In this document: in pieces, positions 1-64,000 of the stretch
How the letters are laid out: each line of letters begins with the position of its first letter
Position numbering within the stretch: position 1 is the stretch's first letter
Assembly: GCA_005400705.1 (NCBI GenBank)
Contig: GCA_005400705.1_4079.1
Reading direction: 5' to 3' (one strand)
Source: Escherichia coli
GTDB taxonomy: Bacteria; Pseudomonadota; Gammaproteobacteria; Enterobacterales; Enterobacteriaceae
Length of the DNA: 64,000 nt
Position numbers and translations under genes: made by a program
The notes under the pieces: model-generated
What the model was told of the DNA's origin: nothing
What the model saw: the letters and a program-made list of their open reading frames with translations, nothing else
The model's database searches: none

Positions 1-1570
1 GAACACCATCACCAGTAATTGGATGCCAATCTAGATAAGTTTCACGGTCAGCTTTATAGTACTGATATGTTCTATCAACTTCAATAACATATGCATACAT
101 ACCATCAACTGGTTCTTTAAAAACTTCCATATCATAAACAGTACTGAATACACGATACATATCAGTACGTTGGACTTGTGGAGTTTGTTTTACAAATTGT
201 TTAGAGTACTCTTCTGAACGAACCCAATCGGTTTGAAGATTCATTTCATTATTTTCATCAATAATGTTATAATAGTATAAACCATCAATTTCAACTTCTT
301 TCCCAAGATGGTCATAGGTATAACGTTGGGATTGTAAAAAGTTTTCATAAATGTAATAATTATAATCACCAAGTTCAATGTTATATCCATATACACTATC
401 AGTTGCATAGTTGTAATTTATTTTAAAACCAAACAACTCTGAACCTTTAAAGTTACTTGATGGATATGTAGTACTGTTGTCAAGTTTGATACCATTACGA
501 TCATAAAGTTGGAATTTAGGGAATATGTTAACACTAGTTTTTGATTGTGCACGAACCCACAAAGATCCATTCCAGTACATAGAACTATTACCATACTCAT
601 TACCTTTAGTGATTAGAACAACATCACCATCTTGAGGTTCACCACTTGGGCGTGATTCGGTTTCTTCTTCTGGATCTAGTGCTAAACCATAAACACGCGT
701 ACCATCTTGCATTTTTTTCACATATACATTATAAATTCTATTGTTTTCACCATTGTTACCAATACTGGTGAATAGAATACGCATTCCATCTTGCGGAATA
801 ATACCATCAATACGTATACCACTATTAATATCTTTTTGAACGATATCTTCAGGTTTAATAATATCAGAGAACAGATCAACAGTTCCACGGAATTTTGTAC
901 CGTAGTTCATTAGCTCAATATTTTTATTATATTCAATAATTGGTGCACGTGCACGAATAAAACGTGAATCTTGCATTAATTCTTCAGTTAATATTGAGCC
1001 ATCTTCTAATGTTTCACCTAAAGTATACCAAAAGTTTTGTAGTGACCATGTATTACCATTAAGTGCTCCACGTTCCATTACAATGTAATCAGGTGAAGTA
1101 ATATTATAAGAGTTTTTAGTATCCCAAAGATATGAGCTAAAATTGTTCATTTTATTTGGGTTAATAGCTGGAGTCCATGCATAAAACTTACCGTTGAACA
1201 AACGGCTTTCATTATCGGTTAGTGCTCCATAATGATTCATGTATCCAACTAGATCATCATAAAATTGAATTGAACGAATTGTCGAATCATCATTTTTTGA
1301 GACGTAAGCAGTGGACAACTGATAAAGTTGACGTGCTACAGTACTTTCATGTAAGAAGATATTACCAGCAGCGGCAGGAGAACCCATATCACCAATATAG
1401 CCGTCAACTAATTCGTTTTCAGCCGGATTAAACCATTGTTGAATAACATCATCACTGACTTTTTGAATATCTTCTAAGCCTTGCATCCACTCAGGCAATC
1501 TTTTAATAAAAAGCTTCTTCTGTACTGCTTCAGCCATCTGTGTAGGTTGAAACTTAAAATTATTAGTCAT
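1..1570 (-). CDS. virion structural protein of baseplate/tail module (partial; C-terminus lies beyond window start)
   Basis: Hand-translated open minus-strand frame from ATG at 1568-1570 to window edge without stop (MTNNFKFQPTQMAEAVQKKLF...); GGAG about 10 nt upstream; contiguous and co-oriented with baseplate genes; absent from ORF track because truncated. Confidence 0.6.
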   Translation of the reverse strand, partial: MTNNFKFQPTQMAEAVQKKLFIKRLPEWMQGLEDIQKVSDDVIQQWFNPAENELVDGYIGDMGSPAAAGNIFLHESTVARQLYQLSTAYVSKNDDSTIRSIQFYDDLVGYMNHYGALTDNESRLFNGKFYAWTPAINPNKMNNFSSYLWDTKNSYNITSPDYIVMERGALNGNTWSLQNFWYTLGETLEDGSILTEELMQDSRFIRARAPIIEYNKNIELMNYGTKFRGTVDLFSDIIKPEDIVQKDINSGIRIDGIIPQDGMRILFTSIGNNGENNRIYNVYVKKMQDGTRVYGLALDPEEETESRPSGEPQDGDVVLITKGNEYGNSSMYWNGSLWVRAQSKTSVNIFPKFQLYDRNGIKLDNSTTYPSSNFKGSELFGFKINYNYATDSVYGYNIELGDYNYYIYENFLQSQRYTYDHLGKEVEIDGLYYYNIIDENNEMNLQTDWVRSEEYSKQFVKQTPQVQRTDMYRVFSTVYDMEVFKEPVDGMYAYVIEVDRTYQYYKADRETYLDWHPITGDGV

Positions 1571-1616
1571 TTTTGGACTCCATATAATTCGTTCATTCAT
1601 TTGATTTATTTATGAT

Positions 1617-1643
1617 ATAAAAAAGGCGTTCCGAAGAACGCCC
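1617..1643 (-). terminator. rho-independent terminator after the 1153-aa baseplate gene
   Basis: GGCGTTC-cgaa-GAACGCC hairpin followed on minus strand by T-run (plus-strand A-run 1619-1624). Confidence 0.6.
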
Positions 1644-1649
1644 GTTATA

Positions 1650-4600
1650 TTAAGAACCGATATTAATATTACTTTTAGCTAGTGAGTTAACAATTTGAAC
1701 ATTTTCAACAGATGCAGTACTCAAAAATATTTGGTCTGAACGTGAAGGGATTTCAAATAGAGAGCCAAATTTTGAATTTGGATTTTGTGCAACTATAACA
1801 ATGGTACTAATATGTCTACCTAACTGTGAGTGTATGTAAGTACACAAATCAGTATAATAGAAACTTTCACCGAAATCCCAGTTATCAACATTGAAGTATT
1901 CATTAGTTAATGCTATAACATTTTGACGAATTTCATCGTCACTCATTGTGCTGTTTGGTAATTTCACTACTTTAAAATCAGCTTTGTAATCTTCAGCAGC
2001 ACTGTTGCCAAATAAAGGTAAGTACTCAGCACTATGCCAAATAATACTATCACTAATGACTATTTTTTGTTCAACATCTTTGAACATATCTTTCAATTCA
2101 ACCGATGTAGGTGGTTTAGGAATACTACCAACAGCATTATTTTTCAACCAAACGTCAACTTCAGTTTTATATGAATTGGTTAATACATACATATCAATTA
2201 AGTTTGTTCTACTAGGATCAATGCGATTGTCGTCAGGTGCATAGTGTTTCCAATGGAAGTCTATACTAGTACGTGCATTAGTTTTAACAGTGTACTGTGA
2301 AGTAACATCTTTGTATCCATAATAATCTAGCTTCTGATTCTCGTCAGCATTAGTTCCCATGTTATTAATTGCACGATAAAAAGCCAATTCAGGACTAACA
2401 GTGCCAGTATCATCGGAATAAGTTAAATTACTAATTAGCTGTCCTAAACGATCATTGTTATTACCAACTGTTTGTTCAATAAAATAATATTTACCATCAT
2501 AGTTAAAACCAACTAAAAATCCAGAACCTTTACTATATAATCCACTCAATGTGGTTGAACGAATTGCGTTATTTCTAACAAATTCAGTTCTTTTATATGC
2601 ATTCGGCTCTGCCAAGGCTTGTTCCATTGTATAAGACCACGATGAATCAAGAAGTGTGAAGGTATCATTTGGTAACGACAGTACTGATATAGTGAAATCA
2701 CTATTTTCCTGAAATACCAAAATACCACCATATTTTAATGCATCGGTTCCAGTCCAAGTAGGAACAATTTCTTTAAATTGGTTTGGTTCCAATGGTATAC
2801 CATTACTATCTACTTTCCTAGATGTAACAATAACACGAGAACCATCTAGATAGCCATTCTCTTGTTGAATTGTGTCATAAATTTGAAAATCTATATTACT
2901 TGTCAATCCTGAATTACTACTACTAGTAGTGTTAGATGATAAAATTTCAATCTTATCACTTTGAACTGTACCAGTACTAATATCAGTAATTTTTTTAGAT
3001 GATACAAAGTAAAATCTTACTTTTTCTCCACCCACAAAAATATATTCAATACCGTTAGCATCAAATTCCCAAGTTTCTGCTGTATATTTTACATTAATTA
3101 TAATTAAAACTTCATTTCCATTATATACAATAGTATCATCATTGGTACTTACTTCAATAGGAACCCATGATGTCGTTTCTTTGTCATGTACAATAACAAA
3201 ATCAGTTTTTTTATCTAGCATAGCAGAAATTGCTTGAACTTCAACCGAGTTAAATCTAGTTCTATATGGTAAAATGTACTCTATGGCTTGCATTCCACTT
3301 GGAACCGATGTACTCAGTACATAAAATCCATTATCCAATACACTAACTACACTAGCCCATATAGTAGTTCCAGAATTAGAAAATTTAATTAGAGTACCAA
3401 CCTGATATGAACCATAAACTGTACCAGATGAACCCAAAATTCTACCATATGTGTTAGTTGTATAATTTGAATTGTATACCGGAGTCCATGCTTGTTGTAT
3501 TTCAATACCAATTGTATTTGATGGAAACGCTTGGTAACGTTGTATTACCGCATTTTCACCAATCAATGGTTGAATATTGTCAATAACAATACTAGCATTT
3601 GTTTTTGTAGTTGGTAGCAATAATGATCTATTAAATTGTGTGTTTTCTTGATATAATGCACCATCATCACTAAAAACATCGGTATTTTGATACTTACCAG
3701 TAGGATCATTAATATCAATAAATCTTGATTGTCCACTATAAATTCTATTAATAGCTTTAGATTTAAGTACAGTATTGCCTAAACTAAGTGGTGCAATATT
3801 ATAATCTTCACCATTGACAAAACGGTTTTGTGTATAGTACATTTGTGGTGCACGTGCTTTAATCTGCTCAATAGTCTCTGCACTTTGTGCACGGTCGGAC
3901 TCATATTGTAATGAAAAACGTATATCCAATGTACTAGATTCATAACTTGACTGTGTTTTTGTACGATATGTATATTTTACGCTTTTATTTTGAATTTCAG
4001 AAGTTTTAATGTTATATGTTTTACCATTACTAACACGATACCATACACGGAACGTCCCACGGGGAACAACACCACTTCTTGAGTCTGGGTACTTAATTGT
4101 TATTTGGTCTTTATCACGAGTAGTAACAGCAAAAATTGTTTTTAATTGACGATTAACAGTGTTATATGCAATACTTTCCATTGATGGAACTTTTGTCCAT
4201 TTGGTACGAACAATACCATCTTCATTTATTTCTTGAACCCATACATCAGTTTCGTTGATATTATCAACGTTAATATCTTGTATACGGTTCTCTTCACGGA
4301 TAGCATATTGATAATCTTGATATGTCAATGTACCTTGTACGAAATATACAAAAAACCCAGTATTTGGTGAGCTAAATCCATTACCATCATTTTGATAAAC
4401 AATATATTTTTGCTCTTGTGGTTCTGGATGTCGTTCTTCAACACCAACAGACGTAATATCAGGATTCACTACTTCAAATGTCATAGATTCACCATTGACA
4501 GTTGCAACAAATGGAATACTGGGTGCTGTCATTGGGATGGTGTTCATTCGATATAGTTGGCGGGAGACACCATTAACATCAATACGCTTGACTGGATTAC

Positions 4601-5111
4601 CAAATTGGTTAGTACTGACAAATGAACTGTTCATTACTAGAATAAAGTTTTCATACCAGTTAGCATCCATCGGGTCATTCCAACGAATGATTTTATCTTT
4701 TAATGATTCATTAAAACTATTACGAACATCTTGGTTTGTTTTAATTTCGGTTAATTTAGCAACTGCACGACCTGGATATGAGCGGCGTGGTGAGTAAGAA
4801 ATCATTTTAGCTAGTTTTAGTACTGATGCACGACGAGTTGCAGTATCTAAAAAGTTTTCACGTGTGTTCAAATCCATACGAAATGCCAAGTTCTGACCTA
4901 GCATAGAAATCGTATCTAAAATAAAAATAAACTGGTCGTTTTCGATCCAGTCGTTGAATGAGTCTGGGTAAGTTGCACGTAGATAATCAATCATACTCTG
5001 ACGGATAGTATCGAAATCATAAGCTGTTAGATTGATTTTATAAAAACTTTCATATACTTGAGTCCAATCCTCACCACTATATAAATTAGACTGTCTTTTT
5101 TGTTGTGACAT
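1650..5111 (-). CDS. large baseplate wedge-like structural protein (gp6/gp7 class by size and position next to gp25-like gene)
   Basis: 1153-aa ORF directly downstream of gp25-like gene in late minus-strand cluster; product assignment is positional inference. Confidence 0.55.
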   Translation of the reverse strand: MSQQKRQSNLYSGEDWTQVYESFYKINLTAYDFDTIRQSMIDYLRATYPDSFNDWIENDQFIFILDTISMLGQNLAFRMDLNTRENFLDTATRRASVLKLAKMISYSPRRSYPGRAVAKLTEIKTNQDVRNSFNESLKDKIIRWNDPMDANWYENFILVMNSSFVSTNQFGNPVKRIDVNGVSRQLYRMNTIPMTAPSIPFVATVNGESMTFEVVNPDITSVGVEERHPEPQEQKYIVYQNDGNGFSSPNTGFFVYFVQGTLTYQDYQYAIREENRIQDINVDNINETDVWVQEINEDGIVRTKWTKVPSMESIAYNTVNRQLKTIFAVTTRDKDQITIKYPDSRSGVVPRGTFRVWYRVSNGKTYNIKTSEIQNKSVKYTYRTKTQSSYESSTLDIRFSLQYESDRAQSAETIEQIKARAPQMYYTQNRFVNGEDYNIAPLSLGNTVLKSKAINRIYSGQSRFIDINDPTGKYQNTDVFSDDGALYQENTQFNRSLLLPTTKTNASIVIDNIQPLIGENAVIQRYQAFPSNTIGIEIQQAWTPVYNSNYTTNTYGRILGSSGTVYGSYQVGTLIKFSNSGTTIWASVVSVLDNGFYVLSTSVPSGMQAIEYILPYRTRFNSVEVQAISAMLDKKTDFVIVHDKETTSWVPIEVSTNDDTIVYNGNEVLIIINVKYTAETWEFDANGIEYIFVGGEKVRFYFVSSKKITDISTGTVQSDKIEILSSNTTSSSNSGLTSNIDFQIYDTIQQENGYLDGSRVIVTSRKVDSNGIPLEPNQFKEIVPTWTGTDALKYGGILVFQENSDFTISVLSLPNDTFTLLDSSWSYTMEQALAEPNAYKRTEFVRNNAIRSTTLSGLYSKGSGFLVGFNYDGKYYFIEQTVGNNNDRLGQLISNLTYSDDTGTVSPELAFYRAINNMGTNADENQKLDYYGYKDVTSQYTVKTNARTSIDFHWKHYAPDDNRIDPSRTNLIDMYVLTNSYKTEVDVWLKNNAVGSIPKPPTSVELKDMFKDVEQKIVISDSIIWHSAEYLPLFGNSAAEDYKADFKVVKLPNSTMSDDEIRQNVIALTNEYFNVDNWDFGESFYYTDLCTYIHSQLGRHISTIVIVAQNPNSKFGSLFEIPSRSDQIFLSTASVENVQIVNSLAKSNINIGS

Positions 5112-5185
5112 AATTTATTCCTTTAAATCAGTAAAGTACTAGATCAGTACTGGGAATTATATATAGAAATATTTATTCAAAAAGA

Positions 5186-5207
5186 AAAGCACTCCGAAGA
5201 GTGCTTT
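5186..5207. terminator. hairpin terminator (likely bidirectional) between gp25-like and large wedge genes
   Basis: AAAGCACTC-cgaa-GAGTGCTTT hairpin; T-rich tracts on both sides. Confidence 0.5.
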
Positions 5208-5212
5208 TATAA

Positions 5213-5608
5213 TTATAAAGACGAAACTGAATATGTTGCCATTCGATTATTACTTCTTGCATCAAATACTATAGTAAGTTCTTCTAATGCGTCCAATACT
5301 ACGTACTGTAATACAATATTCATTTGGTATCCATATTCTATTCTTGAAATTTGTAATTTTTTAAGATTTAAACGTGGGTCTAAGCTAATTATTCTACGGG
5401 CATCTGCTTCTAAAAGGTTGATAGTATTATAACCTTCCAATTCAAATAGCAAATCCCATGCAATAAACCCATAGTCAGCATCAAATGCTCGTTCACCTTT
5501 TTTTGTATTGAAATGATTCATTAAATCTTGGCGAACCAATTCACTATCATACAATGTTTCAGTTCTACCAACTACAGGGGTAGAAAACCCTTTAAAAACA
5601 ACTGCCAT
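5213..5608 (-). CDS. gp25: baseplate wedge protein, gp25/GPW family
   Basis: 131 aa, similar in size to T4 gp25 (recalled as about 132 aa); motif pattern ...KGERAFDADYGF...LFE... resembles gp25/P2 gpW family; located between lysozyme and large wedge gene. Confidence 0.65.
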   Translation of the reverse strand: MAVVFKGFSTPVVGRTETLYDSELVRQDLMNHFNTKKGERAFDADYGFIAWDLLFELEGYNTINLLEADARRIISLDPRLNLKKLQISRIEYGYQMNIVLQYVVLDALEELTIVFDARSNNRMATYSVSSL

Positions 5609-5623
5609 TGTCTATTTCCTTTA

Positions 5624-6112
5624 TTATACGGATTCAACGATACGTGCCATCTTTTCCGCTCGTGAAGTGGTTTGTTTATACCATGTACTATCACGCAATT
5701 CTTTACCAGCAGTTTTGTAATCAGCTTTACCTAATGCGGTCATTGCTTTTTTAAATTTCAAAACTTTGGTTTTTCCCATTTGGAATACCATTAACCATAA
5801 TACACGTTGTACCTGTACTGGTGCAGTCATACCGAATTGTTCATAAATTGATTTTGCATCATTGTACGCAGTTTGAGCATCTTTGAGAAGAAGTTGGTCA
5901 GCTTGAGCTTCGGTCAAACCATTCTTGAAATTTTCACCAGGAAGAACTAGATGACCATAACCAATAGTATCAAGACCTAAACTGTCTTTATATACCCAAA
6001 ACTTATCATTTTTAAAATAACCAAGTTTTTTCTGATAAGCAATAGTTCCTTCAAATTCTTTAATTTCCTTAAAAAATTGCTCATCTGTATTTTTAATTTC
6101 CCATTTACTCAT
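5624..6112 (-). CDS. T4-type lysozyme (glycoside hydrolase family 24), probable endolysin
   Basis: 162 aa; catalytic-region motif EFEGT...YKDSLGLDTIGYGH, MVFQMG, WYKQT..RAEK match T4 lysozyme E/D/T triad layout; RBS GAGGA. Confidence 0.85.
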   Translation of the reverse strand: MSKWEIKNTDEQFFKEIKEFEGTIAYQKKLGYFKNDKFWVYKDSLGLDTIGYGHLVLPGENFKNGLTEAQADQLLLKDAQTAYNDAKSIYEQFGMTAPVQVQRVLWLMVFQMGKTKVLKFKKAMTALGKADYKTAGKELRDSTWYKQTTSRAEKMARIVESV

Positions 6113-6128
6113 AAAGATATCCTCGTTT

Positions 6129-6136
6129 TATTTATA
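6129..6136 (-). promoter_or_regulatory. T4-type late promoter element TATAAATA upstream of lysozyme gene
   Basis: plus-strand tatttata = minus-strand TATAAATA, located between gp5-like stop and lysozyme start. Confidence 0.5.
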
Positions 6137-6148
6137 GTGCTAAAATAT

Positions 6149-8812
6149 TTATTGACATGCCTCCAAACGACGAGCCATTAACTCCGCACGGCGTGTGGTT
6201 TGGCGATACCAAGCAGAATTACGGATTTGTGCCGCTGCTTGTTTGTAATTACCTTTTGCCATTTCTGATAACATAGTTTTAAATTTCAATACACCACCTT
6301 TACCCATCTGAAATACCATTTGGCATAGTACTTGTTGAGCAAGATAAGGAGTTTTCATGTTATATGATGCATAAATTGATTTGGCATCATAAATTGCTTT
6401 ACTACTATCACGAACTAACATATCGTTGGCTTGCTGTTCAGTTATTCCATCTGAAAAGTTTTCACCACTAATAATCAAGTGACCATAACCAATAGTTGGA
6501 TACCCACGACTATCCAAATAACGCCAGAATTTACCATTACGATAATATCCTTTTGCTTGTTGGTATTGTAATGTACCTTCATATTCTTTTAATTCAGAAA
6601 TAAACTGTGCATCACCTGGAACAACTTTCCAATCGATTGCAGTTTTATCAACATTTCCAATATTATAGGTAGGTTGCTCCACCGGAGTTGTTGAAGCTCC
6701 ACTTCTCTGTGTTCTTCTCCTACGAGGCACATGACGAGAACCACGTTGAGAATATCCAGTACCTATCGTTTTGATTTTTGTTGTAACTACCAATTCATCA
6801 CTATCAACTGAAGGTTGTACAACTGCTTTTGGAGCAGATTGATTAGTTGCTTGACCACCAATTAATGTTTTATTCGCCGCATCAGACCCTGTTCCTGTTT
6901 GTGAAGCATAAAATAATCCTGGGTCAACAGAACCACTGAATCCAAGAACATTTGCTGATGTAACACGAATTTCAAACTGTATGACACCATTTGCTTTTCC
7001 AACAACTTGACCTTTTTGAACAACATCTTTGTTTAATAAATCAGATTGAATATTATAAAAAATAGATTTATATCCAGACTTATGTTGTATTAAAAGAGCA
7101 CCATTAGTAATTACTACCACACCACCATCTGGTGCAACTACATCACCTTTACATTGTATTTCCCAACCTGAACGGTCTGCCTTTCCTCCACTTTGTGTTG
7201 GAACACCTTTCCCCCAGTAACCATATTGTCGAATAGTACCGCTACATGGCATTAACATATGTAAACCTTCATATGTAATACTATATCCAGTCATCCCAGG
7301 ATCAGATGTCATCAAATCTTGTGATTGAACTTGTTCAGTTTCTGATGTATAGTTAACAAACTGAACAGCTTCAGTGTCTTGTGCTACGGGTAATTCTGGT
7401 GATACATCATTTGCTGGTTGTGGTTGTACTGGTGATTCACTAGAACCACTTCCACCACCTTGTCTTGGTGGTTCAACATAACTACCATGATTTTCAGCGT
7501 TAACCCATGCAGCAATATCATGAATGTGTTCATTAAGACCAGCAGATGGTGTTCTAAAGTTTGGTGCAGTAAATTCAGCAGTACCGCTATTACCACCACT
7601 ATTAACTGTTAATGTTTGACCACCACCACTAATAATTGCTGATGATGATCCAATTAGGTTTGCAGATGTTGCGGCAGAAATAGAAGCATTTGAACCAGCC
7701 GTAATATCAGTACTGCTACCACTTTGCATACGTAATGATGCAGCAGTAACTAAACGAAGGTCTGCCCCAGAATTAACAACAACTTGACCACCAACTTTTG
7801 CATCAAGAGCACCAATTAGATCTAATTTAGTATTTGCACCAACTCGTGCATTGAAATCTTGTCCGGTTTCAATATTATATGAACGTCCAGCAGTAATATT
7901 AATATCTTGACCAGCACGAATATTAATATTCTTATCACAGTGCATGTCAATATCACCTTCACCAGTGAATTTTATACGTGCAGTGCCATCACGGTTAATT
8001 AAAAGAACATCACCAGTAGCTTCTGATAAAAGAAGTTGTGCACCACTACGTGTTTTTATTACGACACCTTCATTTTTACGAGAACCAACACGTGTATCGT
8101 TTACTGGGTTATTAAATTGTGTATCTTGATATCCATCTGGGTCTTGATCCCACGTTGGTGCTGTTAATTCCTCTTCAGTATATCCATCATCAATAATAAA
8201 ACTATTACCACGTGGCGAAGACATACCATATACAGTACTGGTGGTTTGACGAGTACTACTACGATTCGCCAACCCAGCTTCTTCGTCATATAAAAGGTTT
8301 TGCTTTTTAAGACCTGCGATAATTGGAACGTTAGCATATTTGTCTTGCATATCGGTAGTGATAGTGTTACGATCATAGTCAGTAACAGGAAGTGGCATAT
8401 CAGTTCCACCATAATTACTTACTTCAGTTGCCATACCAGGAACCATAGTATTCATACGCTGGTCATATACACAACCAATCCAATATGCTTGGAATGTACG
8501 GGCTTGTGCAAAAATTACAACAACTGTACACCCTACATCTGGTGGTACTGCCCAAAAACCATATCCTTTTGGATATTGACCATATGCATCAGCACTTGGA
8601 ATACCTGGTGTTTTGCCAGCAAAAGGAGACATGTAAGATGCTTCTATCCATGATTCTTTTGAGTTTTTATCACTTTGAGAACCTTGTATCCAAACTTTCA
8701 GTTTTCCTGATTTAGTTGGATCTCTGTTATCCATAACAGTTGCTAACTGCGGATAAGATGGGTCAAAACGACCCAACTGCTGTTGTGCATACTTTTTACT
8801 TGTATCTGCCAT
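6149..8812 (-). CDS. gp5: baseplate central spike/hub protein (gp5-like) with beta-helix repeats, M23-like region and C-terminal T4-type lysozyme domain
   Basis: 887 aa; N-terminus resembles gp5 OB-fold region; central repetitive V/G/S/T-rich beta-helix-like repeats; C-terminal 150 aa paralogous to adjacent free lysozyme (EYEGT...PTIGYGH, MVFQMG, WYRQT). Confidence 0.8.
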   Translation of the reverse strand: MADTSKKYAQQQLGRFDPSYPQLATVMDNRDPTKSGKLKVWIQGSQSDKNSKESWIEASYMSPFAGKTPGIPSADAYGQYPKGYGFWAVPPDVGCTVVVIFAQARTFQAYWIGCVYDQRMNTMVPGMATEVSNYGGTDMPLPVTDYDRNTITTDMQDKYANVPIIAGLKKQNLLYDEEAGLANRSSTRQTTSTVYGMSSPRGNSFIIDDGYTEEELTAPTWDQDPDGYQDTQFNNPVNDTRVGSRKNEGVVIKTRSGAQLLLSEATGDVLLINRDGTARIKFTGEGDIDMHCDKNINIRAGQDINITAGRSYNIETGQDFNARVGANTKLDLIGALDAKVGGQVVVNSGADLRLVTAASLRMQSGSSTDITAGSNASISAATSANLIGSSSAIISGGGQTLTVNSGGNSGTAEFTAPNFRTPSAGLNEHIHDIAAWVNAENHGSYVEPPRQGGGSGSSESPVQPQPANDVSPELPVAQDTEAVQFVNYTSETEQVQSQDLMTSDPGMTGYSITYEGLHMLMPCSGTIRQYGYWGKGVPTQSGGKADRSGWEIQCKGDVVAPDGGVVVITNGALLIQHKSGYKSIFYNIQSDLLNKDVVQKGQVVGKANGVIQFEIRVTSANVLGFSGSVDPGLFYASQTGTGSDAANKTLIGGQATNQSAPKAVVQPSVDSDELVVTTKIKTIGTGYSQRGSRHVPRRRRTQRSGASTTPVEQPTYNIGNVDKTAIDWKVVPGDAQFISELKEYEGTLQYQQAKGYYRNGKFWRYLDSRGYPTIGYGHLIISGENFSDGITEQQANDMLVRDSSKAIYDAKSIYASYNMKTPYLAQQVLCQMVFQMGKGGVLKFKTMLSEMAKGNYKQAAAQIRNSAWYRQTTRRAELMARRLEACQ

Positions 8813-8825
8813 AATATTTTATTCC

Positions 8826-11075
8826 TTAATCAACTATACTATCGTGACGTTTGAGTGCACGAATTACAATTGCAGCTTGAATTTGTTGTGTAAAAGAACC
8901 ACCTGCACCAAAATCATGAACAATTTTATTAACACGATAAATTGTTTGGTTAAATGTGGTTGGTGTATTAATATCCAAAACACCAGTGTTATCATTTATT
9001 GATATTACTGGTTGTAATTTCAGTAATAGATACGCTTCAGATGTTATATAATTTGCTACATGATAATCATCTGGGTTAATTTCCATATCTTCACCATTAA
9101 TTACTTGTTCTAGATATTGTAAGTAAGAGTAATCACTCCACCCTAACCAGTACGGGTCGCCTACTACACGCATATCGAGTTTACACAAAAAAGGTCTATT
9201 GTAATAGTTGTCACGTATTTTACGTCTATCCATTTCATATGTGCTGCTGTTATCGTTTAACGAAGCGGATAAAGTTGTTTCATTGTTAGTTGCTTCGGTT
9301 GGCATTGTGAACACTTCACCATAACGGTGACCAACACCATCAGTACCGCCATCGTTTTCTTCATAAGTGGTTACATAATCCTCAATATATTGAGGTAAAA
9401 CATTGACTTGATAGTTATTATAACGGTCTTGTTCTTCTGCGTTACCAACCTGCATTTGATTTTTTGCTAAAGTTTCAACTTCAGTTAACAATTGTTGTTG
9501 GGCTTGTGTTAACATCCCTCCTAAATCACGAGTTACACGTAAATCACTTGTTTTTGCCCATGCGTCTGGTATACTATTGTATTGTACACCTTGAATATTG
9601 AGTTCTTGGGATGTATGTGTACCTGCATGGTTCGCTACATCTTGTATCGGACCAGGGTTACGTGTAGTGGCTACGAAAAATTGCTGATCGAATTTCAAAT
9701 CCAAATCAAGTATCTCACTATTAAGCCCACTAAATTGATAATTATAAGTTTTCATGTTTATTTTTGGTTTTTGATCATTAGGATCTACGTATTTTTCTGC
9801 GTTCTCGAAAAAGTACTCAAATGTGAAATTTTCAGGTTGTAAATCCGATTCATGAACAATATCACCTATTTTAAATCTAACAATATAAAAAATTACTTTA
9901 TAAACAGAAGTATTACGATAATTATCAAAACCAACGTATTGTTTAACTGGTATAATGTTTACAAATTGACGCACACTAGTACTATCATCGGCTTGTACAG
10001 TACATGTATCAATAACGTCATCAATAATTCGAGATATAGGAGTACTTGGGTTCCATGAAAAGTTTTTAGAACCTTGTGCACCACTTTTAGTTGTTCCGGC
10101 CTCTGCCATTTGTTTAGAATCATAGTTTATAAACAAATCTTGCAAATCAGGTGCTACTTTAAATTCGAAAAATTTACCTTCGGATAATTCACCAAATTTA
10201 TATCTAAGATAACCATATTGTTGGTCAGCCATCTGATTTAATTTATCTTCTAAATCAAAGCAGAAGTCACCAAAGTTTTCAGCAGTACAATTGAATGGTT
10301 CTTTTAAGGTCCATTCAATGTTATCAACTAAAGCTGCTCTATTATGAACTAAGTTCATAGTATACATCATAGTACTACCACTTTGTGAAGCACTTGCAGT
10401 AACACTATTAATTTTAACTGACCAGCGTCTTGTTGTTTCTGGGATAATTTCAGGTATTCCATTTTTATTAAAGCCAATAAACTTTAATTCCAAGATCAAT
10501 GGCAAGTCCATAAATTTATGATATCTAAGTTTGTTACTTAACGAAATTAATTCATCATAAAGACTCATACTATTATTTTCAGACATATTAAGTACTGCTG
10601 TATTAAAACAATAGTTTGTTGTCATTCCTGGTGTTGAAGGTCCAGCTTGTGTCATTTGTACACTAGTGATATTATATTTGCCAGTAACACCACTTTCTGA
10701 TATCACATGTCGTTGCACTTCTGCATCTGGGTAAAGCCAAAAGTTTTTAAAATCATCTTTATCTAAGGCAAATAAACAAAAGTGCCATGTTGGATTATCA
10801 TATTTCAATAATTTATTGTCATACGGTATTACAAACTGACTTAAATCTAGATCTTCATAAACTTGATCAACACTAGCACTTTGTTTTGGTAATGATACTA
10901 CATTACTTACATTTGCTTTGTAATTATTTTTTGTAATAGTTTTTACATCATTTTGTAATGTATTTGCTGTAGCTTTCAAACTATCAAGTGCATTAGATGT
11001 GGTGGTTTTAGCCTTACCAGTAATACTTGTAATATCATTTTGAAAATTATCAACTGTACTTCGTAAATCTGCCAT
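8826..11075 (-). CDS. baseplate/tail structural protein (function unknown; hub-associated by position)
   Basis: 749-aa ORF immediately upstream of gp5-like gene, GGAG RBS; no diagnostic motif recognised. Confidence 0.55.
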   Translation of the reverse strand: MADLRSTVDNFQNDITSITGKAKTTTSNALDSLKATANTLQNDVKTITKNNYKANVSNVVSLPKQSASVDQVYEDLDLSQFVIPYDNKLLKYDNPTWHFCLFALDKDDFKNFWLYPDAEVQRHVISESGVTGKYNITSVQMTQAGPSTPGMTTNYCFNTAVLNMSENNSMSLYDELISLSNKLRYHKFMDLPLILELKFIGFNKNGIPEIIPETTRRWSVKINSVTASASQSGSTMMYTMNLVHNRAALVDNIEWTLKEPFNCTAENFGDFCFDLEDKLNQMADQQYGYLRYKFGELSEGKFFEFKVAPDLQDLFINYDSKQMAEAGTTKSGAQGSKNFSWNPSTPISRIIDDVIDTCTVQADDSTSVRQFVNIIPVKQYVGFDNYRNTSVYKVIFYIVRFKIGDIVHESDLQPENFTFEYFFENAEKYVDPNDQKPKINMKTYNYQFSGLNSEILDLDLKFDQQFFVATTRNPGPIQDVANHAGTHTSQELNIQGVQYNSIPDAWAKTSDLRVTRDLGGMLTQAQQQLLTEVETLAKNQMQVGNAEEQDRYNNYQVNVLPQYIEDYVTTYEENDGGTDGVGHRYGEVFTMPTEATNNETTLSASLNDNSSTYEMDRRKIRDNYYNRPFLCKLDMRVVGDPYWLGWSDYSYLQYLEQVINGEDMEINPDDYHVANYITSEAYLLLKLQPVISINDNTGVLDINTPTTFNQTIYRVNKIVHDFGAGGSFTQQIQAAIVIRALKRHDSIVD

Positions 11076-11086
11076 ACGTTACTCCA

Positions 11087-11401
11087 TTAGCCTATGTTTC
11101 GAGTACCATTAAGATAATTTTGTACTCTTTGATTTGCTGGTATTCTAATTGTTACTCCACTTTTAAAATTATATATAGGATCTTCTCCTAGTATGTCTGG
11201 ATTTAACAATGCGAAAATATAATATAAGCGTTCATTACCATACATTTCGTATGCTAAACGCCAAGGTTGATATTCATATTTCAATGGGATCTCATAAAAA
11301 TCATCAGTATCAGCCGGAACAATATCACGTGGTAAATTATACCCAAGATACCATGTTTGTTTCACCTTAGCGTAAGGTGAGTATTGACTATAGTTGGACA
11401 T
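11087..11401 (-). CDS. LysM-like / tail protein X-like domain protein (baseplate-associated)
   Basis: 104 aa; RLAYEMYGNERLYYIFALLNP...GVTIRIP pattern resembles P2 gpX/LysM-like fold; GGAGGA RBS. Confidence 0.5.
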   Translation of the reverse strand: MSNYSQYSPYAKVKQTWYLGYNLPRDIVPADTDDFYEIPLKYEYQPWRLAYEMYGNERLYYIFALLNPDILGEDPIYNFKSGVTIRIPANQRVQNYLNGTRNIG

Positions 11402-12132
11402 TAAATGAATCCTCCTTTACGTAATAGTTCACCACGTTTGAATGCATTGAGGTTGAACGTTTTAGTCATATAATCCGATGTTGGTTGTTCTTCAAGTTGT
11501 AACATAACTGAGATTTTTTGTGGAACCCAAACTTCATCTTGTGGGTTCATATATCCAGTACTTCTAAGTTGTTCGAAGAATTTTCTACTATCCATGTCGG
11601 ATAAATTAAAAGTACTATCGCTACTATTCAACGGAACTTGAATATAAGAAACATCATTTGGGTAAGTAAAATTATAAGATTTTAAAATAACAGGAATATC
11701 ATTATATGTATAACGACCATATCCACTTAGAAGTAAGATTGGTGGTGGTGCACCTGCAATTGCGAGTTCGGGGTTATTAGCCGAAGCAGCTTGTCTACCA
11801 AAATCCATCAACGAAACAGAACGTATAAAATGAACACATGCCAACGCATACATAGCTTCTGCTGCTGTATTCGCATAAAATTCACCCTGAATCGTGAAAA
11901 CTGTATTAGTAGTGTTCTTATAGTTGTTATAGTTACTGTTAGTATGTATAGGGGACTGTGTTTCATACTGAATTGACCTTTGTTCAGTAATTGTTGGTGT
12001 TACAGTCCAAACCAACCCATTAGTTGGACGCAGAAACGAAAGTAGAGTTGGTTCGGAGCTATCTCCAAAATCACCATATACATAGTTAGCACCTGCGGCT
12101 TTAGGTCGTAATCGAATTCTACGATCAATCAT
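11401..12132 (-). CDS. baseplate module protein (hypothetical)
   Basis: Track ORF 11401-12222; start trimmed to ATG at 12132 preceded by GGAGAA RBS and TATAAATA element; 1-nt overlap with downstream gene. Confidence 0.5.
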   Translation of the reverse strand: MIDRRIRLRPKAAGANYVYGDFGDSSEPTLLSFLRPTNGLVWTVTPTITEQRSIQYETQSPIHTNSNYNNYKNTTNTVFTIQGEFYANTAAEAMYALACVHFIRSVSLMDFGRQAASANNPELAIAGAPPPILLLSGYGRYTYNDIPVILKSYNFTYPNDVSYIQVPLNSSDSTFNLSDMDSRKFFEQLRSTGYMNPQDEVWVPQKISVMLQLEEQPTSDYMTKTFNLNAFKRGELLRKGGFI

Positions 12133-12167
12133 CTTTTTGATTCTCCATAATAAGGGAACATTTGATG

Positions 12168-12175
12168 TATTTATA
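12168..12175 (-). promoter_or_regulatory. T4-type late promoter TATAAATA driving minus-strand baseplate cluster
   Basis: plus tatttata; about 36 nt upstream of ATG at 12132. Confidence 0.55.
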
Positions 12176-12263
12176 CGTGGGACAAACTGCTTTTTGGTGC
12201 TATAATAACATTGATGGTACAAGGATTGTACCTATTGGATTTAAACATGGAGAGTAAAATACA

Positions 12264-13103
12264 ATGACAAATAGACCAAAGCGTAAAAAGTATCTCAATA
12301 ATGCTGATTTACTGCGTGAAATACAAAAAAGTAAAATTTCATATTGCTGGTTATTAGACAAATCATATAGTATGTATGATTATATTGTTTTTCATGAGTC
12401 AGAAATTACTGCTGAGTTACTAGAAAAAGCTAAGGCAGCCCGAATTAAACGACTGAACAATGAAATGCTTGATAGTATTCGTGAAAAGGAAAATATGAGT
12501 GCTAAAAAAGCTAAAGAATATGCAGATGAACACAATTTAGTTATCACTGACGTTCCAATTGATGAAGTTGTTATTCGTGTTATTACAGATGAACATATTC
12601 CACCAGATACTAGAGTTAACTTTGAACCATTCAAGCATTATATTGTAGATAATGAAGGTATTCTCTATGAAGTTTGTCGTTCTCACTGGAAAGGCGACCT
12701 TGAAACTGGTGAATTCAGTACTGTTCATGGTAAAATTACAAATGAACTTGGGAAGATGTTCATTAAACTTGCAGAGGAAATCTCACACAAATCTAATTAC
12801 AGAAACTATACATACTTAGATGAAATGATGGGTGATGCAAGAATACAATTAGTTAAAAACGCACTTCTCTTTAAAGAGAGCATTCTTTATAAAAAAGATA
12901 AACCAGCAGTTCAGCTAAATCCTTTCTCTTACTATACATCATTCGTAAACAATAGTTTTCGTTCTATATTGAATAGTGAGAAAAATGTTCGAAATATACG
13001 TGATGATTTACTTGAAATGCATGGCTTTACGCCATCACATACACGTCAAATTGAAATTGAATTGAACATGATTGAAAGGAAAAATGAAGATGGCTCTGTT
13101 TGA
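12264..13103 (+). CDS. gp55: late-transcription sigma factor (gp55-like), extended C-terminus
   Basis: N-terminal KYLNNADLLREIQKSK resembles gp55 N-terminus as recalled; T4-like synteny 55-47-46; GGAGAG RBS. Confidence 0.6.
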   Translation: MTNRPKRKKYLNNADLLREIQKSKISYCWLLDKSYSMYDYIVFHESEITAELLEKAKAARIKRLNNEMLDSIREKENMSAKKAKEYADEHNLVITDVPIDEVVIRVITDEHIPPDTRVNFEPFKHYIVDNEGILYEVCRSHWKGDLETGEFSTVHGKITNELGKMFIKLAEEISHKSNYRNYTYLDEMMGDARIQLVKNALLFKESILYKKDKPAVQLNPFSYYTSFVNNSFRSILNSEKNVRNIRDDLLEMHGFTPSHTRQIEIELNMIERKNEDGSV

Positions 13104-14121
13104 TAAAGCAATTACATTCACTGATATTCACTTAGGTTTAAAGAATAACAGCAAGCAACACAATGAAGATTGTTTAAACTTCATTAAATTCATGATTGAT
13201 GTAGCTAAAAAAAATAATATCAAAGTTTGTGTTTTTATGGGAGATTATTTTCATAATAGAAGTAATATCAATATCCAAACACTAAACTATGGTTTACAAA
13301 TTCTTCAATTATTAAATGATAATTTTGAAAAAGTATATTTTTTAGTAGGCAACCATGATATGTATCATAAAAACAAACGTGATATAACAAGTATCAATAT
13401 GGCTCAAGTTTATGAAAATATAGAATTCATTAATGAAATTACAACATTTGATGATTGTACTTTCATTCCATTTATGATTGAAGATGAATATAAGTTGTTA
13501 CCTCAACTAAAAAGTAAGTATGTTTTTGGTCACTTAGAGTTACCAGGTTACTTGCTTAACAAGATGGTAGAAATGCCTGATCATGGAAAAGAAACAGAAG
13601 GTTCTTTTGGTGGTTGTGAGTATGTTTTTAGTGGGCATTTTCATAAAAGGCAGTCAAAAACAACTTCAAAAGGAACTCGTGTAGTTTATACTGGTAATTG
13701 TTTTCCACATAATTTTTCCGATACATGGGATGATGCAAGAGGTGTGATGATTCTTGAACATGGTAAAGAACCTATTTTCAAGTCATGGGATAATGCACCA
13801 AAATATAGAACATTCACACTTTCTGAATTGTTGACTGATCCAAGCTATTATCTACAAGATAACACAATATCAAAAGTTCAAGTTGATATATCAATAACAA
13901 CTGATGAGATTAGTTTTATTCGTGATACATTTACTAAACTTTATAACATTAGGGAGTTTAATGTTGTAACTAGCAAGCAAAGTATTTCAGAATTAATCGA
14001 AGATGGTGTTAGTTTTGAAAGTACTGAATCAGTTGATGAGATAGTTTTACAGCAAATTATGGAAATTGATTCACCAATGTTTGATAAAAATCTTCTAATC
14101 CAAATTTACAGATCGTTATAA
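13084..14121 (+). CDS. gp47: recombination endonuclease subunit gp47 (Mre11/SbcD-like phosphoesterase)
   Basis: Motifs FTDIHLG, GDYFH, LVGNHD, GHLE, SGHFH typical of calcineurin-like phosphoesterase; start moved from TTG 13072 to ATG 13084 with AGGA RBS. Confidence 0.8.
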   Translation: MKMALFDKAITFTDIHLGLKNNSKQHNEDCLNFIKFMIDVAKKNNIKVCVFMGDYFHNRSNINIQTLNYGLQILQLLNDNFEKVYFLVGNHDMYHKNKRDITSINMAQVYENIEFINEITTFDDCTFIPFMIEDEYKLLPQLKSKYVFGHLELPGYLLNKMVEMPDHGKETEGSFGGCEYVFSGHFHKRQSKTTSKGTRVVYTGNCFPHNFSDTWDDARGVMILEHGKEPIFKSWDNAPKYRTFTLSELLTDPSYYLQDNTISKVQVDISITTDEISFIRDTFTKLYNIREFNVVTSKQSISELIEDGVSFESTESVDEIVLQQIMEIDSPMFDKNLLIQIYRSL

Positions 14122-14129
14122 GGGACTAT

Positions 14130-16277
14130 ATGCTAAACATTACACGTATATCTATGAGGAACTTCTTTTCATTTGGTAATGCACCACAATCAATTGATTT
14201 GAATGGTTCCGACATTTCATTAGTACTGGGTCAAAATAATGATGCAGTTATTGAAGGTGGTGACAGTACCGGACGTCGAAATGGTGTAGGGAAAAGTGCT
14301 ATTATTCAAGGATTAGTTTTTGGATTATTTGGTAAAAGTATTGGTAATGATATTAAAATTCCGAACCTAGTCAATAAAACTAATGGCAAAAATTGTGAAG
14401 TAGTTGTAGAGTTTGAAAAAGATGGTGTACAATATCTGGTTGAACGTGGGAGAAGTCCCACGTATTTCAATTTTGTTACTTTAGGGAAAGATAATAAAAT
14501 TGAAGATGAATCAAGGGGAGAAAAGAAAGACACACAAGAAGATTTGAATGAAATTCTTGGTATATCTCAATTATTATTTGAACATATTGTAGTACTGAAT
14601 GCTAACGTTGAACCTTTCTTAGCTTTATCCACACAAAAACAACGTGATATGATAGAAGAACTTCTTGGAATAACACAGTTGACGGAAAAAGCTGAAATGC
14701 TAAAGGAGATGTATAAGGATACTAAACGTTTAGCCGAACAAGAAAAGTTCAAAAATGAAACTGTAGCTGCAAGTAATGAACGTATTCAAAAAAGTATTGA
14801 GACACTACAAGAACAGGCAAACCAGTTTGAAATTGATAAAAATAATAGAGTATCTAAGTTAAATGAAGAGTTGAATATATATAAAACTTTAGACTTTAAT
14901 GACCTCTATGAAGCTGCTGATATAAAAGAGAAAGCTCTTATTCATAACGCAAAGCGTGGGGAAATCGAACGCCGTGTACAAGAGTTGGCTTTAAAATTTG
15001 ATGCATATGACCGTGAACTTGAAAGATCTAAAAGAGAATTAAATCTAAGCATTGATAAGCTAAAAACTATTGATATTAGTGCAGAATTGGAAAATCATAA
15101 TGAGTTGGAGATATGGAAACAGTTAGAGGGTATTCTAAAAGAGAATAATAACCAAAAACGTTTCAAAGAACAAAAACTAAACTCACTAAAAATAGCTTTA
15201 AAAGGATATGAATGTTCAATTAATGCTGAAATTGACAAATTATCAACAGTTGAAAACAGCAAATGTCCACTTTGTATGTCTGAATTAGAACATAACGAAC
15301 ATACTTCTTCAATTAAAGACAAAATCCAAAGTACTATTAATGATCTTCAAGCTAAAATTGATAGTTCTTCTTCTGAAATTGAAACATTACTTCAAGAAAT
15401 TGATAGTATTGAGATTTTTGATATGCCACCTAAGCCTGTGACATATTATAATACACTTTCAGAAGCACAAATGCATGAACATAAGCTTCAAGAATTGGTC
15501 AGAAAGAGTGAAGAAGAACAAATAAACATCTATGCAAATGAACTTATGTCATCATATGATGAACTTAACTCATATGAACTAATGGAAGTTCCAGATACAT
15601 TAAACAAATATGAAGTTAAAGAGTTAGAAATGACTGTAAATTCATTATCACAGCAATTAGATCGTGAATTGAAGACTACTAACACATTTATTAGCCAAAT
15701 TAATACCCTGAAGACTGATTCTTTAGTACCAATCGATTATAGCGACTATAATAATCTTGATAAAATGTCAAATCACCAAGATTTCTTGGTTAAATTACTT
15801 TTAAACAAGGATTCTTATGTCCGTAAACGTATTATTGAGCAAAATATCTCATATTTGAATACACGACTTCAGTACTATATCGATATGTGCGGTTCTGAGC
15901 ATAATGTTGTGTTTTTGAATGATTTGAGTGTTGAAATTGAGAAGAGTGGACAGTACTTTGACTATAAACAGCTTAGTAGAGGTGAGCGTACAAGGGTAAA
16001 CATCGCATTATCTTGTGCTTTCCGTGATACATATGAGTCATTATACCAAAGTATTAATATTCTTATCATTGATGAGATGATTGACCAAGGTCTTGACTCA
16101 AGTGGTGTTCTACGTGTGTGGTCTATCTTCCAAGATATGGCTGCTGTACGTGGTAAGAACGTTTATGCTATTTCCCACAGAGAAGAGTTACTATCTAAGA
16201 CTGAAAAAATCCTCAAAGTTGTTAAAGAGGACGGTTTCAGTACTGTTGAATATGCAACCCTTGACGATGTTTTCTAA
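14130..16277 (+). CDS. gp46: recombination endonuclease subunit gp46 (Rad50/SbcC-like ATPase)
   Basis: Walker A RNGVGKSA; long coiled-coil middle with CPLC zinc-hook-like motif; C-terminal signature LSRGERTRVNIALS and Walker B ILIIDE. Confidence 0.8.
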   Translation: MLNITRISMRNFFSFGNAPQSIDLNGSDISLVLGQNNDAVIEGGDSTGRRNGVGKSAIIQGLVFGLFGKSIGNDIKIPNLVNKTNGKNCEVVVEFEKDGVQYLVERGRSPTYFNFVTLGKDNKIEDESRGEKKDTQEDLNEILGISQLLFEHIVVLNANVEPFLALSTQKQRDMIEELLGITQLTEKAEMLKEMYKDTKRLAEQEKFKNETVAASNERIQKSIETLQEQANQFEIDKNNRVSKLNEELNIYKTLDFNDLYEAADIKEKALIHNAKRGEIERRVQELALKFDAYDRELERSKRELNLSIDKLKTIDISAELENHNELEIWKQLEGILKENNNQKRFKEQKLNSLKIALKGYECSINAEIDKLSTVENSKCPLCMSELEHNEHTSSIKDKIQSTINDLQAKIDSSSSEIETLLQEIDSIEIFDMPPKPVTYYNTLSEAQMHEHKLQELVRKSEEEQINIYANELMSSYDELNSYELMEVPDTLNKYEVKELEMTVNSLSQQLDRELKTTNTFISQINTLKTDSLVPIDYSDYNNLDKMSNHQDFLVKLLLNKDSYVRKRIIEQNISYLNTRLQYYIDMCGSEHNVVFLNDLSVEIEKSGQYFDYKQLSRGERTRVNIALSCAFRDTYESLYQSINILIIDEMIDQGLDSSGVLRVWSIFQDMAAVRGKNVYAISHREELLSKTEKILKVVKEDGFSTVEYATLDDVF

Positions 16278-16288
16278 TTAAAGATAAA

Positions 16289-16311
16289 GGGAGCCTTAGC
16301 TCCCTTTTTTT
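16289..16311. terminator. bidirectional rho-independent terminator between gp46 and EndoVII-like gene
   Basis: GGGAGC-ctta-GCTCCC hairpin followed by TTTTTTT; overlaps minus-gene stop. Confidence 0.6.
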
Positions 16312-16787
16312 ATATCAACCATATTTAATTTACCGTCCTTAATCAGCTTTCTAGCTTGCTTTACACGAGCAGTAGTGTTACTACCAGGGACAACTCCTAA
16401 CCCTTCCAGAATCGCGTTTTGCTGTGTTGCTGGAAGCCTTTTAAACTTATTAACATCCACAGTTAGTGCTGTGTGATGTATGACTTGCTCTTCAGGTGGA
16501 ATGTTATTGTTCTTTTCAAGATAATCTGCCAGATTTCTTAGTACTTCATGAAGAGGTTTATCAGTTAAATGGCCCAGACAGCGTTTAAATGAATTTGCGA
16601 CCCTTCCTTCCCATCCATTCACCTCATTTTGAAGAACCTGTCTACAATGTTGATTTCCACCATGATAGTGGTCAAGTACTGGTTTAGTTATTTTTATTCC
16701 TATAATGGGGTCAATACCATTTTGTTTTTTTAGTAGTTCTTTTCTGTAAGCTGCTGCTTCATTGGGATTTTTCAATCTCTTTTTCAT
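16296..16787 (-). CDS. HNH-type nuclease, endonuclease VII-like
   Basis: 163 aa; LDHYHGGNQHCRQVLQNEVNGWEG resembles EndoVII/HNH motif pattern LDHDH...N...EG; antisense to flanking genes. Confidence 0.55.
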   Translation of the reverse strand: MKKRLKNPNEAAAYRKELLKKQNGIDPIIGIKITKPVLDHYHGGNQHCRQVLQNEVNGWEGRVANSFKRCLGHLTDKPLHEVLRNLADYLEKNNNIPPEEQVIHHTALTVDVNKFKRLPATQQNAILEGLGVVPGSNTTARVKQARKLIKDGKLNMVDIKKGS

Positions 16788-16847
16788 AGCGTTTTGTCCT
16801 GTTTCTGTAAATAATGTATATTAAAAAGTTTTGTGAGGTACACAAGA

Positions 16848-17804
16848 ATGGCTAAAATTACACAACAACAATTCATAGATAAATCAATGAATATTCATGG
16901 TAGTATTTACACATACAATAAAACAATATATGTCAATGCACACCATCCAATAACTGTTACGTGTAACATTCACGGTGACTTCACAGTAGTTCCTAATAAA
17001 CACATTTCTGCAAAACAAGGTTGTCCAGTTTGTTCTGATATTGCAAAGAAAGAACGAAAGTCTAAAAAATCTCTGGGGTCATTCTTCACTGAAGCTACCG
17101 AAGTTCATGGTGATAAGTATGATTACTCAAAAGTGTTTTTTAACATTCGTTCAGAAAAGATTACTATTATATGCAAAGAAAAAGGTCATGGTGAATTTAA
17201 TCAAGTAGTTAGTAATCATCTATCTGGACAAGGTTGCCCTGAATGTGCCAAAATTCAAAATGGATTAAAGAAGAGAACTCCAGAAGATGTGTTCTTTGAA
17301 GATTGTAAGTTCATACACATGGATAATTATGATTACTCTAATACAAAATATAATGGCATGTATGAAACCATTACACCATTATGTAAGAGACATGGGGAAT
17401 TCACCGTACTAGCTACTAAGCATTATCATAGAAAACAAGGGTGTCCAGTTTGTTCAGACCAAGAACTAAAATCAAAACCTGTTATTGAAATTCAGAATTT
17501 TTTAAAAACGTGTGATATAATGTTTGAAATGGAAAAGAAATTTGATAGTTGTAAAAACATCAATCATTTACCATTTGATTTTTATATTCCTGAACTTAAT
17601 CTACTAATAGAATATGATGGTATCCAACACTTCAAACCAATAGAATACTTCGGTGGAGAAGAAGGTTTAGCTGAACAACAACGAAATGATGAAATTAAGA
17701 ATAAGTATTGTTATGATAATAATATTACTTTACTTAGAATAAAGTATTCAGATGACCACATTAAAATTATAAAAGACTTCATATCAAAAAATATAAATTA
17801 TTGA
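16848..17804 (+). CDS. homing-endonuclease-like protein: N-terminal Zn-ribbon repeats plus C-terminal Vsr/DUF559-like PD-(D/E)XK nuclease domain
   Basis: Three repeats of HGxF...H...QGCPxC module; C-terminus LPFDFYIPELNLLIEYDGIQH typical of DUF559/Vsr-like fold; track start GTG 16833 trimmed to ATG 16848 with GAGG RBS. Confidence 0.6.
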   Translation: MAKITQQQFIDKSMNIHGSIYTYNKTIYVNAHHPITVTCNIHGDFTVVPNKHISAKQGCPVCSDIAKKERKSKKSLGSFFTEATEVHGDKYDYSKVFFNIRSEKITIICKEKGHGEFNQVVSNHLSGQGCPECAKIQNGLKKRTPEDVFFEDCKFIHMDNYDYSNTKYNGMYETITPLCKRHGEFTVLATKHYHRKQGCPVCSDQELKSKPVIEIQNFLKTCDIMFEMEKKFDSCKNINHLPFDFYIPELNLLIEYDGIQHFKPIEYFGGEEGLAEQQRNDEIKNKYCYDNNITLLRIKYSDDHIKIIKDFISKNINY

Positions 17805-17816
17805 ATAGTTTTTATG

Positions 17817-17851
17817 AACCAAGTAATGTTTTGTTACTTGGTTTTTTTATA
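17817..17851 (+). terminator. rho-independent terminator after homing-endonuclease-like gene
   Basis: AACCAAGTAA-tgttttg-TTACTTGGTT perfect 10-bp stem followed by TTTTTTTAT; second GTACT-a-AGTAC hairpin plus T-run at 17862-17887. Confidence 0.7.
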
Positions 17852-17896
17852 CTTCAAAAATGTACTAAGTACTTTTTTATTTTTTTATGATATTAG

Positions 17897-17925
17897 TGGG
17901 AAGATTTTAAAAATGGTGCTATAAT
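17897..17925 (+). promoter_or_regulatory. promoter, TGGGAA-N17-TATAAT class with TG extended -10
   Basis: TGGGAA 17897-17902, 17-nt spacer, TATAAT 17920-17925 preceded by GTGC; same architecture recurs at 7 other sites. Confidence 0.5.
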
Positions 17926-17931
17926 GTTTGT

Positions 17932-18387
17932 TGTAGTAATGACAATCCTGTTGAATGCAGAAATGCATATAAATTAGAACCTGATCCTATCGAAAATGTA
18001 GATGGCAGATGAGCAGTTCAACAGTGCGATGAGCAAAAGAAACCCGTTAGATGTGGGCATAGTTTGAACCCCTCACGGCAATGCGGCTCAATAAAGAACT
18101 CCGATAAGCATACAGAGAGTTCCTAGATAGACATATAAGGATCGCACCTTACCAGATTTGCTAAGGGAGTTTATTAAGTGATTTTAATAAACAGCCTGAA
18201 GTTTGATTGTATAGACTTTCAGGTGAGTGTCAGGATGATTAAGACTGACGACCGTTGCACATGACTGCGATAGAGAGAAACAGAGCAACCCGCTTTCGTT
18301 CTTAATATATTTTTAAGAAATTCGCAATACAATAAATGCTGAAACCATCAGCGTCAAGAAATAGAGACTTCATTGTCTCTTTTTTAT
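17932..18387 (+). ncRNA. candidate structured non-coding RNA (unknown family)
   Basis: About 455 nt between promoter and terminator with no ORF over 21 codons and no RBS; multiple hairpins incl. ATGCA-GAAA-TGCAT (GNRA loop), 9-bp GTTTATTAA/TTAATAAAC, CCTGAAG/CTTTCAGG, GTCAG/CTGAC; long-range complement GTGCGAT (18024-18030)/ATCGCAC (18141-18147). Confidence 0.3.
18363..18387 (+). terminator. rho-independent terminator closing the candidate ncRNA
   Basis: AGAGAC-ttcatt-GTCTCT hairpin followed by TTTTTT. Confidence 0.6.
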
Positions 18388-18603
18388 TGTCTTCATTCCC
18401 CTGCGGGGGGATGAAAATGTCCTCAACAAATCCCGTCAAGTATTAAATCTTTTAAAGTTCTTTATAATTAATTTAATTAAATGAATATGAGTTACGTAGT
18501 AACGAATATTCTTCAGCTAACGAATGAAATGAGTTAGATGAATCTAATAATATTAAAATTAATCCTTTCATAATTCAATTCAAATAATTCTGTAGTTTAA
18601 AAC

Positions 18604-18629
18604 CAAAAAAACCAGCAACAATGTGCTGG
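18604..18629 (-). terminator. rho-independent terminator after minus-strand late genes
   Basis: CCAGCA-acaatg-TGCTGG hairpin; plus-strand A-run = minus-strand T-run downstream of stop at 18641. Confidence 0.6.
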
Positions 18630-18640
18630 CTATATGAAAA

Positions 18641-18850
18641 TTAGTGCTTCTCGTTTTGTTTTTTAATTTTTTTATTAAAAGACTTAACTAATAAGTCTCT
18701 ATCTATTAATGGCATATTAAGGAGTGTTCCATAGTCAATGTTATCCATATATACAGAACATTCCATTAGTGCATTTTTGATTTCTGACTTATTCAGTTCT
18801 ATCTCCTTCAGTACTTCTTGTATTTCTTCAGGAGATGACTGGAGAAGCAT
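18641..18850 (-). CDS. hypothetical small late protein
   Basis: 69-aa ORF overlapping upstream gene stop by 1 nt (translational coupling). Confidence 0.45.
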   Translation of the reverse strand: MLLQSSPEEIQEVLKEIELNKSEIKNALMECSVYMDNIDYGTLLNMPLIDRDLLVKSFNKKIKKQNEKH

Positions 18851-19686
18851 TACTCGAAAAAATGACTAGGATCATATTTTAGTCCATCAATTTCCCATTG
18901 ATGATTACATCCATCACATTCTACTTCCATACTATGAGATACACCAATTTCAAGTACTTCATCCATTTTTTCACGAATTAGTTTAAGTACTCCCTTCGAT
19001 TGTTGTCCAAGCCATTCATTAATAAATTCTTTTTCAACTACTTCATCACCATCTGGTGTTATAATTTTTGCAATAACTCCACCAATCATATCGAAGTTAA
19101 GTTGAGCCATGTTTTCAAATACTTCAGAAAATATTTTTACTTTTTCATCTTTATCAATATCAGCAGTTTCAAGAAACTTAGTCTTCTGCTGCTCACTGAA
19201 CATGCGTTCAGCAAACGATGAATATTCTTTCCATGTCAGTGGTCTAAATTCTAAACGTAGTCCATTATCTAAATCAATTGATGGGATTTCTTCAAATGCT
19301 TGTGCAGTTTCAAGAAGATATGATAGATTACGTTCAAATCGACCTTCTTTTTCACATTCAGGACATACAACGTTAATATCATATGTTTCTTCTTTAGAAG
19401 CAACTTTAATAGCAATAAGAAGCATTTCAACGTCATTTACATACAACTCATCAGCGTCAATTACATTAGGAACACAGTTTTCAATAACACGGGATACTGC
19501 ATCTCCGTTTAGTAACATATCGGGGGTATTAAGTGTCATTTCATCACGTGCACTACGTGCACAAACTCCACATTTGACACCTTTTGGACCTAGAACTCCT
19601 TCTTTATAAGGAATAACGCCGTTTGTAACTAACTTAGTACTGATCTCTTCAATTTTAGTGTACTTAGCAAGTGGATTCATAGCCAT
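18850..19686 (-). CDS. hypothetical Cys-rich (putative zinc-binding) late protein
   Basis: 278 aa with CGVC, CPEC, CDGC motifs; GGAGA RBS; late-promoter element upstream. Confidence 0.55.
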   Translation of the reverse strand: MAMNPLAKYTKIEEISTKLVTNGVIPYKEGVLGPKGVKCGVCARSARDEMTLNTPDMLLNGDAVSRVIENCVPNVIDADELYVNDVEMLLIAIKVASKEETYDINVVCPECEKEGRFERNLSYLLETAQAFEEIPSIDLDNGLRLEFRPLTWKEYSSFAERMFSEQQKTKFLETADIDKDEKVKIFSEVFENMAQLNFDMIGGVIAKIITPDGDEVVEKEFINEWLGQQSKGVLKLIREKMDEVLEIGVSHSMEVECDGCNHQWEIDGLKYDPSHFFE

Positions 19687-19720
19687 TTTATTAAATCTCC
19701 ATGTAATAAATGTGTTTTAG

Positions 19721-19728
19721 TATTTATA
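19721..19728 (-). promoter_or_regulatory. T4-type late promoter TATAAATA for minus-strand gene starting at 19686
   Basis: plus tatttata in divergent intergenic region. Confidence 0.5.
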
Positions 19729-19816
19729 AGACTAAAAAAGATTAAATTAAACTAATTTTTATATTCTCTATAGTTTCATAAATATTTCTATAATACATCT
19801 ATTAAAAGGGAATGTT

Positions 19817-22021
19817 ATGGCTGGAAATACAAGTGATTACCTACTCCAGCAGTTGGTTAATCAAACTAAAGATAACAACGATAGTTTGAGTGCTATTCGT
19901 GAGTTATTGGCTGAAAATATAAAAAATGATAGAAAGAAATCCGGTTCTAAAAGTGGAAAACGTAATGGAAGTAATTCATCAAGTACTGGAAACCGTGGCT
20001 CTCGAACAAATAACAAAGCTGATGATGGTAAAGAATTTGGAAAAATATTCAAATCATTATCATCTGAAGTATCGAATGTCGGCAAAACTATGATGAGTAC
20101 GTCTGCAAACGTTAGCAATGTTGTAAACTCACTAGGAATGAGTGCATCTTCATTTGCTGGTTCATTAGCAATGATCCCAGGTCCAGTTGGTGCAGCAGCA
20201 TCTGCATTCAAATTGGTTGCTGACGCTGGTTTAGCAGTTTATAATGTGTTAAATGCACAGCTTGAAGTTTATAATAGAATAAACAGTGCTGGTGTCGCTC
20301 TATCTGAAGGTTACGGCTCCATATTAAAAGGTGCTGGTGCATCAATGATGAGTATTGATGCATTTGGTGAAGCATTACAAACTCATAGTGCCGTTGTTGC
20401 ACAATTAGATGGTGCATATGGTGATGGTGTTTCTACATTTGGTAAATTATTGGGTACTGTGCAACAAGCACAAAATCAATTAGGTTTATATGGTGTTTCT
20501 CAAAAAACATTAACTGATTTAACTGCACGTAATATTAAATTCCAAAAGCAATTTGGTGGAAGAGAAATGTTACGTAGTATGGATCAAGCAAAAAGTACTG
20601 AACAGTTTATCATGAGTATGACTAAGTTTAGTAAAAGTATGGGTGAGTCAGTTGATGCACTATTAAATAAAACACAAAACTTAGATAAATCATTAGACAC
20701 ACGTTCAATGCAAATCGCATTACAAAACTATTCTGGATTATCTAGTAAAGCAGCAGTTGCAACATCAAAAGCATTTAACGAAGCTGCTGCCAGTATGGGT
20801 GATGCTGGTGCAGATTTTCTACGTTTAATTTCACATCGTTTAACTATTGGTGGAGTACCAGATGATTTATTGACTCCAGTACTGAACCAATTTGCTGATT
20901 TAGGTGAGAACTTGGTACGTAGTGGTGTTACTGATTCACAAGAAATTCGCCGTCAACAATTGGAATTTGTTAAAAAGAACAAAGAACTAATAAAGCAAGA
21001 TTTATTAAATCAGATACAATTAGGAAACACTACGGCAGCAACCTTCAACCAACAACTACTTGATATGGAAGCTGCGATTAATGATCCTAAGAGTCAACCA
21101 GCAGATAAACTAACACAATTCACTGATAGATTCAATAGATGGATTAGTAAAGAATTTACTGAACCATTTAATAAAATGTATGCAGATACACAAAATTCTA
21201 TTGCGGATTACCTTACTGATATTGCAGACCGTACTGATGGTGCATGGGAATTCATCGGAGAGTTAGCACTTGATGGTTTTGGTTTGGTTCCTATTGCGAA
21301 AGATGCAGTTGCGTATTTGGATAGGATTGGTGGTGAGTTTGAGCAGTGGTTAGAAGGGTTAGGTACTGAAATTTTTGGTAGTGGATATAATAAAGTTTCA
21401 GAAGCATTTGATAGCTTTATGAATAACCTAATGGATCTTCCTGGTAAACTTTGGGATTCTGTTAAAGGTTGGTTTGGTGGTTCAGACGACAAAGTAAAAG
21501 TAGAAAACAATTCTGTTACCGATGGTGCAGAAAAAGTTAATAATTATTTTGAAGAAAAAATGAATTCATTTGGTGATTATATTTCTAGTTCATTTGATGG
21601 TTTTTTAAAATGGAATTCAAGTAGAAACTTTAAACAACCAAAACCCCTTGATGAATCAGTTGCTGAAAAACTTATTAGTAGTGGTCTTGAAAATAAGCCA
21701 AGAGCAACTGCGAGAATCGAAAAATCTGAACATGTTGCACCATATGTTACCATAACTCCAAAAACTTTTGATAAATCAGCATGGGGTCCAAATGAACCAC
21801 CAATTCAAGCTGAACCGGACGATTATGAGGCCATGAAAGCGATGATAAATAGTGGTAGTAGTATGGCAAATGCTAATAATAATGCCACAATATCAGAAGA
21901 CATGAAAGAGTTACTTAAAAAACTTGCTGATGTTAATGAGCAATCTCTATCTGCTGTGCAACAGACAAATAACTATCTAAGAACTATCTCTGAAAACACT
22001 CAAGGTGAGAGAAACAGTTAA
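19817..22021 (+). CDS. large hypothetical protein with N-terminal basic Gly/Ser/Asn-rich low-complexity segment; possible virion protein
   Basis: 734-aa ORF immediately upstream of portal gene; TATAAT at about 19789-19794; no catalytic motif recognised. Confidence 0.55.
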   Translation: MAGNTSDYLLQQLVNQTKDNNDSLSAIRELLAENIKNDRKKSGSKSGKRNGSNSSSTGNRGSRTNNKADDGKEFGKIFKSLSSEVSNVGKTMMSTSANVSNVVNSLGMSASSFAGSLAMIPGPVGAAASAFKLVADAGLAVYNVLNAQLEVYNRINSAGVALSEGYGSILKGAGASMMSIDAFGEALQTHSAVVAQLDGAYGDGVSTFGKLLGTVQQAQNQLGLYGVSQKTLTDLTARNIKFQKQFGGREMLRSMDQAKSTEQFIMSMTKFSKSMGESVDALLNKTQNLDKSLDTRSMQIALQNYSGLSSKAAVATSKAFNEAAASMGDAGADFLRLISHRLTIGGVPDDLLTPVLNQFADLGENLVRSGVTDSQEIRRQQLEFVKKNKELIKQDLLNQIQLGNTTAATFNQQLLDMEAAINDPKSQPADKLTQFTDRFNRWISKEFTEPFNKMYADTQNSIADYLTDIADRTDGAWEFIGELALDGFGLVPIAKDAVAYLDRIGGEFEQWLEGLGTEIFGSGYNKVSEAFDSFMNNLMDLPGKLWDSVKGWFGGSDDKVKVENNSVTDGAEKVNNYFEEKMNSFGDYISSSFDGFLKWNSSRNFKQPKPLDESVAEKLISSGLENKPRATARIEKSEHVAPYVTITPKTFDKSAWGPNEPPIQAEPDDYEAMKAMINSGSSMANANNNATISEDMKELLKKLADVNEQSLSAVQQTNNYLRTISENTQGERNS

Positions 22022-22032
22022 GGACGAAAATA

Positions 22033-23772
22033 ATGAGTTGGAAACGACATATGACAGTGGGAAGGTCTAAACTATCGACCATCCCAAATCAGTCCAGTAA
22101 TAGCAATAAATCAACAGGAACGAAAACAAATTTCGCTTCCTATCTTCCTGTTGTATATAATGGATTGGCAAACCGTACTGAGCGTTATAGTCAGTATGAG
22201 CAAATGGACCAAGATCCTGAAATTAGAACTGCATTGAATATAATTGCTGACTTTTGTACCCAAAGTACTGAAGATTTTGGTTTACCATATAAAATCAAAT
22301 ATAAAGATGATATTGGTGATACTGAAGTAACGACTATTGAAGATCGTTTAGATGCATGGACTGAACAAAATGATTTTAAAACACGAATGTATGAAATTGT
22401 GCGTGGTCTTCTGAAATATGGTGATCAATTTTTCATTCGAGATCCAGAAACATTCGATTGGTATTGGGTAAGTCCCAAAAATGTTGAGCAAGTATTTGTT
22501 AACGAAGCCACTGGTAAAACACCAGTAATTTATTATATACGTGACGTATCATTAAATTTGAAAGATAAAGTTTTTAGTAACCTTCAAGTAGGATTTGATA
22601 AAACCGCTTATCCAGGAGCTATTCCGACAACAATGGGTGGTGGTGGTTCAGTAGCTGCGGGTGGTGCATCTGGTTTTACAAGTCAAGGAAATACTGCTGA
22701 TCCATTCAGTACTAACGGTCAATTAGACGTTATTCCTGTTGGTGCAGAACACGTAATTCATCTAACGCTAAATACAGGACAAGATGGGGTATGGCCTTTT
22801 GGTACTAGTATACTTGAGGACGTATTTAAAGTCTATAAGCAAAAAGAACTTCTGGAAGATAGTATCATAATTTATCGTGTACAACGTGCACCTGAGCGTC
22901 GTGTATTTAAAATTGATGTTGGTGATATGCAAGCACACCAAGCAATGGCTTATGTTGAAAGATTTAAAAATGAAATCCACCAGCGTAGAATACCTTCAAA
23001 CAAAGGTGGAAGTACTTCATTAATGGATGCAGCATATAATCCATTAAGCATTTTAGAAGACTACTTTTTCCCACAAACTTCTGAAGGTCGTGGTTCAGAT
23101 GTTCAAACATTACCAGGCGGTGATAACTTAGGACAAATTGATGACTTACGTTATTTCAATAATAAATTGATTCGTGGTCTTCAAATACCAGCTTCTTATC
23201 TACCACAAGGTCCAGATGATGGTGGTGTTTCATTATTTGGTGATGGTGCTACACAAGCTATGGCAAGTGAATTGCGATTCAATAATCAATGTATGCGTTA
23301 TCAACGTTTAGTTGCAAAACATTTTGATGCTGAATTCAAAAGATTTATGGTTAAAAATGGATATAACATTAGTACTTCATCTTTTGAAGTTATTATGAAT
23401 CCACCTATTAACTTAGCTTCTTATCGTAAAGCTGAACTAGATGCTAAACTAATTAATACATATCTTCCTCTTAATGACTTGCCTTATATGGCGAAACAAA
23501 CAATTCTTGAAAAAATGGGCTTTTCTAAAGCTGATATTGTTAAGAATGAACAAATGTGGTTACAAGAGAATCCACAAGATGGTTCCCAACCTTCTGGTGG
23601 TGAAGAAGATTCCGCAGGATTACAGTCTGTTGGTATTGATGCTCCAAATGATCCTGGAATGGATCTTGGTATTGATGGAGAAGGTAATTTGGAAAGTGCT
23701 GATGCCGAATACCAAGAGCAACAGAGTGGAAGTGGTGGTTTCAACCCTAATAATTTAGGCAATTCTTTTTAA
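22033..23772 (+). CDS. gp20: portal protein (gp20-like)
   Basis: 579 aa; IIYRVQRAPERRVFKIDVGDM resembles recalled T4 gp20 core motif; upstream of protease/scaffold/MCP. Confidence 0.85.
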   Translation: MSWKRHMTVGRSKLSTIPNQSSNSNKSTGTKTNFASYLPVVYNGLANRTERYSQYEQMDQDPEIRTALNIIADFCTQSTEDFGLPYKIKYKDDIGDTEVTTIEDRLDAWTEQNDFKTRMYEIVRGLLKYGDQFFIRDPETFDWYWVSPKNVEQVFVNEATGKTPVIYYIRDVSLNLKDKVFSNLQVGFDKTAYPGAIPTTMGGGGSVAAGGASGFTSQGNTADPFSTNGQLDVIPVGAEHVIHLTLNTGQDGVWPFGTSILEDVFKVYKQKELLEDSIIIYRVQRAPERRVFKIDVGDMQAHQAMAYVERFKNEIHQRRIPSNKGGSTSLMDAAYNPLSILEDYFFPQTSEGRGSDVQTLPGGDNLGQIDDLRYFNNKLIRGLQIPASYLPQGPDDGGVSLFGDGATQAMASELRFNNQCMRYQRLVAKHFDAEFKRFMVKNGYNISTSSFEVIMNPPINLASYRKAELDAKLINTYLPLNDLPYMAKQTILEKMGFSKADIVKNEQMWLQENPQDGSQPSGGEEDSAGLQSVGIDAPNDPGMDLGIDGEGNLESADAEYQEQQSGSGGFNPNNLGNSF

Positions 23773-23845
23773 ACATAAATAACAGTGTATAAGAATGAGG
23801 GTTTATTTTTACCCTCATTTATAATGCATATTTCAAGGAGATCAA

Positions 23846-24073
23846 ATGTTAAAGGACATCTTTGAATCTAGCAGTGATTCAATGTACGACCCTGAAGATG
23901 ATCAGAACGTATATAAAATTACTGATTCCAGAAAACCGAAACTAACATTACAAGTATTAAACAACTTAAGAAAGTACCGTGAATTTAAAGCACATGAAGA
24001 ACAACGCCGCAAAAATGTGGTTGCAGTTGTTTATGCCGCTGCACCAACAGGTGACGGTTCTGGGTTAATGTAA
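23846..24073 (+). CDS. hypothetical small protein
   Basis: 75-aa ORF with AAGGAG RBS between portal and acidic protein genes. Confidence 0.4.
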   Translation: MLKDIFESSSDSMYDPEDDQNVYKITDSRKPKLTLQVLNNLRKYREFKAHEEQRRKNVVAVVYAAAPTGDGSGLM

Positions 24074-24174
24074 ATCAAAAATCGCACTTTTTAAAGCTTT
24101 TAAAAAAGGCGATTTTATTCAGTACTAAATAATATCATACTTTATACGAATGTAATATATCTATGGAGGATATA

Positions 24175-25011
24175 ATGGCGAATTTAAAACTACTACAAGA
24201 AGCAATTGCGGCGTTTGCAAATGGCGAACAAGATATTGCTGATAAAAAAATGCGTAAGTATTTCGTTGAGCAAGCTCAAGAAATTAACAAACAACTAGAA
24301 GAAAGCATGGAAGATGAAGATTGTGAAGTCGAAGTTAAAGTCAAAGATGAAGAAAAGCTTGACGAAGATTTTGATGTACAACCAGACGAAGGTCTAAATG
24401 CTGAAATCGAATACACCCTTGGTGAAGAAGATGAAAGTGCAGAAGAAGAAGTTGAATTCTCTGCTGATGAAGATGGTGACGGTGAAGACGATGTTGACGT
24501 TGAAGTGAAAGCTGATGCTGATGTTCCTTCCGAAGACCAATGGGAATCAATCCAAGATGCTTTCCGTGGCCTACAACAAATGTTTGATGAAATCGGTGAC
24601 GGTGAAGTTGATCTAGATTCTGAAGAAGAAGTAGAAGATAGCGAAGAAGAAGTTGGCGTTGACGGTGACGACGAATTTGCTGATGTTGAATTCGGTGATG
24701 AAAAATTCGGTGAATCCTTCAAACTAGAAAAAGTTGCTCCAGTTGATAAGAAAGAAAAAGCTGGCACTCATTCCAAATCTCCAGTAGCACCAGAAGCTAA
24801 ATCTCCAGTAGCAGGAGCAGAGCCAGTTAAATTCGCTAAGAAAACTGACCAAGCACCACTACTAGACCTAGATGATAAATCTGTTCTACCAAAAGATAGT
24901 CTAGATCTTGGTAAAAATGCTCGCGGTGAAATGAAAGATGTTAAAGCACCAAAAACTACTGCATCTAATTCTAAATCACCACTAAGCAAAGCACAACCTA
25001 AACTAAAATAA
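24175..25011 (+). CDS. highly acidic protein, possible prohead core/internal protein
   Basis: Asp/Glu-rich repeats; start set at ATG 24175 after GGAGGA; position between portal and prohead protease. Confidence 0.5.
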   Translation: MANLKLLQEAIAAFANGEQDIADKKMRKYFVEQAQEINKQLEESMEDEDCEVEVKVKDEEKLDEDFDVQPDEGLNAEIEYTLGEEDESAEEEVEFSADEDGDGEDDVDVEVKADADVPSEDQWESIQDAFRGLQQMFDEIGDGEVDLDSEEEVEDSEEEVGVDGDDEFADVEFGDEKFGESFKLEKVAPVDKKEKAGTHSKSPVAPEAKSPVAGAEPVKFAKKTDQAPLLDLDDKSVLPKDSLDLGKNARGEMKDVKAPKTTASNSKSPLSKAQPKLK

Positions 25012-25031
25012 ATATCTGAAAGGAGATCATT

Positions 25032-25655
25032 ATGAGTAGTATGATTCGTGAATGGTCTTCATTCAATGATTCTAAAGTTGTTTTGGAACATCGTGATAAT
25101 GGATTTGGTGGGCGTGACTGCTATCTTCGTGGTATTGCTATTCAAGCCGACCAACGAAATTTGAACGAGAGAATTTACCCTTTATCTGAAATTACAAGGG
25201 CAGTAAATAACATGAACCAGCGTTTAGCTAAAGGTGAAAGCATTCTTGTTGAATGTGACCATCCAGAAACACTAACTATTAACCTAGACCGAGTAGCAGC
25301 AATGATTACTAAGGTTTGGATGGAAGGTGCTAATGGTATGGCAGAAATCAAACTACTTGATACTGCACATGGTCAAAATATCCGTAAAATGCTAGAGGCT
25401 GGTGTAAAACTTGGTGTAAGTTCTCGCGGTTCCGGTAACGTTGATTATAATGGAATAGTTTCTGATTTTGAAATTATCACTATTGATATTGTTGCTCAAC
25501 CTAGTGCTCCAGAAGCATACCCAACAGCGGTATTTGAATCTCTGATGAGTAAGTACGGATCACCTTGTAATAGTTCTAAAAAAATCACTGAATCTAAAAA
25601 AGTAAATAATTTAGATTCTGAAATATACGATTTTTTCAAGAAATTAAAAGGTTAA
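25032..25655 (+). CDS. gp21: prohead core protease (gp21-like)
   Basis: 207 aa; NERIYP and GVSSRGSGN resemble recalled T4 gp21 motifs; AGGAG RBS. Confidence 0.8.
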   Translation: MSSMIREWSSFNDSKVVLEHRDNGFGGRDCYLRGIAIQADQRNLNERIYPLSEITRAVNNMNQRLAKGESILVECDHPETLTINLDRVAAMITKVWMEGANGMAEIKLLDTAHGQNIRKMLEAGVKLGVSSRGSGNVDYNGIVSDFEIITIDIVAQPSAPEAYPTAVFESLMSKYGSPCNSSKKITESKKVNNLDSEIYDFFKKLKG

Positions 25656-25721
25656 CATTTTAAAAATATAAATATCTGTATGTTGAAGTACAGATATTTC
25701 AGTACTTAAAGGAGAGAACGA

Positions 25722-26837
25722 ATGTCTAAATTAGAAAAGCTTCTAAAAGAATCATCTCTTTCTGATGAGGCAAAACAGCTAATTCAGGAAGCATGGAATG
25801 AAGAAAAGAATACACTAGCCGCAGAGATGCGTGAAGAAATGAAAGGCCGTTATCAGCAAGATTTGGCTGAACTAACCGAAGGTTTGAACACTATGGTTAC
25901 TCAAGTCATTGCTGAAGAAATGGGTGCTGTATATGAAGAGAAAAAACGTCTCGTTGAAGATCGTGTAACTCTACGTAAAACACTAAGCAATTTCTCTGCG
26001 TTTTCAAACTCTGTTTTGGCTGAAGAAGTTAAACAAATGCGTAAAGAACGTAAGCATCTTCATGAATGCATGGGTAAATTCGTTAATTTTTCTAACGGTA
26101 TCCTAGCAGAAGAGCTAAAAGAATTCCACACTGAAAAACGTCAACTAGTTGAAACTCGCGTTAAACTACTTGCTGAAGGTTCACGTCAAATTGCTGAAGC
26201 TCGTAATAACTTCATCAAACGTACATCTGAAAGTGCTGCTAAATATATTGCAGAAACCACTCAGAAGAATCTATATGCGTTGAAACAAGATCTAGTGGAA
26301 GCAAAACAAAATATGTTTGGTCGTAAAATCTTTGAAGCATTTGCTCAAGAGTTTAATGTCAAACAATTTAATGAAAACTCATTGCTACGTTCCCTAACTG
26401 AATCAATTAAATCTAAAGAAGATGAAATTGCTCAAGTTAAGCAAGAACTACATGAAACTGCTAATGCGGTTAAAGCTGCTAAAACCAAACTACGTATTAT
26501 GGAAGATGCACAAGCACGTAATGCGATTATGTCTGAACTAGTAAAACCACTAACTGCACAGCAAAAACAAATTATGGAATCTCTTCTAGCTACTTCACCT
26601 ACTGAAAAGCTTAAAGAAGATTTCAGCAAGTACCATAAGTCAGTACTTAACGGTACTAAAGTAAATGAATCTGCTACCACTCGTCAAGCAGTTCAGTCTT
26701 CCGCTAAGAAAACTCTTGCAGAAGGTAAAGTAATCACTGGCAACCGTCAGGCTATTGTTGAAAGCGAAGAAATGACCGCTGACGATATGGCATTCCTAAA
26801 AGAACTCGATGTTCTTTCAGGTATCAATAAAAAATAA
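25722..26837 (+). CDS. gp22: prohead scaffolding protein (gp22-like), coiled-coil rich
   Basis: 371 aa, heptad-rich E/K/L/A composition; TATAAATA at 25667-25674; position protease-scaffold-MCP. Confidence 0.65.
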   Translation: MSKLEKLLKESSLSDEAKQLIQEAWNEEKNTLAAEMREEMKGRYQQDLAELTEGLNTMVTQVIAEEMGAVYEEKKRLVEDRVTLRKTLSNFSAFSNSVLAEEVKQMRKERKHLHECMGKFVNFSNGILAEELKEFHTEKRQLVETRVKLLAEGSRQIAEARNNFIKRTSESAAKYIAETTQKNLYALKQDLVEAKQNMFGRKIFEAFAQEFNVKQFNENSLLRSLTESIKSKEDEIAQVKQELHETANAVKAAKTKLRIMEDAQARNAIMSELVKPLTAQQKQIMESLLATSPTEKLKEDFSKYHKSVLNGTKVNESATTRQAVQSSAKKTLAEGKVITGNRQAIVESEEMTADDMAFLKELDVLSGINKK

Positions 26838-26928
26838 ACATTTTAAAGCATTTTAATAATCAAATTTTTCAGTTCTATAAATAATATCATACTGAAAAAC
26901 GAATATAACATCTTTAAGGAGATATATA

Positions 26929-28104
26929 ATGTCACAACTACTAAATGAATCCAAATGGGTAGCAGTAAAAGAGAAACTAGTTGAAGGTCTACAGGGTACT
27001 CGTAAGTCTGTAATGGAAACTGTTCTTGATAACCATCGTAAAGTTATGCTAACTGAATCCGCAACTTCTGGTGCAACTACCGCTGGTAACATCGCTACTC
27101 TAAACAAAGTGATTCTACCAATTATGCGTCGTGTAATGCCAACCGTTATTGCTAACGAAATCATCGGTGTTCAACCTATGACTGGTCCAGTTGGTCAGAT
27201 CCACACCCTACGTGTACAATATGCTGATAACGCACCTGGTGTAATCGCTGGTGAAGAAATGCTTTCTCCATACAAAATCGCTAAATCTTACTCTGGTGAT
27301 CTAAATGCGGATAATAGCAACCCACAAGCTGCTCCTACTAGCCAACTAGAAGGTACTATGGGTCGTCGCGTTAACATCCGTATTCTACGTGAAACTGTTG
27401 AAGCGAAATCTCGTCGTCTATCTGCACGTTGGACTGTTGAATCTGCACAAGATGCTCAATCCCAACATGGTGTTGACGTTGAAGCAGAACTAATGGCTGC
27501 AATCGCTCAAGAAGTTACTGTAGAAATCGACCAAGAGCTACTAAGCCGTCTACGTGCACTACCTGGTGCTGCTGCTGTAACTTATGACCAATCTAAAGTT
27601 ACTGGTGTTGCAACCTTCGTTGGTGATGAGCACGCTGCTCTAGCTACTCTAATTAACCGTCAAGCAAACGAAGTTGCTCGTCGTACTAAGCGTGGTGCTG
27701 CAAACTGGGCTGTTGTTTCCCCAACTGCACTAACCATTCTACAATCTGCTACTACTTCTAGCTTTGCACGTACCACTGAAGGTACTTTTGAAGCACCAAC
27801 TAACGTTAAGTTTGTAGGTACTCTAAACAGCACTATGCGTATTTTCGTTGATACCTATGCTAGTGATGCAGAAGATATTCTAATTGGTTATAAAGGTAAT
27901 GCGGAAACTGATGCTGGTGTATTCTATTGCCCATACATCCCACTAATGGCTTCTGGTACTGTAATGGACCCTAACACTGGTGAACTCGTGACCACATTTT
28001 TAACACGCTATGGCTACGTTCAGCTAACCGACAGTACTTCATCTCTTGGTAACGCTGCTGACTACTACAGCAAAATCGCTATCAAAAACGTTACTTTCAT
28101 GTAA
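26929..28104 (+). CDS. gp23: major capsid protein (gp23/gp24 family)
   Basis: 391 aa; IANEIIGVQPMTGPVGQIHTLR, RETVEAKSRRLSA, DAGVFYCPYIPL resemble conserved gp23 segments as recalled; TATAAATA at 26876-26883, AAGGAG RBS. Confidence 0.85.
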   Translation: MSQLLNESKWVAVKEKLVEGLQGTRKSVMETVLDNHRKVMLTESATSGATTAGNIATLNKVILPIMRRVMPTVIANEIIGVQPMTGPVGQIHTLRVQYADNAPGVIAGEEMLSPYKIAKSYSGDLNADNSNPQAAPTSQLEGTMGRRVNIRILRETVEAKSRRLSARWTVESAQDAQSQHGVDVEAELMAAIAQEVTVEIDQELLSRLRALPGAAAVTYDQSKVTGVATFVGDEHAALATLINRQANEVARRTKRGAANWAVVSPTALTILQSATTSSFARTTEGTFEAPTNVKFVGTLNSTMRIFVDTYASDAEDILIGYKGNAETDAGVFYCPYIPLMASGTVMDPNTGELVTTFLTRYGYVQLTDSTSSLGNAADYYSKIAIKNVTFM

Positions 28105-28148
28105 TTATAAACGATTTAAAAGATTTAATCAAGAATATAAAAACAATA

Positions 28149-28176
28149 GGGACTCTTCGGAGTCCCTTTTCTTTTG
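28149..28176 (+). terminator. rho-independent terminator after major capsid gene
   Basis: GGGACTC-ttcg-GAGTCCC followed by TTTTCTTTTG. Confidence 0.7.
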
Positions 28177-28190
28177 TGTTAAAAAAATGC

Positions 28191-28219
28191 TTGACAGAAT
28201 ATTTTTAATTATATATAAT
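28191..28219 (+). promoter_or_regulatory. consensus sigma70-type promoter (TTGACA-N17-TATAAT)
   Basis: TTGACA 28191-28196, 17-nt spacer, TATAAT 28214-28219; lies inside the track ORF 28046-29341, so the real start must be downstream. Confidence 0.65.
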
Positions 28220-28252
28220 TATCAAATCGAAACCAAGTTGAGTAAATTGAAA

Positions 28253-29341
28253 ATGTTAATTGAAAATTTCAAAAAGAAAATGAATGAAAAATATGGAATG
28301 TATGGTGAGTTTGATTTTAATTCGATGATTTTTAAATCTAGCAAAACTACCTTGAAATGTAACAAATGTGGTATTGAAAATACAAAGTCTGCAATTCGTC
28401 ATATCTCATGTACTTGCTCTAACTGTTATAGTAACATGTCCCAGCGTTCCAATAATGATGATTTCATTTTAAAAGTTGAAAAGAAATTCGGGACTGAAAA
28501 ATTTAAATTTGATAAATTGGTTTATGTTAATGCAAAAACTCCAGTTACAATATTCTGCACTAAACATAATGGTTATTTTCACATAACACCAAATAAGTTA
28601 TTAACTGGTGCTGGATGTAACGTTTGTAATATTAATGTAGTGCATACGAATAATGAATTTATAAAAATTGTTAAACGTAATTATGGTGATAAATTTAGTT
28701 TCCAAAAAACCAACTATATTAACAGAACAACAAAAGTCACAGTGCATTGCAATGAAGGAAATCATGATTGGGAAGTTGATCCAAAAACATTGATACTTGG
28801 GAAGTCAGGATGTGGTATATGTTCAGGTAAAGGTGGGAGAACAACCGAGCAATTTATTGCAGAAGCTGTAAAAGTTCATAACAATAATTATGATTACTCA
28901 TCTGTTATGTATGAGCATAGTGAAAAAATGGTCGAGATAAAATGCAACAATTGTAAAAATATTTTTCATCAGCAACCTAAAGCACATTTGACAGGTCGTG
29001 GTTGTCCAAAATGCGGTAAGTATGGTTATCAGACTTCCAAGCCTGGATATTTTTATGTACAGAAACTAACTAATAAAGATAAAACCGTTTACAAATATGG
29101 AATCACTGGTGATATGAAACGTAGAGTGAACGAACAGAGTCGTGATTCTGAATTCGTCCATGAAGTACTAGTAGAACGTTTCTTCGAAGATGGTAATAAA
29201 CCCCTCTTACTGGAAAAGTTTATCAAGCAGTACATTGAAAGTGGAGTAGTAAGTACTGAAGAGTTGCCGTCAGGATTTACTGAAACGTTTGATGAAAAGT
29301 ATCTAAAATCTGTACTGGAAATTGTAAATACCTTTAAGTAA
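28253..29341 (+). CDS. homing-endonuclease-like protein: Zn-ribbon repeats plus C-terminal GIY-YIG/T5orf172-like domain
   Basis: Repeats of Cx2C...H...GCxxC module similar to 16848-17804 gene; C-terminal GYFYVQK...VYKYGITGDMKRRVNEQ; start chosen at first ATG after promoter (28253; 28280 also possible). Confidence 0.6.
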   Translation: MLIENFKKKMNEKYGMYGEFDFNSMIFKSSKTTLKCNKCGIENTKSAIRHISCTCSNCYSNMSQRSNNDDFILKVEKKFGTEKFKFDKLVYVNAKTPVTIFCTKHNGYFHITPNKLLTGAGCNVCNINVVHTNNEFIKIVKRNYGDKFSFQKTNYINRTTKVTVHCNEGNHDWEVDPKTLILGKSGCGICSGKGGRTTEQFIAEAVKVHNNNYDYSSVMYEHSEKMVEIKCNNCKNIFHQQPKAHLTGRGCPKCGKYGYQTSKPGYFYVQKLTNKDKTVYKYGITGDMKRRVNEQSRDSEFVHEVLVERFFEDGNKPLLLEKFIKQYIESGVVSTEELPSGFTETFDEKYLKSVLEIVNTFK

Positions 29342-29364
29342 ACAATCTAAAGGAGTTGACACGG

Positions 29365-29715
29365 ATGTTAACTGTATACAAATTTAAAAGAGAAGAGTAC
29401 TTAAAGAGCCAGTACTCAAATATAGAAATAAATGTTCCTTATGGTACGTTAGTTGGATACGATGAAGCCACTGAAACATTGTATTATAATGATGATAGAT
29501 TAGATTATAGTTTAGATTCTTTCATAGAAGATATACTTAATACACATACTGAAGATATGTTGTATGAAGAATACATCGATCATTATAGAGAACGTATGTC
29601 GCTGCTGCATTCTGATGCTCCTGTGCTAAACATTGCACAAGAACCCTCGGAATTTCAGCCACATAATCCTTTTCAACGTTTAATTGATATTGGTTTAAAA
29701 TTCACTATTAATTGA
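29365..29715 (+). CDS. hypothetical protein
   Basis: ATG 29365 with AGGAG 9 nt upstream (track start TTG 29356). Confidence 0.45.
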   Translation: MLTVYKFKREEYLKSQYSNIEINVPYGTLVGYDEATETLYYNDDRLDYSLDSFIEDILNTHTEDMLYEEYIDHYRERMSLLHSDAPVLNIAQEPSEFQPHNPFQRLIDIGLKFTIN

Positions 29716-29754
29716 TAGATAAATATCTCCATATTAATGATGGAGATTGAATCT

Positions 29755-30063
29755 ATGTCACAGATATGTTATGTTATAATAAACTCTGCATGGCCTGACT
29801 ATGTTAAGATTGGTTTCACTTCTAAATCTGAAATGACAGAGCGTTTGAGAACGTATCAGACAGCTACCCCGTTTCGTGATTTTGAAGTTTATCATGAAGT
29901 TCACTTTGAAGACGCACGTTTAGCTGAAAAAGAGATACATAAAAGGCTTAAACAAATGAATGCAACTAGACAACCAAACACGGAGTGGTTTAAAATGTCT
30001 AAAAAGATAGCAGCAAACATCATTGATTCTGTGTGGGATGATATGGATAACGACTTGCTATAG
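29755..30063 (+). CDS. small GIY-YIG/T5orf172-like domain protein
   Basis: N-terminal CYVIINSAWPDYVKIGFTS...RL pattern; start trimmed to ATG 29755 with GGAG RBS; ATCTCCAT/ATGGAGAT hairpin spans 29729-29751. Confidence 0.5.
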   Translation: MSQICYVIINSAWPDYVKIGFTSKSEMTERLRTYQTATPFRDFEVYHEVHFEDARLAEKEIHKRLKQMNATRQPNTEWFKMSKKIAANIIDSVWDDMDNDLL

Positions 30064-30103
30064 GAATAAATATAGTATATATTAATCATAAAGGGATTTA
30101 TAC

Positions 30104-31729
30104 ATGAGCATAAGTTTTAATAACCCATTGGATACAATGACCAGTACTGGTGCTAATGGATCTTTAGAACTAATAGTGCTTGGTGGTACACCAACTAACC
30201 CAAGACCTATTCGTTTTAATTCGTCATCAGTTATTATACCAGTACAAACTTTACCTACTGGTGAACAAGGTGCAATGGTTTTTGATCGAAGCGAATTAGT
30301 TTTGAAGTATCATAACGGTACAAGTTGGGTTGCAGTATATGATACTGATACTATTTTGGAACCAATTAGAATTTCATTAGATGAAGTAAACCGAAAATTA
30401 AATTTAAAAGTAGAAAGTGTAACATACAGTAGTAGTACTGTTCCTAGTGCAAGTATTAGTGGAACAACCTTAAACATTGTATTCCCTACTGCTTCTAGTG
30501 GTGGTTCTGGTCCAACTGGTCTTTACACTTCACTTAAACCTGGTGCTATTACACAATATTCATTGACTTCTGGACAAACTGTTGCTAGTATTCGTGAACA
30601 GATGTCTGGAGTAACTAATGGTCAAAGTGGTCGTAATGGTTCACAAGGTTCTCCGTGGAAAACTTCTGATGGTTGGTGTTTTGCTGATGGTATGTGGTGG
30701 CAATGGGAGGGGGAAAATGGTACAATCACTAAACAAGTTCCAAATCTTAACCAAGAAGCATACTTGAAAGGCATTACCACATCAGGCGTAACTAAAACTG
30801 ATAGTGTGATTGCAAGTAGTGCATCAATTAGTGGTACTGCGATATCAATTGCTCAACTTCCACCGCACTCATTTAGTTTCAGTGGAACTACTGGTGCTGC
30901 TGGTCGTCATGGTCATAGCCAAGCACTAAGAGGTATGGACAGAAGTGGTCTTAATGCGTTAACATCCAGTAACGACAACGGAATCCCAACTGTAATTAAT
31001 AACATTAACGAAGCACCTGATCACGTGCATAGTTTCAGTGGTTCAACCAATACCGTTGGTAGTGGACAAGCACATACCCACGGAATTAGCAATATTGACG
31101 TACCACACTTTAATGTGGCATACTTATATAACATTGCTGAGTCTAACGTTGCATTGAGTGAAAAAGTTGCAAACACCCGTTATGTACTTAAAACTGGTGA
31201 TGTAATGACTGGTTCATTGACTATTGCTAACAGTGCTTCTATACGTTCAAATGACACTTCATTAGTACTTTACTTCCGTAACGCTACTAATGGTGAACGT
31301 GCAGCAATTTATCATAATTCATCTAACAATACATTACGTTTGAGAAGTAATGGTGGTTCGGAAGTTACAATTAACTCTTCTGGTGTACTTTATGCCCCAT
31401 CAGTTACTGGTGCATCATTGTCTATTTCTGGAAACACTGCAACTGTTGCCAGTAAAAACATCGTAAGATCTATTAACGGTAACAACGCTGATGTAAACGG
31501 TAACGTAACTTTAACACTAGGTGCTGTACAAGATGTTCGTTTAAGTAAAAGAACAACTACGCGACATGTTCCTGATTCTTCTTGGAACTATGTACCTGAA
31601 GGTGCTACACTTGATGGGTTGTTTATTTCAGTAAATGGTAGTTCAGGTACACACGTTGAAGGTTTGAGTTGGAGATATACACAAAAACTTGTAAATGGTG
31701 TATGGACTAACGTAGTAGTGGAGTCTTAA
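30104..31729 (+). CDS. tail fibre protein with His-rich HxH metal-binding-like C-terminal region
   Basis: 541 aa; Gly/Ser/Thr-rich; HGHSQ, DHVHSF, AHTHGIS motifs as in T4 fibre tips (gp12/gp37 type). Confidence 0.65.
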   Translation: MSISFNNPLDTMTSTGANGSLELIVLGGTPTNPRPIRFNSSSVIIPVQTLPTGEQGAMVFDRSELVLKYHNGTSWVAVYDTDTILEPIRISLDEVNRKLNLKVESVTYSSSTVPSASISGTTLNIVFPTASSGGSGPTGLYTSLKPGAITQYSLTSGQTVASIREQMSGVTNGQSGRNGSQGSPWKTSDGWCFADGMWWQWEGENGTITKQVPNLNQEAYLKGITTSGVTKTDSVIASSASISGTAISIAQLPPHSFSFSGTTGAAGRHGHSQALRGMDRSGLNALTSSNDNGIPTVINNINEAPDHVHSFSGSTNTVGSGQAHTHGISNIDVPHFNVAYLYNIAESNVALSEKVANTRYVLKTGDVMTGSLTIANSASIRSNDTSLVLYFRNATNGERAAIYHNSSNNTLRLRSNGGSEVTINSSGVLYAPSVTGASLSISGNTATVASKNIVRSINGNNADVNGNVTLTLGAVQDVRLSKRTTTRHVPDSSWNYVPEGATLDGLFISVNGSSGTHVEGLSWRYTQKLVNGVWTNVVVES

Positions 31730-31730
31730 T

Positions 31731-32249
31731 ATGAAAACGTATACAAATTTCAAAAAATATATACCAGTAGAAAAAAAACATGGAGATAATGTTCTTTATC
31801 TATTGTCAGATGAGGGTATTGACTGGTATGATTGTCAAACCGAATTCAGACAAGATACTTTAAAAGTTCAGTACTCTGACGATGGTTATATTGCACAAGC
31901 ATCATATGATGTAACATTGTTAGTACCGTATGGATACAGTGTTTCTGAGTTGGAGCATGATGGAGATGAAGATGAAGTAGTTGGTAAAATCTATGATGGA
32001 AGTAAAATTTCTGATTATGTTGAATCTACTGATGAAAAGATCAAACGTCTATCATCTGAGCACCAAGAATTAAGAACTGTAGCAATTAATGAGTTGAATA
32101 ACATTAAGATGGCGATAGATCTTGAGGTAGCAACTGATTATGAAATAGAACTGTTTCCTAAGTTGAAAGCATATGTTCTTGAGCTATCATCTCTAACAAC
32201 ATCTGAATTTAGTAAGAAGAAGTTTTCGTTCCCTGTTAAACCTGTTTAA
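31731..32249 (+). CDS. putative tail fibre assembly protein/chaperone
   Basis: 172-aa ORF coupled directly downstream of fibre gene; assignment positional. Confidence 0.45.
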   Translation: MKTYTNFKKYIPVEKKHGDNVLYLLSDEGIDWYDCQTEFRQDTLKVQYSDDGYIAQASYDVTLLVPYGYSVSELEHDGDEDEVVGKIYDGSKISDYVESTDEKIKRLSSEHQELRTVAINELNNIKMAIDLEVATDYEIELFPKLKAYVLELSSLTTSEFSKKKFSFPVKPV

Positions 32250-32294
32250 AAGTTTTTTGGAACAAAATCGTAAGTAGTGATACAATGTAGTCAT

Positions 32295-32325
32295 CTCACC
32301 GATTGTGGTGAGGTGACATTTTTTT
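32295..32325 (+). terminator. putative terminator hairpin
   Basis: CTCACC-gattgt-GGTGAG followed by gtgacaTTTTTTT. Confidence 0.45.
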
Positions 32326-32350
32326 GAAAACACACATGGAGAAATACAAA

Positions 32351-32653
32351 ATGGCTAAATCTAAAAAAGAAGTTAAAGTTGAAATTCGTGATCTAAACGA
32401 TGAACAACGTAAACGTCTCGGTGACGCACTTAACAACATTGTTGTACAACTAACTTTCATTGATGATACCAAAGCATCCTTATCTGATTTTGTTTCTAGT
32501 GTTTCTGATGAACTTGGTATCGATGCATCTGATATCAAACAAGCTGCACAACGTATGTACAAAGGTGATTACTTTGACAAACAAAATAAACTCGATAATA
32601 TCGAAACTATTCTTAGTGTTACTAATAATCTTCCACAAGCAGATGATTACTAA
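32351..32653 (+). CDS. hypothetical protein
   Basis: Start placed at ATG 32351 after GGAG (track start TTG 32324). Confidence 0.45.
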   Translation: MAKSKKEVKVEIRDLNDEQRKRLGDALNNIVVQLTFIDDTKASLSDFVSSVSDELGIDASDIKQAAQRMYKGDYFDKQNKLDNIETILSVTNNLPQADDY

Positions 32654-32675
32654 TTAGTACTAAAATATATTAAAT

Positions 32676-32704
32676 AGCCTCCAATGACGGAGGCTTTCTT
32701 TTTA
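32676..32704 (+). terminator. rho-independent terminator
   Basis: AGCCTCC-aatgac-GGAGGCT followed by TTCTTTTT. Confidence 0.65.
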
Positions 32705-32732
32705 ACTTAATAAACGTAAGGGAATACAAACG

Positions 32733-35700
32733 ATGTATATCGATGCTTATATGGAACGTAAACGTACTGGTGATATTCTTCATGTAGTTGAACGTAAGAA
32801 TGGTAAACGTATTCTACGCGAATTAGAACCAGTATATGAATATTATGTTGAATCCCCACAAGGAACACATAAAACTGTTTATGGTACAATGGCTAAACAT
32901 TTTGAGTTTCAAACTCAAGCTCAAATGAATAAAAGTGTAGAGCAACACAAAAGTGAAGGTCTACGTATTTTTGAAAGTGATTGTAACATTACATTTAAAA
33001 CATTAGCTAAAGAATATATGGGAAAAGGTTCACCCGATTTGAACATCGTGTTCTTCGATATCGAGACTGATTTCCATAAGAAATTTGGTTATGCTCCACC
33101 ATCAGACCCGTTTAACCGAGTAACCGCTATTTCTCTATATCAATCATGGACTGGAAAGGATTATGTACTTACTTTACCACCTGCTGATATGGAAATTTAT
33201 GAAGCACAAGATATTGTTCGCCAACTAAATGAAGAAACAAACGATCCTAACAGTACTGTAATTTTATATACAGACGAAAAGGAAATGTTTATGGAATTCT
33301 TTAGTTTAATTGATGATTCTGATGTTATTTCAGGATGGAATAGTGAATTCTTTGATATTCCATATATGATCAATCGAACTAAAAAAATCTTCAATGAAGC
33401 AACAACTGCTCGTTGGTGTTTATGGAATAAAAAACCAAATTCACGTGAAGCAGACAACTTTGGTAAAACTGTTCAAACATATGATCTGGTAGGTCGCGTC
33501 CATCTTGATTATTTGGCTTTGTATAAGAAACATGCTGGTCAAGTTGAACAATCTTATAAACTAGATTATATTGCTGAAAAAGTAACTAAAGAAAATAAAG
33601 TATCATATGAAGGTTCATTGGATAAACTTTACAGAGAGGATTACATTACTTTCTTGCGTTATTCTAAACAGGATAGTATTCTTCTTAAAAAGATTGATGC
33701 TAAATGTGACTATATCAACCTACACAATCGACTTGCACACAAAGAATGTGTACTTATCAGTACAACAATGGGTTCAGTAGCACTAATCGACACTGCTATT
33801 ATCAACTTAGCACATACTCGTGGTGAAGTTGTTTTCAACAAAGCACCGAAAGATGATCTTGAGTTTGATCCAGAAATGGAATATTATGGTGAAGATGGTG
33901 AAGATGAAGATGAGAAAATTAGTGCAAAAGCAGCAGGTGCATGGGTACAAGATCCAGTACTAGGACTTGTAAGTGACCTTGGGTGTACTGACTTTAACTC
34001 TCTTTACCCTACTGTTCTACGTACTTTGGGTATGAGTACTGAATGTATTCTTGGTCAATTACGTCAAGATTACACCGATGCGTATCTTGCAGCTAAAATC
34101 CAAGAACAGAAGAACAAATCTAAATCTAAATCATTTGAACCAGATTGGACTGCGGCATGGCATGGTTTATTTGCTGCTGTTGAATTTACAATGGTTCATG
34201 AAAAGTCAGAAGAAACATTGATTGTTGATTTAGAAGATGGGAGTTCTTTTAAAGCAACGGGCAAAGAGCTATATGATATTATTTTTGCAGAAGATAGTAC
34301 TATTGTACTTAGTGCAAACGGAACACTTTTTGATAAGTCTAAGTCTGGTGTAATTCCTGACATTCTAACTCAATGGTATTCTGAACGTAAAGCACAGCAA
34401 AAAATGGTCATTGACTACAAACATATGTATACTGATGGTTGGGAGTTTAATGGCTATGAAAAAGTCGAACCACTACTATCAAACTATACCCCTGGTACAA
34501 TGTTTAGAACTAATATTCATGATAATGATCCTGTATACTTACTTCGTAAAGAAATTGGTAAAGGACAGTGGGATGAAGTTGCTAAGTTGATTGTAGAAAA
34601 CGGATTAGTACTAAAAGATGGTCGTATTTTCTGTCCTAAAGAAGAAAAAGATTACTTCAAACAACGTAGTGCTTTCTGGAAACAGAACCAACAGATTCGT
34701 AAGATTCTTCTAAACAGTCTATATGGTGCACTATTGAACAAAGGTTCTCGTTTTTTTGACAAACGTTTAGGTCAATCCGTAACATTAACTGGACGTTCTA
34801 TGACCAAACATATGGCAAGTCGTATCAATGAAATTACTACTGGTGTATATAACCACCAAGGTGGTTCAGTAATTTATGGTGATACTGACTCAGTTTACTT
34901 TAGTGTAACTCATTATCTGAAAGAACAAGGTATTCCATATAATCTATCTAAAGAAGAGATTGTTGATATGTATATTAAAATTGGTGAAGAAGTTGGTGAA
35001 TCTTTCCCATCATTTATGCATGAGATGTTCAACACTGGTATTGAAAAAGGTAAGATTGTTGGTGCAGACCTTGAGATGGTTGGTTCGCGTGGCCTATTCT
35101 TGAAGAAAAAACGTTATGCAATTCTGAAGTACTGGGAAGATGGGTTCCGTAAAGATATTGATGGTAAACCAGGTGAAATCAAAGCGATGGGTCTTGAAAT
35201 TAAACGCTCAGACACGCCAAAATACATCCAGAACTTCCTAGAAGAGACTCTAATCGCATTACTGGTAGGTGAGAGTGAACAACAGCTAAAACAGCGTGTA
35301 CGTGAGTTTAAGGACGTATTTAAGGATATGCCTGTACATGAAAAAGGTTCACCAAAAACTGTAAAAAACTACACTAATTTAGAGGCTGAATATCAGCTAA
35401 CTGGTAAGTGTAAAGTTGGTCACGTTCTTGCTGGTATCCAATGGAACCGTCTACGTGAAGTTTATGATGATAAATCTGTTCCAGAAGTAACAGATGGAAC
35501 AAAAGTAATTGTCTGTAACTTAAAAGATAATCCTATGGGAATTAAAGCAGTTGGTTATCCAATTGACTGTGTTGAGTATCTTCCAGAATGGTTCTTGGAA
35601 CTACCATTTGATACTGAAAAAATGGAAGAGATTGTTCTAACTAAAAAATTAGAGAATATTTTTGGTATTTTGGATATGGATATTGGTATTCATGAAAAAA

Positions 35701-35738
35701 GTACTGCGTCAGTAAACAATGGATTCTTCACTTGGTAA
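32733..35738 (+). CDS. gp43: DNA polymerase, family B (gp43-like)
   Basis: 1001 aa; exonuclease motif FFDIETD; polymerase motifs DFNSLYPT and YGDTDS. Confidence 0.9.
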   Translation: MYIDAYMERKRTGDILHVVERKNGKRILRELEPVYEYYVESPQGTHKTVYGTMAKHFEFQTQAQMNKSVEQHKSEGLRIFESDCNITFKTLAKEYMGKGSPDLNIVFFDIETDFHKKFGYAPPSDPFNRVTAISLYQSWTGKDYVLTLPPADMEIYEAQDIVRQLNEETNDPNSTVILYTDEKEMFMEFFSLIDDSDVISGWNSEFFDIPYMINRTKKIFNEATTARWCLWNKKPNSREADNFGKTVQTYDLVGRVHLDYLALYKKHAGQVEQSYKLDYIAEKVTKENKVSYEGSLDKLYREDYITFLRYSKQDSILLKKIDAKCDYINLHNRLAHKECVLISTTMGSVALIDTAIINLAHTRGEVVFNKAPKDDLEFDPEMEYYGEDGEDEDEKISAKAAGAWVQDPVLGLVSDLGCTDFNSLYPTVLRTLGMSTECILGQLRQDYTDAYLAAKIQEQKNKSKSKSFEPDWTAAWHGLFAAVEFTMVHEKSEETLIVDLEDGSSFKATGKELYDIIFAEDSTIVLSANGTLFDKSKSGVIPDILTQWYSERKAQQKMVIDYKHMYTDGWEFNGYEKVEPLLSNYTPGTMFRTNIHDNDPVYLLRKEIGKGQWDEVAKLIVENGLVLKDGRIFCPKEEKDYFKQRSAFWKQNQQIRKILLNSLYGALLNKGSRFFDKRLGQSVTLTGRSMTKHMASRINEITTGVYNHQGGSVIYGDTDSVYFSVTHYLKEQGIPYNLSKEEIVDMYIKIGEEVGESFPSFMHEMFNTGIEKGKIVGADLEMVGSRGLFLKKKRYAILKYWEDGFRKDIDGKPGEIKAMGLEIKRSDTPKYIQNFLEETLIALLVGESEQQLKQRVREFKDVFKDMPVHEKGSPKTVKNYTNLEAEYQLTGKCKVGHVLAGIQWNRLREVYDDKSVPEVTDGTKVIVCNLKDNPMGIKAVGYPIDCVEYLPEWFLELPFDTEKMEEIVLTKKLENIFGILDMDIGIHEKSTASVNNGFFTW

Positions 35739-35749
35739 GGAGTAATAAT

Positions 35750-35899
35750 ATGGTTATTGTAAATGAAATTGAACTAAACTATGACGAAGTAAACGATACT
35801 TTCACTAATGAGATGTTGAATCTTACTGAAGAAAGTGTAAATGAGGCATGGGAAAAATATGTAGAATGGACTTCATTACAAGGTAAAAATGATGAGTAA
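35750..35899 (+). CDS. small hypothetical ORF (49 aa)
   Basis: Hand-found ORF below track cutoff; AGGAG 7 nt upstream. Confidence 0.3.
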   Translation: MVIVNEIELNYDEVNDTFTNEMLNLTEESVNEAWEKYVEWTSLQGKNDE

Positions 35900-36188
35900 T
35901 ATATATAAGCGTATTGGTGAAGTATTAGAAGGCAATGGTATCATTAATTCTGTACTAGCATATGATAATGATGAAGAAGTAGTTCTAATTGGTGCGGGTT
36001 TTACTCGCACTGGTTCAGTGGAAGTTGACGGAGAGATTGCTGATGTTTACACTCTTGTGAAAAAGCGTAAAGTTGTTTTTGTCGATGATGTACATACATT
36101 AAAAGACTTGAAAAAATTACGAGATAAAATTGGCATGAGTTCTACAATTGATAAGCCTTATCTTCAACGTTGGAATACAAAATACTGA
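35889..36188 (+). CDS. hypothetical protein
   Basis: 99-aa track ORF. Confidence 0.4.
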   Translation: MMSNIYKRIGEVLEGNGIINSVLAYDNDEEVVLIGAGFTRTGSVEVDGEIADVYTLVKKRKVVFVDDVHTLKDLKKLRDKIGMSSTIDKPYLQRWNTKY

Positions 36189-36196
36189 TAAAAAAT

Positions 36197-36225
36197 TGAG
36201 ACAAGCATCATTTTTGAGATATAAT
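36197..36225 (+). promoter_or_regulatory. promoter, TGAGAC-N17-TATAAT class
   Basis: TGAGAC 36197-36202, 17-nt spacer, TATAAT 36220-36225. Confidence 0.5.
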
Positions 36226-36289
36226 GGTGCTTGTAGTAATCTTACATAAAAACATTTTTTGATTAACAAATAAAACGGAGAATTATATA

Positions 36290-37021
36290 ATGGATCTACG
36301 CAACGTACTACGTGACCTCGTAAACACAACCAGTGGTATTGACTTCTCTTGTATTGCAGTAAGCAGTGAAGACCGTGGTGAAGGACAACGTGTATATCTA
36401 GAAGCGTACACAGATGACCGAACTCTTGTAATGCGAGCATATACTAAAGAAGATGTTCCTGAAGTTCAGGGTCGTTTTGGCTTAGGTAATCTAGGTCTTC
36501 TTCAGGGTCTAATGTCTCTAAAAACATACAGTACCGAAGGAACCACAATCACATCAAATGTTAAAGATGGTTCAGTTAAAAGTCTGGCATTTAAATCTGA
36601 AGATGCAAGCACTACATTTATGGTACAAGCTGAAAAACTTATTCCAGTTCAACCACGTTTTCATGAACAACCATATGACGTACAGGTTATTCCTAGTGCA
36701 GCAAAAGTTCAGGAACTAAAGAGTTTTTCTGGTGTATTTAAATCTTTTAGTTCTCTTGTAACTCCGTATACTGAAGGCGACACCCTATACTTTCACGTTG
36801 GTGAGAAAAACAAAAGTAACCACGTTGGTTCTCTAGCTTTTTCTAAAACTGAAGGTGAATTAGGTCTTGGTTTTGGTTATAATATTGATCGCGTACTTCA
36901 AGCATTATCTCGCGTATCTAATGCCGAATCAGTATCACTTGGTATTACTAAAACTGGTATGCTAAATGTAACACTAGATACTGGAATTGCAGTATACAAA
37001 TTTTACGTAACAGGCTGCTAA
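36290..37021 (+). CDS. putative sliding clamp (gp45-like)
   Basis: 243 aa, size and weak N-terminal resemblance (VNTTSGI vs T4 ATINSGI as recalled); low-confidence product. Confidence 0.45.
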   Translation: MDLRNVLRDLVNTTSGIDFSCIAVSSEDRGEGQRVYLEAYTDDRTLVMRAYTKEDVPEVQGRFGLGNLGLLQGLMSLKTYSTEGTTITSNVKDGSVKSLAFKSEDASTTFMVQAEKLIPVQPRFHEQPYDVQVIPSAAKVQELKSFSGVFKSFSSLVTPYTEGDTLYFHVGEKNKSNHVGSLAFSKTEGELGLGFGYNIDRVLQALSRVSNAESVSLGITKTGMLNVTLDTGIAVYKFYVTGC

Positions 37022-37022
37022 T

Positions 37023-37030
37023 ATAAATAA
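37023..37030 (+). promoter_or_regulatory. late-promoter-like TATAAATA element followed by hairpin
   Basis: TATAAATA then GGGGAACA-cta-TGTTCCCC hairpin 37032-37050. Confidence 0.35.
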
Positions 37031-37085
37031 CGGGGAACACTATGTTCCCCAAATTAGTTTGATTTAAAAAGTAAAGGAATACAAA

Positions 37086-37292
37086 ATGCCATTATATACA
37101 TATCGTTGTGAAAAAGAAGAATGCAAACATAGCATGGAAAAAATTGTTAAAATTGCAAATCGTGATGAACCTCATGATTGTCCTAAATGTAATGGTGAAA
37201 AAACTATGAAGTTGGAAGTGTTCACTCCAGGTGATAAGGGTGCTAATCTTTATTTCCGTGGAAAATGGTTTGCAAATACTGGAGGTTACTGA
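37086..37292 (+). CDS. FmdB-family zinc-ribbon protein
   Basis: MPLYTYRCEKEECKH...DCPKCNG matches MPIYEY-C-x2-C...C-P-x-C-G zinc-ribbon pattern. Confidence 0.55.
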   Translation: MPLYTYRCEKEECKHSMEKIVKIANRDEPHDCPKCNGEKTMKLEVFTPGDKGANLYFRGKWFANTGGY

Positions 37293-37293
37293 T

Positions 37294-37593
37294 ATGAAAA
37301 TTAAAATGATTAATGATTACGTTCTTGTTCGACAAATTGAAGCACAGAATAAAAGTACTGGTGGTATTATTCTAGGTAATGTTGAACCACCATGTATTGG
37401 GATGGTAATTTCCGTTGGTCCAGGTAAAATTCTTCCGAACGGACAACTTGCAGAACATAATATTAAAGAAGGTGATATGGTTGTGTTTGGTCGTTCATCT
37501 TTGAACACACCACTGACTGAAGATCTTGGTGGCGGTGAAGATACATATTATGTAATGAAAATCGAAGAGATTTTTGGTAAGAAAAATGGCTAA
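37294..37593 (+). CDS. GroES-like co-chaperonin (Cpn10 family; functional analogue of T4 gp31)
   Basis: 99 aa; YVLVRQIEAQNKSTGGIILGN mobile-loop signature, GMVISVGPG, IKEGDMVVF; GGAGG RBS 37281-37285; track start at 37231 is an upstream extension. Confidence 0.75.
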   Translation: MKIKMINDYVLVRQIEAQNKSTGGIILGNVEPPCIGMVISVGPGKILPNGQLAEHNIKEGDMVVFGRSSLNTPLTEDLGGGEDTYYVMKIEEIFGKKNG

Positions 37594-38311
37594 AAAGAAA
37601 TTTATTCCATTTTGGATGGTCCCTGCTCACTGGGGACTTTCTGGAAAGGCAAAAGAGATAGCTAAAGCATACTACTACAATGATGATTATGAAGCTGATA
37701 TGAAAGTTGCTGAATTGACATATCTAACTCCATATGAAGTTGAAGTGGCCCAATTGGATATTAAAAAGAAATATAGCGTAATTGGAGATTTGGAATATCT
37801 AATTGCTGCACTTGATGTTGAACTAAAATATTCTAAAATTACTCGTGAACAGTATGATGTTAAAGTTCTTGATGCAAAACTAAGTATTGGAGTTATTACA
37901 GAAAAAGAATATGATATGGAAATCATTGAGTTAATGCCAGAAGGTGATGAAAAAAGGCTTAAGGCTATTGAATTTGCATATCGTTACGATGAAATCACAC
38001 AAAGTGAATATTCTAAGGAAATATACACACTTCGTAAAGAACCTTGGATTGATTTGGATGTTGTTCTTGATCCTGAAACTAATGAAGTTGAGTTTGTATT
38101 TGACTATAATGAATATTTCTGGAAAAAGTTGAAAGCTGAAGGTCATCCAGGAAATGATGAAGAAGAAATTATCGATAACTTTGTGAGAGACTTGGGGCGT
38201 AAACTTGCTACGGATGATTTCAGTGATGATTACGACACAAAGCTGGTGAGTGCGAACGAAGGATTAGACAAGCTACCTGGTTTGCCTGAAGGATTTCGTT
38301 CATATAGATAA
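37586..38311 (+). CDS. hypothetical protein
   Basis: Track ORF from TTG 37574, ATG at 37586. Confidence 0.5.
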   Translation: MAKKKFIPFWMVPAHWGLSGKAKEIAKAYYYNDDYEADMKVAELTYLTPYEVEVAQLDIKKKYSVIGDLEYLIAALDVELKYSKITREQYDVKVLDAKLSIGVITEKEYDMEIIELMPEGDEKRLKAIEFAYRYDEITQSEYSKEIYTLRKEPWIDLDVVLDPETNEVEFVFDYNEYFWKKLKAEGHPGNDEEEIIDNFVRDLGRKLATDDFSDDYDTKLVSANEGLDKLPGLPEGFRSYR

Positions 38312-38323
38312 CATATAAAAAAA

Positions 38324-38350
38324 GGAGAGCAAATGCTCTCCTTTTCTTTT
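38324..38350. terminator. bidirectional rho-independent terminator
   Basis: GGAGAGC-aaat-GCTCTCC with TTTTCTTTT downstream on plus and T-run on minus. Confidence 0.65.
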
Positions 38351-38358
38351 GAAAAATA

Positions 38359-39048
38359 TTAAACCAATGCTGGGATGTATTGGAAAAGTTTAACACCGAA
38401 ATCACCTGCTGCATCAGCAGATTGGGAACGTAGGTAAACTTCGGTAACACCATCTTTAGCAAGTAGTGGAACACCAGTTAGATCATCAATTAGTAGACGG
38501 CCTTCTTCGGATTCAGTACTTGGTACACCTTGTGGTGATTTAAGATCTTTGTTAAAGACACCCGCACGTTCAACTAGGAAGGTAACAACAGAAGCATCAG
38601 CAATACTAACTGAACCTGCACTCAATACACCATCAGGTGCGTTGGTGAAACCAGTAACTGGAAATACTTCAAGACCATTACCTGCGATGTTAGAGGTAGC
38701 GATGATAACCGCACGTTGTTGAACAACATCGACAATACGTTTAACGTTAGTTTGTGCTGCATAAGATGCATTGTAATCAGCTTCTAGTGTGCCAAGAACA
38801 AATGCAGTTCCATCAATACGTTTGATACCTTTATCATTTAGATATGCTAGAATTTCTTCTGGAATATCAGTGTTTAGAAAACGTTGTAGACCAGCATAAG
38901 AAGAAACTGCACCAGTAACTAGAACGTTTACGTCTCCTAGCTTACTGATAGCAATGGATGCTAGGGCGTTAGTGCCACAAAAGTAACCTAGAATACGTTC
39001 AAAGGAATAACCATTGATACGTTCAAAAGAAGTATTAGTATATGACAT
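38359..39048 (-). CDS. putative virion structural protein, paralogue A of tandem pair
   Basis: 229 aa, A/G/V/T/S-rich; shares QQRAV(I/L)..TS...FxNAxP...TF(L/I)xER.xVFNK with the adjacent gene. Confidence 0.55.
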   Translation of the reverse strand: MSYTNTSFERINGYSFERILGYFCGTNALASIAISKLGDVNVLVTGAVSSYAGLQRFLNTDIPEEILAYLNDKGIKRIDGTAFVLGTLEADYNASYAAQTNVKRIVDVVQQRAVIIATSNIAGNGLEVFPVTGFTNAPDGVLSAGSVSIADASVVTFLVERAGVFNKDLKSPQGVPSTESEEGRLLIDDLTGVPLLAKDGVTEVYLRSQSADAAGDFGVKLFQYIPALV

Positions 39049-39062
39049 AATCTATCCTCCTA

Positions 39063-39662
39063 TTATAGTTGAACAGGAAGAGCAGCACGTACTTTAATTG
39101 CTACAGCAGTAGATGCACCTGCATCACCAACACCATCAGTACCTTGACTTACGAAAGTTTTGGTACGGAAAACTTTAGCTTGAGCGATAGACTTAGCTAG
39201 GTCAACAGTTGGATCAACTGGAGCAGGACATGCTGAACCAGGACGAACTTCTTGCTTGTTAAATACGTCTTGACGTTCACAGATGAAAGTCAATGCAACA
39301 GAATTAGCACCACCTGCTACATCAGCACCACTAGTGCCGAACGCAACTACGTTTGGATTAGCATTTTTGAAATCAGCAGGAATAACAACTTCTGAATCAA
39401 GAGCTAGTAGAGAGGTAGTAACTAGAACTGCACGTTGTTGTAGTAGTTGGGTAACCATGAATAGGTTATATTGAGCATTACTTAGAGCAGTTTGATACGC
39501 TTCAGCTTGAACATCAGAACCGTCAGAAGTAACTTTGGTAGTACCTAGTTCAACATCAGTTGGTAGATCGATTACGATGGTAACGAAACCGTTATTACCA
39601 CCCCACCATTCGCGAGCAACGCTAGACATACCATAGTTACGGTTAAAAGAATTAAGACTCAT
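39063..39662 (-). CDS. putative virion structural protein, paralogue B of tandem pair
   Basis: 199 aa; AAGGAGA RBS; TTTGATAAATAA repeats upstream on minus strand. Confidence 0.55.
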   Translation of the reverse strand: MSLNSFNRNYGMSSVAREWWGGNNGFVTIVIDLPTDVELGTTKVTSDGSDVQAEAYQTALSNAQYNLFMVTQLLQQRAVLVTTSLLALDSEVVIPADFKNANPNVVAFGTSGADVAGGANSVALTFICERQDVFNKQEVRPGSACPAPVDPTVDLAKSIAQAKVFRTKTFVSQGTDGVGDAGASTAVAIKVRAALPVQL

Positions 39663-39785
39663 GAAAATCTCCTTGTCAAATTTTGTGCAGGTATATCCTG
39701 CTTAAAGTTATTTATCAAAAAATATCACTAGCATTTAAATTTACTGAGATATTTAATGAATTTCTATGATATTATTTATCAAATC

Positions 39786-39814
39786 TGGGAAAGTGATTCA
39801 AGATGTGCTATAAT
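39786..39814 (+). promoter_or_regulatory. promoter, TGGGAA-N17-TATAAT class with TGTGC extended -10
   Basis: TGGGAA 39786-39791, TATAAT 39809-39814. Confidence 0.5.
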
Positions 39815-39823
39815 TATCAATGA

Positions 39824-45081
<5,258 letters not shown>

Positions 45082-45091
45082 TTAAAAAATA

Positions 45092-45120
45092 TGGGACAGT
45101 ATAAAAACCTGTGCTATAAT
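45092..45120 (+). promoter_or_regulatory. promoter, TGGGAC-N17-TATAAT class with TGTGC extended -10
   Basis: TGGGAC 45092-45097, TATAAT 45115-45120; second tandem copy upstream of SSB gene. Confidence 0.5.
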
Positions 45121-45207
45121 GTAAAACGTTGAAGGAACAATGAAGTTTCTGAAACATTGAAGCCAATTAACAAATAACAAAGAAACCCAAAATCAAGGAA
45201 GATATAT

Positions 45208-46260
45208 ATGAAATCTCTAGCTGAAATTCGTGCACACCTAAAAGCAGAACAAGAAAAAGCAGAAGCTCAAAAGAATGGTACATTTACTGGCGAGCGTAAA
45301 GCTGATTCGTTCTTAGCTTTCTGGAACGTACCTTATAACGAACCACTAAACCTACGTTTTCTACCAGATGCAGATGAGTCTAACCCATTCTTCTGGCGTG
45401 AACGTGACATGATTAACCTAACTTTCAATGGTGTAGTCGGTATGCACACTGATAAAGTTACCGTTCAAGTACCTTGTAACGAAATGTGGGTTCCTAAATC
45501 CTGTCCGGTTCTGAAAGAAGTACGTCAATGGTTCCAAAGTGCGAATGAAACAGGGAACGAAGAACTAAAAGCAATGGCTGGTCGTTACTGGAAGAAGAAA
45601 ACCTATCTAATGCAATGTTTTATTGCTCCTGATAGCGTTGCAGTAAAAGACGACATTGCACCAGAAAATCCAATTCGTCGTATTCTGGCTAACAAAGATA
45701 TCTTTGATAAAGTTAAATCCATCCTGCTAAACCCAGGCATCAAAGAGTCTCCAACTCACTACGTTCAAGGTCGTGATTTTGGTATTGTTAAAACTAAGAA
45801 TGGTGGTGGTTATAATAGCTACGACATGTCTCAATTCTCCATGTCTGAGCGTCCACTAAACGAAGAAGAACTAGCAGCAATTGAAAAATATGGCCTATAC
45901 AATCTAAATGATTTTATGCCAAAACAACCAACTCCAGAAGAGTTGAAAGCAATTGAAGAAATGTTCGAAGCATCAGTAAATGGTGAAGCATATGATCCAG
46001 CACGTTGGGCATTTGCATATCGTCCAGCAGGTGTACCAAAACCTAACTCTGGAACTGTTACTGAATCAAAACCAACTCCTGCTCCAGTACAACAAGAGTC
46101 AGCACCTGCACCAGTAGCACCTACTGCTCCAGTTACACCAGCCCAACAAGCTGCTCCAGTAACTCCAGTCGCTACCCCAGCAGCAACCACTCCTGAAGCA
46201 CCAAAAGAACAACTATCTGCATCTGCACTAGTTGCTCGTTTGAAACAACAAGGTAAGTAA
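45208..46260 (+). CDS. gp32: single-stranded DNA-binding protein (gp32-like)
   Basis: LRFLPDADESNPFF resembles gp32 RFLP motif region as recalled; low-complexity Pro/Ala/Thr-rich C-terminal tail. Confidence 0.65.
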   Translation: MKSLAEIRAHLKAEQEKAEAQKNGTFTGERKADSFLAFWNVPYNEPLNLRFLPDADESNPFFWRERDMINLTFNGVVGMHTDKVTVQVPCNEMWVPKSCPVLKEVRQWFQSANETGNEELKAMAGRYWKKKTYLMQCFIAPDSVAVKDDIAPENPIRRILANKDIFDKVKSILLNPGIKESPTHYVQGRDFGIVKTKNGGGYNSYDMSQFSMSERPLNEEELAAIEKYGLYNLNDFMPKQPTPEELKAIEEMFEASVNGEAYDPARWAFAYRPAGVPKPNSGTVTESKPTPAPVQQESAPAPVAPTAPVTPAQQAAPVTPVATPAATTPEAPKEQLSASALVARLKQQGK

Positions 46261-46278
46261 TAGTTTTTGAAAAGTTAA

Positions 46279-46308
46279 GGGGCAACGGAGTTTGCCCCGT
46301 TTTATTTC
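46279..46308 (+). terminator. rho-independent terminator after gp32-like gene
   Basis: GGGGCAA-cggagt-TTGCCCC followed by GTTTTATTT. Confidence 0.7.
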
Positions 46309-46329
46309 ATAAAATTCAAGGAGCGAATT

Positions 46330-47448
46330 ATGAAAATGACAAGTGGTTTTGCGAACATTCTTAAAAACAGTACTGGTAGTGTTAAAAAGAATACTGGTGT
46401 TAGTGTTGGTTTTCATGATCCAGATACATGGGTTAGTACTGGTAACTATGCACTAAATTATCGCATCAGTGGCTATTTTGACCGTGGTATCCCACTAGGC
46501 AAAGTAACGATGTTTGCTGGTGAATCAGGTAGTGGTAAATCTTTTATCGTATCTGGTAATATTGCACGTGAAGCTCAAAAACAAGGCATCTTTGTTGTTA
46601 TGATTGACTCAGAGAACGCATTGGATTCAGATTGGCTTCAAGCACTTGGTGTTGACACTTCTGAAGAAAAACTTTTGAAAGTCAATATGGGTATGATTGG
46701 TGACGTTGCAAAATTCACCTATGAGTTCATTGAAGGATATCGTAAAGAATACGAAAATACACCTAAAGATGAACGTCAAAAAGTATTGTTTATTATTGAT
46801 TCAATTGGTATGCTAAACACTGAAGTAGCCAATGATCAAATGAAAGCGGGTAACCTTAAAGGTGACATGGGTCATAAACCCAAACAGCTTAAAGCATATA
46901 TCACAAACTGTGTAAACTCTATTGGTTCATTGAACATTGGTATGGTTTGCGTTAACCACAGTTATGAATCTCAGGACATGTTTAACCCAGATCCTAAAGT
47001 TTCAGGTGGTAGTGGTTTGATTTATGCTTCATCTATGGTTATCGCAATGGGTAAATTAAAACTTAAAGAAGATGAAGACGGAAATAAAACTTCCGAAGTA
47101 AATGGTATTCGTGCTAAATGTAAAGTCATGAAGACTCGTTACAACAAGCCGTTTGAAGATGTAGAAATTAAAATTCCTTGGGATAAAGGTATGGACCCAC
47201 GTAGTGGTCTACTAGATATGTTTGAAAAATACGGTCTAATCACTAAATCAGGTAACCGTCTATTGTATGTTGATATTGTAACTGGCGAACAGATTCTAAA
47301 ATATCGCAAAGAGTGGATGCGTAATGAAGATTCATGTCTTGATTTGGTAATGCATCAATTTAAAAATCATCCTTTGATTGAAGAAGTTAAAGAAGAAGAA
47401 AAAGGTGATGAAACTTTTGGTACTGATGTGGATATTAGTGAGGAATAA
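46330..47448 (+). CDS. uvsX: recombinase UvsX (RecA-like)
   Basis: Walker A GESGSGKS; KGMDPRSGLLDMFEKYGLITK closely resembles T4 UvsX C-terminal motif. Confidence 0.85.
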   Translation: MKMTSGFANILKNSTGSVKKNTGVSVGFHDPDTWVSTGNYALNYRISGYFDRGIPLGKVTMFAGESGSGKSFIVSGNIAREAQKQGIFVVMIDSENALDSDWLQALGVDTSEEKLLKVNMGMIGDVAKFTYEFIEGYRKEYENTPKDERQKVLFIIDSIGMLNTEVANDQMKAGNLKGDMGHKPKQLKAYITNCVNSIGSLNIGMVCVNHSYESQDMFNPDPKVSGGSGLIYASSMVIAMGKLKLKEDEDGNKTSEVNGIRAKCKVMKTRYNKPFEDVEIKIPWDKGMDPRSGLLDMFEKYGLITKSGNRLLYVDIVTGEQILKYRKEWMRNEDSCLDLVMHQFKNHPLIEEVKEEEKGDETFGTDVDISEE

Positions 47449-47909
47449 TGAAACCTTGGCATTGGATTATCAAAGATGATAAATCTAAAATTATTGAAAT
47501 GATTGAGTTCTTTAACAAAGAAGTTGAAGAAGCTCGTCGTGAAGTAAAGAAGATTGGCATCATTGAAAAAATTGCTCAAGAGATTCCTGGCTGGCATGAG
47601 ACGCGTCTAAGCCAGCTTCAAGAACTTGAAGCAGTATTGGAAATGTTAGAAATTGAAATGCGTCAGGTACAAGCCGAGAAGTTCAAATACTTTCTCGAAG
47701 GATACCGCCGTGCACTATCTTCATCTGACTGTAAAAAGTATGTTGAAGGTGATAAAGATGTTTGTGAGTTAGCAGAACTTATAAACGAGGTATCTTATAT
47801 AAGAAATACATATTCAAGTATTGTTAAATCCTTAGAGATGAAAGCTTTTCAGTTAAACAATATTGTGAGACTACGTGCCGCTGGTATTGAGGATGCACGT
47901 TTAGAATAA
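47448..47909 (+). CDS. hypothetical protein (possible recombination accessory protein by position)
   Basis: 153-aa ORF coupled to uvsX stop. Confidence 0.45.
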   Translation: MKPWHWIIKDDKSKIIEMIEFFNKEVEEARREVKKIGIIEKIAQEIPGWHETRLSQLQELEAVLEMLEIEMRQVQAEKFKYFLEGYRRALSSSDCKKYVEGDKDVCELAELINEVSYIRNTYSSIVKSLEMKAFQLNNIVRLRAAGIEDARLE

Positions 47910-47917
47910 TTATCATT

Positions 47918-47944
47918 AAGGACGCATATCGCGTCCTTTTTCTA
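47918..47944 (+). terminator. rho-independent terminator
   Basis: AAGGACGC-atat-GCGTCCTT followed by TTT. Confidence 0.6.
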
Positions 47945-47956
47945 TGCGAGAATAAA

Positions 47957-48775
47957 ATGACAAAATTAAATGAGTTTTTATCAAATGTAGCAGTTCTAGA
48001 TACTGAAACTACTGGGGTTGAGAGTGAAGATGATATTATTGAATTTAGTATCTCGTATCCACATACTTCACATGAAAACATTGATACTATTGATAACTAT
48101 ACATTGAGATACAAACCCTTGAAAGATATTCCACCAGAGGCATCTGCTGTGCACTTTATCAGTACTGAGGATGTAGCTAATTGTGTTGGGTATAAAGATG
48201 ATTTAGATAACATTGATGCACTTATGGGCTGCCGTAAGTATTTTGTTGGTCATAATGTACAATTTGACCGTAGAATGATGGTAGATAACGAATATAAATA
48301 TCGTAACTCAATTTCACAGTACTTACTTGATGAAAATAAATGGATTTGTACCCTTCGTCTTGCTAAGAAAATGTTCGCAGAAGATATTGAATTTAAAAAC
48401 TTAACTCTAAGTTATTTGTGGTATAAGTTTGGATGTTATCGTGATGTTCATCGACCTGTTAATGCACACGCAGCAAAAGACGATGTGTTTATGTGTTATC
48501 AGGTTCTAATCAAATTAGTTGAAATTGCAATCGAACGTGGATATATCGAACCTAATGGTGATATTGGTGAGCAAATTGTAACTTTCTGCAACACACCAAT
48601 GCGTTATCAATTCATGCCATTTGGTAAACACAAAGGTGAGCCAATGAGTACAGTTCCATTGAATTACATTGAATGGATGATTACTAATAGTGACATTTTA
48701 GATGCAAGTAACCCTAACTGTGATAAAGATTTAGTATATACATTTGAGTACGAATATAATACTCGAACTAATTAA
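47957..48775 (+). CDS. DEDDh-family 3'-5' exonuclease (DnaQ-like; possibly dexA-like)
   Basis: Exo I motif VLDTETTG near N-terminus; later H and D residues in DnaQ-like order. Confidence 0.6.
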   Translation: MTKLNEFLSNVAVLDTETTGVESEDDIIEFSISYPHTSHENIDTIDNYTLRYKPLKDIPPEASAVHFISTEDVANCVGYKDDLDNIDALMGCRKYFVGHNVQFDRRMMVDNEYKYRNSISQYLLDENKWICTLRLAKKMFAEDIEFKNLTLSYLWYKFGCYRDVHRPVNAHAAKDDVFMCYQVLIKLVEIAIERGYIEPNGDIGEQIVTFCNTPMRYQFMPFGKHKGEPMSTVPLNYIEWMITNSDILDASNPNCDKDLVYTFEYEYNTRTN

Positions 48776-48790
48776 TAAAGGTAATCATGG

Positions 48791-50275
48791 ATGAAAACTT
48801 GTAAGTTAACCTTATTGGATGAGGTGAATTGTAAATTTGAGGGACTTGATCCCTCAATTAGACAAAAGATGATTCGTGCAACTGAATATGTGTTACCATA
48901 TGCAAAGTTCACACCAGCAGGACGTATTGGACGTTGGGATGGTAAAGTTCAGTTTATGAATTTAGGCGGGACAACTTATTATCATATGTTAGATAAGTTA
49001 TTGCCTATTCTTGATGAAGCTAAGATTGACATTGAATTAGTAGATCATAGGGTAGATTATGGATTTAAATTTGACCCCATTGATGAAGATATTTTTAGTG
49101 ATGTTGTATTCGGTGCAGGACACCACATGGAAGGTAAATCCATAAAACTACGTGAACATCAAGTTAATGCGGTTAATGCATGTTTGGCTAATCCACACGG
49201 ACTACTATTGGCAGCTACTGGTGCAGGTAAAACTCTCATTACTGCTGCATTGTCAAAGAAAGTGCAAGAGTATGGACGTTCTGTTATAATAGTACCAAGT
49301 ACTGACTTAGTACAACAAACATATGATGACTACATTATGTGTGGGTTGGATACTGGCATGTTCTATGGTTCACAAAAAGATTTTGGTCACCAACATACTA
49401 TTACGACTTGGCAATCATTTAACTCTCTATGGAAGAAAACCAAGAAAGGTGAAATTGAATTAACTGAACAAGACGTGAATGATTTTATCGATGGAGTAGT
49501 TTGTGTTATCGTTGATGAGTGTCAAGGTGCAGGCGGTGACGCATTAGTTCAAGTACTTTCTAAAGTTATGAATAACGTACCATTACGTTGGGGTCTTACT
49601 GGAACAATTCCTAAAGATCCGGTAGTTGCCGCGAAAATCAAATGTAATGTTGGTGATGTTATATTTAAAATAACTGCAAAGGAATTACAAGATAAACAAA
49701 TACTAAGTACATGTAATGTGAATTGCATCAAACTAAAAAGTAGTATGAAGTTTGCATCATATGCTGAAGAGTTGAAATACTTAGTAACTGACAGAGATAG
49801 GATGGCATATGTAGCGTCATTGATATCTGCGTTATCTGAATCAGGAAACACTTTAGTTTTAGTAGATAGACTTGAAGCAGGTGAGTTGCTATGTGAATTT
49901 TTAGGCATTCCCAAATCAGAATTCGTTCGTGGAGAAACTAAAAAGAAAGATCGAGAATCATCTTATGGTGAAATTCGTTGGGCTGATAATAAAATACTTA
50001 TTGCGACATACGGCGTTGCCAGTACTGGTATTAGTATTTCAAGGTTATATAATGTAGTATTGATTGAGCCAGGAAAAAGTTTTGTAAGAACTATACAGTC
50101 AATTGGACGTGGATTACGCCGAGCAGAAGATAAAGACCACGTAGAAATATATGATATTAGTGGTTCTAATAAGTATAGTGCCAAGCATTTACGAGAACGT
50201 TTAGCTTACTATAAGGAAGCACAATATCCTCATAGTATAATAGATGTTAAAGATTGGGAAAACACAGCGGGATAA
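48791..50275 (+). CDS. uvsW: UvsW-like SF2 helicase
   Basis: RIGRWDGKVQFMN resembles UvsW N-terminal motif; Walker A ATGAGKT, DEAH-like VDECQ, C-terminal QSIGRGLRR. Confidence 0.8.
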   Translation: MKTCKLTLLDEVNCKFEGLDPSIRQKMIRATEYVLPYAKFTPAGRIGRWDGKVQFMNLGGTTYYHMLDKLLPILDEAKIDIELVDHRVDYGFKFDPIDEDIFSDVVFGAGHHMEGKSIKLREHQVNAVNACLANPHGLLLAATGAGKTLITAALSKKVQEYGRSVIIVPSTDLVQQTYDDYIMCGLDTGMFYGSQKDFGHQHTITTWQSFNSLWKKTKKGEIELTEQDVNDFIDGVVCVIVDECQGAGGDALVQVLSKVMNNVPLRWGLTGTIPKDPVVAAKIKCNVGDVIFKITAKELQDKQILSTCNVNCIKLKSSMKFASYAEELKYLVTDRDRMAYVASLISALSESGNTLVLVDRLEAGELLCEFLGIPKSEFVRGETKKKDRESSYGEIRWADNKILIATYGVASTGISISRLYNVVLIEPGKSFVRTIQSIGRGLRRAEDKDHVEIYDISGSNKYSAKHLRERLAYYKEAQYPHSIIDVKDWENTAG

Positions 50276-50296
50276 ACCCGCTGTTTGTGATATAAT
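50268..50296 (+). promoter_or_regulatory. promoter, CGGGAT-N17-TATAAT class (weaker -35), overlapping CAGCGGG/CCCGCTG hairpin
   Basis: TATAAT 50291-50296 preceded by TGTGA; hairpin 50265-50283 overlaps uvsW stop. Confidence 0.4.
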
Positions 50297-50330
50297 GTGT
50301 CATATGACAACAACAAGGATGTAAAATAAA

Positions 50331-50759
50331 ATGGAATTGAGATCTAGTATTGCTTTTATTTGTGACCAAGAAACTTTAGAAGTTATGGATGTATTGTTGA
50401 ACGATGATGGTATTATGGATGACATGGTATCTTCTCTTGACTATATACCTGAGCTAGAAACGGATGATACTAACGTATGGAGATGTAATATTGATAGTGA
50501 TTCTTGGATTAATATCTATGAATTACAGACACGAATTGATTCTAAAGTAGAATCATTGAAATATGATATCATCTATGCAAGTACTGACACGAAAACTTTT
50601 ATTGATGTAGTAAGTCTAAGTGGTAATTTTGATTCATATCTGGATACTGATGTAGATAAAATTCAAGAGATGTGTGAAACTTATGGACTTGAATTTTATG
50701 GGGTAGAAGACCAAGATGATGAAGAATATTATGATGACGAAGAAGATTCGCAGTACTAA
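50331..50759 (+). CDS. highly acidic hypothetical protein
   Basis: 142 aa, Asp/Glu-rich with DDEEYYDDEEDSQY tail. Confidence 0.5.
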   Translation: MELRSSIAFICDQETLEVMDVLLNDDGIMDDMVSSLDYIPELETDDTNVWRCNIDSDSWINIYELQTRIDSKVESLKYDIIYASTDTKTFIDVVSLSGNFDSYLDTDVDKIQEMCETYGLEFYGVEDQDDEEYYDDEEDSQY

Positions 50760-50768
50760 GGAGATGAC

Positions 50769-51266
50769 ATGAACGTATTAACACCTGAAAATAATTCTTT
50801 TGACATGGATTTAGTAACAGAACATATCCCTGAAGAAATGTATTGTGTTTTGGATCTAAGCCCAAATGGTGAATCTGATTTTTATTTTAGACATATTCTA
50901 AACACCGTATCATTTAATAGTATTAGTGCTGATCTTCAAATTGGTGAAAAGATTATTCAAGTGCCTCTAGGATGGCAAATTATGTTAGGTGATGAAGAAA
51001 CTGGTATGGTTGAGATGTGTACAATTGAAAACATTCTTAACATGAAAGAACCAAAAGCTTTTGTTTACAATCCTATCCGTTCAATGTATCCTAAGTTTGA
51101 ACCAGTCAAAGTACTACGTGTATTTGCATTAACTACAAAGTGGCAGATACCAATGTTACCTAAAAAGAATTTACTATGCGTCCCACTACATAGTGGTGAA
51201 AATCCACCATGTGTGTACTTTGCAGATGAAAACGAAAAAATTCAAGATTTGTATCTAGGAGTATAA
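50769..51266 (+). CDS. hypothetical protein
   Basis: 165-aa track ORF. Confidence 0.5.
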   Translation: MNVLTPENNSFDMDLVTEHIPEEMYCVLDLSPNGESDFYFRHILNTVSFNSISADLQIGEKIIQVPLGWQIMLGDEETGMVEMCTIENILNMKEPKAFVYNPIRSMYPKFEPVKVLRVFALTTKWQIPMLPKKNLLCVPLHSGENPPCVYFADENEKIQDLYLGV

Positions 51267-51270
51267 AATA

Positions 51271-52116
51271 GTGTTTGATTTCAGTGATATTAAAAATAAG
51301 TCGGTCGATGATGATGAAAAACCAACACAGCATTCTTTTTCTATTGCTGAATTTCTAAAACACATTGACCGTGCTGATTATAAGTACTATAATGACATGA
51401 CCGAAAAAGAACGAAAAGAGTTTACTCCATATACTGTTTTGCGATGGGTAAGCTCTTTAGATGATTCGTTACAAGTAACCTACCCTAGTAGTAAAGTTGA
51501 AAGTGTATTTGGAAAATGGAAATCTGGTGGTAAAGAAGCACTGACTGAACTAGTTACTGAATTAAAGTCTTCAGGGACAAATGTTTCATCAGTAACTAAG
51601 TACTGTCATAGTGATTATGATTGGCGTATTAAATTTGCAGTCCAATCAAAAGATGACGCACAAAAATTAATATCATCAATGGTCGAATTTGGTGTATCAG
51701 GTTCCGAAATTGTTTCATTGGTAGATACTGAAGTTGTCAAATACCAACTTATTATGCTAAATGATATGGTTAATGATGGATTTTGGGATATGAAAGAACA
51801 TCCAGAATTAGTATATCAGCTTATGTGTTCAGTGCATGATATGATTGGTGGACAAGAAATGCCACGTAACTGGTTAAACTTTTCTAAGAATTTCAAAAAA
51901 GCAAATAATGAATTATTTGAGTTAATTAAAAGCTCACAACCTGATACTATATCTACTCAAATGAATGAAGATGAGTACAAAATTGTTCTATTACAGTATG
52001 ATAAAAAAACATTTGAGACATTTCTTGACAATAATGGTTTTCAAGATAATGAAAAGAAATCTATGATGAAATTGTTTAAAGAAGAATGTAAAAAATATGG
52101 CAAAGAAATCAAGTAA
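51271..52116 (+). CDS. hypothetical protein
   Basis: GTG start with AGGAG 11 nt upstream. Confidence 0.45.
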   Translation: MFDFSDIKNKSVDDDEKPTQHSFSIAEFLKHIDRADYKYYNDMTEKERKEFTPYTVLRWVSSLDDSLQVTYPSSKVESVFGKWKSGGKEALTELVTELKSSGTNVSSVTKYCHSDYDWRIKFAVQSKDDAQKLISSMVEFGVSGSEIVSLVDTEVVKYQLIMLNDMVNDGFWDMKEHPELVYQLMCSVHDMIGGQEMPRNWLNFSKNFKKANNELFELIKSSQPDTISTQMNEDEYKIVLLQYDKKTFETFLDNNGFQDNEKKSMMKLFKEECKKYGKEIK

Positions 52117-52807
52117 CCAAGTATATACCTGTAGATTTTGTGATCGTGAATTTAAACGTGAAGAAACTGTAAACACACATAAATGTATAAAACGTGACCG
52201 ATACGAAGATCGCCAAAGCCGCCAGATGATGGAGGCTTTTCGTATATATATGCAATTTATGGAATTGAATAAGTTCCCATTTAAAAAAGGCGTAGAGCCT
52301 TTTATTGCTTTTATAAAGTCAAAGTACTTTAATGATTTTTATAATTTTGCCCAATACTATTTGAATAATAGAGATATTATTAATGTGGACGAGTTTGTAA
52401 AGTACTTGATTATCAATAACAAACCAATCACGGAATGGAGTACATATAAAGCAAAAGATGAATGGATATTAAAAACGATTCGTGCCGAGCACCCAAAAGA
52501 AGCAATTGCAAGAAGTGTTATCTCACTGGTTGAATGGGCTGAAAATTTGAATGTACAATGGAATACTTTCTTTGAAAATGTAAGTTCTGCTCGTGCAATT
52601 GCATGGATAGAGAGTGGTAAAATTTCACCTTGGATTATCTGGCTTGCTCCTAAAAAAAGTACTAATAAGTTTTTTAAAAAACTATCAAACTCAGAAATTG
52701 AATATATACTTAAATACATCGATCCAAGTTATTTTGAAATCAAAACTATAAAATACAAAAAGGATTGTGATGAAATTAAGATTATGCTATGTGAGGCAGG
52801 ATTATGA
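52097..52807 (+). CDS. hypothetical protein with N-terminal C2H2-like zinc-finger motif
   Basis: CRFCDREFKREETVNTHKC. Confidence 0.45.
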   Translation: MAKKSSNQVYTCRFCDREFKREETVNTHKCIKRDRYEDRQSRQMMEAFRIYMQFMELNKFPFKKGVEPFIAFIKSKYFNDFYNFAQYYLNNRDIINVDEFVKYLIINNKPITEWSTYKAKDEWILKTIRAEHPKEAIARSVISLVEWAENLNVQWNTFFENVSSARAIAWIESGKISPWIIWLAPKKSTNKFFKKLSNSEIEYILKYIDPSYFEIKTIKYKKDCDEIKIMLCEAGL

Positions 52808-53133
52808 ATGGAAAAAGTATATATAATAAAATACCAGAAGGGTATGTACCTGTACCTAAAGAACAAAAATCAAAACAAATATCTCTACTTAGACAAGGAT
52901 CTATTACTGAAATAACTTTAGATGGTAAAACATTTCAAGTTCATGATCCTGCTCGTATTGAAAAAATTATTTCTTTGGTAGAAAGACACGAAGAACGATT
53001 TTTCAGTTTAAGTCAAGAGTTGGCAAAGACAAAACAAAATTGTAGACTATTAGAGAATCAAATATCAACTTTGACTAATACAGTTAAACAGTTACAGGAG
53101 CAAATAAAAAATGCAGGATTCGACCGATTCTAA
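52804..53133 (+). CDS. hypothetical protein
   Basis: 109-aa ORF, overlapping coupled starts. Confidence 0.45.
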   Translation: MNGKSIYNKIPEGYVPVPKEQKSKQISLLRQGSITEITLDGKTFQVHDPARIEKIISLVERHEERFFSLSQELAKTKQNCRLLENQISTLTNTVKQLQEQIKNAGFDRF

Positions 53134-53749
53134 ACATTATAGAAAAGCCCGAACTGATATTGACATTGACTTCAAGGATAGTAAAAGCGTAATTGCAAAA
53201 CTTCCTTGCGTGCGAAGTACTGAAAAAATTACGGAGGATGGTTTAATCCCCCATAATAGTGGTGTTCATTTTGATAATATACCAATTGATCCAATAACCG
53301 GATTGGCAAGTATACAATATAAAGAAGCTGAAAGTCTAGGATATCAAAAAGTTGATATTCTTTCACAGTCAGCTTACATGTATGTTCGTGATAGAGAGCA
53401 TTTAAAAGAACTAATGAATCAGGAACCAAATTGGGATCTATTATTAGAACCGGAAATTGTAGAACATCTTTCGCAAATTAAAAAACATGTAACTTTATTA
53501 AATGTATGGAAACCTAAATCCATAGACGAACTTGCAATGTTTATTGCAATGATACGCCCTGGAAAAAGGCAGTGCCAAAGTATGAACACATGGGACGAAG
53601 TTAAAGCCACCATATGGGATTATAGTACTATCGGCACTGACCAAGCAGGAAATAAATTACGATATTTCAAAAAGCCACATGCTTATGCATATAGCTTAAT
53701 GATTGTTGTACAACTAAATGCTTTAGTTGAACATCTTACTTCTTCTTAA
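53111..53749 (+). CDS. hypothetical protein
   Basis: 212-aa track ORF. Confidence 0.45.
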   Translation: MQDSTDSKHYRKARTDIDIDFKDSKSVIAKLPCVRSTEKITEDGLIPHNSGVHFDNIPIDPITGLASIQYKEAESLGYQKVDILSQSAYMYVRDREHLKELMNQEPNWDLLLEPEIVEHLSQIKKHVTLLNVWKPKSIDELAMFIAMIRPGKRQCQSMNTWDEVKATIWDYSTIGTDQAGNKLRYFKKPHAYAYSLMIVVQLNALVEHLTSS

Positions 53750-54089
53750 GAGCCACATTACGACGCTTGATGCGTTTTTGTGGCAAATTGCTTAAAGAAA
53801 CTACTGGACCACATACGAAATTCACCGACGGTGTATCGAATCTCTGTGTGTACGGTTCAAATTTCTCCATCTCTTCTTGAAAGAATAGACAAACTGGAAT
53901 GGTTCTATTACTTTGCCACCACCAATCGTGTGCTATACCTAACAATTCGTCTTGCATTGAATCATCCATATCATCGAAACAGTAAAGAGTTGTATACTGT
54001 TTGCTTTTGATTTTGATGATACCAACAAACGTTTTACCATCATACTGGATTACAGTAATGAATGGTGGAATAGTGTTATATTGATTCAT
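53736..54089 (-). CDS. hypothetical protein with basic C-terminus, antisense to surrounding genes
   Basis: 117 aa; only minus-strand ORF in 40-64 kb block; convergent 14-nt overlap; palindromic TATAAATTTATA upstream. Confidence 0.45.
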   Translation of the reverse strand: MNQYNTIPPFITVIQYDGKTFVGIIKIKSKQYTTLYCFDDMDDSMQDELLGIAHDWWWQSNRTIPVCLFFQEEMEKFEPYTQRFDTPSVNFVCGPVVSLSNLPQKRIKRRNVALKKK

Positions 54090-54109
54090 ATTAGTTCCAT
54101 AAATATTAG

Positions 54110-54121
54110 TATAAATTTATA
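54110..54121. promoter_or_regulatory. palindromic late-promoter-like element TATAAATTTATA (reads TATAAATT on both strands)
   Basis: Lies between divergent starts 54089 (minus) and 54147 (plus). Confidence 0.4.
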
Positions 54122-54146
54122 CCTATTATTTATGGAAGGAAAAACT

Positions 54147-55124
54147 ATGGCTCATCACGGCGTGTTTATGTACCCTTATAATCAGGAAGTATCATTGGGC
54201 AATTTTAATATGCCATATAGCAATGAAAAACTAACTATATATAGAGGGGCAAATAATAATTTATCTTTTACTGTTCACAACGCTGATGGAAAATATACTT
54301 TATTGAAAGATAATGAATATCTTACATTTATGATTTTTGATGCACGAAATAATACTAAACTATTTGATGTTGTATTAGAAAAACAAGAACCCAGTTGGTT
54401 ATCAGAAAGTGGACAAGCAAGACAAACATTAGGAAATAAAAAGAAAGTATATTATGGATGTATTGTTCCAGCAGGAGTTATTCAAGATACCAGTCCTGGT
54501 TCAAAATATAGATGGAGCATTACTAAAGTAACAATGGATGGTTCACTTATAGAACCAACACAATATCTATACACAGGGATGAACTTTGAGGCATCAGCAG
54601 AGCTAATAATTTCAGACCAAGCAGCACCTGTATTTGTCCCCAGTACTGAAATATCAGTTAATAAAAATCCAGCATGGACAACTATAAAGCGTTTATATCA
54701 TGAACCAATTGGAAATGGTATGATTGGTGAATATGATATTCTCGCATCAACTCCACTACCAGCACAAATGCAGTTTGGATTAGTAGATGGATTAAGTAGT
54801 ATTGCAATCTATTTTGATAAATTTATTGGTAGAATACAGCTACAAGGGTGCTTGTGTAACAACGTACCTAATGATAATGAAAACTATAAATGGTTTATTA
54901 TTAAATTAGATGGAAAGGATTATATTGAAAATGGAATTGATTCAGAAGGTTTTCCAAAAGAACTTGACGGAATACAAGCATTTAATTTTAAAGGAAATTA
55001 TATGTGGTTACGTTTGGTGGTTGCTATTCATCCCAAAATTGTTCCAGTACCATATGACTATGCTGCTGTCCGAAAAGTGTATGACCCTTTCCTAACAGTA
55101 CCTAAAATTTTGATACGTAGATGA
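54147..55124 (+). CDS. hypothetical protein (possibly structural)
   Basis: Start trimmed to ATG 54147 with GGAAGGA RBS; track start 54081 overlaps divergent gene. Confidence 0.5.
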   Translation: MAHHGVFMYPYNQEVSLGNFNMPYSNEKLTIYRGANNNLSFTVHNADGKYTLLKDNEYLTFMIFDARNNTKLFDVVLEKQEPSWLSESGQARQTLGNKKKVYYGCIVPAGVIQDTSPGSKYRWSITKVTMDGSLIEPTQYLYTGMNFEASAELIISDQAAPVFVPSTEISVNKNPAWTTIKRLYHEPIGNGMIGEYDILASTPLPAQMQFGLVDGLSSIAIYFDKFIGRIQLQGCLCNNVPNDNENYKWFIIKLDGKDYIENGIDSEGFPKELDGIQAFNFKGNYMWLRLVVAIHPKIVPVPYDYAAVRKVYDPFLTVPKILIRR

Positions 55125-55150
55125 GACAAAACTAGAAGGTGTGCTATAAT
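55122..55150 (+). promoter_or_regulatory. promoter, TGAGAC-N17-TATAAT class with TGTGC extended -10
   Basis: TGAGAC 55122-55127, TATAAT 55145-55150. Confidence 0.5.
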
Positions 55151-55179
55151 CATTTGTAAGAAAAGACAAGGATTAACTT

Positions 55180-56235
55180 ATGAACGCTGTACAAAACATA
55201 ATGGCACAAATTATGAATGATCCAGTACCTGCGATTGGTACATGGTCACGACACAACTGTCCAGCTTGTGTGTTCAGAGGACATTCAAGGCCGGATACAA
55301 AGCACCGTGGTAATCATATGTTCAATGCAGATGGTTCCGTTTCATATAACTGCTTTAACTGTAGTTTAAAAACTGGTTGGCAACCAGGAAAATATATGAG
55401 CAAAGATATGGAGTCTTTGCTCATTTCTTTTGGTGCACAAGATAAAGAAATAGAATTAGTTAAGTTTTATATTAAAGAAATGGTTGACAGCGGTGATTTT
55501 GCTGCACAAGAAACTGTTGCATCAAAATTGTATGACCGAGTAACAGTACGTGATTTGCCATCAAATGCAAAAACATTTTGGGAATGGGCTTCTTTACCTG
55601 AAGATAAAATTCCACAAGAATTTATAAGTGTTTTGCATAATGTCAATGAAAGAAACCCATATCTGTTAGACTTAGAATTATATTGGTCACCTAATAAAGA
55701 ACATAAAATGTATGACAGATTTATTATTCCATATTTCATGAATGGTAAAATTATTGGTTATACTGCACGACATAAATTAAAAGATCCTGGAAGTACATAC
55801 AGGTTCATAAATCAAGTAAGTACTAATATACTATATAACTATGATTTATTAAAAGATGAACGAATAAAAACAATTTTAGTATGTGAGGGTCCGTTAGACG
55901 CAGCATTAATGGGTGGTGTATCTGCTAATAACTTTAAATTATCAAACGTACAGATTGATGTATTAAAAGATGCACAGCAAAAAGGTAAAAAAATAGTTAT
56001 TGTTCCAGATAGAGATAAAGATGGATTAATAACTATAGATCAAGCACTTGAAAATGGATTCAGTGTTTCCTTCCCAGACTTTGGTGCTGTAAGAGAAGGT
56101 AGTACAATACGTCATATCAAGGACTTTGAAGAAGCTTGTGCACGATTTGGTAGGTTATTTTGTTTACAATTAATACATGATAGTATAGTAGATGAGCCAT
56201 TTTATATTAAAGCTCAAACGGATAAATGGATGTAA
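55180..56235 (+). CDS. gp61: DNA primase (gp61/DnaG-like; zinc-binding plus TOPRIM)
   Basis: CPACVF...CFNCS zinc ribbon; TOPRIM-like ILVCEGPLDA and IVIVPDRDKDG. Confidence 0.75.
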   Translation: MNAVQNIMAQIMNDPVPAIGTWSRHNCPACVFRGHSRPDTKHRGNHMFNADGSVSYNCFNCSLKTGWQPGKYMSKDMESLLISFGAQDKEIELVKFYIKEMVDSGDFAAQETVASKLYDRVTVRDLPSNAKTFWEWASLPEDKIPQEFISVLHNVNERNPYLLDLELYWSPNKEHKMYDRFIIPYFMNGKIIGYTARHKLKDPGSTYRFINQVSTNILYNYDLLKDERIKTILVCEGPLDAALMGGVSANNFKLSNVQIDVLKDAQQKGKKIVIVPDRDKDGLITIDQALENGFSVSFPDFGAVREGSTIRHIKDFEEACARFGRLFCLQLIHDSIVDEPFYIKAQTDKWM

Positions 56236-56257
56236 TACATATAATGAGGGAACATAG

Positions 56258-57778
56258 ATGATTCAAAGCACAGTGGATGTGAAACAATATGGGATTAATG
56301 CACAACAATACTTATTATCTCAGATTTTCAGTAATCCTGATTTATATGTACGTTGTAAAAATATCCTTAAACCAGAATATTTTGATAAAACATTTCATGA
56401 AAGTATTCAATACGTGCATGATTATGCTGCAAAATATAGTTCATCACCTACTTTAAAAGATATTGAAGTTAAAGGTGGTTATCAATACGATCAATATGAA
56501 GTTCAAGAATTACATAAACAATCAGTACTTGATACATGTGGTGAATTTTGTCGCCATAAAGCATTAGCTTTAGCCGTTGAAAAAGGAATGGAACTTGTCC
56601 ATCAGAAAAAATATGGTGGAATCGAAGAACTAATCCGAGAAGCAATGTTGGTAACGGTACAGAATGAGTTAGGTTTGGATATTTTTGAAAACCCTGAAGA
56701 TACAATCCGCTCACTCAGTACAATGCAAGGGTCATTTAAGAGTGGTTGGGAAACTCTTGATTACAAACTTTTCGGTGGATTTGGGCGTAGAGAGTTAGAG
56801 ATCTTTGCTGCTGCATCAGGTGGTGGTAAATCAGTAGTACTGCAAAATTTAGCAGTTAACTTTGCGAAAGCTGGTATGAATGGTGCATACATTTCACTTG
56901 AACTAGCTGAAGAGTTGGTTGCTGTTCGTATCTATGGTATGATGACTGAATCAAAACTCAGTAACGTAAAAAATGAAGCTGAAAAGATTGGATTTGCTGT
57001 TAAAGTTGAAGGTAAAAACAGTGGTATGTTGCGTATTAAACGCTTACCTGAATCTGTAACAACCACTGACGATATTGAAAGTTATCTACGTGAATTACAA
57101 ATTAAGATGGAAATCAAACTTGATTATGTATGCGTGGACTATTTGGATCTATTAACTTCTAATCGTCTTGGACCAAATGATAAATCCAATACATTTACTA
57201 AAGATAAGTTTGTATCAGAAGAATTACGTGCACTTGCAACCAAAATGGATTTAACTGTTTTCACTGCATCTCAGTTTAACCGTAGTGGTATGGACGAAGA
57301 TAAGAAAAGTCAAAGTCAGATTGCTGGTGGTATTTCGAAAATTTATACTGCTGATAACGTAATTTATATTGAGGCACGAAAAGAAACTGGCGAACTATGG
57401 TTTGATTTCCAAAAAACACGTAACAGTAGTGCAGTAGGTTCCCGTTTGCGTATGTCATATGATATTGATTCATTGAGAGTTCTTGACCACGCAACTACAG
57501 TACAACAAATGGAAACCGAAGGTAATGGATTCCGTCACAGCGGTGTTTCTAAGATTGGTGGAGGGAATATGGCGTTACCACCCAGCACTATGCAAACATT
57601 ACGTCATACGCTTTCTGGTGCAGCTAAATCACCATCTGTGCAACCTGACAATACAGTAACACTAAATACTGATAGTGCTCCTAACTCTACGACACAAAAC
57701 GAAATACAGAATCCACAGACACATGCTGGTACTGATCGTGTTCATGCAATGAAGCAATGGTTAAATCAAAGGAAATGA
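56258..57778 (+). CDS. gp41: replicative DNA helicase (gp41/DnaB-like)
   Basis: Walker A AASGGGKS; RecA-like core with Walker B DYVCVDYLD; 506 aa. Confidence 0.8.
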   Translation: MIQSTVDVKQYGINAQQYLLSQIFSNPDLYVRCKNILKPEYFDKTFHESIQYVHDYAAKYSSSPTLKDIEVKGGYQYDQYEVQELHKQSVLDTCGEFCRHKALALAVEKGMELVHQKKYGGIEELIREAMLVTVQNELGLDIFENPEDTIRSLSTMQGSFKSGWETLDYKLFGGFGRRELEIFAAASGGGKSVVLQNLAVNFAKAGMNGAYISLELAEELVAVRIYGMMTESKLSNVKNEAEKIGFAVKVEGKNSGMLRIKRLPESVTTTDDIESYLRELQIKMEIKLDYVCVDYLDLLTSNRLGPNDKSNTFTKDKFVSEELRALATKMDLTVFTASQFNRSGMDEDKKSQSQIAGGISKIYTADNVIYIEARKETGELWFDFQKTRNSSAVGSRLRMSYDIDSLRVLDHATTVQQMETEGNGFRHSGVSKIGGGNMALPPSTMQTLRHTLSGAAKSPSVQPDNTVTLNTDSAPNSTTQNEIQNPQTHAGTDRVHAMKQWLNQRK

Positions 57779-57781
57779 TAA

Positions 57782-58054
57782 ATGTCTAGTAAATCCAATA
57801 AAAAGAATCTACTTGATAGTATAGTTGACTATACGCCAGAGAAAGATACATTACAGAGTTTTAGTAATCGTGCAGACCACGCAATAAACTCTGTGATTCA
57901 TTTATTGGAGAGCATTGAAGATGAGTTTAACCAAACTGATGCTGAAGATTTAAAAAAACGCTTATTTCTAAGTATAAAAAACCGAGATTATAAAAAGTTT
58001 CAAAAAGGGTTAGAGAATATAGCACTTGATGAAAAACGTAATAAAGGAAATTAA
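57782..58054 (+). CDS. hypothetical protein
   Basis: 90-aa track ORF. Confidence 0.4.
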   Translation: MSSKSNKKNLLDSIVDYTPEKDTLQSFSNRADHAINSVIHLLESIEDEFNQTDAEDLKKRLFLSIKNRDYKKFQKGLENIALDEKRNKGN

Positions 58055-58055
58055 T

Positions 58056-58220
58056 ATGAAGAAAAAGAATATCAAAGAAAATGCATCTTCTGGAGCTACT
58101 TCAGCAGGTGCTATTGCATCAGTCAGTACTGGTTTACATTATCCATTACATCGTAGATTGCCTCCTACTAACTTCTTTGGATACAAAGTCGTAGAGAAAA
58201 AAGATAAGGACAAAGAATGA
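58056..58220 (+). CDS. small hypothetical protein
   Basis: Internal ATG 58056 with AAAGGAAA upstream (track 58026-58220). Confidence 0.35.
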   Translation: MKKKNIKENASSGATSAGAIASVSTGLHYPLHRRLPPTNFFGYKVVEKKDKDKE

Positions 58221-58609
58221 AACCATATACATTCTACACAATTCACACTGTAGTAGATATTGGTGATGGTAAAACCCCAACAATCATAGATTCTAAGTTC
58301 ACTGGTGCTATGAACTTGTCTAGGTTGTTGGAAGCTATTATGGTATATGACTATCCAATGATGGTAAGCGTTGTTAAAAATGAAGTCGATTTATATAAAG
58401 ATAATAATTCATCTTTTTATAACATGCCAATTTCTTGGGGAAAATGTACCATAAGCACATTCAAATTCGCATTACCAATGGATGTCGAACTTCGTTTGAA
58501 TGGTATACCATTGGTTCTACCAACCGAATTAAATGGAAAACGAATAACAAAATTTATCACATCTGGTGATGATATTAACATTAGCATCAGCAAACAGACC
58601 TTTTCTTAA
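58217..58609 (+). CDS. hypothetical protein
   Basis: 130-aa track ORF. Confidence 0.45.
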   Translation: MKPYTFYTIHTVVDIGDGKTPTIIDSKFTGAMNLSRLLEAIMVYDYPMMVSVVKNEVDLYKDNNSSFYNMPISWGKCTISTFKFALPMDVELRLNGIPLVLPTELNGKRITKFITSGDDINISISKQTFS

Positions 58610-58630
58610 TTGTGATAAATATCATAAAGC

Positions 58631-58654
58631 AAGACAGAGGTCTTTTTATTTTAT
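58631..58654 (+). terminator. weak hairpin plus T-run
   Basis: AAGAC-agag-GTCTT followed by TTTTATTTT. Confidence 0.35.
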
Positions 58655-58665
58655 ATGGAGAAAAT

Positions 58666-59610
58666 ATGGATATAAACCAAACAGCAACTGAACTTCAAAA
58701 GTTCGCAGATGCACATAATTTGAATGTTGATGTTTCTGTTATTCTTGATAATATGGATGCAGGTGATTTTATCACTTTAAATTCTGCGATTGATAATTCT
58801 GACAATCGTGAAATATTCCAAATTTTACAAAAATACAAAGCACAGATGAGTGAATGTTATAATTATTTTAGTACTAAAAATGTTAACAAACATATTAATG
58901 AAAGTACTGAACTTCATAGTATTGTTGATTCAATGTCACTAAAGCAATTAGCAGAAGAGTATCATAAAAATTATACATATTCAGATATAACAAAACTAAC
59001 CACACAAGAATTAAAAGCAATTGTATTTGAAGATTTACAAAATCAAGCCACACAAATGCAAGCAAAACAAATTGCTAAAATGAATGTTTCTCAGGGTCAA
59101 CAACAAGTCAATCCACAAACTCAAGCTAAAATGAAACAAGCTGAGTTGCAAAGAAATGCTAATAATATGAAAGTTAGTGTTCCTGGTACACAAAGCGGGA
59201 CAGATTCGGTTGAACCTGTAGTTGGTGTTGACCCAGGTCAAACACCGGAGCAATCATTAGTTATTACTAAAAGCGGGACCAAGCCAAATGAGTTGAACGT
59301 TTTTCCTTTGAGTGATGTTAATCCTATTGATAATCAAAATAATCCAATTCGTGAAGAAAAATCTCCACAAGAAATTAACAGTGAACTTATGGCTAATTCC
59401 AGTTTAGAGCCTGATAGTAATCCTGATACACCATCACCATTGTCACATCATGCACCAGGTATGGGCGAAATGATACATGCAATTTCTGATATTGAAAAAG
59501 AAGATGATATCTATGGTGATGAAAGTGTTATGGCAAACACATCACAATCTGATAATGATGACATGGTAGACCAAATTATCGATTTCTGTCATCGTATGCG
59601 AGGTCGTTAA
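58666..59610 (+). CDS. hypothetical Gln/Asn-rich protein
   Basis: Start trimmed to ATG 58666 after GGAG (track start 58612 overlaps hairpin). Confidence 0.5.
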   Translation: MDINQTATELQKFADAHNLNVDVSVILDNMDAGDFITLNSAIDNSDNREIFQILQKYKAQMSECYNYFSTKNVNKHINESTELHSIVDSMSLKQLAEEYHKNYTYSDITKLTTQELKAIVFEDLQNQATQMQAKQIAKMNVSQGQQQVNPQTQAKMKQAELQRNANNMKVSVPGTQSGTDSVEPVVGVDPGQTPEQSLVITKSGTKPNELNVFPLSDVNPIDNQNNPIREEKSPQEINSELMANSSLEPDSNPDTPSPLSHHAPGMGEMIHAISDIEKEDDIYGDESVMANTSQSDNDDMVDQIIDFCHRMRGR

Positions 59611-59828
59611 TGAGAACAGTACTAAATGTGCATGGTCACAATACAATGGTTTCTAATGAAGAATATAAACTATTACAAAAGATAAAAGCACGCGGTACTG
59701 TTCCAGTTGAAAAGGTAAATGAATATTATCAGGAATTAGCTGATAAGATGGTATCACGTGGTGTTCTAAATAAAATAGAAAATGATGACGGTACTGAATC
59801 TTACCAAACAGTTAGGAGTAGTAAATGA
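59610..59828 (+). CDS. hypothetical small protein
   Basis: 72-aa track ORF. Confidence 0.4.
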   Translation: MRTVLNVHGHNTMVSNEEYKLLQKIKARGTVPVEKVNEYYQELADKMVSRGVLNKIENDDGTESYQTVRSSK

Positions 59829-60496
59829 ATTACGAATATGATCAACAATCAGTTAATCAGATGGCTGATTTGTTAAGTGGATTGAATGACATTGAAGCTG
59901 GTGAAACACATAACGCATCGGGGGTTCCATATAAAACTGGTGGTGATATCGGTGCTATGGCTTCTATTTTAACTTCATTAAATGAAGCAGGTATGGATTA
60001 TGGTGAACCACAACATCCACATATGGTTCAATACAATTCTCCGTATAATGAACATTTATCAGGGAATTCACCAGTACCTTCGCCACGACCATCACAAGCA
60101 CCTATTAAACCAAAAACTAATTGGAGTTTAGTGGAAGAAAAAGTACAAGGTACTAAATCTACTAAAGTTTATAGCATTAAGTGTAATCATAGTTCACAAA
60201 TTATCATGAATAATATTATGATGTATGAAGCAGCACTTACATTAGTTAATCTTCTCAATGAAGGAAGAATGTTGACAGATGCAAAAGTACTTGGTATAAT
60301 CAGTTCGGGTCTTCAATACACGAATGTGATTAGTGAAGCATTGAAAGCAGCCCAGAAACGTCAACGCGTACTTAATGAATCGAAGTATGATGAAGCAAAA
60401 GATTTAGATATAATTATTGCAGAAAAGAAAGCTGAAGCGTATAAATTAAAAGAGCGTGTATTAAACTTTCTAAAAGGCGAAGGTTATATAAAGTAA
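59825..60496 (+). CDS. hypothetical protein
   Basis: 223-aa ORF overlapping upstream stop. Confidence 0.45.
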   Translation: MNYEYDQQSVNQMADLLSGLNDIEAGETHNASGVPYKTGGDIGAMASILTSLNEAGMDYGEPQHPHMVQYNSPYNEHLSGNSPVPSPRPSQAPIKPKTNWSLVEEKVQGTKSTKVYSIKCNHSSQIIMNNIMMYEAALTLVNLLNEGRMLTDAKVLGIISSGLQYTNVISEALKAAQKRQRVLNESKYDEAKDLDIIIAEKKAEAYKLKERVLNFLKGEGYIK

Positions 60497-60528
60497 ATAA
60501 ATGAGTGATATTTTATAAGGAAATACAA

Positions 60529-61161
60529 ATGTCAAAATATAAAAAACTAATGGAAGCAGCTTCTCGTGCAGAAGCTATGAAGTTTATTCAACTAAATGAA
60601 TCTAATATTGAAAAAGCAGAAATTGTTCTTTCAGTAAAAGGTGAGATTGTTGATAAACTCCAACGTCAATCTGAGGTTATTAACAACATGGGTGTTGACG
60701 TACTAGGCCCACTACTTGACCGTATTAAAGCCGAGCAAGGTCTAGATGCTGCACAAAATTTTAGTGATAATGTTCGTCATCTACTACAACATGCAGTTAC
60801 TACCTTAATGGATGTAAAAGACAAAATCAGTACTGAAACACTTAAACTAACTGGTGATATCACTGATGGTCCAGATGTTTCTGATATTGGAAGTGAAGAT
60901 GTTGATATTGATATTGCAGCAGATACCCCAACTTTTGATATGGATGCAGACGCAGACTTTGAAGAAGACATTATCTCTGAGCCAGTACCAACTGAACGTG
61001 AAATGAAAGAATCTGTTAAACCAAGTAAAGTTGGTGTAAAAATGGAAAGTATTCGCGGAACTGTGGGTACTAAATACTTTAGTTCAAAAGAAGAAATGAA
61101 AACATGGCTTTCTGAGAATGAAAAGAAAGTTAAACGTGTTCTAGGATACGTTAAAAAATAA
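60529..61161 (+). CDS. acidic hypothetical protein
   Basis: Start at ATG 60529 after AAGGAAA; Asp/Glu-rich central region. Confidence 0.5.
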   Translation: MSKYKKLMEAASRAEAMKFIQLNESNIEKAEIVLSVKGEIVDKLQRQSEVINNMGVDVLGPLLDRIKAEQGLDAAQNFSDNVRHLLQHAVTTLMDVKDKISTETLKLTGDITDGPDVSDIGSEDVDIDIAADTPTFDMDADADFEEDIISEPVPTEREMKESVKPSKVGVKMESIRGTVGTKYFSSKEEMKTWLSENEKKVKRVLGYVKK

Positions 61162-61177
61162 TTAAGGACAATTCTAC

Positions 61178-61513
61178 ATGAGATTTCGTGATCTTACTGA
61201 AGAGGCTCCTGGTAAAGATATACGCAATATGATTACTACTATTGCGTTGTCTTTAGTGTCCACGGGTCGAGAAGAAGTAAATGTTCAATCTTTGATTTCT
61301 GAAATTAAAAAGAGAACCAACATCGATGTTCCATACAATGTAATGATGGACATTTTGAATTCCCTTCCTTTTGTACAGGATGCTAATTCTGATGTTGTAA
61401 CTTTTGCAGGAAATTCAGCAGAAGGTTCAGAAGAAGTCGAGCAAGATTCTGAAGAGCAAGTTGAAGATTGGGCCACAAAAGCTGCTGTGACAGCAAATAA
61501 ACAAAAAAACTGA
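61178..61513 (+). CDS. hypothetical acidic protein
   Basis: 111-aa track ORF. Confidence 0.45.
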   Translation: MRFRDLTEEAPGKDIRNMITTIALSLVSTGREEVNVQSLISEIKKRTNIDVPYNVMMDILNSLPFVQDANSDVVTFAGNSAEGSEEVEQDSEEQVEDWATKAAVTANKQKN

Positions 61514-61539
61514 GACAAATTAAAATATAATGCTATAAT
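61511..61539 (+). promoter_or_regulatory. promoter, TGAGAC-N17-TATAAT class
   Basis: TGAGAC 61511-61516, TATAAT 61534-61539 preceded by TGC. Confidence 0.5.
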
Positions 61540-61552
61540 TAGGAGTACACGG

Positions 61553-62272
61553 ATGTACACACCACCAATTGTTAGCAGATATACATATGTTGGTTACAAT
61601 AGAATTGAAGGCGGCCCAGAAGGTCGCCTTTATTCAACTCCAACAGGTAATCTGCCGTCAGTAACAACAATTCTAAGTGCGACCTCGAATGACGAAGGTT
61701 TAAAGAAATGGAGAGAATTTGTTGGTGAAGAAAAGGCTAATGAGATTACATTAGAAGCATGTACAGTTGGTACTTTTATGCATGAGAACTTGGAATTTAG
61801 ATTGGAAGGAAAGCCAGACCATGAAGGTGGTATGCCAATTCGAGTTCTTGCACGTAGAATGGCTGACAAAATTCAGCAAGAAGCATGGCCTAGAATTAAT
61901 GAAGTATGGGGACAGGAAGTCCCATTGTACTATGAAGGTTTATGGGCCGGAACAACTGATTTAGTAGGTGTTCATGATGGAATCCCAACCATTATGGATT
62001 ATAAAAATTCCCGTAAAGTTAAGAAGTGGGGACAAATAGAAAATTATCGTATGCAAATTGCAGCATATGCATTAGCCCATAATCAAATGTTTGGAACTAA
62101 TATAGAACGTGGTGTGATTTTCATCTGTGTAAGAAAAGATCCTAACAATCTACAATATCAAGAGTTTGTCATAGAAGGACAAGACTTCAAAGATGCAGTC
62201 AATATGTGGATTGAACGTGTAGAACAATACTATATTTTACGTGGAGAAATTGAATCAAATGGAGCAGCATAA
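61553..62272 (+). CDS. PD-(D/E)XK family nuclease (RecB-nuclease/lambda-Exo-like fold)
   Basis: GTTDLVGV...IMDYK (D...D-x-K) and QIAAYA (QxxxY) in canonical order; AGGAG RBS; lacks Cas4-type Cys cluster. Confidence 0.6.
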   Translation: MYTPPIVSRYTYVGYNRIEGGPEGRLYSTPTGNLPSVTTILSATSNDEGLKKWREFVGEEKANEITLEACTVGTFMHENLEFRLEGKPDHEGGMPIRVLARRMADKIQQEAWPRINEVWGQEVPLYYEGLWAGTTDLVGVHDGIPTIMDYKNSRKVKKWGQIENYRMQIAAYALAHNQMFGTNIERGVIFICVRKDPNNLQYQEFVIEGQDFKDAVNMWIERVEQYYILRGEIESNGAA

Positions 62273-62813
62273 AAAAATGAAACAAGATCTATATACAATT
62301 CGTGCACTAGTAAGTAAAGGTTATGATTTAGAAGAAGTAATTAAACTTAGTGAAGAAGAGATTGATAAACTGGATTTGTCAAATAAGCTAATTCTAAATA
62401 TCAAAGATTATAAACAACGTGGTGCTAAACCTGTTGAAGAAATTAAAGAACAAATTGCACAAGATATTAGTGTTGATGAAGTATCACGCAATGTACCACC
62501 AGAAGTTATTCAAGAGTATGTTGTTGATAGTGAAGAACAAGTTAAAGTTTCTGAAGAAGTAGAAATTATTGCAGAAGAACTTGCTCCTGAATTGGAAGAA
62601 GATGAAGTTGTTATTGAGCGTGTTGTTTCATCTAAAGAAGATTTGGACATTATCAAAGAAGCATTGCAAACTAAAGAATTAAAAAGTGTTTCCAATTATG
62701 TTAAACATTTAAAATCTTTAGTACCAGAACAAATTCTATCTTCTGTAGATAGCTCAGTTGTATCTCAACTAATTAATGAGCGTATTGCGGAAGTTAAAGA
62801 AAAAGCTAAATAA
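62241..62813 (+). CDS. hypothetical Glu/Lys-rich protein (start uncertain)
   Basis: Track ORF overlapping upstream gene; several in-frame ATGs. Confidence 0.4.
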   Translation: MEKLNQMEQHKKMKQDLYTIRALVSKGYDLEEVIKLSEEEIDKLDLSNKLILNIKDYKQRGAKPVEEIKEQIAQDISVDEVSRNVPPEVIQEYVVDSEEQVKVSEEVEIIAEELAPELEEDEVVIERVVSSKEDLDIIKEALQTKELKSVSNYVKHLKSLVPEQILSSVDSSVVSQLINERIAEVKEKAK

Positions 62814-62841
62814 TCCTATAATACTATAGGAGATAGTTTTT

Positions 62842-63423
62842 ATGGCACAACAACAAATTGCTTTACAACAAGTAAGAACTGGTAAACAGAGAGACTTACC
62901 TGATGCATTAGAAAAAGGTCAGATAGGATTCAGTACTGATGTGGGTCGTGTTTTTATTGGCCTTCCATCATCATCTGACCCAGCCAGCTTAGTCGCTGGA
63001 AGAACTTGGACTACTGATCCAAATTCAGGTAAAGAAAACGTAGAAATAATTACAGAATTTTCACCGTGGAGAACGGTATCAAAAATAATTAATAGACCGT
63101 TTAAAGTTGATCTTCCACAAAATCAAGAAAGTATAGAAGTTATTCTTGAAAGTGAAAGTAGAGTATTCATCGATTATATTGCATATGATGATACAGAAAC
63201 GGTTTTAGAATCAGGAACTATTCAACTAGTAGCCGCTGGTTCAAACACAATGATTGCACAGTCTAATAACACAAATCGTACTGATGCAATTATATCTATC
63301 TCATTTGAAGATCCTGCATATGATTCAATAACTGGAAATATGCAATTTAACATAGTTAACTCGGATTATTTAAATTCAGGATATCATATAGAATTTGTAT
63401 ATCGTGGGTGGGACAAACCTTAA
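62842..63423 (+). CDS. hypothetical protein
   Basis: 193-aa ORF followed by terminator. Confidence 0.5.
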   Translation: MAQQQIALQQVRTGKQRDLPDALEKGQIGFSTDVGRVFIGLPSSSDPASLVAGRTWTTDPNSGKENVEIITEFSPWRTVSKIINRPFKVDLPQNQESIEVILESESRVFIDYIAYDDTETVLESGTIQLVAAGSNTMIAQSNNTNRTDAIISISFEDPAYDSITGNMQFNIVNSDYLNSGYHIEFVYRGWDKP

Positions 63424-63446
63424 AAGGCGTCCCGCCTTTTTCTTCC
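63424..63446 (+). terminator. rho-independent terminator
   Basis: AAGGCG-tcc-CGCCTT followed by TTTTC. Confidence 0.5.
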
Positions 63447-63486
63447 ACTAAAAAAAGAAATTTATATCAATAAACAAGGATGACAC

Positions 63487-64000
63487 ATGATTAACGTAAC
63501 CAAGCGTAATGGAATGAAAGAGCCGTTATCATTGGATAAGATCCATCAAATTTTATTTTTCGCTGCTGAAGGGTTAAGTGGTATTTCCGTTTCTGAAATT
63601 GAAATCCGTGCACAGCTTCAGTTTTATGAAGGTATTGAAACCAGTACTATTCATGATATTCTAATAAAAGCAGCAGCAGAACTTATTTCTGAAGATACGC
63701 CTAACTATCAATACGTTGCTGGAAGATTATTAAACTATAGTATTCGTAAGCAAGTATATGGACAGTATGACCCAATTAAGTATACTGCTCATCTTCAAGA
63801 AATGGTAGATACTAAAATATATGATCCTGAAATTTTGGAGAAATATACTCTTCAAGAAATTGAAGAGCTTGGACGTTACATCAAACATAAACGTGATGAT
63901 AAATTCACTTATGTTGCTATGCGTCAGTGGGAAGGAAAGTATCTATATAAGAATCGCGTAACTAAGAAAATCTACGAAACTCCACAAATGGCATATATGA
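63487..64000 (+). CDS. nrdA: ribonucleotide reductase large subunit NrdA, N-terminal ATP-cone (3' partial)
   Basis: Hand-translated MINVTKRNGMKEPLSLDKIHQIL...VAMRQWEGKYLYKNRVTKKIYETPQ closely parallels E. coli NrdA N-terminus; AAGGA RBS; runs off window end. Confidence 0.85.
   Translation, partial: MINVTKRNGMKEPLSLDKIHQILFFAAEGLSGISVSEIEIRAQLQFYEGIETSTIHDILIKAAAELISEDTPNYQYVAGRLLNYSIRKQVYGQYDPIKYTAHLQEMVDTKIYDPEILEKYTLQEIEELGRYIKHKRDDKFTYVAMRQWEGKYLYKNRVTKKIYETPQMAYM

Follow-up and report, generated by a model that had tools for sequence, protein, structure and literature searches.

The window analysed here, 64,000 nucleotides of Escherichia coli assembly GCA_005400705.1, begins with a minus-strand cluster of phage tail genes. 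An earlier note had read it as a late baseplate operon with T4-like parts in a non-T4 order, possibly including fusions or novel components. Is this a new type of baseplate, or the ordinary module of a described phage lineage? The minus-strand reading frames listed in the note (a partial one and those of 1153, 131, 162, 887 and 749 aa) were all present. Positions 1-12300 were 99.4% identical in nucleotide sequence to the jumbo coliphage phAPEC6 and 99.0% identical to PBECO4 (genus Asteriusvirus), in both cases over the full 12.3 kb, and the records of both phages already describe these genes as coding for baseplate or virion proteins, with annotations that match the cluster. It is thus very likely that the region is the published, annotated and conserved inner-baseplate module of an Asteriusvirus (Rak2-like) jumbo myophage, essentially identical to that of phAPEC6 and PBECO4.

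Equivalent clusters of Asteriusvirus and Rak2-like phages (phAPEC6 gp238-gp245, PBECO4 gp531-gp538, GAP32_237-230 and CBB_243-236) have an identical gene order and an identical divergent gp55-47-46 block, and nothing substantive differs. In their public annotations the 243-aa, 749-aa and giant proteins appear as “virion structural protein” or “hypothetical”; our analysis goes beyond these in placing the 243-aa protein in the tube-initiator class and the 749-aa protein in the hub class. The analysis itself established which genes are present, their fold and family assignments, their synteny and where the motifs lie; presence in virions and the activity of an orthologous lysozyme are taken from the literature. 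Virion proteomics, suggested in the earlier note as a check, has been published for phAPEC6: mass spectrometry (MS) detected six of the eight cluster products, namely the 243-, 104-, 749-, 887- and 1153-aa proteins and the giant (PMC7247149). Homologues of the same six were detected in CBB virions (PMC5259590), and gp25 and the free lysozyme went undetected in both phAPEC6 (PMC7247149) and CBB (PMC5259590).

In the direction of transcription the genes encode a tube initiator, a gp53-like protein, a hub, a spike, a lysozyme, gp25, a gp6-like protein and a giant protein. The order is colinear with 53>5>6>7 of T4, with the hub gene and gp25 interleaved, mirrors gp43-44-45-46-47-48 of Mu, and is fixed in GAP32 and the PA5oct-like phage Cassandra, which share the same divergent gp55-47-46; an unusual order is thus not supported. 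The jumbo Vibrio phage 2.275.O keeps it as well, save for a relocated hub gene. Hub, spike and wedge genes follow one another as they usually do in phages like Mu, and the cluster is ordinary except for the giant virion protein. With Mu it shares the succession of tube initiator, hub, spike, gp25-like, gp6-like and gp7-position proteins, but every protein here is much larger (at the gp7 position 3333 aa, against 180 aa for gp48 in Mu), the gp53-like gene, the lysozyme on the spike and the free lysozyme are additions, and no tape-measure gene lies upstream. The T4 classes gp53, gp5 (OB-fold, lysozyme and β-helix), gp25, gp6, gp27 and gp48/54 are all represented, but T4 places its hub genes and gp25 at a second locus (25, 26, 51, 27, 28, 29, 48, 54). 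We found no homologues of gp8-gp11 in the cluster.

As noted earlier, the cluster abuts a gp55/47/46 block, which is divergent, lies on the plus strand at 12264-16277 and is annotated as gp55 late sigma factor (12264-13103), gp47/SbcD (13090-14121) and gp46/SbcC (14130-16277); the gp55 homologue matched phrog_12791 (E 3e-154) and phrog_234 (E 8e-18). The far divergence from T4 was also correctly described: what sequence identity there is lies at the limit of detection or below it, and the T4 proteins matched in BLASTP were limited to gp25 (E 1.6e-5), gp5 through its lysozyme domain (E 6e-16) and, marginally, gp53.

The first gene (11401..12132, minus strand), which the earlier note does not mention, encodes a 243-aa protein orthologous to phAPEC6 gp238. 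In structure comparison its tail-tube fold matched proteins of the tube-baseplate junction, the Mu gp43 N-domain among them, and we assign it to the tube-initiator or tail-tube-cap class (gp48/gp54 class, Mu gp43-N, “ripcord” fold). The start of the next gene (11087..11401, minus strand) overlaps its stop codon (ATGA). This gene, also absent from the note, encodes a 104-aa gp53-like wedge protein that matches phrog_7145 (“baseplate wedge subunit”) and, marginally and over aa 35-79 only, Pfam Phage_gp53 (PF11246; E 1.1e-4, 22.4 bits against a cut-off of 21). Its orthologue, phAPEC6 gp239, was found in virions by MS (PMC7247149).

For the 749-aa protein (8826..11075, minus strand), proposed in the note as a fusion or novel component, sequence searches were uninformative: there was no match in Pfam, none among PDB sequences with either the single sequence or a 30-sequence profile, and hhalign gave a probability of 0.1% against T4 gp27. 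The predicted model, in contrast, has the hub fold, with tandem tube-like β-barrel domains that would give a pseudo-hexameric trimer, and two independent structure-comparison programs (searching 48,000 and 350,000 chains) returned almost exclusively baseplate hubs and VgrG proteins, including the Mu gp44 hub. The AF2 models were of medium confidence (pLDDT 66 and 70); that of the 749-aa protein had a mean pLDDT of 65.6, with 187 residues below 50, and about 260 of its 749 residues superposed on hubs. One could argue that the protein is truly new, or a fusion, and that a mediocre model has produced a spurious hub-like match, given the silent sequence searches and a length twice that of gp27 or Mu gp44. 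This we regard as very improbable: besides the agreement of the two programs, the gene ends 13 nt before that of the spike, and a hub gene just ahead of a spike gene is also the arrangement in Mu; the orthologue phAPEC6 gp240 was detected in virions by MS (PMC7247149); and hubs of 580-950 aa occur among the matches (phi812, 722 aa; A-1(L), 878 aa; HFTV1, 953 aa). On its predicted fold, gene position and virion presence, the protein is an enlarged hub of the gp27 / Mu gp44 / VgrG-N class, its roughly doubled length being due to insertions and a poorly modelled N-terminus.

Pfam domain matches bore out the gp5-like spike, the free lysozyme and the gp25-like wedge protein. The 887-aa central spike (6149..8812, minus strand), orthologous to the virion protein phAPEC6 gp241 (PMC7247149), has the N-terminal OB-fold (PF04717, E 7.9e-7, aa 23-116) and triple-stranded β-helix (DUF2345, E 1.9e-8, aa 278-329, with repeats to about aa 430) of a gp5-type spike. 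Its C-terminal half consists of a linker, a sub-threshold M23-like domain (about aa 560-620) that is probably inactive, a basic linker and a GH24 lysozyme (Phage_lysozyme, aa 765-882). T4 gp5 differs in having its lysozyme ahead of the β-helix, between the latter and the OB-fold; here the lysozyme follows the β-helix. An OB-fold and a DUF2345-type β-helix followed by enzymatic domains are shared with “evolved” VgrG proteins of type VI secretion and with hydrolase-bearing hubs or spikes, examples being the diffocin hub-hydrolase and, with its C51 peptidase, the phi812 hub; hydrolase-bearing hubs were among the structural matches. Unlike VgrG, the 887-aa protein has no gp27-like N-terminal half, because the hub here is a separate gene. 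By analogy with evolved VgrG, the lysozyme could sit beyond the needle tip, and the enzyme would then be deployed otherwise than in T4.

The adjacent gene (5624..6112, minus strand) encodes the free lysozyme, a T4-type protein of 162 aa (Phage_lysozyme, E 5e-9). [quoted passage not shown] Its orthologue in UE-S1, LysUE1, has been cloned and is muralytic (PMC12805682); absence from the virion MS data is expected if the protein acts as an endolysin.

The next product, of 131 aa (5213..5608, minus strand), is a gp25/GPW wedge protein of the sheath-initiator class (GPW_gp25, PF04965; E 1.7e-8, 34.6 bits against a cut-off of 27.2). The note had further described two very large wedge-class proteins, one of them, with 1153 aa, as lacking any assignment. 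The 1153-aa protein (1650..5111, minus strand) can be placed: it matched phrog_219, the T4 gp6 family (E 1.2e-20, aa 26-125), in which T4 gp6 itself scores 1e-216, and tblastn linked it to cyanophage gp6 (E ~1e-6). Weak Pfam matches were seen in its homologues, to Gp6-like_1st in two of six (E 0.002) and to Gp6_C-III in one of six (E 0.0065), and its profile had no match in the PDB. At the sequence level gp6 homology is thus demonstrated only for the N-terminal ~100 residues, and we describe the protein as an expanded gp6-class wedge protein. Its orthologue phAPEC6 gp244 is a virion protein (21 peptides; PMC7247149).

By the note's own terms its reading would fail if the genes proved to be standard orthologues, arranged canonically as in a known lineage; this is essentially what was found, the one exception being the second very large protein. 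Its reading frame (1..1600, minus strand) runs off the start of the window, which holds the N-terminal ~523-533 aa of a 3333-aa, 382-kDa virion protein (PBECO4 gp538, phAPEC6 gp245); the start is probably the ATG at 1570, which has a GGAG Shine-Dalgarno sequence and agrees with the phAPEC6 annotation, the alternative being 1600. The phAPEC6 orthologue was represented by 17 peptides in virions (PMC7247149). No gp7 homology was found: hhalign against T4 gp7 gave a probability of 1.3%, phmmer searches with T4 proteins against 149 giants and hmmsearch with the full-length giant HMM against T4 proteins found nothing, the giant showed no gp7-class similarity in PHROGs and no similarity in Pfam, and its profile found nothing in the PDB. 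Yet in Asteriusvirus, GAP32, Vibrio phage 2.275.O, PA5oct-like Cassandra and Atu_ph07, five lineages in all, a homologue comes immediately downstream of the gp6-like gene, where T4 has gp7 and Mu has gp48, and we saw no other gp7 candidate in the cluster. From this gene position and the presence in virions, we infer that the giant is a wedge protein at the gp7 position.

These observations weigh against a reading that the failed gp7 searches would favour, namely that the giant is a peripheral fibre, a tail “hair” or a fibre scaffold merely adjoining the wedge genes, with a small gp7-like protein encoded elsewhere in the 350-kb genome. In its favour, phAPEC6 has several unusual tail and baseplate fibre systems with proteins only partly assigned (PMC7247149), and in SCTP-2 the gp6-like gene is followed by one that encodes only ~450 aa, the giant's homologue lying ~95 kb away. 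We consider this reading rather unlikely. As a tentative proposal, to which we give slightly more credence, the giant could replace in one polypeptide both gp7 and the equivalents of gp8-gp11, which make up the entire peripheral baseplate, and serve as a docking scaffold for multiple fibre systems. The family comprises 804 clusters at 50% identity, mostly of 3000-7300 aa; were the proposal correct, it would be a very large and structurally uncharacterised family of giant baseplate proteins, reaching ~7300 aa.

How the module may work can be proposed from the solved baseplates of T4, Mu and contractile injection systems, from which stoichiometry and assembly order are transferred. By this analogy, baseplate formation would start from the hub trimer with the spike trimer attached; six wedges, each of gp25, a gp6 dimer and the gp7-position protein, would assemble around it; and the tube initiator would prime polymerisation of tube and sheath. 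When the tail contracts, the outer membrane would be pierced by the spike and peptidoglycan digested by its lysozyme. The spike is built as an OB-fold and β-helical needle followed, not interrupted, by cell-wall-binding or -degrading domains.

The genes do form a late baseplate cluster, but probably not one operon, since predicted promoters and terminators split it. Late-promoter motifs of the (T)ATAAATA type occur in four intergenic gaps, and terminator-like hairpins in two (all on the minus strand). P1 (TATAAATA, 12168..12175) falls within the 131-nt spacer between the cluster and the divergent gp55 gene and precedes the ATG at 12132 by 36 nt; P2 (TATAAATA, 6129..6136) precedes the lysozyme ATG by 17 nt. 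Both are exactly where the note had put them. A second motif match near P2 (AATAAATA) is at 6146-6153. The promoter-like P3 (AATAAATA, 5170..5177) and P4 (CATAAATA, 1607..1614), both with an ATAAATA core, precede the 1153-aa gene and the giant gene, respectively. One hairpin follows gp25 (5185..5208; 10-bp stem, UUCG loop, T-run) and the other the gp6-like gene (1624..1643; 8-bp GC-rich stem, UUCG loop, T-run).

Across the window TATAAATA is not more frequent than chance (7 sites against ~10 expected from shuffles); its placement, however, is far from random. Six of the seven sites are intergenic (counting the 243-aa gene from its annotated ATG at 12132 and not from the mechanical TTG extension), and five of these six precede a co-oriented start codon by 17-48 nt. 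Within 1-12263 the minus strand has five ATAAATA cores; all are in the spacers, which total 386 nt, whereas the 11.9 kb of coding sequence has none (binomial p ~3e-8). Every spacer longer than 30 nt has one. A single late operon read through from 12168-12175, its internal motifs and hairpins being non-functional or RNA-stability elements, would suit the tight packing and common orientation of the genes, and phage terminators are often leaky; this distribution, and two canonical hairpins with T-runs precisely at gene ends, make it improbable. Instead, the cluster would comprise at least four late units, each transcribed by means of the adjacent gp55-type sigma factor from a (T)ATAAATA promoter of its own: the 243-, 104-, 749- and 887-aa genes from P1, lysozyme and gp25 from P2 up to the first hairpin, the gp6-like gene from P3 up to the second, and the giant from P4. 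At the motif level this is the T4 type of late unit, with a TATAAATA -10 element upstream of late genes together with a gp55 sigma factor. The authors of the CBB study found no homologues of the co-activators gp33 and gp45, and an ATAAATA consensus has been reported for the structural genes of both CBB and GAP32 (PMC5259590).

Eight ORFs, all on the minus strand, occupy the left 12.3 kb of the window; they are the baseplate genes of an Asteriusvirus (Rak2-like) jumbo coliphage. In Megablast searches of the phage collection, window 1-12300 matched vB_EcoM_phAPEC6 over its full length with 99.4% identity, and PBECO4, slurp01, SP27 and ~20 further Asteriusvirus genomes with ~99.0% identity; weaker matches were found in Rak2-like jumbo phages of Klebsiella, Salmonella, Erwinia and Cronobacter. 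The RefSeq names of the PBECO4 proteins are virion structural protein (gp531, gp533 and gp538), baseplate wedge subunit (gp532 and gp537) and GPW/gp25 (gp536), gp538 being a giant protein of 3333 aa (10,002 nt; L004:51-10052). Virion proteomics, suggested as a check in the earlier note, has already been published (PMC7247149; PMC5259590). In purified phAPEC6 virions, ESI-MS/MS detected gp238, gp239, gp240 (85.4 kDa), gp241, gp244 and the giant protein gp245 (381.9 kDa), but not the free lysozyme gp242 or the gp25 protein gp243 (PMC7247149). For phage CBB, homologues of gp6, gp25, gp53 and a gp5-like protein are listed in the same order, and neighbouring "structural proteins" were detected in its virions (PMC5259590). 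The cluster is a known, annotated and proteomically verified module of a described phage genus. It holds little for discovery, and the annotation of its 749-aa and 243-aa products and of four predicted transcription units is a useful addition.

In transcription order, the minus-strand genes encode a tube initiator (243 aa, 11401-12132), a gp53-like protein (104 aa, 11087-11401), a hub (749 aa, 8826-11075), a spike (887 aa, 6149-8812), a lysozyme (162 aa, 5624-6112), gp25 (131 aa, 5213-5608), a gp6-like protein (1153 aa, 1650-5111) and the giant protein, a partial ORF that runs off the window start and begins at 1600 or, more likely, 1570. On the plus strand, divergent from the cluster, lie the genes for a gp55-type late sigma factor, gp47/SbcD and gp46/SbcC. 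The ORFs and their neighbours thus bear out the earlier description of a minus-strand baseplate cluster beside a gp55/47/46 block. The two small promoter-proximal genes (243 aa and 104 aa) were absent from that description, and the partial ORF falls beyond the span it gave to the cluster. For the 243-aa gene, the ATG at 12132 was preferred to a mechanically called TTG start at 12222, because the ATG is preceded by GGAG, agrees with the annotations and leaves the late-promoter motif TATAAATA in the spacer. Public annotations let the giant gene begin at different codons (ATG at 1600 in PBECO4, at 1570 in phAPEC6); the ATG at 1570 is likelier, since it has GGAG upstream and the PHROG alignment opens at that methionine.

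The cluster had been described as T4-like parts in non-T4 order. This is true, trivially, in that hub and gp25 are interleaved in a series otherwise colinear with T4 53>5>6>7; in T4 itself the baseplate genes are split between two loci, 53-5-(5.1-5.4)-6-7-8… and 25-26 / 51-27-28-29-48-54. The order is nonetheless canonical for a described lineage. It is precisely, class by class, that of Mu, in which gp43 has the tube-initiator domain, gp44 is the hub, gp45 the spike, gp46 gp25-like, gp47 gp6-like and gp48 gp7-like. The same general order is found in P2, Mu and contractile-injection-system loci, T4 being the derived, split case. The gene order of the cluster is the ancestral contractile-tail order and no oddity. 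The whole arrangement, together with the divergent gp55-gp47-gp46 block, recurs in GAP32, in Cassandra (PA5oct-like, Arenbergviridae), whose spike has only 477 aa, and in Vibrio phage 2.275.O, with a hub homologue ~10 kb away; in Atu_ph07, gp25, the gp6-like protein and the giant stay together. In the Vibrio phage (L006), the cluster spans ~4727-24331 and the hub homologue, 32% identical to the 749-aa protein, lies at record positions 308730-310841; the hub is absent between the gp53-like and spike genes, and the remaining order is kept.

Among the smaller wedge proteins, the 131-aa product is gp25 (PF04965, over the gathering score) and the 104-aa product is gp53-like (PF11246, barely over the cut-off). 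The spike comprises an OB-fold (aa 23-116), a β-helix (DUF2345 VgrG-type match at 278-329, with repeats to ~430) and a C-terminal lysozyme (765-882). Between β-helix and lysozyme lies an M23-like segment (~560-640; Peptidase_M23 E 3e-4, under the Pfam gathering score). Inspected by eye, its HxxxD and HxH metal ligands seem to be replaced ('IQFEIR' in place of the HLHFE of active enzymes), and for this reason the domain is probably degenerate and non-catalytic. Placing the lysozyme after the β-helix sets the spike apart from T4 gp5 and makes it more like an evolved VgrG. The 162-aa protein is a T4-type lysozyme with 52% identity to residues 728-885 of the spike, which makes its gene a tandem duplication of the 3' end of the spike gene. 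Since it is missing from virion proteomes, the free lysozyme is suggested to be a soluble enzyme rather than a baseplate part, possibly an endolysin; purified LysUE1, its orthologue, showed muralytic activity (PMC12805682). Cassandra has neither a spike lysozyme nor a free lysozyme, so acquisition and duplication of the lysozyme are lineage-specific.

The 749-aa protein belongs to a family of 58 clusters, Rak2-like phages throughout, each at least 41% identical. At the sequence level it gave nothing in Pfam, no match to PDB sequences (phmmer; 30-sequence profile) and no hhalign signal with T4 gp27. Structure comparison scored highest for the hub of cyanophage A-1(L) (13.4, 259 residues aligned), followed by the Diffocin hub-hydrolase (11.9), P1 gp6 (11.4), the T4-like KP1 hub (10.8), Mu gp44 (10.7), the Pyocin R2 hub (10.0) and phiKZ gp101 (9.7). 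Independently, Foldseek gave a probability of 1.00 for T4 gp27 (1k28_D, E 8.6e-6), Mu gp44 and several VgrGs. Its alignments extend over 600-700 columns, which indicates a hub core broken by insertions. The 749-aa and 243-aa proteins are named "virion structural proteins" in all Rak2-like genomes; the former can now be called a baseplate hub of the gp27 class, and the latter a tube initiator of the gp48/54 class. No atomic structure of a Rak2-like baseplate turned up in the literature search; the published cryo-EM map of the baseplate has a resolution of 25 Å.

The 1153-aa and 749-aa products had both been left without assignment, as possible fusions or novel baseplate components. Both instead appear to be enlarged forms of standard baseplate parts. 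Residues 26-125 of the 1153-aa protein matched phrog_219 (E 1.2e-20), the family in which T4 gp6 scores 1e-216, and the same N-terminal segment matched cyanophage gp6 (tblastn, E ~1e-6). Among its homologues, two weakly match Gp6-like_1st and one Gp6_C-III in Pfam. PDB searches returned chance matches only (phmmer; 6-sequence profile), and direct comparison with T4 gp6 gave a BLASTP E of 0.67. By the PHROGs and cyanophage gp6 matches, the protein is predicted to be an expanded gp6.

The full 3333-aa giant protein had no match in Pfam or PDB, and a 5-sequence profile of its N-terminus (window 1-1600) found nothing in PDB or in T4 gp7. No link emerged when 149 giant-family members were searched by phmmer with 20 T4 tail proteins, a 46-sequence full-length HMM scored ~0 bits against every T4 protein, and PHROG scans of distant family members did not tie them to any T4 baseplate protein, gp7 included. 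From its conserved slot after the gp6-like gene and its presence in virions only, we infer that it may be a gp7-equivalent part of the wedge. A word-indexed homologue search returned two relatives; an exhaustive search with the N-terminal domain returned 804 cluster representatives (E<=1e-3), mostly of 3000-7300 aa and from metagenomes, a family that carries no Pfam or PDB annotation. Large uncultivated phages very often encode giant proteins at the gp7 position, which lack a structural description, and this family is the sole residual novelty of the cluster.

Four predicted late transcription units describe the cluster better than the single operon that had been proposed, a reading at the motif level to which internal ATAAATA cores and two hairpins with T-runs point. 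TATAAATA is present, exact and on the minus strand, at both positions reported before (12168-12175 and 6129-6136). In the whole window it is not over-represented (7 found against ~10 expected), but its placement is strongly non-random: six of the seven sites are intergenic, and from five of those a co-oriented start codon follows 17-48 nt downstream. The five minus-strand ATAAATA cores of 1-12263 all fall in spacer, which amounts to 386 nt, and the 11.9 kb of coding sequence has none (p ~3e-8). They stand at 12168 upstream of the 243-aa gene, at 6129 and 6146 upstream of the lysozyme gene, at 5170 upstream of the gp6-like gene and at 1607 upstream of the giant gene. ATAAATA had earlier been derived as the late motif of CBB and GAP32 structural genes by the CBB authors (PMC5259590). 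Downstream of gp25 (5208-5185) and of the gp6-like gene (1643-1624) lie terminator-like minus-strand hairpins, each with a UUCG loop and a T-run. Among the first four genes translational spacing is tight: there is one ATGA overlap, and the spacers of 11 and 13 nt contain Shine-Dalgarno sequences. A scan for sigma-70-type promoters was uninformative (56 sites, 64 expected).

Outside the cluster, the window has a ~1.08-kb insertion relative to PBECO4 (16789-17865). It carries an HNH homing-endonuclease ORF (16833-17804, plus strand; phrog_559, E 1e-66) and is flanked by the genes for endonuclease VII and a baseplate hub. In phage JP4, an HNH endonuclease lies within the baseplate cluster itself, and the two-piece match is ~740 nt longer than the query. 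A further "baseplate hub" gene (18850-19686, minus strand; phrog_150, E 1.6e-34) lies ~7 kb from the main cluster, past the gp55-47-46 block, and has its own TATAAATA 35 nt upstream (19721-19728). BLASTP and phmmer comparisons of its 278-aa product with T4 proteins were uninformative; the product contains three CxxC zinc-ribbon-like motifs and is possibly a hub or assembly protein of the gp26/gp51 class.

Follow-up and report, generated by a model that had tools for sequence, protein, structure and literature searches.

A Rak2-like central spike with a degenerate LytM domain and a C-terminal lysozyme, encoded beside a free lysozyme paralogue

The central spike of phage T4, gp5, combines an OB fold, a GH24 lysozyme, and a triple-stranded β-helix in one chain, as does the spike considered here, but gp5 carries its lysozyme between the other two domains. 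T4 gp5 has neither an HxH motif nor a LytM domain, and its tip is formed by the PAAR-like protein gp5.4, the gene for which lies directly behind gene 5. In P2 gpV, phi92 gp138, and R-pyocin PA0616, as in the present spike, an OB fold and a β-helix are followed by HxH; the Apex of gpV (residues 191–211) ends the protein about 12 residues behind His199. According to the P2 Apex paper, an HxH behind a β-helix is the signature of an iron-binding Apex domain. Evolved VgrG proteins of type VI secretion systems (T6SS) have a homologous OB fold and β-helix and likewise carry enzymatic cargo C-terminal to the needle. One of these, Vibrio cholerae VgrG-3, has a peptidoglycan-degrading C terminus. For Rak2-like phages, a spike architecture unlike that of T4 gp5 was described by Buttimer et al. 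2017 (PMC5259590), who noted an OB-fold N terminus, a central M23 domain, a C-terminal lysozyme, and a T4-type free lysozyme gene adjoining the spike gene.

The spike analysed here belongs to the same family as the published Rak2-like spike, with no difference between the two at the protein level. The window, meaning the whole 64,000-nucleotide stretch of DNA that was analysed, is 98.9% identical to coliphage phAPEC6 (Asteriusvirus), and its source is a known jumbo coliphage of the 121Q/phAPEC6 type. By tblastn, the spike protein is 99.9% identical to proteins of phAPEC6, PBECO4, and other Asteriusvirus members; counterparts in Klebsiella, Erwinia, and Salmonella phages are 58–68% identical and have the same synteny. 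The novelty implied by the initial annotation is not borne out, as the architecture is standard among relatives: a match spanning at least 80% of the spike is encoded in 73 deposited phage genomes, PHROG 13211 aligns to 887/887 residues, the pair of spike and free lysozyme genes recurs among Rak2-like jumbo phages, and the main features of the spike have been public for these phages since 2017 (PMC5259590). That description did not include the β-helix, the internal HxH, or the age of the lysozyme duplication, nor did it say that the M23 domain is degenerate. We add that the LytM domain is degenerate in 87/87 family members yet conserved, that an Apex-type HxH is internal to the chain with 456 residues behind it, that the lysozyme duplication is old and without recent gene conversion, and that the C-terminal cargo differs among remoter spike relatives, being GH24 in some, GH19 in others, and not identifiable in the rest. 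Residue conservation was counted over 87 family members, and domain occurrence was checked by Pfam over 22 homologous sequences.

Table 1. Features of the spike locus and its neighbours (window positions; aa, residues of the spike)
Feature	Position	Strand	Basis or remark
1153-aa baseplate wedge gene	1650..5111	minus	PHROG 10646 and PHROG 219
Terminator-like hairpin 3' of gp25-like gene	5185..5208	minus	
gp25-like baseplate wedge gene	5213..5608	minus	Pfam PF04965 GPW_gp25, PHROG 43
Free GH24 lysozyme gene, 162 aa, phAPEC6 gp242, LysUE1 orthologue	5624..6112	minus	Pfam PF00959
TATAAATA, candidate T4-type late promoter	6129..6136	minus	17 nt upstream of free lysozyme start
Central spike gene, 887 aa, phAPEC6 gp241 orthologue	6149..8812	minus	ORF, PHROG 13211, tblastn, virion MS
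C-terminal GH24 T4-type lysozyme domain, aa 728–887	6152..6631	minus	Pfam PF00959
Linker 2, aa 655–727, RRRR at aa 697–700	6632..6850	minus	pLDDT 45–62
Degenerate LytM domain, aa 514–654	6851..7273	minus	Family M23 signal and LytM fold
Linker 1, Gly/Ser/Pro-rich, aa 448–513	7274..7471	minus	Low pLDDT, little conservation
Putative Apex segment, aa 421–447, HxH = H429/H431	7472..7552	minus	HxH at nt 7520–7528
Triple-stranded β-helix region, aa 251–420	7553..8062	minus	DUF2345, profile and fold matches
Conserved insertion, aa 117–250, between OB fold and β-helix	8063..8464	minus	Family conservation
OB-fold domain, aa 23–116	8465..8746	minus	Pfam PF04717 Phage_base_V, E 7.9e-07
749-aa virion structural protein, directly upstream of spike	8826..11075	minus	PHROG 11190
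gp53-like baseplate wedge gene	11087..11401	minus	Pfam PF11246, PHROG 7145

The two minus-strand ORFs read by the initial annotation, of 887 and 162 residues, were both recovered (Table 1), and they lie among baseplate genes. Orthologues of two neighbouring products, gp240 for the 749-residue protein and gp244 for the 1153-residue wedge protein, were detected in phAPEC6 virions. The 749-residue protein, for which no PDB sequence match was found, may be the hub partner of the spike. A terminator-like hairpin follows the gp25-like gene, and none was found between the spike and free lysozyme genes. The free lysozyme gene is preceded by TATAAATA, which we take to be the T4-type late promoter consensus; six of the seven such sites in the window lie 17–57 nucleotides upstream of same-strand gene starts.

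The domain order of the spike is OB fold, insertion, β-helix, HxH, linker 1, LytM domain, linker 2, and GH24 lysozyme. A gp5-like spike with an OB fold followed by a β-helix had been proposed, and Pfam agrees, placing Phage_base_V (PF04717) at residues 23–116 (29.8 bits against a cut-off of 23.8) and DUF2345, a VgrG-type β-helix, at residues 278–329 (34.7 bits). The OB fold is present in 22/22 family members and aligns with that of T6SS VgrG 8gra. No gp27/Phage_GPD domain was found in the spike by Pfam, the chain opening with the OB fold at residue 23; unlike T6SS VgrG, a secretion-system component, the phage spike is a virion protein and has no gp27-like domain fused to its N terminus. VgrG proteins are capped by PAAR proteins, not by an HxH Apex such as the putative one of the phage spike. 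Over the β-helix region (pLDDT 80–92 in the AlphaFold monomer), profile matches are to the VgrG helices 8gra, 9gtr, and 4uhv, and fold matches are to eCIS, T6SS, T4, pyocin, phiKZ, and P2 spikes, with 4s37 and 3qr8 recovered among the Apex-type spikes. A single alignment to a solved gp5 homologue pairs spike lysozyme residues 763–878 with its residues 189–326 and spike helix residues 283–385 with its residues 444–544, upholding the proposed reversal of domain order relative to T4 gp5. Here the lysozyme lies behind the helix, and the place that it occupies in T4 gp5 is taken by an insertion of approximately 135 residues. This insertion (residues 117–250) is the most conserved stretch of the family, with 36 near-invariant residues, and has neither a Pfam nor a PDB match; in the AlphaFold monomer, pLDDT is below 50 at residues 116–201 and 218–238.

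Distant members of the spike family carry the motif SLNxHxHP.G, which we take to resemble the C terminus of gpV. In the window spike, 456 residues lie C-terminal to His431, whereas only about 12 lie behind the HxH of canonical Apex domains, and this difference counts against an iron-Apex reading. So does the lack of a confident model for an Apex fold, with pLDDT below 50 at residues 421–432 and again at residues 447–486 of the monomer. The HxH could instead be a mere lock on trimer register, with the real tip formed by a separate PAAR-like protein or by the folded C-terminal domains. The P2 Apex paper also describes HxH cages in tail fibres that do nothing but lock the trimer; in fibres and tailspikes such cages serve folding or stability, and P2 can infect in the laboratory without its Apex. 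For the window spike, the internal position of the motif and the poorly modelled segment around it would fit such a lock. We nevertheless regard this alternative as unlikely. Both histidines are invariant in 87/87 family members, they stand directly behind the VgrG/gp5-type β-helix of an OB-fold spike, the setting published as diagnostic of an Apex, and no PAAR match was found among the seven proteins of the baseplate operon (Pfam, E ≤ 0.1), in a genome of about 350 kb.

The segments on either side of the LytM domain are of low model confidence. Linker 1 is variable in length, its 66 residues spreading over 133 alignment columns. Linker 2 does contain the RRRR run noted initially, but the run is lineage-specific and missing from distant spike members; the conserved residues of this linker are Gly691, Ser692, and Pro696, not the arginines. 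T4 gp5 matures by cleavage, and with this precedent the LytM/lysozyme cargo might be freed proteolytically during assembly, either at the basic G691-S692...P696 linker or in linker 1, leaving the needle as the mature spike. The LytM and lysozyme parts would then be held non-covalently or lost. In favour of this reading is the short conserved motif within an otherwise variable, disordered linker 2. The spike orthologue gp241 was seen by mass spectrometry in phAPEC6 virions, with 9.9% coverage, and coverage of the CBB spike was 4.1% (PMC5259590); these values are too low to tell whether the C-terminal half is present or attached in virions, and too low to exclude cleavage. On the other side, RRRR itself is not kept in distant members, nothing directly supports cleavage, and the published tables give the spike only at its full 95.9 kDa, a calculated mass. 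We view a cleaved spike as possible rather than probable.

Between the two linkers lies the M23-like segment without HxH that had been proposed from the initial reading. Taken alone, the window spike has no M23 match in Pfam at E ≤ 0.1; its homologues carry the signal, with PF01551 matched by 19/22 of them (best E 7e-10). A profile of residues 490–726 matches solved M23/LytM domains, among them LasA (9e-07), SpoIIQ (2e-06), DipM, and EnvC. AlphaFold models residues ~514–654 with pLDDT above 90, and the best PDB fold matches to this model are LytM domains, many M23 structures being returned at a Foldseek probability of 1.00; the PrgK LytM domain ranks top, and EnvC gives the best compact superposition. 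With the catalytic-site register taken from SpoIIQ and lysostaphin alignments, His is absent at the HxH-equivalent positions 610/612 and at the YxH-equivalent positions 587/588 in 87/87 spike members, and the conserved His...Asp pair of an HxxxD zinc site was not found at residues 545–557 among the 87. The domain has 24 near-invariant residues versus 23 in the spike lysozyme domain. As judged from the family alignment, the LytM domain is catalytically dead but held by purifying selection. It thereby resembles the degenerate regulators EnvC, NlpD, DipM, SpoIIQ, and PrgK, which have a conserved fold without the metal site.

M23 domains are common in phage tape-measure, hub, and ejection proteins. 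In the phi29 tail tip, gp13 has a lysozyme-like domain and a LytM domain, the latter an active M23 zinc peptidase. A glycosidase and an M23 fold occur in both proteins, but their order in gp13 is reversed, and gp13 is not an OB-fold/β-helix spike, whereas the window protein is. If the LytM-like domain of the window spike were an active endopeptidase using non-canonical residues, the spike would be bifunctional like gp13, a proposal that the M23 fold, the conservation of the domain, and the numerous phage tail proteins with annotated M23 domains could be said to favour. We find it highly improbable, given that the HxH histidines (catalytic and zinc-binding) and the YxH histidine are replaced throughout the family, that the HxxxD pair is not conserved, and that the nearest structures with the same losses (PrgK, EnvC, DipM, and SpoIIQ) are non-catalytic.

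The C-terminal T4-type lysozyme of the spike, also part of the initial annotation, is matched by PF00959 at residues 765–882 (44.3 bits against a cut-off of 22.3), and the same Pfam model matches the free lysozyme (37.0 bits). The top PDB sequence matches of the spike lysozyme are gp5 lysozyme domains. The catalytic E/D/T positions are kept in both enzymes, as had been claimed: E745/D767/T773 of the spike and E20/D43/T49 of the free lysozyme align with E11/D20/T26 of T4 lysozyme. Across the spike family, E745 and D767 are each conserved in 86/87 members and T773 in 61/87. With its catalytic triad intact, the spike-borne GH24 domain is predicted to be active.

The free lysozyme is a paralogue of this domain, in line with the initial proposal. 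It is 52% identical to spike residues 728–885 over 158 ungapped residues (E 5e-57), both enzymes are about 30% identical to T4 e versus 51–52% to each other, and both carry, between the catalytic Glu and Asp, an insertion unique to them. Whereas the soluble T4 paralogue, gp e, is encoded at a distance in the genome, the free paralogue here is adjacent to the spike. Neither lysozyme has a closer relative than the other, and in this sense the data support a local duplication or domain capture, albeit an old rather than a recent one. In the tree, the free enzymes encoded by Escherichia, Klebsiella, Salmonella, Erwinia, and Xanthomonas phages group as a clade of their own (78% bootstrap), nested within a 100%-supported clade that also contains spike-borne lysozyme domains, and the nucleotides encoding the spike and free lysozymes are 59% identical overall and 48% identical at third codon positions.

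The free lysozyme is 96% identical to its orthologue LysUE1, which is soluble and muralytic in vitro. No N-terminal hydrophobic segment was found in the free enzyme, and gp242 is not among the virion proteins in the quoted part of phAPEC6 Table 1, nor was the free lysozyme confirmed as structural in Rak2-like phages (PMC5259590). It is missing from three distant lineages sampled, the baseplate operons of which are otherwise identical, and its role is therefore dispensable or redundant. Another predicted endolysin, of the CBB_187 / 121Q gp532 family, is encoded elsewhere in Rak2-like genomes (PMC5259590), and this candidate counts against a lysis role for the free lysozyme. Were the free lysozyme an assembly factor, or part of the baseplate transiently or in low copy number, its long stay between the spike and gp25 genes would be explained. 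In favour, its operon position is the same in all crown-group genera sampled, no terminator lies between it and the spike gene, and the other endolysin candidate is separate and membrane-anchored (PMC5259590). The virion data, the solubility and stand-alone activity of the LysUE1 orthologue, the three lineages that do without the gene, and its own candidate late promoter all argue against a baseplate role, which we consider quite unlikely.

Overall, we think it likely that the spike is a Rak2-like piercing needle with tethered LytM/GH24 cargo and that its neighbour is an unpackaged paralogue, probably a lysis enzyme. The N-terminal half would form the needle, its OB fold docking on the tube or hub, and the HxH of the putative Apex would probably form an iron histidine cage of the P2 gpV type that closes the trimeric β-helix. 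From there, the chain would run past the tip, via the flexible linker of ~66 residues, into a cargo of dead LytM domain and GH24 lysozyme that would stay tethered without cleavage. Upon tail contraction, the spike would breach the outer membrane, and three tethered lysozyme domains would then cut peptidoglycan locally and let the tube pass. If PrgK, EnvC, and DipM are a guide, the most likely role of the LytM domain is to bind peptidoglycan or to regulate a hydrolase. That hydrolase could be a host enzyme or the adjacent lysozyme domain, for which LytM would act as safety catch or to set its position. The free lysozyme would be soluble and unpackaged, probably made from its own late promoter, and probably used for lysis from within. 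Three cargos of ~45 kDa would have to fit around the piercing tip, which counts against this model; no high-resolution baseplate structure of the Rak2-like clade was found in the literature.

Distant spike relatives keep the order of OB fold, β-helix, and C-terminal hydrolase, with GH24 or GH19 as cargo. Taking the analogy with T6SS further, the spike could be a phage 'evolved VgrG', a self-sharpened iron-Apex needle running on through its tip into tethered cargo in which LytM holds GH24 inactive or recruits host amidases, although we consider this extended proposal doubtful. By one route, LytM would keep GH24 inactive until delivery. The precedent is the pCF10 type IV secretion system, an envelope-crossing machine whose PrgK protein has a muramidase and a degenerate LytM domain in the same chain, the LytM domain down-regulating the muramidase. 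The PrgK muramidase has an SLT fold and is accompanied by a CHAP domain, whereas the window spike has GH24 and no CHAP domain; regulation in the spike is proposed by analogy with PrgK. By the other route, LytM would recruit and activate periplasmic host amidases in the manner of EnvC/NlpD, opening the wall at the entry site. An internal Apex, if true, would also mean that HxH need not stand at the C-terminal end of a spike, contrary to the present rule.

Across positions 5200-11100, the window shares 98.9% DNA identity with Escherichia phage vB_EcoM_phAPEC6 and 97.8-98.6% with Asteriusvirus jumbo coliphages including PBECO4 and 121Q. The two open reading frames proposed in the initial annotation, a gp5-like spike and a free lysozyme, are as described there (see the table) and correspond to phAPEC6 gp241, deposited as a "lysozyme family protein," and gp242, deposited as a "hypothetical protein." They lie in a minus-strand baseplate operon that, from open reading frames and Pfam and PHROG matches, runs in the order 243/273-residue structural protein, gp53-like protein, 749-residue structural protein, spike, free lysozyme, gp25-like protein, and 1153-residue wedge protein. 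Terminator-like hairpins on the minus strand of the operon are found only 3′ of the gp25-like gene and 3′ of the wedge gene. For the first open reading frame, a mechanical call begins at TTG 12222 (273 residues), and the deposited phAPEC6 gp238 gene (732 nt) implies a start at ATG 12132 (243 residues). The latter start places a copy of TATAAATA, which we take to be the T4 late-promoter consensus, 36 nt upstream, between this gene and the divergently oriented gene for the late sigma factor. The 749-residue protein encoded directly upstream of the spike, an orthologue of gp240, is by position a candidate gp27-like hub; a search testing this role returned no PDB sequence match, and no Pfam domain scores above threshold.

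Coordinates of the features discussed, in the numbering of the window
Feature	Position	Strand	Basis or remark
Spike (887 residues)	6149-8812	-	open reading frame
Conserved insertion of the spike (residues 117-250)	8063-8464	-	family alignment
Free lysozyme (162 residues)	5624-6112	-	open reading frame
749-residue protein, candidate hub	8826-11075	-	orthologue of phAPEC6 gp240
First open reading frame of the operon	11401-12222	-	mechanical call
gp55-like late sigma factor gene	12264-13103	+
TATAAATA sites near gene starts	6129-6136, 12168-12175, 19721-19728	-	motif scan
TATAAATA sites near gene starts	25667-25674, 26876-26883, 37022-37029	+	motif scan
TATAAATA site, exception to this placement	48293-48300	+	motif scan

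The N-terminal half of the spike resembles the needle of VgrG and gp5. Pfam assigns residues 23-116 to Phage_base_V (OB fold), residues 278-329 to DUF2345 (VgrG-type β-helix), and residues 765-882 to Phage_lysozyme, and a profile of residues 1-486 built from 18 family members matches the OB fold and β-helix of type VI secretion system (T6SS) VgrG proteins (8gra at E = 1e-05, followed by 9gtr, 9jg8, and 4uhv). An AlphaFold monomer of the same residues is confident only for the β-helix (residues ~250-420, pLDDT 80-92) and parts of the OB fold; a fold search with it retrieves T6SS VgrGs, T4 gp5, P2 gpV, the spikes of R2 pyocin and phiKZ, and the central spikes of extracellular contractile injection systems. 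That the helix precedes the lysozyme, the reverse of the order in T4 gp5, was correctly noted at the outset and can be seen in a single alignment to the solved gp5 homologue 9f4a, in which residues 763-878 of the spike lysozyme pair with residues 189-326 and residues 283-385 of the helix pair with residues 444-544. At the topological position where T4 gp5 carries its lysozyme, the spike has an insertion (residues 117-250) that separates the OB fold from the helix by ~135 residues, compared with ~16 in VgrG. This insertion is the best-conserved segment of the spike family, with identities of 72% and 54% in two groups and 36 near-invariant residues. Neither Pfam nor the PDB yielded a match to it, and pLDDT is below 50 over most of it in the monomer model, which is uninformative on both the insertion and the segment that follows the helix. 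Our guess is that the insertion touches the hub or the other chains of the trimer.

Directly after the β-helix, His429 and His431 (LNEHIHD) are invariant in 87 of 87 family members. [quoted passage not shown] A Pfam search of the seven operon proteins found no PAAR match. By the published HxH criterion, the segment is probably an iron Apex; we go no further than probable because in fibers, as the same study notes, such cages also work to lock the trimer, and because the monomer model leaves the segment unclear. In the spike, 456 residues follow the motif, and in shorter relatives (~555 residues) it lies ~95 residues before the C terminus.

The initial annotation had also described an M23-peptidase-like segment lacking an HxH pair, and this description is borne out at the level of the family. 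The spike alone gives no M23 match in Pfam (E ≤ 0.1), and the signal emerges only with homologues or a profile: PF01551 is matched by 19 of 22 diverse family members (best E = 7e-10), and a profile of residues 490-726 matches solved M23/LytM domains of LasA (9e-07), SpoIIQ (2e-06), DipM (2e-04), and EnvC (0.025). AlphaFold models residues ~514-654 with pLDDT above 90. The closest PDB folds to this model are the LytM domains of PrgK (the top match, 8s0u), DipM, and EnvC, together with active M23 enzymes, and superposition of EnvC (4bh5) gives a TM score of 0.70, normalized to the target, with an rmsd of 3.3 Å. The catalytic register was set in two ways: the HvHFEIR motif of SpoIIQ brings residues 610 and 612 into register with HxH, and a local hmmsearch match to WYMH, in what we take to be the lysostaphin sequence, places the YxH equivalent at position 587. 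Adding lysostaphin to the family alignment with mafft --add gave an unreliable global alignment, and only the local match was kept. None of the 87 full-length members has a histidine at position 587, 610, or 612, and in the HxxxD region (residues 545-557) they show no conserved His…Asp pair. The only conserved histidine of the domain is His577, which in our reading of the family consensus would be the structural histidine of the M23 profile (idHgnG). The domain is conserved nonetheless: identity is 59% in the crown group (phages of Escherichia, Klebsiella, Salmonella, Erwinia, and Xanthomonas) and 38% among distant members, and 24 of its residues are near-invariant, compared with 23 in the lysozyme domain. 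Loss of the catalytic residues in all 87 members of a family that conserves the domain indicates, on sequence grounds, that this is a maintained, noncatalytic LytM domain found throughout the family, neither a decaying relic nor a peculiarity of the phage in the window.

The LytM domain is flanked by two linkers (residues 448-513 and 655-727) that are modeled with low confidence; no other part of the spike is so poorly conserved or varies so much in length. The RRRR run (residues 697-700) falls in the second linker, where the only invariant or nearly invariant residues are Gly691, Ser692, and Pro696; the basic run fades in distant members. The Gly691/Ser692/Pro696 motif is at most a possible processing site.

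The free lysozyme aligns without gaps to residues 728-885 of the spike (52% identity, E = 5e-57), as had been proposed. Both proteins retain Glu, Asp, and Thr at the positions that align with Glu11, Asp20, and Thr26 of T4 lysozyme, and they have in common an insertion of ~13 residues that separates the catalytic Glu from the catalytic Asp, as well as the absence of a loop specific to T4. A recent duplication or gene conversion is rejected, as the two genes are 59% identical in nucleotide sequence and 48% identical at third codon positions, share no run longer than 17 nt, and diverge evenly along their length. In a neighbor-joining tree (200 bootstraps), the spike-borne and free lysozymes of the crown group form a clade with 100% support, and the five free copies form a clade (78%) inside it, which places one duplication before the split among the crown-group phages. 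The initial annotation is accurate in what it observed and largely right in its reading, the paralogy included, except that the duplication is ancient. No third lysozyme paralogue was found in the window by tblastn.

The order spike, then free lysozyme, recurs in phages RaK2, Erwinia pEa_SNUABM_12, Salmonella 7t3, and Xanthomonas XaC1, as well as in P0077 and P0085, two distant lineages from metagenomes. Bootstraps at the deep nodes of the tree are 7-50%, and the free lysozymes of these two lineages could derive from the same duplication or from another. In RaK2 the free lysozyme lies ~1.8 kb downstream of the spike, beyond four small hypothetical open reading frames (7842-9335 of locus L002), two of them on the opposite strand; in the other sampled phages with a free lysozyme, the two genes adjoin. 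In the metagenomic lineages P0080, P0076, and P0084, a gp25-like gene directly follows the spike with no free lysozyme between. Among the compared loci, L006, L007, and L009 differ from L005, L008, and L010 in whether the free lysozyme is present between spike and gp25-like gene, and the operons are otherwise collinear. With the low support of the deep nodes, this patchy distribution could reflect either several losses or several gains.

The N terminus of the free lysozyme is not hydrophobic, and the 36-nt spacer upstream of its gene holds a ribosome-binding site and a candidate T4-type late promoter, TATAAATA. The motif is not enriched in the window overall (seven sites compared with ~10 expected). 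Six of the seven sites, however, lie 17-57 nt upstream of an ATG gene start on the same strand, and the genes so preceded include that of the free lysozyme and the one that opens the baseplate operon; placement rather than count is suggestive of a promoter role. The window also encodes a gp55-like late sigma factor. The motif is present upstream of the RaK2 free lysozyme and missing upstream of those of the Erwinia and Xanthomonas phages. A scan for sigma-70 promoters was uninformative because matches were rarer than in shuffled sequence.

In phAPEC6 virions, mass spectrometry identified gp241 (seven peptides, 9.9% coverage) along with gp238-gp240, gp244, and gp245. In the portion of the virion table that was quoted, gp244 comes directly after gp241, and gp242 thus seems to be missing. 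The spike homologue CBB_240 is likewise a structural protein of CBB virions (three peptides; PMC5259590). LysUE1 of phage UE-S1, which is 96% identical to the free lysozyme, has been purified, is muralytic on Escherichia coli with EDTA, and is already under study for antibacterial use. The proposed endolysin is a different, membrane-anchored lysozyme of the CBB_187/121Q gp532 family (PMC5259590); no lysozyme of this type is encoded in the window. Most simply, the free lysozyme is a soluble late enzyme that aids lysis from within and is redundant enough to be lost in some lineages.

The spike is a virion protein that joins a VgrG/gp5-type needle, a LytM domain free of a metal site, and a GH24 domain whose catalytic residues are intact, and the orthologue of its soluble paralogue is active. 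We propose that contraction would push the needle through the outer membrane, after which three tethered GH24 domains could digest peptidoglycan locally. By our estimate, the 66-residue first linker would span up to ~230 Å if fully extended, long enough for the cargo to fold back along the ~100-Å helix in the assembled baseplate. Such folding back would give an arrangement like that of T4 gp5 by another chain connectivity. Judged by analogy, the likeliest role of the noncatalytic LytM domain is to regulate or position the lysozyme. PrgK is the best precedent: its LytM domain, which is the top fold match, is degenerate and metal-free and down-regulates a muramidase domain of the same chain. According to the titles of PDB entries for EnvC and DipM, such LytM domains can also activate separate hydrolases. 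A literature search found no high-resolution baseplate structure of a Rak2-like phage or Asteriusvirus.

The domain order had been put forward as unusual, and in this respect the initial annotation was anticipated. Buttimer et al. (2017) described CBB_240 as carrying a gp5 OB domain at its N terminus and a lysozyme at its C terminus, and as much larger than gp5 (894 residues compared with 575) and unlike it in architecture; the central M23 domain and the neighboring T4-type lysozyme were noted as well (PMC5259590). This covers the core of what the initial annotation put forward. The β-helix, LytM degeneracy, internal HxH motif, duplication age, and modular cargo are absent from that report. 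Matches covering at least 80% of the spike are encoded in 73 phage records, and a metagenome-scale protein database holds 86 clusters of full-length homologues. The architecture is thus standard and published for Rak2-like jumbo phages, an outcome that the initial annotation had itself listed as counting against its reading. Its value as a discovery is small: dozens of deposited genomes already annotate the gene, and the layout was described in 2017.

Overall, the plan of needle first and swappable wall-hydrolase cargo last is general in the spike family, because distant relatives (27-35% identity across the N-terminal ~40%) keep the order of OB fold, β-helix, and C-terminal domain and differ in cargo. 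Among these relatives, P0094 and P0115 carry GH24, P0099, P0107, and P0110 carry GH19, and P0087, P0089, P0111, P0113, and P0116 have no identifiable cargo, which suggests that cargo has been swapped modularly at the C terminus. Evolved T6SS VgrGs also consist of a needle followed by a C-terminal enzyme cargo, and the spike family follows an analogous plan without their fused gp27-like domain. Tail spikes across a large clade of jumbo phages are built in this way, and the layout of T4 gp5 is not the only one. What remains of interest to specialists is the internal Apex-type HxH motif and the conserved, inactive LytM domain fused to a muramidase. The first, with hundreds of residues after it, is a natural case relevant to the construction of spike tips and to the passage of cargo across the outer membrane, and the second offers a phage example to which the regulation seen in PrgK might apply.

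Follow-up and report, generated by a model that had tools for sequence, protein, structure and literature searches.

The closest described counterparts of the RNA analysed here are GOLLD, ROOL and OLE. Phages and prophages also carry ROOL and GOLLD, and cryo-EM structures of ornate RNAs are available (PMC12286853). The jumbo-phage RNA resembles GOLLD, ROOL and OLE in being a large (~500-620 nt) non-coding RNA with a multi-pseudoknot fold backed by covariation, phage-encoded and with no linked protein partner. It differs in matching none of their Rfam models, in occurring as 4-5 diverged paralogues per genome in most phages, and in being limited to one ~350-kb enterobacterial phage clade and a rare island copy. 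In addition, no tRNA genes were found in the window, the whole 64-kb stretch of DNA (64,000 nucleotides) that was analysed.

A second comparison is with replication. In T4, replication starts at several origins, which rely on transcripts made by host RNA polymerase. Like ColE1 RNA II and the T4 origin transcripts, the jumbo-phage RNA is a ~500-nt structured RNA with a strong predicted promoter for host RNA polymerase and, on its 3' side, runs of G and of C and an AT-rich stretch; as with the T4 origins, the cassette is present in several copies per phage genome. It has, however, an intrinsic terminator before the AT-rich region and a much more complex structure, and the cassette shows no sequence similarity to these systems. 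The mitochondrial LSP-CSBII primer is a further comparison for an origin role.

Long non-coding transcripts have been defined by RNA-seq in PA5oct, a distantly related jumbo phage. Four putative lncRNAs of 236-619 nt, ncRNA001-004, lie on its + strand, and expression of two is high from the start of infection to its end (PMC7318152). Homology of ncRNA001 and ncRNA002 to the present family is not supported, because neither gave an nhmmer match to the family and its invariant motifs (GACCGT, ACCCGC, AAGGGA, CACGGC and others) are absent from both, apart from one stray GATAGA in ncRNA001. No transcriptome study of an Asteriusvirus was found in the literature.

Three unrelated parts between gp46 and the baseplate hub gene

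The window comes from an Asteriusvirus, a 121Q/PBECO4-like jumbo phage of ~350 kb. The first-pass annotation read positions 16296-18640 as a single mobile or accessory island interrupting a T4-like gene order, and every feature that it listed was found in its place with small corrections only (Table 1). The block consists of three unrelated parts, a core endonuclease VII gene, a mobile nuclease gene and an RNA gene, and is not one island.

Table 1. Features of the block and its immediate context (positions in the window)
Feature	Coordinates	Strand	Evidence
gp46/SbcC-like recombination nuclease subunit	14130..16277	+	715-aa ORF; context gene
Bidirectional terminator hairpin, gp46/endonuclease VII 3' ends	16286..16307	both	9-bp stem
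Endonuclease VII homologue	16296..16787	-	163 aa; PHROG 423, E 3.5e-32
Zn-ribbon-repeat, putative Vsr/DUF559-like nuclease gene	16848..17804	+	ORF; Pfam, PHROG
Intrinsic terminator of the 318-aa gene	17816..17851	+	13-bp stem and U-run, -13.2 kcal/mol
Weak hairpin and T-run	~17862-17885	+	4 bp, -3.4 kcal/mol
RNA gene promoter (predicted)	17897..17925	+	-35-like TGGGAA, 17-bp spacer, extended -10 TGCTATAAT at 17917-17925
Non-coding unit, whole cassette	~17932-18556	+	sequence conservation
Conserved structured RNA, copy A of four paralogues	17941..18440	+	nhmmer, 463.6 bits over 17942-18440
Pseudoknot a	18081..18134	+	AUG 18081-18083 / CAU 18132-18134
Pseudoknot b	18200..18333	+	hexaloop AUUGUA 18206-18211 (hairpin 18200-18217) / UACAAU 18328-18333
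Pseudoknot c	18254..18297	+	GUUGC 18254-18258 / GCAAC 18285-18289 crosses GAGAG 18273-18277 / CUUUC 18293-18297
Intrinsic terminator inside the cassette	18364..18387	+	GAGAC/GUCUC and U-run; hairpin 18363-18380, -10.0 kcal/mol
3' module	18393..18440	+	C4/G6 hairpin 18393-18414 and CAAAUCCCGUCA tail
Conserved AT-rich 3' extension	18441..18556	+	150 nt downstream of 29 copies aligned
Terminator for convergent minus-strand genes	18610..18631	-	hairpin scan; annotated in G17
Conserved 69-aa ORF upstream of the baseplate hub gene	18641..18850	-	phrog_18291, E 1.6e-36; context

The order gp46, endonuclease VII gene, non-coding unit, small ORF and baseplate hub gene, with all the protein genes after gp46 on the minus strand, is the same in phages G17, UE-S1 and EJP2, in Salmonella phage Munch and in Erwinia phage Hallingskeid. 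The gp46-like product comes near the threshold of the Pfam Rad50 zinc-hook model (23.5 bits vs a 24.3-bit cut-off), and the gene is named recombination endonuclease subunit in the annotations of G17, 121Q and UE-S1. A protein identical to the product of the 69-aa ORF is annotated in G17 and 121Q. The bidirectional terminator behind gp46 is also annotated in G17, UE-S1 and Munch. Seven terminator-like sites were found in 15800-19900, compared with 1.4 +/- 1.2 in shuffled sequence.

T4 endonuclease VII, gp49, has a DHDH motif and carries CxxC zinc ligands. The 163-aa protein has an H-x-H motif, DHYH, at the corresponding place; the CxxC ligands are not evident in its sequence. Its match to PHROG 423, "endonuclease VII", spans residues 2-150, nearly the full length, so that the description of an antisense EndoVII-like gene was right in kind; it matches no Pfam or NCBIfam model and no PDB sequence. 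Position and strand are unchanged in G17, UE-S1, EJP2, Munch and Hallingskeid. Because it is kept after gp46 across genera, this is an ordinary core gene, not an accessory one. Phage CBB likewise encodes a homologue of T4 endonuclease VII, CBB_248 (PMC5259590).

The second nuclease gene begins with GTG in the ORF list (16833-17804). Its start is likely the ATG at 16848, which is preceded by GAGG and gives a protein of 318 aa, equal in length to the homologue in Salmonella phage Munch. The Zn-ribbon repeats first ascribed to it, and probably the Vsr/DUF559-like C-terminus, were also correct in kind. The protein has three Zn-ribbon repeats, with DUF723 and DUF4379 (treble-clef Zn) above the Pfam cut-off, and a weak sub-threshold DUF2726 match at the C-terminus (E 0.0032, 17.7 bits vs a 24.7-bit cut-off). 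The motif FDFY...LLIEYDGIQH can be seen in its sequence. Homologues number more than 7,000; several of the 120 listed, full-length, carry precomputed PF04480 (DUF559) and bear the source name "very-short-patch-repair endonuclease". Comparison with PHROG gave family 559 at 1e-66 and phrog_9084, "homing endonuclease", at 2e-31, while no PDB sequence matched.

Relatives of the gene occur in 961 phage records, spread patchily over unrelated phages, and the genome of the window itself holds several paralogues. The gene is present in OR844650 and OR845138 (99.8% identical) and absent from 121Q, PBECO4, G17, SP27, phAPEC6 and others. At least 80% of 16200-18700 is covered in two of the 57 matching records, and the next 18 listed lack ~1.1 kb. 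The boundaries of the insertion enclose 16790-17865 only. In G17 just ~110 bp separate the start of the endonuclease VII gene from the RNA promoter, and the terminator at 17816..17851, lying within the segment missing there, is part of the insertion. This strong hairpin (17816-17844, with a U-run) would be the first of the tandem terminators proposed in the first-pass annotation; the next is weak, so the "tandem" arrangement is only half convincing.

The gene therefore shows presence/absence polymorphism at one intergenic site among close relatives, and at the same site Munch has a 47%-identical homologue (E 1e-95). It resembles free-standing homing endonucleases in being a small nuclease gene with its own terminator, in an intergenic spacer by highly conserved genes, variably present, and with a diverged homologue at the same site in a phage of another genus. 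It differs in carrying a putative Vsr/DUF559-like (PD-(D/E)xK superfamily) domain together with DUF723/DUF4379, not GIY-YIG or HNH. Because the family is large and patchy in phages and the gene occurs in two near-identical genomes, it reads as an ordinary, nicely documented case of a free-standing homing-endonuclease-like insertion, in a ~110-bp spacer and in a few genomes only. The proposed mobile or accessory insertion thus survives for this gene alone; the other two of the three parts are conserved in place in related phages, which argues against a single island.

A structured non-coding RNA with ancient paralogues

The promoter-to-terminator non-coding unit proposed to the right of the insertion was borne out, with TGCTATAAT at its head, a hairpin and U-run near its end and no conserved ORF. 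The promoter is of the sigma-70 type with an extended -10, and by consensus of the strong host type. A TGnTATAAT box lies ~20-40 nt 5' of the conserved RNA in most copies (~15 nt in copy A); it is present in three of the four copies in EC22.5-2, in other phages and in a copy from an E. coli island. The transcript is predicted to start at ~17932, and its 3' end and abundance are likewise predictions. The GC content is 0.40-0.46 over 17925-18150 vs 0.19-0.27 in the flanks.

Within 17805-18640 no stop-free stretch exceeds 46 codons, and the longest ones change strand, frame and position from copy to copy. Among 507 indel runs between copies, 423 are not multiples of three (84, 350 and 73 leave remainders of 0, 1 and 2). 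The fold was examined with an alignment of 29 non-redundant copies (A1), on which an independent run of RNAalifold gave 79 pairs, 49 of them with compensatory changes. Curation led to a structure of 17 helices with 86 pairs in all, including three pseudoknots. In it 96.5% of cells are paired, vs 36-43% in controls in which the 3' partners had been slid. Double changes occur in 58 of the 86 pairs, vs 10-24 in the slid controls and 34 +/- 2.7 in shuffles, and none of 500 shuffles reached the observed values. The covariation score is 0.437, compared with ~0.06. For the single sequence, the gain in fold stability over shuffles is only moderate (z = -2.39). The cassette thus has no conserved reading frame and its pairs are kept by compensatory substitution, as in a structured non-coding RNA.

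Invariant G-U pairs at columns 365/376, 367/374 and 444/465 make the fold specific to the + strand. Each pseudoknot is backed by changes of its own. In pseudoknot a, columns 182/232 change from G-C to A-U in a ratio of 19:10 with no exception. In pseudoknot b, helices 9 and 10 both have compensatory changes and are 99-100% paired. In pseudoknot c, helices 11 and 13 are 100% paired, with three double-change pairs each.

The window gave no match to Rfam 15 at gathering score. When copies A, B and D and the K64-1 copy were searched as 750-880-nt inputs at E<=5-10, the matches were scattered, sub-threshold hits to terminators or unrelated sRNAs, none of them recurrent. The RNA appears to be a previously undescribed family of ~500 nt, outside Rfam 15.

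The 3' part of the cassette has several conserved elements. All five pairs of the internal terminator stem (helix 16) covary across copies; copies B and D do not have this hairpin. The C4/G6 hairpin (helix 17, -16.9 kcal/mol) is conserved, with a double change in only one pair. The 3' extension, with a GC content of 0.20, contains a UGAAUUGAG-like box (18480), the palindrome GTTACGTAGTAAC, a hairpin at 18491-18503, one base from where it was first placed, and ACGAA repeats (18501 and 18519, each within a copy of AACGAAT, as had been noted). The last element, a hairpin at 18517-18537 (CUAAC/GUUAG), covaries through CAUUC/GAAUG, CAAUC/GAUUG, CAUAC/GUAUG and CUAAC/GUUAG, with a flanking switch from U-A to A-U. 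The AT-rich region with palindromes and repeats is therefore present as described; it belongs to the conserved RNA cassette and is not island debris. Conservation runs ~170 nt beyond the internal terminator, and copies B and D lack it, which may point to a longer functional RNA or to two separate products.

The family is found throughout the Rak2-like jumbo phages; outside them it turns up, rarely, in a defence island of E. coli. The RNA unit is conserved in 72 phage records, at 4-5 places in most and at two in the RaK2/K64-1 group of Klebsiella phages. When IMG/VR was scanned with a degenerate pattern, ~350-kb contigs matched, as did shorter contigs resembling fragments. In the closest genome four paralogues, A-D, are dispersed over 352 kb on the same strand. 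They occupy four unrelated contexts with no protein gene in common, and no gene co-occurring with the RNA or linked partner protein was found for them. Copies A and B keep their positions from genus to genus. In the RNA tree the copies of one genome fall in different clades, each of which spans several genera; the paralogue types are therefore older than the phage genera. In current annotations the RNA loci are left blank or given spurious small "hypothetical proteins".

Among 5,426 E. coli genomes, two have a full-length copy in an integrative defence island, with 81 of the 86 pairs intact. The island family is shared with Klebsiella islands at the same ffs site. The Klebsiella islands share its promoter, terminator and 3' module, but with just ~60 nt in between and no large RNA; the nhmmer match to the 3' module in Klebsiella/Raoultella islands, likewise lacking the large RNA, has E 3e-11. 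The copy in the E. coli island may, instead of being a selected gene, have arisen by rare recombination between a phage cassette and the minimal cassette of the island.

Possible roles of the RNA and what they would mean

On balance it is probable that the block combines the core endonuclease VII gene and the inserted nuclease gene with a self-contained structured RNA gene, probably acting in trans. The best guess for the RNA is an abundant, early, trans-acting structured molecule. Host RNA polymerase would transcribe the gene early in infection, and the internal terminator would stop most transcripts, giving a stable RNA of ~455 nt. This RNA would act in trans as a folded particle: a protein-binding scaffold, a decoy or a self-assembling "ornate" RNA. 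Antisense pairing or a leader role for a neighbouring gene is probably not involved. The promoter and the terminator/3' module may form a separable expression frame with the pseudoknotted domain as its payload. Against a trans role, four or five paralogues at fixed loci on one strand, with AT-rich repeats on the 3' side, also fit a role in cis.

The main alternative, which is unlikely though not negligible, is that each copy is a cis-acting replication origin whose host-polymerase RNA serves as a structured primer or R-loop former. The RNA would stay hybridised at the C4/G6 element or the AT-rich repeats and prime DNA synthesis, and mobile islands would copy the cassette so as to be replicated or induced upon phage infection. 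Such a role would suit four scattered copies, all on the same strand of 352 kb of DNA and two of them (A and B) in fixed places across genera, a strong host-type promoter, and the C4/G6 hairpin, ACGAA repeats and 20%-GC stretch downstream. In enterobacterial islands, moreover, a helicase-like gene lies between a 3' module of the related type and an ACG(A/C)AGTGAGTAC element, which is where satellite-type elements have their ori. However, in most copies an intrinsic terminator separates the RNA from the supposed origin region. With its three pseudoknots and many unpaired positions that never vary, the RNA goes far beyond known primer RNAs in elaboration, the copies have no linked gene for an initiator or iteron-binding protein, and the GC skew of the genome tracks gene orientation with no switch at the copies. 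Because the Klebsiella islands retain the frame alone, the role of the 3' module does not need the large RNA.

A ribozyme or self-processing RNA, with the conserved pseudoknotted core as a catalytic centre for self-cleavage, ligation or processing of another RNA, is improbable. Its size, pseudoknotted core and invariant unpaired blocks (GAAAA.GUA, ACCCGU, CACGGCAAU, GAUAGA, CUAAGGGA and AAAC.GAGCAACCCG) are typical of large ribozymes, and ACAGAGCAACCCGCUUUCG is vaguely like CR-V of RNase P. Yet no match to RNase P, group I/II introns or small self-cleavers appeared even with E<=10, short inputs and lax filters, a hammerhead-like GAUGAG...CGAA stretch is without the conserved C3, U4, G5 and A6, and no flanking exons or target were identified.

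More improbable still is a cis-regulatory leader or attenuator, in which the structured region would control a downstream gene with the internal terminator as the regulated element. Copy A is not a leader, because convergent genes face it: in no phage examined does a + strand gene follow, yet this copy is equally conserved, 3' extension included. The genes downstream of the different copies are wholly different, and an element of 450 nt with three pseudoknots greatly exceeds known leaders in size. A terminator within a conserved structure is nonetheless the usual riboswitch/attenuator layout, and where the next gene runs in the same direction, its ribosome-binding site lies 10-40 nt past the end of the 3' extension. 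Many copies also have a TATAAATA-like late-promoter motif after the CGUCA tail, a motif reported for phage CBB (PMC5259590).

The weakest account, arrival of endonuclease VII, second nuclease and non-coding unit together as one accessory island between gp46 and the late genes, is scarcely credible: the block does lie between two conserved modules, with two nuclease genes, strand changes and one truly variable part, but endonuclease VII and the RNA unit, which lie outside the insertion boundaries, have the same place in all relatives examined, from at least three host genera, whether the second nuclease is there or not, and the comparative data refute a single-island origin for them.

The favoured reading, a trans-acting RNA gene, can be extended, tentatively, to a proposal that also accommodates an origin role. 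There would be a new class of large multi-pseudoknot RNA, with 4-5 ancient, non-interchangeable paralogues per Rak2-like phage, swapped with enterobacterial defence islands through a shared promoter/terminator frame. It might take an active part in the conflict between phage and host, as a particle of RNA alone or an RNP that blocks or imitates some host factor, or else be the first structured "origin RNA" of jumbo phages, copied by satellite-like islands to sense or exploit infection.

If true, this family of ~500 nt with unusually clean covariation would be one more of the very few large structured RNA classes in bacteria and phages. RNase P, group I/II introns, tmRNA, OLE, GOLLD and ROOL each opened a line of work of their own. 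The phages that encode the family, on E. coli, Salmonella, Klebsiella, Erwinia and Yersinia, can be cultured, so that it is open at once to genetics, RNA-seq and cryo-EM. If the origin explanation were right, the copies would be the first defined replication origins of the Rak2-like jumbo phages. Ancient paralogues at fixed loci, together with a defence-island copy in a modular expression frame, are unseen in other ornate RNAs, and the paralogues and the island copy point to a role in infection biology.

The nuclease genes and the limits of the island

Two Escherichia phage records that lack annotation, OR845138.1 (EC22.5-2) and OR844650.1, are 99.8% identical to the segment 16200-18700. Identity is ~93% to 121Q, PBECO4, G17, SP27 and phAPEC6, jumbo phages of ~350 kb that belong to the Rak2-like genus Asteriusvirus. 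Between 15800 and 19900 there is an excess of terminator-like sites (7 versus 1.4 +/- 1.2 in shuffles). The first-pass annotation had described 16296-18640 as a single mobile or accessory island, and all the features that it listed are present in the sequence. As judged from comparison with related genomes, the second nuclease gene is the only accessory insertion among the three parts, so that the island reading is partly supported; the endonuclease VII (endoVII) gene and the non-coding RNA unit are kept in relatives.

Features of the block in window coordinates
Feature	Position	Strand	Basis or remark
163-aa ORF, endonuclease VII	16296-16787	-	PHROG 423, E 3.5e-32, nearly full length
323-aa ORF, Zn-ribbon/Vsr-like nuclease	16833-17804	+	ORF listing
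Strong terminator hairpin	17816-17844	+	followed by a weak hairpin
Promoter -10 TGCTATAAT	17917-17925	+	sequence
Pseudoknot	AUG 18081-83 with CAU 18132-34	+	
Pseudoknot	hexaloop 18206-11 of hairpin 18200-17 with 18328-33	+	
Pseudoknot	GUUGC 18254-58/GCAAC 18285-89 crossing GAGAG 18273-77/CUUUC 18293-97	+	
Terminator	18363-18380	+	terminator scan, sequence; same terminator as in the next row
Intrinsic terminator	18364-18379 plus U-run	+	inside conserved region
C4/G6 hairpin	18393-18414	+	-16.9 kcal/mol, little covariation
Tail CAAAUC(C/U)CGUCA	ends 18440	+	conserved after terminator
Palindrome GTTACGTAGTAAC	18491-18503		AT-rich tail
AACGAAT	18501 and 18519		AT-rich tail

The endoVII ORF had no match in Pfam, NCBIfam or the PDB sequence search. 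It is found on the same strand and in the same position after the gp46/SbcC-like gene in G17, UE-S1, EJP2, Salmonella phage Munch and Erwinia phage Hallingskeid, and in all five a bidirectional terminator is common to the two genes. A homologue of T4 endonuclease VII is also listed for the CBB genome (PMC5259590). It is therefore an ordinary core gene of the phage group rather than an accessory one. Just 5' of gp47/gp46, at 12264-13103 on the plus strand, lies a 279-aa ORF that overlaps the start of the gp47-like ORF at 13072; its G17 counterpart is annotated as a "putative RNA polymerase sigma factor". A late sigma factor of the gp55 type is present in CBB (PMC5259590).

The second nuclease most likely starts at ATG 16848, behind GAGG, which would give a protein of 318 aa. 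It has three Zn-ribbon units, with DUF723 and DUF4379 above the Pfam cut-off, and its C-terminal domain matches DUF2726 weakly; PDB sequence searches gave no informative match. Its PHROG families are annotated as HNH, homing or intron-encoded nucleases. Several of its >7,000 homologues carry PF04480 (DUF559), with the source name "very-short-patch-repair endonuclease". Among the close relatives compared, the gene is present only in OR845138.1 and OR844650.1. In G17 the promoter that comes next is ~110 bp from the start codon of endoVII, and the sequence is again similar to the window from ~17866 onwards. At exactly the same site Munch carries a homologue with 47% identity (E 1e-95). Relatives occur in 961 phage records from very different hosts (e.g. 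Vibrio, Staphylococcus, Klebsiella, Lactococcus), often in several copies per genome, and the window gene matches four places in its own genome. Such a distribution appears to be that of a free-standing homing endonuclease gene.

Genes with HNH or homing endonuclease annotations lie within ~0.4-1.2 kb of RNA copy A (the window copy) and its paralogues C and D. They are 121Q genes 170 (locus L115, 6821-7609) and 513 (locus L117, 3520-4131), and window 16848-17804. The conserved RNA genes, or the DNA beside them, may serve mobile endonucleases as homing targets.

The RNA unit in jumbo phages

Downstream of the nuclease gene is an ORF-free stretch with a GC content of 0.40-0.46 between flanks of 0.19-0.27. 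A blastn search of phage records with 17900-18420 gave matches in 72, of which 61 cover at least 80% of the query. The matches are 67-100% identical and all are in Rak2-like jumbo phages, whose hosts are Escherichia, Salmonella, Klebsiella, Erwinia, Yersinia, Cronobacter, Pectobacterium, Serratia and Xanthomonas. Most records have four to five such places, and those of the Klebsiella RaK2/K64-1 group have two. Pattern scans of IMG/VR and metagenomes revealed further copies; in IMG/VR a degenerate pattern matched ~350-kb contigs and shorter ones that are apparently fragments.

The loci are mostly without annotation or are annotated as small "hypothetical proteins", several deposited genomes placing three to five tiny ones across them. 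Labels given to the region include "prohead core scaffolding protein and protease" in CRJP21 and "RIP and coiled-coil domain-containing 2" in phAPEC6. Protein labels across these loci are probably annotation artefacts.

The whole genome of EC22.5-2 has four copies on one strand, at ~90.0, 143.4, 223.2 (the window copy) and 333.2 kb, that are mutually 70-85% identical. TGnTATAAT precedes three of the four (in copy C the sequence is GATATAAT) and most copies in other phages. The extended -10 TGCTATAAT occurs six times in the 64-kb window, 17917 included, and the other sites may belong to additional early transcription units. The three remaining copies in 121Q fall in annotation gaps: one after a sigma-factor gene, one before a hypothetical gene, a DNA methyltransferase and a cytidyltransferase (the context also of the K64-1 copy), and one after a structural protein gene. 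Gene 167 of 121Q, directly 5' of copy D, is the second gene with a sigma-factor annotation besides the G17 counterpart of the 279-aa ORF. Comparison of the loci revealed no protein neighbour common to copies A-D, and ARAGORN found no tRNA or tmRNA in the window.

In a neighbour-joining tree of 409 well-aligned columns, copies from the same genome split among clades (CBB, Serratia BF, Yersinia fHe-Yen9-04 and two uncultivated genomes). Several genera are represented in each clade, and the gp46-proximal A copies of Escherichia, Salmonella and Erwinia phages group together. Therefore the duplications predate the divergence of these genera, with no homogenisation since.

In the alignment of 29 non-redundant full-length copies, conserved blocks alternate with insertions that differ in length. 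RNAalifold predicted 79 pairs, 49 of them with compensatory double changes. Three more helices, which cross others, came from an unbiased search for stacks of columns that covary, and after curation the structure comprises 86 pairs in 17 helices. Standard pairs are formed in 96.5% of cells, versus 36-43% in slid controls and 81.5% in shuffles. Changes on both sides were seen in 58 pairs (10-24 in slid controls; 34.3 +/- 2.7 in shuffles, 0/500), and the covariation score was 0.437 (about 0.06 and 0.160, respectively). Single-sequence folding gave z = -2.39. The fold includes invariant G-U pairs and is thereby specific to the plus strand.

No reading frame is conserved among the copies, and of 507 indel runs 423 have a length that three does not divide. 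A 28-codon GTG frame after an SD-like AAGGGAG was rejected as a hidden small ORF, neither frame nor length being conserved. A switch in which CCUUA would pair with the invariant downstream CUAAGGGAG was also rejected: covariation in the hairpin is not matched in the downstream copy. A hammerhead-like GAUGAG...CGAA was rejected too, its core positions being unconserved in the alignment. A presumed resemblance to RNase P CR-V was dropped, as no model match supports it.

No family in Rfam 15 matched copies A, B, D or the K64-1 copy, at the gathering score or at E<=5-10, and permissive Rfam scans of four family members gave nothing consistent. A full-text literature search found no description of the RNA. 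Four RNA-seq "lncRNAs" are reported from a distant relative, PA5oct (PMC7318152); these are an analogy only, and ncRNA001/002 were rejected as homologues, with no nhmmer match and essentially none of the family's invariant motifs.

A ~40-nt module of similar sequence, a UUUUUACAAUAUAGAUCCGUCCAAAAUU-like hairpin, is inserted into one helix in some paralogues and into another helix in others (UE-S1 locus L011, 1537-1694; alignment columns 300-345 and 485-512). It is present in copy A of UE-S1, at the 5' end of which the annotators placed a "repeat_region", and absent from the window copy. It looks like a plug-in RNA module moved between positions.

All five pairs of the intrinsic terminator stem covary; copies B and D have no terminator. 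Conservation continues 3' of the tail for ~115 nt, with a UGAAUUGAG-like box, a hairpin and ACGAA repeats. The hairpin is the palindrome, and the repeats are the AACGAAT pair, of the AT-rich region listed in the first-pass annotation; the region is therefore a conserved portion of the RNA unit, which spans ~17932 to ~18556. The last hairpin covaries (CAUUC/GAAUG, CAAUC/GAUUG, CAUAC/GUAUG, CUAAC/GUUAG). Immediately 3' of the CGUCA tail there is in many copies a GUAUAAAU / TATAAATA-like motif (window 18441-18470 and equivalents; AGTATTAAAT in the window copy), resembling the late-promoter consensus reported for CBB and T4 (PMC5259590).

RNA copies in enterobacterial islands

By blastn, 2 of 5,426 complete E. 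coli genomes have a chromosomal match to the RNA. The match in LR-29-1, the one of the two that was examined, is a full-length homologue (419.6 bits) with a promoter, terminator, 3' hairpin and tail of the same type, 81 of 86 pairs intact and 84.7% identity to a Serratia phage BF copy. Exact-pattern scans of genomes and metagenomes used TAGAGAGAAAC, which misses the E. coli island variant TGAGAGAAAC, so that bacterial occurrences are under-sampled.

The LR-29-1 copy is in a ~10.7-kb island integrated beside ffs, with a tyrosine integrase split by IS3, a small resolvase and the candidate defence systems PDC-M45 (DuOB, DUF488, mSLOG-DUF4326) and PDC-S16. Small integrative elements of the family to which it belongs occur throughout Enterobacterales. 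Such an element usually consists of an integrase, a helicase-like protein of 460-498 aa, in many cases a CI/Cro-like switch, a membrane protein of 257 aa and its 118-aa partner, variable defence cargo and a resolvase. The enterobacterial islands L135-L150 are 6-12 kb long, with a Tyr or large-Ser integrase, a secreted 118-aa partner, a small resolvase and variable cargo (SMODS/SLATT, SIR2, PDC-M45, PDC-S16). They resemble a satellite or defence-island family that may merit separate study.

Among hyp257/hyp118 islands, sampled in Klebsiella, Raoultella, Yersinia, Phytobacter and Rouxiella, the full RNA was found only in the two E. coli genomes. Islands at the ffs site of Klebsiella and Raoultella have a minimal version only: the same TGGGAT-N17-TGTGATATAAT promoter, ~60 nt, a terminator, the same 3' hairpin and a CAAATCTCGTCA tail. 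It matches model positions 407-515 with E 3e-11 (nhmmer). An ACG(A/C)AGTGAGTAC-type downstream element is common to phage cassettes and most sampled islands. The promoter and the terminator with its 3' module (C4/G6 hairpin and tail) are read as a separable frame whose payload is the pseudoknotted domain of ~440 nt. Recombination between the two frames may have given rise to the rare E. coli copy.

Ten island proteins had no tblastn match in the closest phage genome; in a separate search of all the loci compared, only the island DUF4326 protein matched, elsewhere in that genome. Locus L005 (30356-30673; EC22.5-2 ~130.4 kb) encodes a phage DUF4326-domain protein 41% identical to the C-terminal half of island mSLOG-DUF4326, whose gene neighbours the PDC-M45 genes, and could be a counterpart of the defence-island domain. 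Linkage of hyp303, the gene 5' of the island RNA, was rejected: the only other flanked context (L132) has no RNA and two more are short fragments. Between the RNA and the membrane-protein gene of LR-29-1 (L131, 12540-13257) are 700 unannotated nt, 76-84% identical to the matching region in Klebsiella and Yersinia islands, with a direct repeat ATCGATCGTTATTATCGATCGTT at ~13000-13030. This could be an island origin or operator region.

Possible roles of the RNA

The RNA gene is self-contained, strand-specific and highly structured, with host-type expression signals; it is also old, multi-copy and independent of its neighbours. Transcription would be early and by the host RNA polymerase, most transcripts stopping at the internal terminator to give a ~455-nt RNA. 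Once folded, this RNA would work in trans as a particle: it may bind proteins as a scaffold or decoy, or may assemble with itself like ROOL and GOLLD (PMC12286853).

The main competing reading is that of a cis-acting origin cassette whose RNA would be a primer or form an R-loop. It would accommodate the copy number, single strand and fixed loci, as well as the C4/G6 hairpin, ACGAA repeats and 20%-GC region, and related elements do lie beside a helicase-like gene in the islands; the internal terminator and the complexity of the fold speak against it, as do islands that keep the frame without the RNA and a GC skew with no switch at the RNA copies. A ribozyme, a leader or attenuator, and the single-island model are less likely.

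The valuable result of the follow-up is the RNA. It comes out of every test run as a new family of large structured RNA, and its behaviour in genomes is unusual.

Follow-up and report, generated by a model that had tools for sequence, protein, structure and literature searches.

Free-standing homing endonucleases are well known from T4-like phages, where the Seg and Mob enzymes, of the GIY-YIG and HNH type, are encoded by intergenic cassettes located beside conserved essential genes. Such enzymes cut alleles that lack the cassette, at a site removed from the insertion point, the flanking markers are co-converted, and the genes are patchily distributed among relatives; in the Seg proteins, the nuclease is N-terminal and the DNA-binding regions are of the NUMOD or helix-turn-helix type. 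A different organization is found in homing endonuclease genes of the T5orf172 family that carry repeated CapR/DUF723/DUF4379 fingers and cluster by capsid genes; fingers of the CapR type are known to bind DNA (PMC10448857). Furthermore, proteins that combine three to five CapR-like domains of ~60 aa with a C-terminal EDxHD/Vsr-like domain have been reported to be homing endonucleases and assigned to a [quoted passage not shown] (Merk et al. 2025, PMC12350094). The prototype of the EDxHD homing endonucleases is I-Bth0305I, an intron-encoded phage enzyme with two NUMOD2/helix-turn-helix motifs in its N-terminal DNA-binding region and a C-terminal Vsr-like nuclease (Taylor et al. 2011, PMC3239194; PDB 3R3P).

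The window analysed here, a stretch of 64,000 nucleotides, represents an Asteriusvirus (121Q/PBECO4-like) jumbo phage of E. coli and harbors two genes, ORF A and ORF B (Table 1), in which a common array of ~60-residue zinc-finger modules is joined to two unrelated nuclease domains. Both genes are probably free-standing homing endonuclease cassettes, with the nuclease activity being putative. Like the Seg and Mob genes, they are intergenic, adjoin conserved genes and show a patchy distribution; unlike in Seg, the nuclease is C-terminal and the putative binding region is an array of zinc modules.

ORF B closely resembles the genes analysed by Barth, Nguyen and Seed (2023, PMC10448857; ICP1 gp165/gp174 and Vibrio phage Helene) in its N-terminal tandem zinc fingers and C-terminal T5orf172 domain, in the capsid-gene neighbourhood, in the variable presence between isolates and module-level recombination of alleles, and in the placement of the nuclease gene at a boundary of genetic exchange. 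It differs from them in belonging to an Asteriusvirus lineage of E. coli jumbo phages and to a clade known from sequence alone, in scoring under the Pfam cut-offs for both T5orf172 and CapR, and in occupying a multi-allelic site with three- and four-module alleles as well as unrelated occupants. ORF A has the exact architecture of the outgroup of Merk et al. (PMC12350094) and shares with it the provenance from large phages and the thousands of mostly unannotated homologues; whereas the published examples reside inside group I/II introns, ORF A is free-standing, intergenic and followed by its own terminator.

Table 1. Coordinates of the features in the window
Feature	Position	Strand	Description
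Left flank of cassette A	16450..16788		covers codons 1 to ~113 of endonuclease VII; ~72-75% identical to 121Q/PBECO4
Cassette A	16789..17865	+	1077 inserted bp that 121Q and PBECO4 lack; holds ORF A and its own terminator; from blastn break-points and junction sequences
ORF A	16848..17804	+	318 aa; three zinc modules and C-terminal Vsr/EDxHD-like nuclease
Module A1	16860..17039	+	aa 5-64; proposed zinc ligands C39, H42, C59, C62
Module A2	17070..17255	+	aa 75-136; proposed zinc ligands C109, H114, C130, C133
Module A3	17277..17462	+	aa 144-205; proposed zinc ligands C179, H182, C199, C202
Vsr/EDxHD-like PD-(D/E)XK nuclease domain of A	17463..17804	+	aa 206-318
Intrinsic-terminator-like hairpin	17816..17844	+	3' end of cassette A; 13-bp stem and T run
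Right flank of cassette A	17866..17965		15 differences in these 100 bp, essentially none beyond
Major capsid gene, 3' part	27844..28041	+	codons ~306-371; two dense clusters of synonymous substitutions, peptide invariant
Major capsid gene terminator	28148..28167	+	kept in all relatives; left boundary of the insertion site
Cassette B	28183..29364	+	1182 inserted bp, in place of which PBECO4 has 40 unrelated bp and SD-15_S21 has 1 bp; from break-points and junctions
Sigma-70 consensus TTGACA-N17-TATAAT	28191..28219	+	perfect match inside cassette B, 34 nt upstream of ATG
ORF B	28253..29341	+	362 aa; four zinc modules and C-terminal T5orf172-type GIY-YIG nuclease
Module B1	28253..28432	+	aa 1-60; degenerate; CxxC...CxxC ligands
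Module B2	28448..28630	+	aa 66-126
Module B3	28643..28828	+	aa 131-192
Module B4	28838..29017	+	aa 196-255; adjoins the nuclease; module swapped between alleles
T5orf172/GIY-YIG domain of B	29018..29341	+	aa 256-362

Shared zinc modules and two nuclease domains

Both reading frames, as originally predicted, correspond to database proteins of identical length, namely P0001 for ORF A (100% identity) and P0121 for ORF B (99% identity); a GAGG Shine-Dalgarno motif is located 9 nt upstream of the ATG of ORF A. Each protein matches an endonuclease family of PHROG, ORF A phrog_559 (E 2e-66) and ORF B phrog_681 (E 3e-73). ORF A is a member of a family of >7,600 homologous proteins, and ORF B belongs to a small, separate clade.

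With the module boundaries set manually, the three copies in ORF A and the four in ORF B align in register at a pairwise identity of 17-43%, and BLASTP aligns the two proteins with E=1.2e-20 and 35% identity across 132 aa. The relationship is reciprocal at the profile level: an HMM of the A modules only recovers ORF B (full E 2.3e-24; module E-values 2e-7, 4.5e-8 and 7.6e-12), with module B1 not recovered on its own (E 9.6), and an HMM of the B modules only recovers all three A modules (4e-15, 1e-13 and 4e-4; profile E 4e-31 for the A protein). Among the 497 stop-to-stop segments of the window, the module HMMs yielded no further match below E ~0.05. In Pfam, DUF723 (29.6 bits, gathering cut-off 20.9) and DUF4379 (25.7 bits, cut-off 24.5) were passed by ORF A, and DUF4379 (30.4 bits, cut-off 24.5) by ORF B, for which the CapR model gave 17.3 bits, below the cut-off of 24.2. 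The module family is that of DUF723/DUF4379, CapR-like, with the ligand pattern C-x2-4-H/C ... C-P-x-C. The proposed zinc ligands of ORF A are invariant in 36 homologues, as are the equivalent cysteines in the B family. According to DSSP of the AF2 model of ORF A (pLDDT 93), the first ligand pair is located at the turn of a beta-hairpin and CPxC at the start of a helix, so that the module, judging by the secondary structure of the model, appears to be a helix plus a treble-clef-type finger (a zinc knuckle followed by CPxC at the helix N-terminus). Thus, of the Zn-ribbon array initially proposed, the repeat of zinc ligands, in three to four copies common to both proteins, was upheld, and the bare zinc ribbon was not. 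By analogy with CapR (PMC10448857), the array would bind DNA in a sequence-specific manner.

The nuclease ends of both proteins agree with the original prediction as well, a Vsr/DUF559-like domain in ORF A and a GIY-YIG/T5orf172-like one in ORF B. The motif FDFYIPELNLLIEYDGIQH is present in ORF A and its key residues are invariant across the family; the invariant positions of the domain are D244, E255, G258, Q260, H261 and D281. K284 shows no variation among 30 C-terminal sequences, and in the full-length alignment it is conserved to at least 90%. By motif comparison, D244/E255/H261/D281 may line up with D51, H69 and D97 of Vsr. Family members match DUF559 at 2.7e-8 and DUF2726 at 1.3e-5, although ORF A itself scores under both Pfam cut-offs; its nuclease shows weak profile matches to AbaSI, I-Bth0305I (E 0.45) and a DUF559 structure. 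In a Foldseek search of the PDB, the top matches of the model were the catalytic domain of I-Bth0305I (3r3p_B, probability 0.99, target TM 0.61) and E. coli Vsr (1vsr/1cw0, probability 0.99), with E-values of only ~0.03 because the query is multi-domain. The C-terminus of the modelled protein appears, accordingly to its fold, to be of the Vsr-like PD-(D/E)XK type. I-Bth0305I, the best structural match, resembles ORF A in phage origin and in the order of binding region and nuclease, with a poor residue-by-residue alignment. Since ORF A has an N-terminus of zinc modules, instead of NUMOD2/helix-turn-helix motifs, and is intergenic, with no intron signal found in cassette A (no Rfam match) and no intron or intein location, it fits the published outgroup (PMC12350094) rather than the core EDxHD family.

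The motif GYFYVQK...YKYGITGD..RR is present in ORF B, with the key residues invariant across the family. The domain has the GIY-YIG fold with the conserved Tyr...Tyr/Lys-x-Gly...Arg...Glu, and its invariant residues are Y268, K281, G283, I284, R291, G314, E321, G341 and E344. ORF B itself reaches 15.4 bits with T5orf172 (cut-off 20, E 0.027) and 14.1 bits with MUG113; among its 22 C-terminal homologues, MUG113 is matched in 13 and T5orf172 in nine (best E ~5e-6). Foldseek gave no informative match for its AF2 model (pLDDT 87).

Insertion sites, alternative occupants and divergent flanks

Comparison with relatives lacking the genes delimits both insertions precisely (Table 1); at each of the two fixed sites, close relatives are polymorphic for the presence of the cassette. 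The cassettes are missing from phages that are 96-99% identical elsewhere, with 58 unrelated bp in place of cassette A in 121Q and PBECO4, and 40 bp or 1 bp in place of cassette B. Nearly all relatives lack cassette A; at 100% identity, it is found in only two of 50,697 phage records (ECO103 4-12-1 and EC22.5-2), and homologues of ORF A with 47-60% identity occupy the same endonuclease VII/baseplate-hub junction in Munch and two metagenomic jumbo phages. The ORF-free stretch at ~17943-18481, beside cassette A, is a candidate structured RNA that shows covariation, occurs in multiple copies and has no match in Rfam.

Cassette B fills the exact interval from the capsid gene terminator to the start codon (ATG) of the following gene, for which its 3' end provides the ribosome-binding site. 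In related phages, this post-capsid site holds four-module alleles, three-module alleles, a different T5orf172 gene, DUF7487 with a REase-like gene, or nothing. Mosaicism among the B-site alleles is resolved down to single modules, whereas their nuclease domains retain 89-97% identity. The occupancy of the A and B sites in distant genera could go back to an ancient, vertically inherited state followed by losses, instead of repeated invasion. The perfect promoter noticed beside the capsid gene is indeed there, inside the cassette, as the sole 12/12 match within 16200-30200; another perfect consensus is located at 60272. If up to one mismatch is tolerated, four matches are observed against 1.6 expected, and seven of 100 shuffles equalled that, so that the consensus match alone is statistically unremarkable; other alleles at the B site have near-consensus promoters in the equivalent position. 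Being placed directly past the capsid terminator, this promoter could allow the host RNA polymerase to transcribe cassette B independently of the late capsid operon.

Sequence divergence is concentrated at the cassettes. To the left of cassette A, within the endonuclease VII gene (16296-16787, minus strand), identity falls to ~72-75% over 339 bp, compared with about 99-100% further left, and the codon differences (42 synonymous, 22 non-synonymous) are all inside codons 3-106; this flank looks like a co-conversion tract. In the capsid gene, the differing codons cluster beside cassette B, at codons ~306-318 and ~350-371, and are synonymous in 29 of 29 and 20 of 20 cases in the comparisons made, which makes the 3' region of the gene a candidate for the target/immunity site and for co-conversion. 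In SHEFM2K, however, a nuclease gene is present at the B site and yet the capsid 3' end is identical to that of the empty PBECO4; hence, variant capsid sequence and site occupancy are imperfectly linked. The sharp local divergence at both cassettes is the pattern expected of co-conversion, but ordinary recombination between phages could also yield such tracts.

Probable homing and the competing explanations

From the above, we infer that the array binds DNA, that the nucleases cleave at particular target positions, and that the cassettes home. Specifically, the array of zinc modules would read a long DNA site in a "beads on a string" manner, with the C-terminal nuclease, Vsr/EDxHD-like PD-(D/E)XK in ORF A and T5orf172-type GIY-YIG in ORF B, fused to it. 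In a mixed infection, the enzyme would cut the cassette-less allele of a related phage close to the insertion site, that is, for A, within or beside the 5'-terminal part of the endonuclease VII gene and, for B, within the 3'-terminal part of the capsid gene, and recombinational repair would copy the cassette, along with some flanking donor sequence, to the recipient.

Several other explanations have to be weighed. The cassettes might encode domesticated or accessory proteins that benefit the phage, and would then not be selfish mobile elements; such a protein could be a CapR-like transcriptional regulator of the adjacent capsid operon, a nuclease that excludes competing phages, or one directed against satellites, as in the case of Odn of ICP1. 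Such a role would suit the location of B next to the capsid operon, given that a CapR finger protein is a known repressor of a capsid operon (PMC10448857), the homologues at both sites in distant genera, compatible with long retention, and the conservation of the B nuclease in the face of diversifying arrays, as expected under conflict selection. We nevertheless consider domestication unlikely: the invariance of the catalytic residues argues against a purely regulatory role, viable phages that are otherwise 99% identical do without the cassettes, different nuclease families are interchangeable at one site, and the insertions are bordered by divergent tracts; besides, marker exclusion and homing can coexist and are not mutually exclusive. 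Quite improbable, in our opinion, is that the cassettes are passive and moron-like, or decaying relics, and are moved by general recombination of co-infecting jumbo phages without any site-specific nuclease activity. Each cassette does possess its own promoter and/or terminator, as morons do, the region is mosaic in general, module B1 is degenerate, and the genes are mostly annotated as hypothetical proteins. Against this stand the intact frames, the conservation of every metal-ligand and catalytic position in dozens of homologues, the confident AF2 models, the concentration of divergence right beside the cassettes instead of its spread, and the repeated use of both intergenic sites by nuclease genes only.

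The common array, in turn, might be thought to stem from a recent exchange of DNA-binding modules between A and B inside this genome, where the two genes are ~10 kb apart and their modules align in register. This is very improbable and disfavoured: the A modules are closer to each other (34-43% identity) than to the B modules (17-36%), the cassettes have no similarity to each other at the DNA level, and the two proteins belong to separate families of very different size. Given this low module identity and the lack of DNA similarity, the shuffling of modules between A and B appears to be ancient, and recent exchange is seen only among the alleles at the B locus. Accordingly, the suggestion that an array was shuffled onto different nucleases holds for the sharing of the array, but not as a recent event between these two genes.

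The homing endonuclease reading, which was part of the original prediction, is supported at the sequence level by the domain architecture with its intact catalytic motifs, the precise presence/absence, the divergent tracts at the flanks, and the recurrence of nuclease genes at the same sites. Since both architectures have been published (Barth 2023; Merk 2025), ORF A and ORF B do not represent a new kind of homing endonuclease, but are new and clear examples of an architecture previously reported from phages.

The repeat array and the two nuclease domains

By megablast, positions 16000-30500 of the window match 63 phage records. Escherichia phages ECO103 4-12-1 and EC22.5-2 rank first (98.8% identity), and 121Q, PBECO4 and further phages of the genus Asteriusvirus come next; these are "Rak2-like" jumbo phages of ~350 kb. 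The genes here encode, in this order, a Rad50-like ATPase, endonuclease VII, the baseplate hub, the portal, the protease, the scaffold, the major capsid protein and a tail fibre. ORFs A and B, which lie in this region (see the table), are real frames, with database proteins of equal length at 100% and 99% identity, respectively.

The original prediction held that both proteins carry the same repeat array, and the reciprocal profile matches confirm this far beyond chance. The two proteins align at E=1.2e-20; when modules of ~60 residues apiece were cut by hand (three from A, four from B), the profile from the A modules alone retrieved B at E 2.3e-24, and the profile from the B modules retrieved A at 4.2e-31. 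All modules fall in register on the pattern F-I-x-K-A-x-x-x-H-G-x-K-Y-D-Y-S ... V-x-I-x-C-x2-4-H/C-G-x-F ... H-L-x-G-x-G-C-P-x-C, the four Cys/His positions being invariant in every module in alignments of 36 and 41 homologues; module 1 of B is degenerate and is picked up solely by B's own profile. No further copies were detected by the module profiles among the 497 reading frames scanned in the window. The Pfam families DUF723 and DUF4379 ("probable treble clef zinc finger") are matched above the curated cut-offs, and the CapR model slightly under its cut-off. Domain by domain, the AlphaFold models have high confidence (pLDDT 93 for A and 86.6 for B), with a low pTM (0.49 and 0.43) as is expected of beads-on-a-string proteins. 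Each modelled module consists of a 12-residue helix, a short strand pair, a beta-hairpin with the first two ligands and, finally, C-P-x-C at a helix start. Hence, of the predicted "Zn-ribbon" array, the repeated Cys/His module stands, but its layout, judged from the DSSP assignment of the model rather than from coordinates, would be that of a treble-clef finger and not of a plain zinc ribbon.

The nuclease domains are, as predicted, of two different kinds. The profile of the C-terminal 113 residues of A yields weak matches to AbaSI, I-Bth0305I and one DUF559 structure, all three of them Vsr-like nucleases; single members of the A family match DUF559 at 2.7e-8 and DUF2726 at 1.3e-5; a Foldseek search of the A model against the PDB returns the I-Bth0305I catalytic domain and E. 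coli Vsr at the top (probability 0.99 each); and residues D244, E255, H261 and D281 are invariant in the family. For B, its own T5orf172 score falls under the Pfam cut-off, but 13 of its 22 C-terminal homologues match MUG113 and 9 of 22 match T5orf172, and Y268, K281-x-G283, R291, E321 and a T5orf172-type T-E-T-F motif are invariant, which bears out a GIY-YIG/T5orf172-like domain. When the single sequences of A and B were compared with those of the PDB, chance matches alone came up, and the profile of the B C-terminus found no match in the PDB. Aligned by hhalign with the lone neighbouring T5orf172 protein, the same profile gave a motif-consistent alignment of low probability (3.5%, E 0.012). 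A stand-alone T5orf172/MUG113 protein (E 4e-13), encoded two genes downstream of B and devoid of a DNA-binding array, is kept in place in every relative whose locus was examined, including Munch and the cassette-less PBECO4; it may be a remnant or act as a partner nuclease.

Coordinates of the features in the window and in related phages
Feature	Position	Details
Endonuclease VII gene	16296-16787 (-)	left of cassette A; corresponds to 1297-1794 of locus L003 (Salmonella phage SD-15_S21)
Cassette A	16789-17865	insertion
ORF A	16848-17804	318 aa; three modules, Vsr-like nuclease
Stretch right of cassette A	17866-18640	775 bp without an ORF of at least 50 aa
Structured RNA candidate, core	~17943-18481 (+)	~430-540 nt
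Terminator inside the RNA candidate	18363-18380	intrinsic, with compensatory changes
Clusters of synonymous capsid-gene changes	27844-28041	codons ~306-318 and ~350-371
Cassette B	28183-29364	insertion
ORF B	28253-29341	362 aa; four modules, T5orf172-type nuclease
Stand-alone T5orf172/MUG113 protein	29737-30063 (+)	108 aa
Second perfect TTGACA-N17-TATAAT	60272-60300 (+)
Extra T5orf172 + DUF4379 gene	2418-3449 (-) of locus L007	metagenomic jumbo phage
B site, four-module alleles		window, 121Q, BF17, others; ~70-74% DNA identity to the window's allele
B site, three-module alleles		ECO103, slurp01, E9.1, Munch, others
B site, different T5orf172 gene	11243-12241 of locus L105	SHEFM2K; 332 aa; Pfam 26 bits, above cut-off
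B site, gene with DUF7487 and REase_MTES_1575-like domain	11192-12850 of locus L106; 10932-12530 of locus L107	UE-S1; ph0011; 532-552 aa
B site, empty		PBECO4, SD-15

Cassette A and the adjoining RNA candidate

Relatives that lack the genes were used, as had been suggested, to place the insertion points; this delimited both cassettes and gave evidence of their mobility. Relative to 121Q and PBECO4, cassette A is an insertion that stands in place of 58 unrelated bp and carries, besides ORF A, a strong terminator hairpin; of 50,697 phage records, only two have it, both at 100% identity. To its left, identity to 121Q is ~99-100% as far as ~16450 and falls to ~72-75% over the last 339 bp, a segment made up of the first ~113 endonuclease VII codons. 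On the right side, the first 100 bp hold 15 differences and the sequence beyond essentially none. The divergent endonuclease VII tract accompanies cassette A only, its next best match in the phage collection being 86%. Homologues of A (47-60% identity) occupy the same junction of endonuclease VII and baseplate hub in Salmonella phage Munch and two metagenomic jumbo phages. An intron context such as that considered by Merk et al. is rejected for A: no Rfam intron or other family was matched at the gathering threshold in the window, nor at E<=1 around A.

One metagenomic jumbo phage has an additional gene with T5orf172 and DUF4379 domains, placed after the gene of the Rad50-like ATPase and before that of endonuclease VII; it adjoins the A homologue, and the two make up a small island of putative homing-endonuclease genes. 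In SD-15_S21, the endonuclease VII gene appears disrupted: ~146 bp (corresponding to window 16495-16640) are missing, the remainder is a hybrid of window-type and 121Q-type sequence, and the annotation holds short ORFs alone.

The stretch to the right of cassette A contains a conserved element whose core is 75% identical to that of Munch; it seems to be a structured RNA, not described before, that Rak2-like jumbo phages carry in several copies. It is found at 291 places in 71 Rak2-like jumbo-phage records, with 4-5 copies per genome in most and a single copy in the window. Covariation is strong: for the 79 pairs predicted from an alignment of 13 sequences, 96.7% of the cells are paired versus 40-44% with the partners slid, and compensatory double changes occur in 27 pairs versus 2-9 in the slid controls; besides the terminator, this candidate RNA includes an invariant CCCC/GGGG hairpin. 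The same Rfam scans gave no match for it, and PA5oct ncRNA002 and ncRNA004 are rejected as homologues, showing no similarity.

Cassette B, its alleles and the capsid gene

Cassette B fits exactly between the terminator of the capsid gene and the ATG of the next gene, where PBECO4 has 40 bp and Salmonella phage SD-15_S21 has 1 bp instead. The perfect TTGACA-N17-TATAAT promoter consensus that had been noted beside the capsid gene is indeed present, at 28191-28219 inside the cassette and 34 nt upstream of the ATG; however, near-perfect matches in the window are not significantly more numerous than expected by chance, and a second perfect one exists at 60272. Thus the consensus match itself does not speak for function, whereas its position and the near-consensus promoters at the equal position in the 121Q, ECO103 and E9.1 alleles argue for it.

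The post-capsid site is a hot spot that shows five states among 22 relatives (see the table); the nuclease genes of SHEFM2K, UE-S1 and ph0011 all sit at the point equivalent to window ~28183, after the capsid terminator, and are unrelated to the one in the window. Among the Asteriusvirus alleles compared, the B nuclease domain is 89-97% identical while the arrays are mosaic: ECO103 and E9.1 have modules 2-3 in common (96% and 91%) and differ in module 4 (44%), whereas 121Q and ECO103 have module 4 in common (83%) and differ in modules 2-3 (42-45%). The conserved nuclease together with the mosaic arrays makes recent module shuffling visible among the B alleles. The shuffling originally envisaged between A and B is another matter: their modules are 17-36% identical and the cassettes are without DNA similarity, so that the common array is old and a recent exchange between the two genes is rejected.

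All codon differences in the adjacent capsid gene are synonymous (29/29 versus PBECO4, 20/20 versus 121Q), and they cluster near its 3' end. Within this area, the 30-residue peptide of codons 342-371 is identical in all of the phages compared for this block (19 of the 22) and yet is encoded by at least 10 nucleotide haplotypes. Such synonymous clusters over an invariant peptide are to be expected from co-conversion by diverged donors or from selection for cleavage-resistant target variants, and we propose on this ground that the enzymes of the B family may have their target area in the 3' patch of the capsid gene. The patch is not a clean marker of occupancy: SHEFM2K is occupied, yet identical to PBECO4 here, and a clean occupied/empty split at codons 311-317 is rejected, being broken by SHEFM2K and Ecwhy_1.

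In 12/12 alleles, the subtype of B4, the module next to the nuclease, goes with the 5' capsid sub-patch (codons 351-355); CRJP21 and Turkey3 conform too, although their sequence in between is of the other type. One could envisage from this a natural system of several alleles in which the nuclease acquires new targets by exchange of modules and each resident genome bears matching synonymous "immunity" changes in capsid codons ~350-371. We consider this scenario improbable. A single replacement of an internal segment could give the same picture, so that the association is a lead, a hint only. Its base is 17 occupied alleles and 2 empty sites from GenBank records, because a scan of IMG/VR for B relatives yielded two loci only at >50% identity, namely 121Q itself and one metagenomic jumbo phage. 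Should the scenario nevertheless be true, natural variation could expose a module-to-DNA recognition code of the CapR/DUF723 fingers, comparable to the zinc-finger or TALE codes.

Relation to known homing endonucleases

Both architectures have been published. Homing-endonuclease genes of the T5orf172 type with repeated CapR/DUF723/DUF4379 fingers were described by Barth et al. 2023 (PMC10448857), who noted their beads-on-a-string layout, recombination of modules and frequent location near capsid, terminase and nrd genes. Merk et al. 2025 (PMC12350094) reported three to five CapR-like domains of ~60 aa followed by an EDxHD/Vsr-like domain and called such proteins a large unrecognised outgroup of EDxHD homing endonucleases. 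The domain order of I-Bth0305I is like that of A, but this enzyme uses NUMOD2/HTH motifs and is intron-encoded (PMC3239194). In view of these reports, A and B are new, uncharacterised members of two published architectures, and the analysis brings to light no new kind of system; the reading of both as putative homing-endonuclease cassettes is supported. The A family is very large (>7,600 proteins at E<=1e-5 among 8,000 scored candidates), and the B clade has few members, found for the most part on jumbo-phage contigs.

In public annotation, PHROG 559, which represents the A family, is labelled "HNH endonuclease" despite the Vsr-like domain; the CRJP21 allele of B is annotated as "DNA polymerase II" and most other alleles as "hypothetical protein". 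The present analysis corrects these labels for both families.

Taken together, the two cassettes represent a well-resolved natural case of one predicted DNA-binding array combined with two unrelated nuclease chemistries in a single genome; the cassette boundaries are exact to the base pair, and relatives with an empty site and a set of mosaic alleles are at hand. They offer, accordingly, a convenient test system for a role of CapR/DUF723-type fingers in target specificity, for cut positions and for the effect of these enzymes on mosaicism near essential genes, the capsid gene among them.
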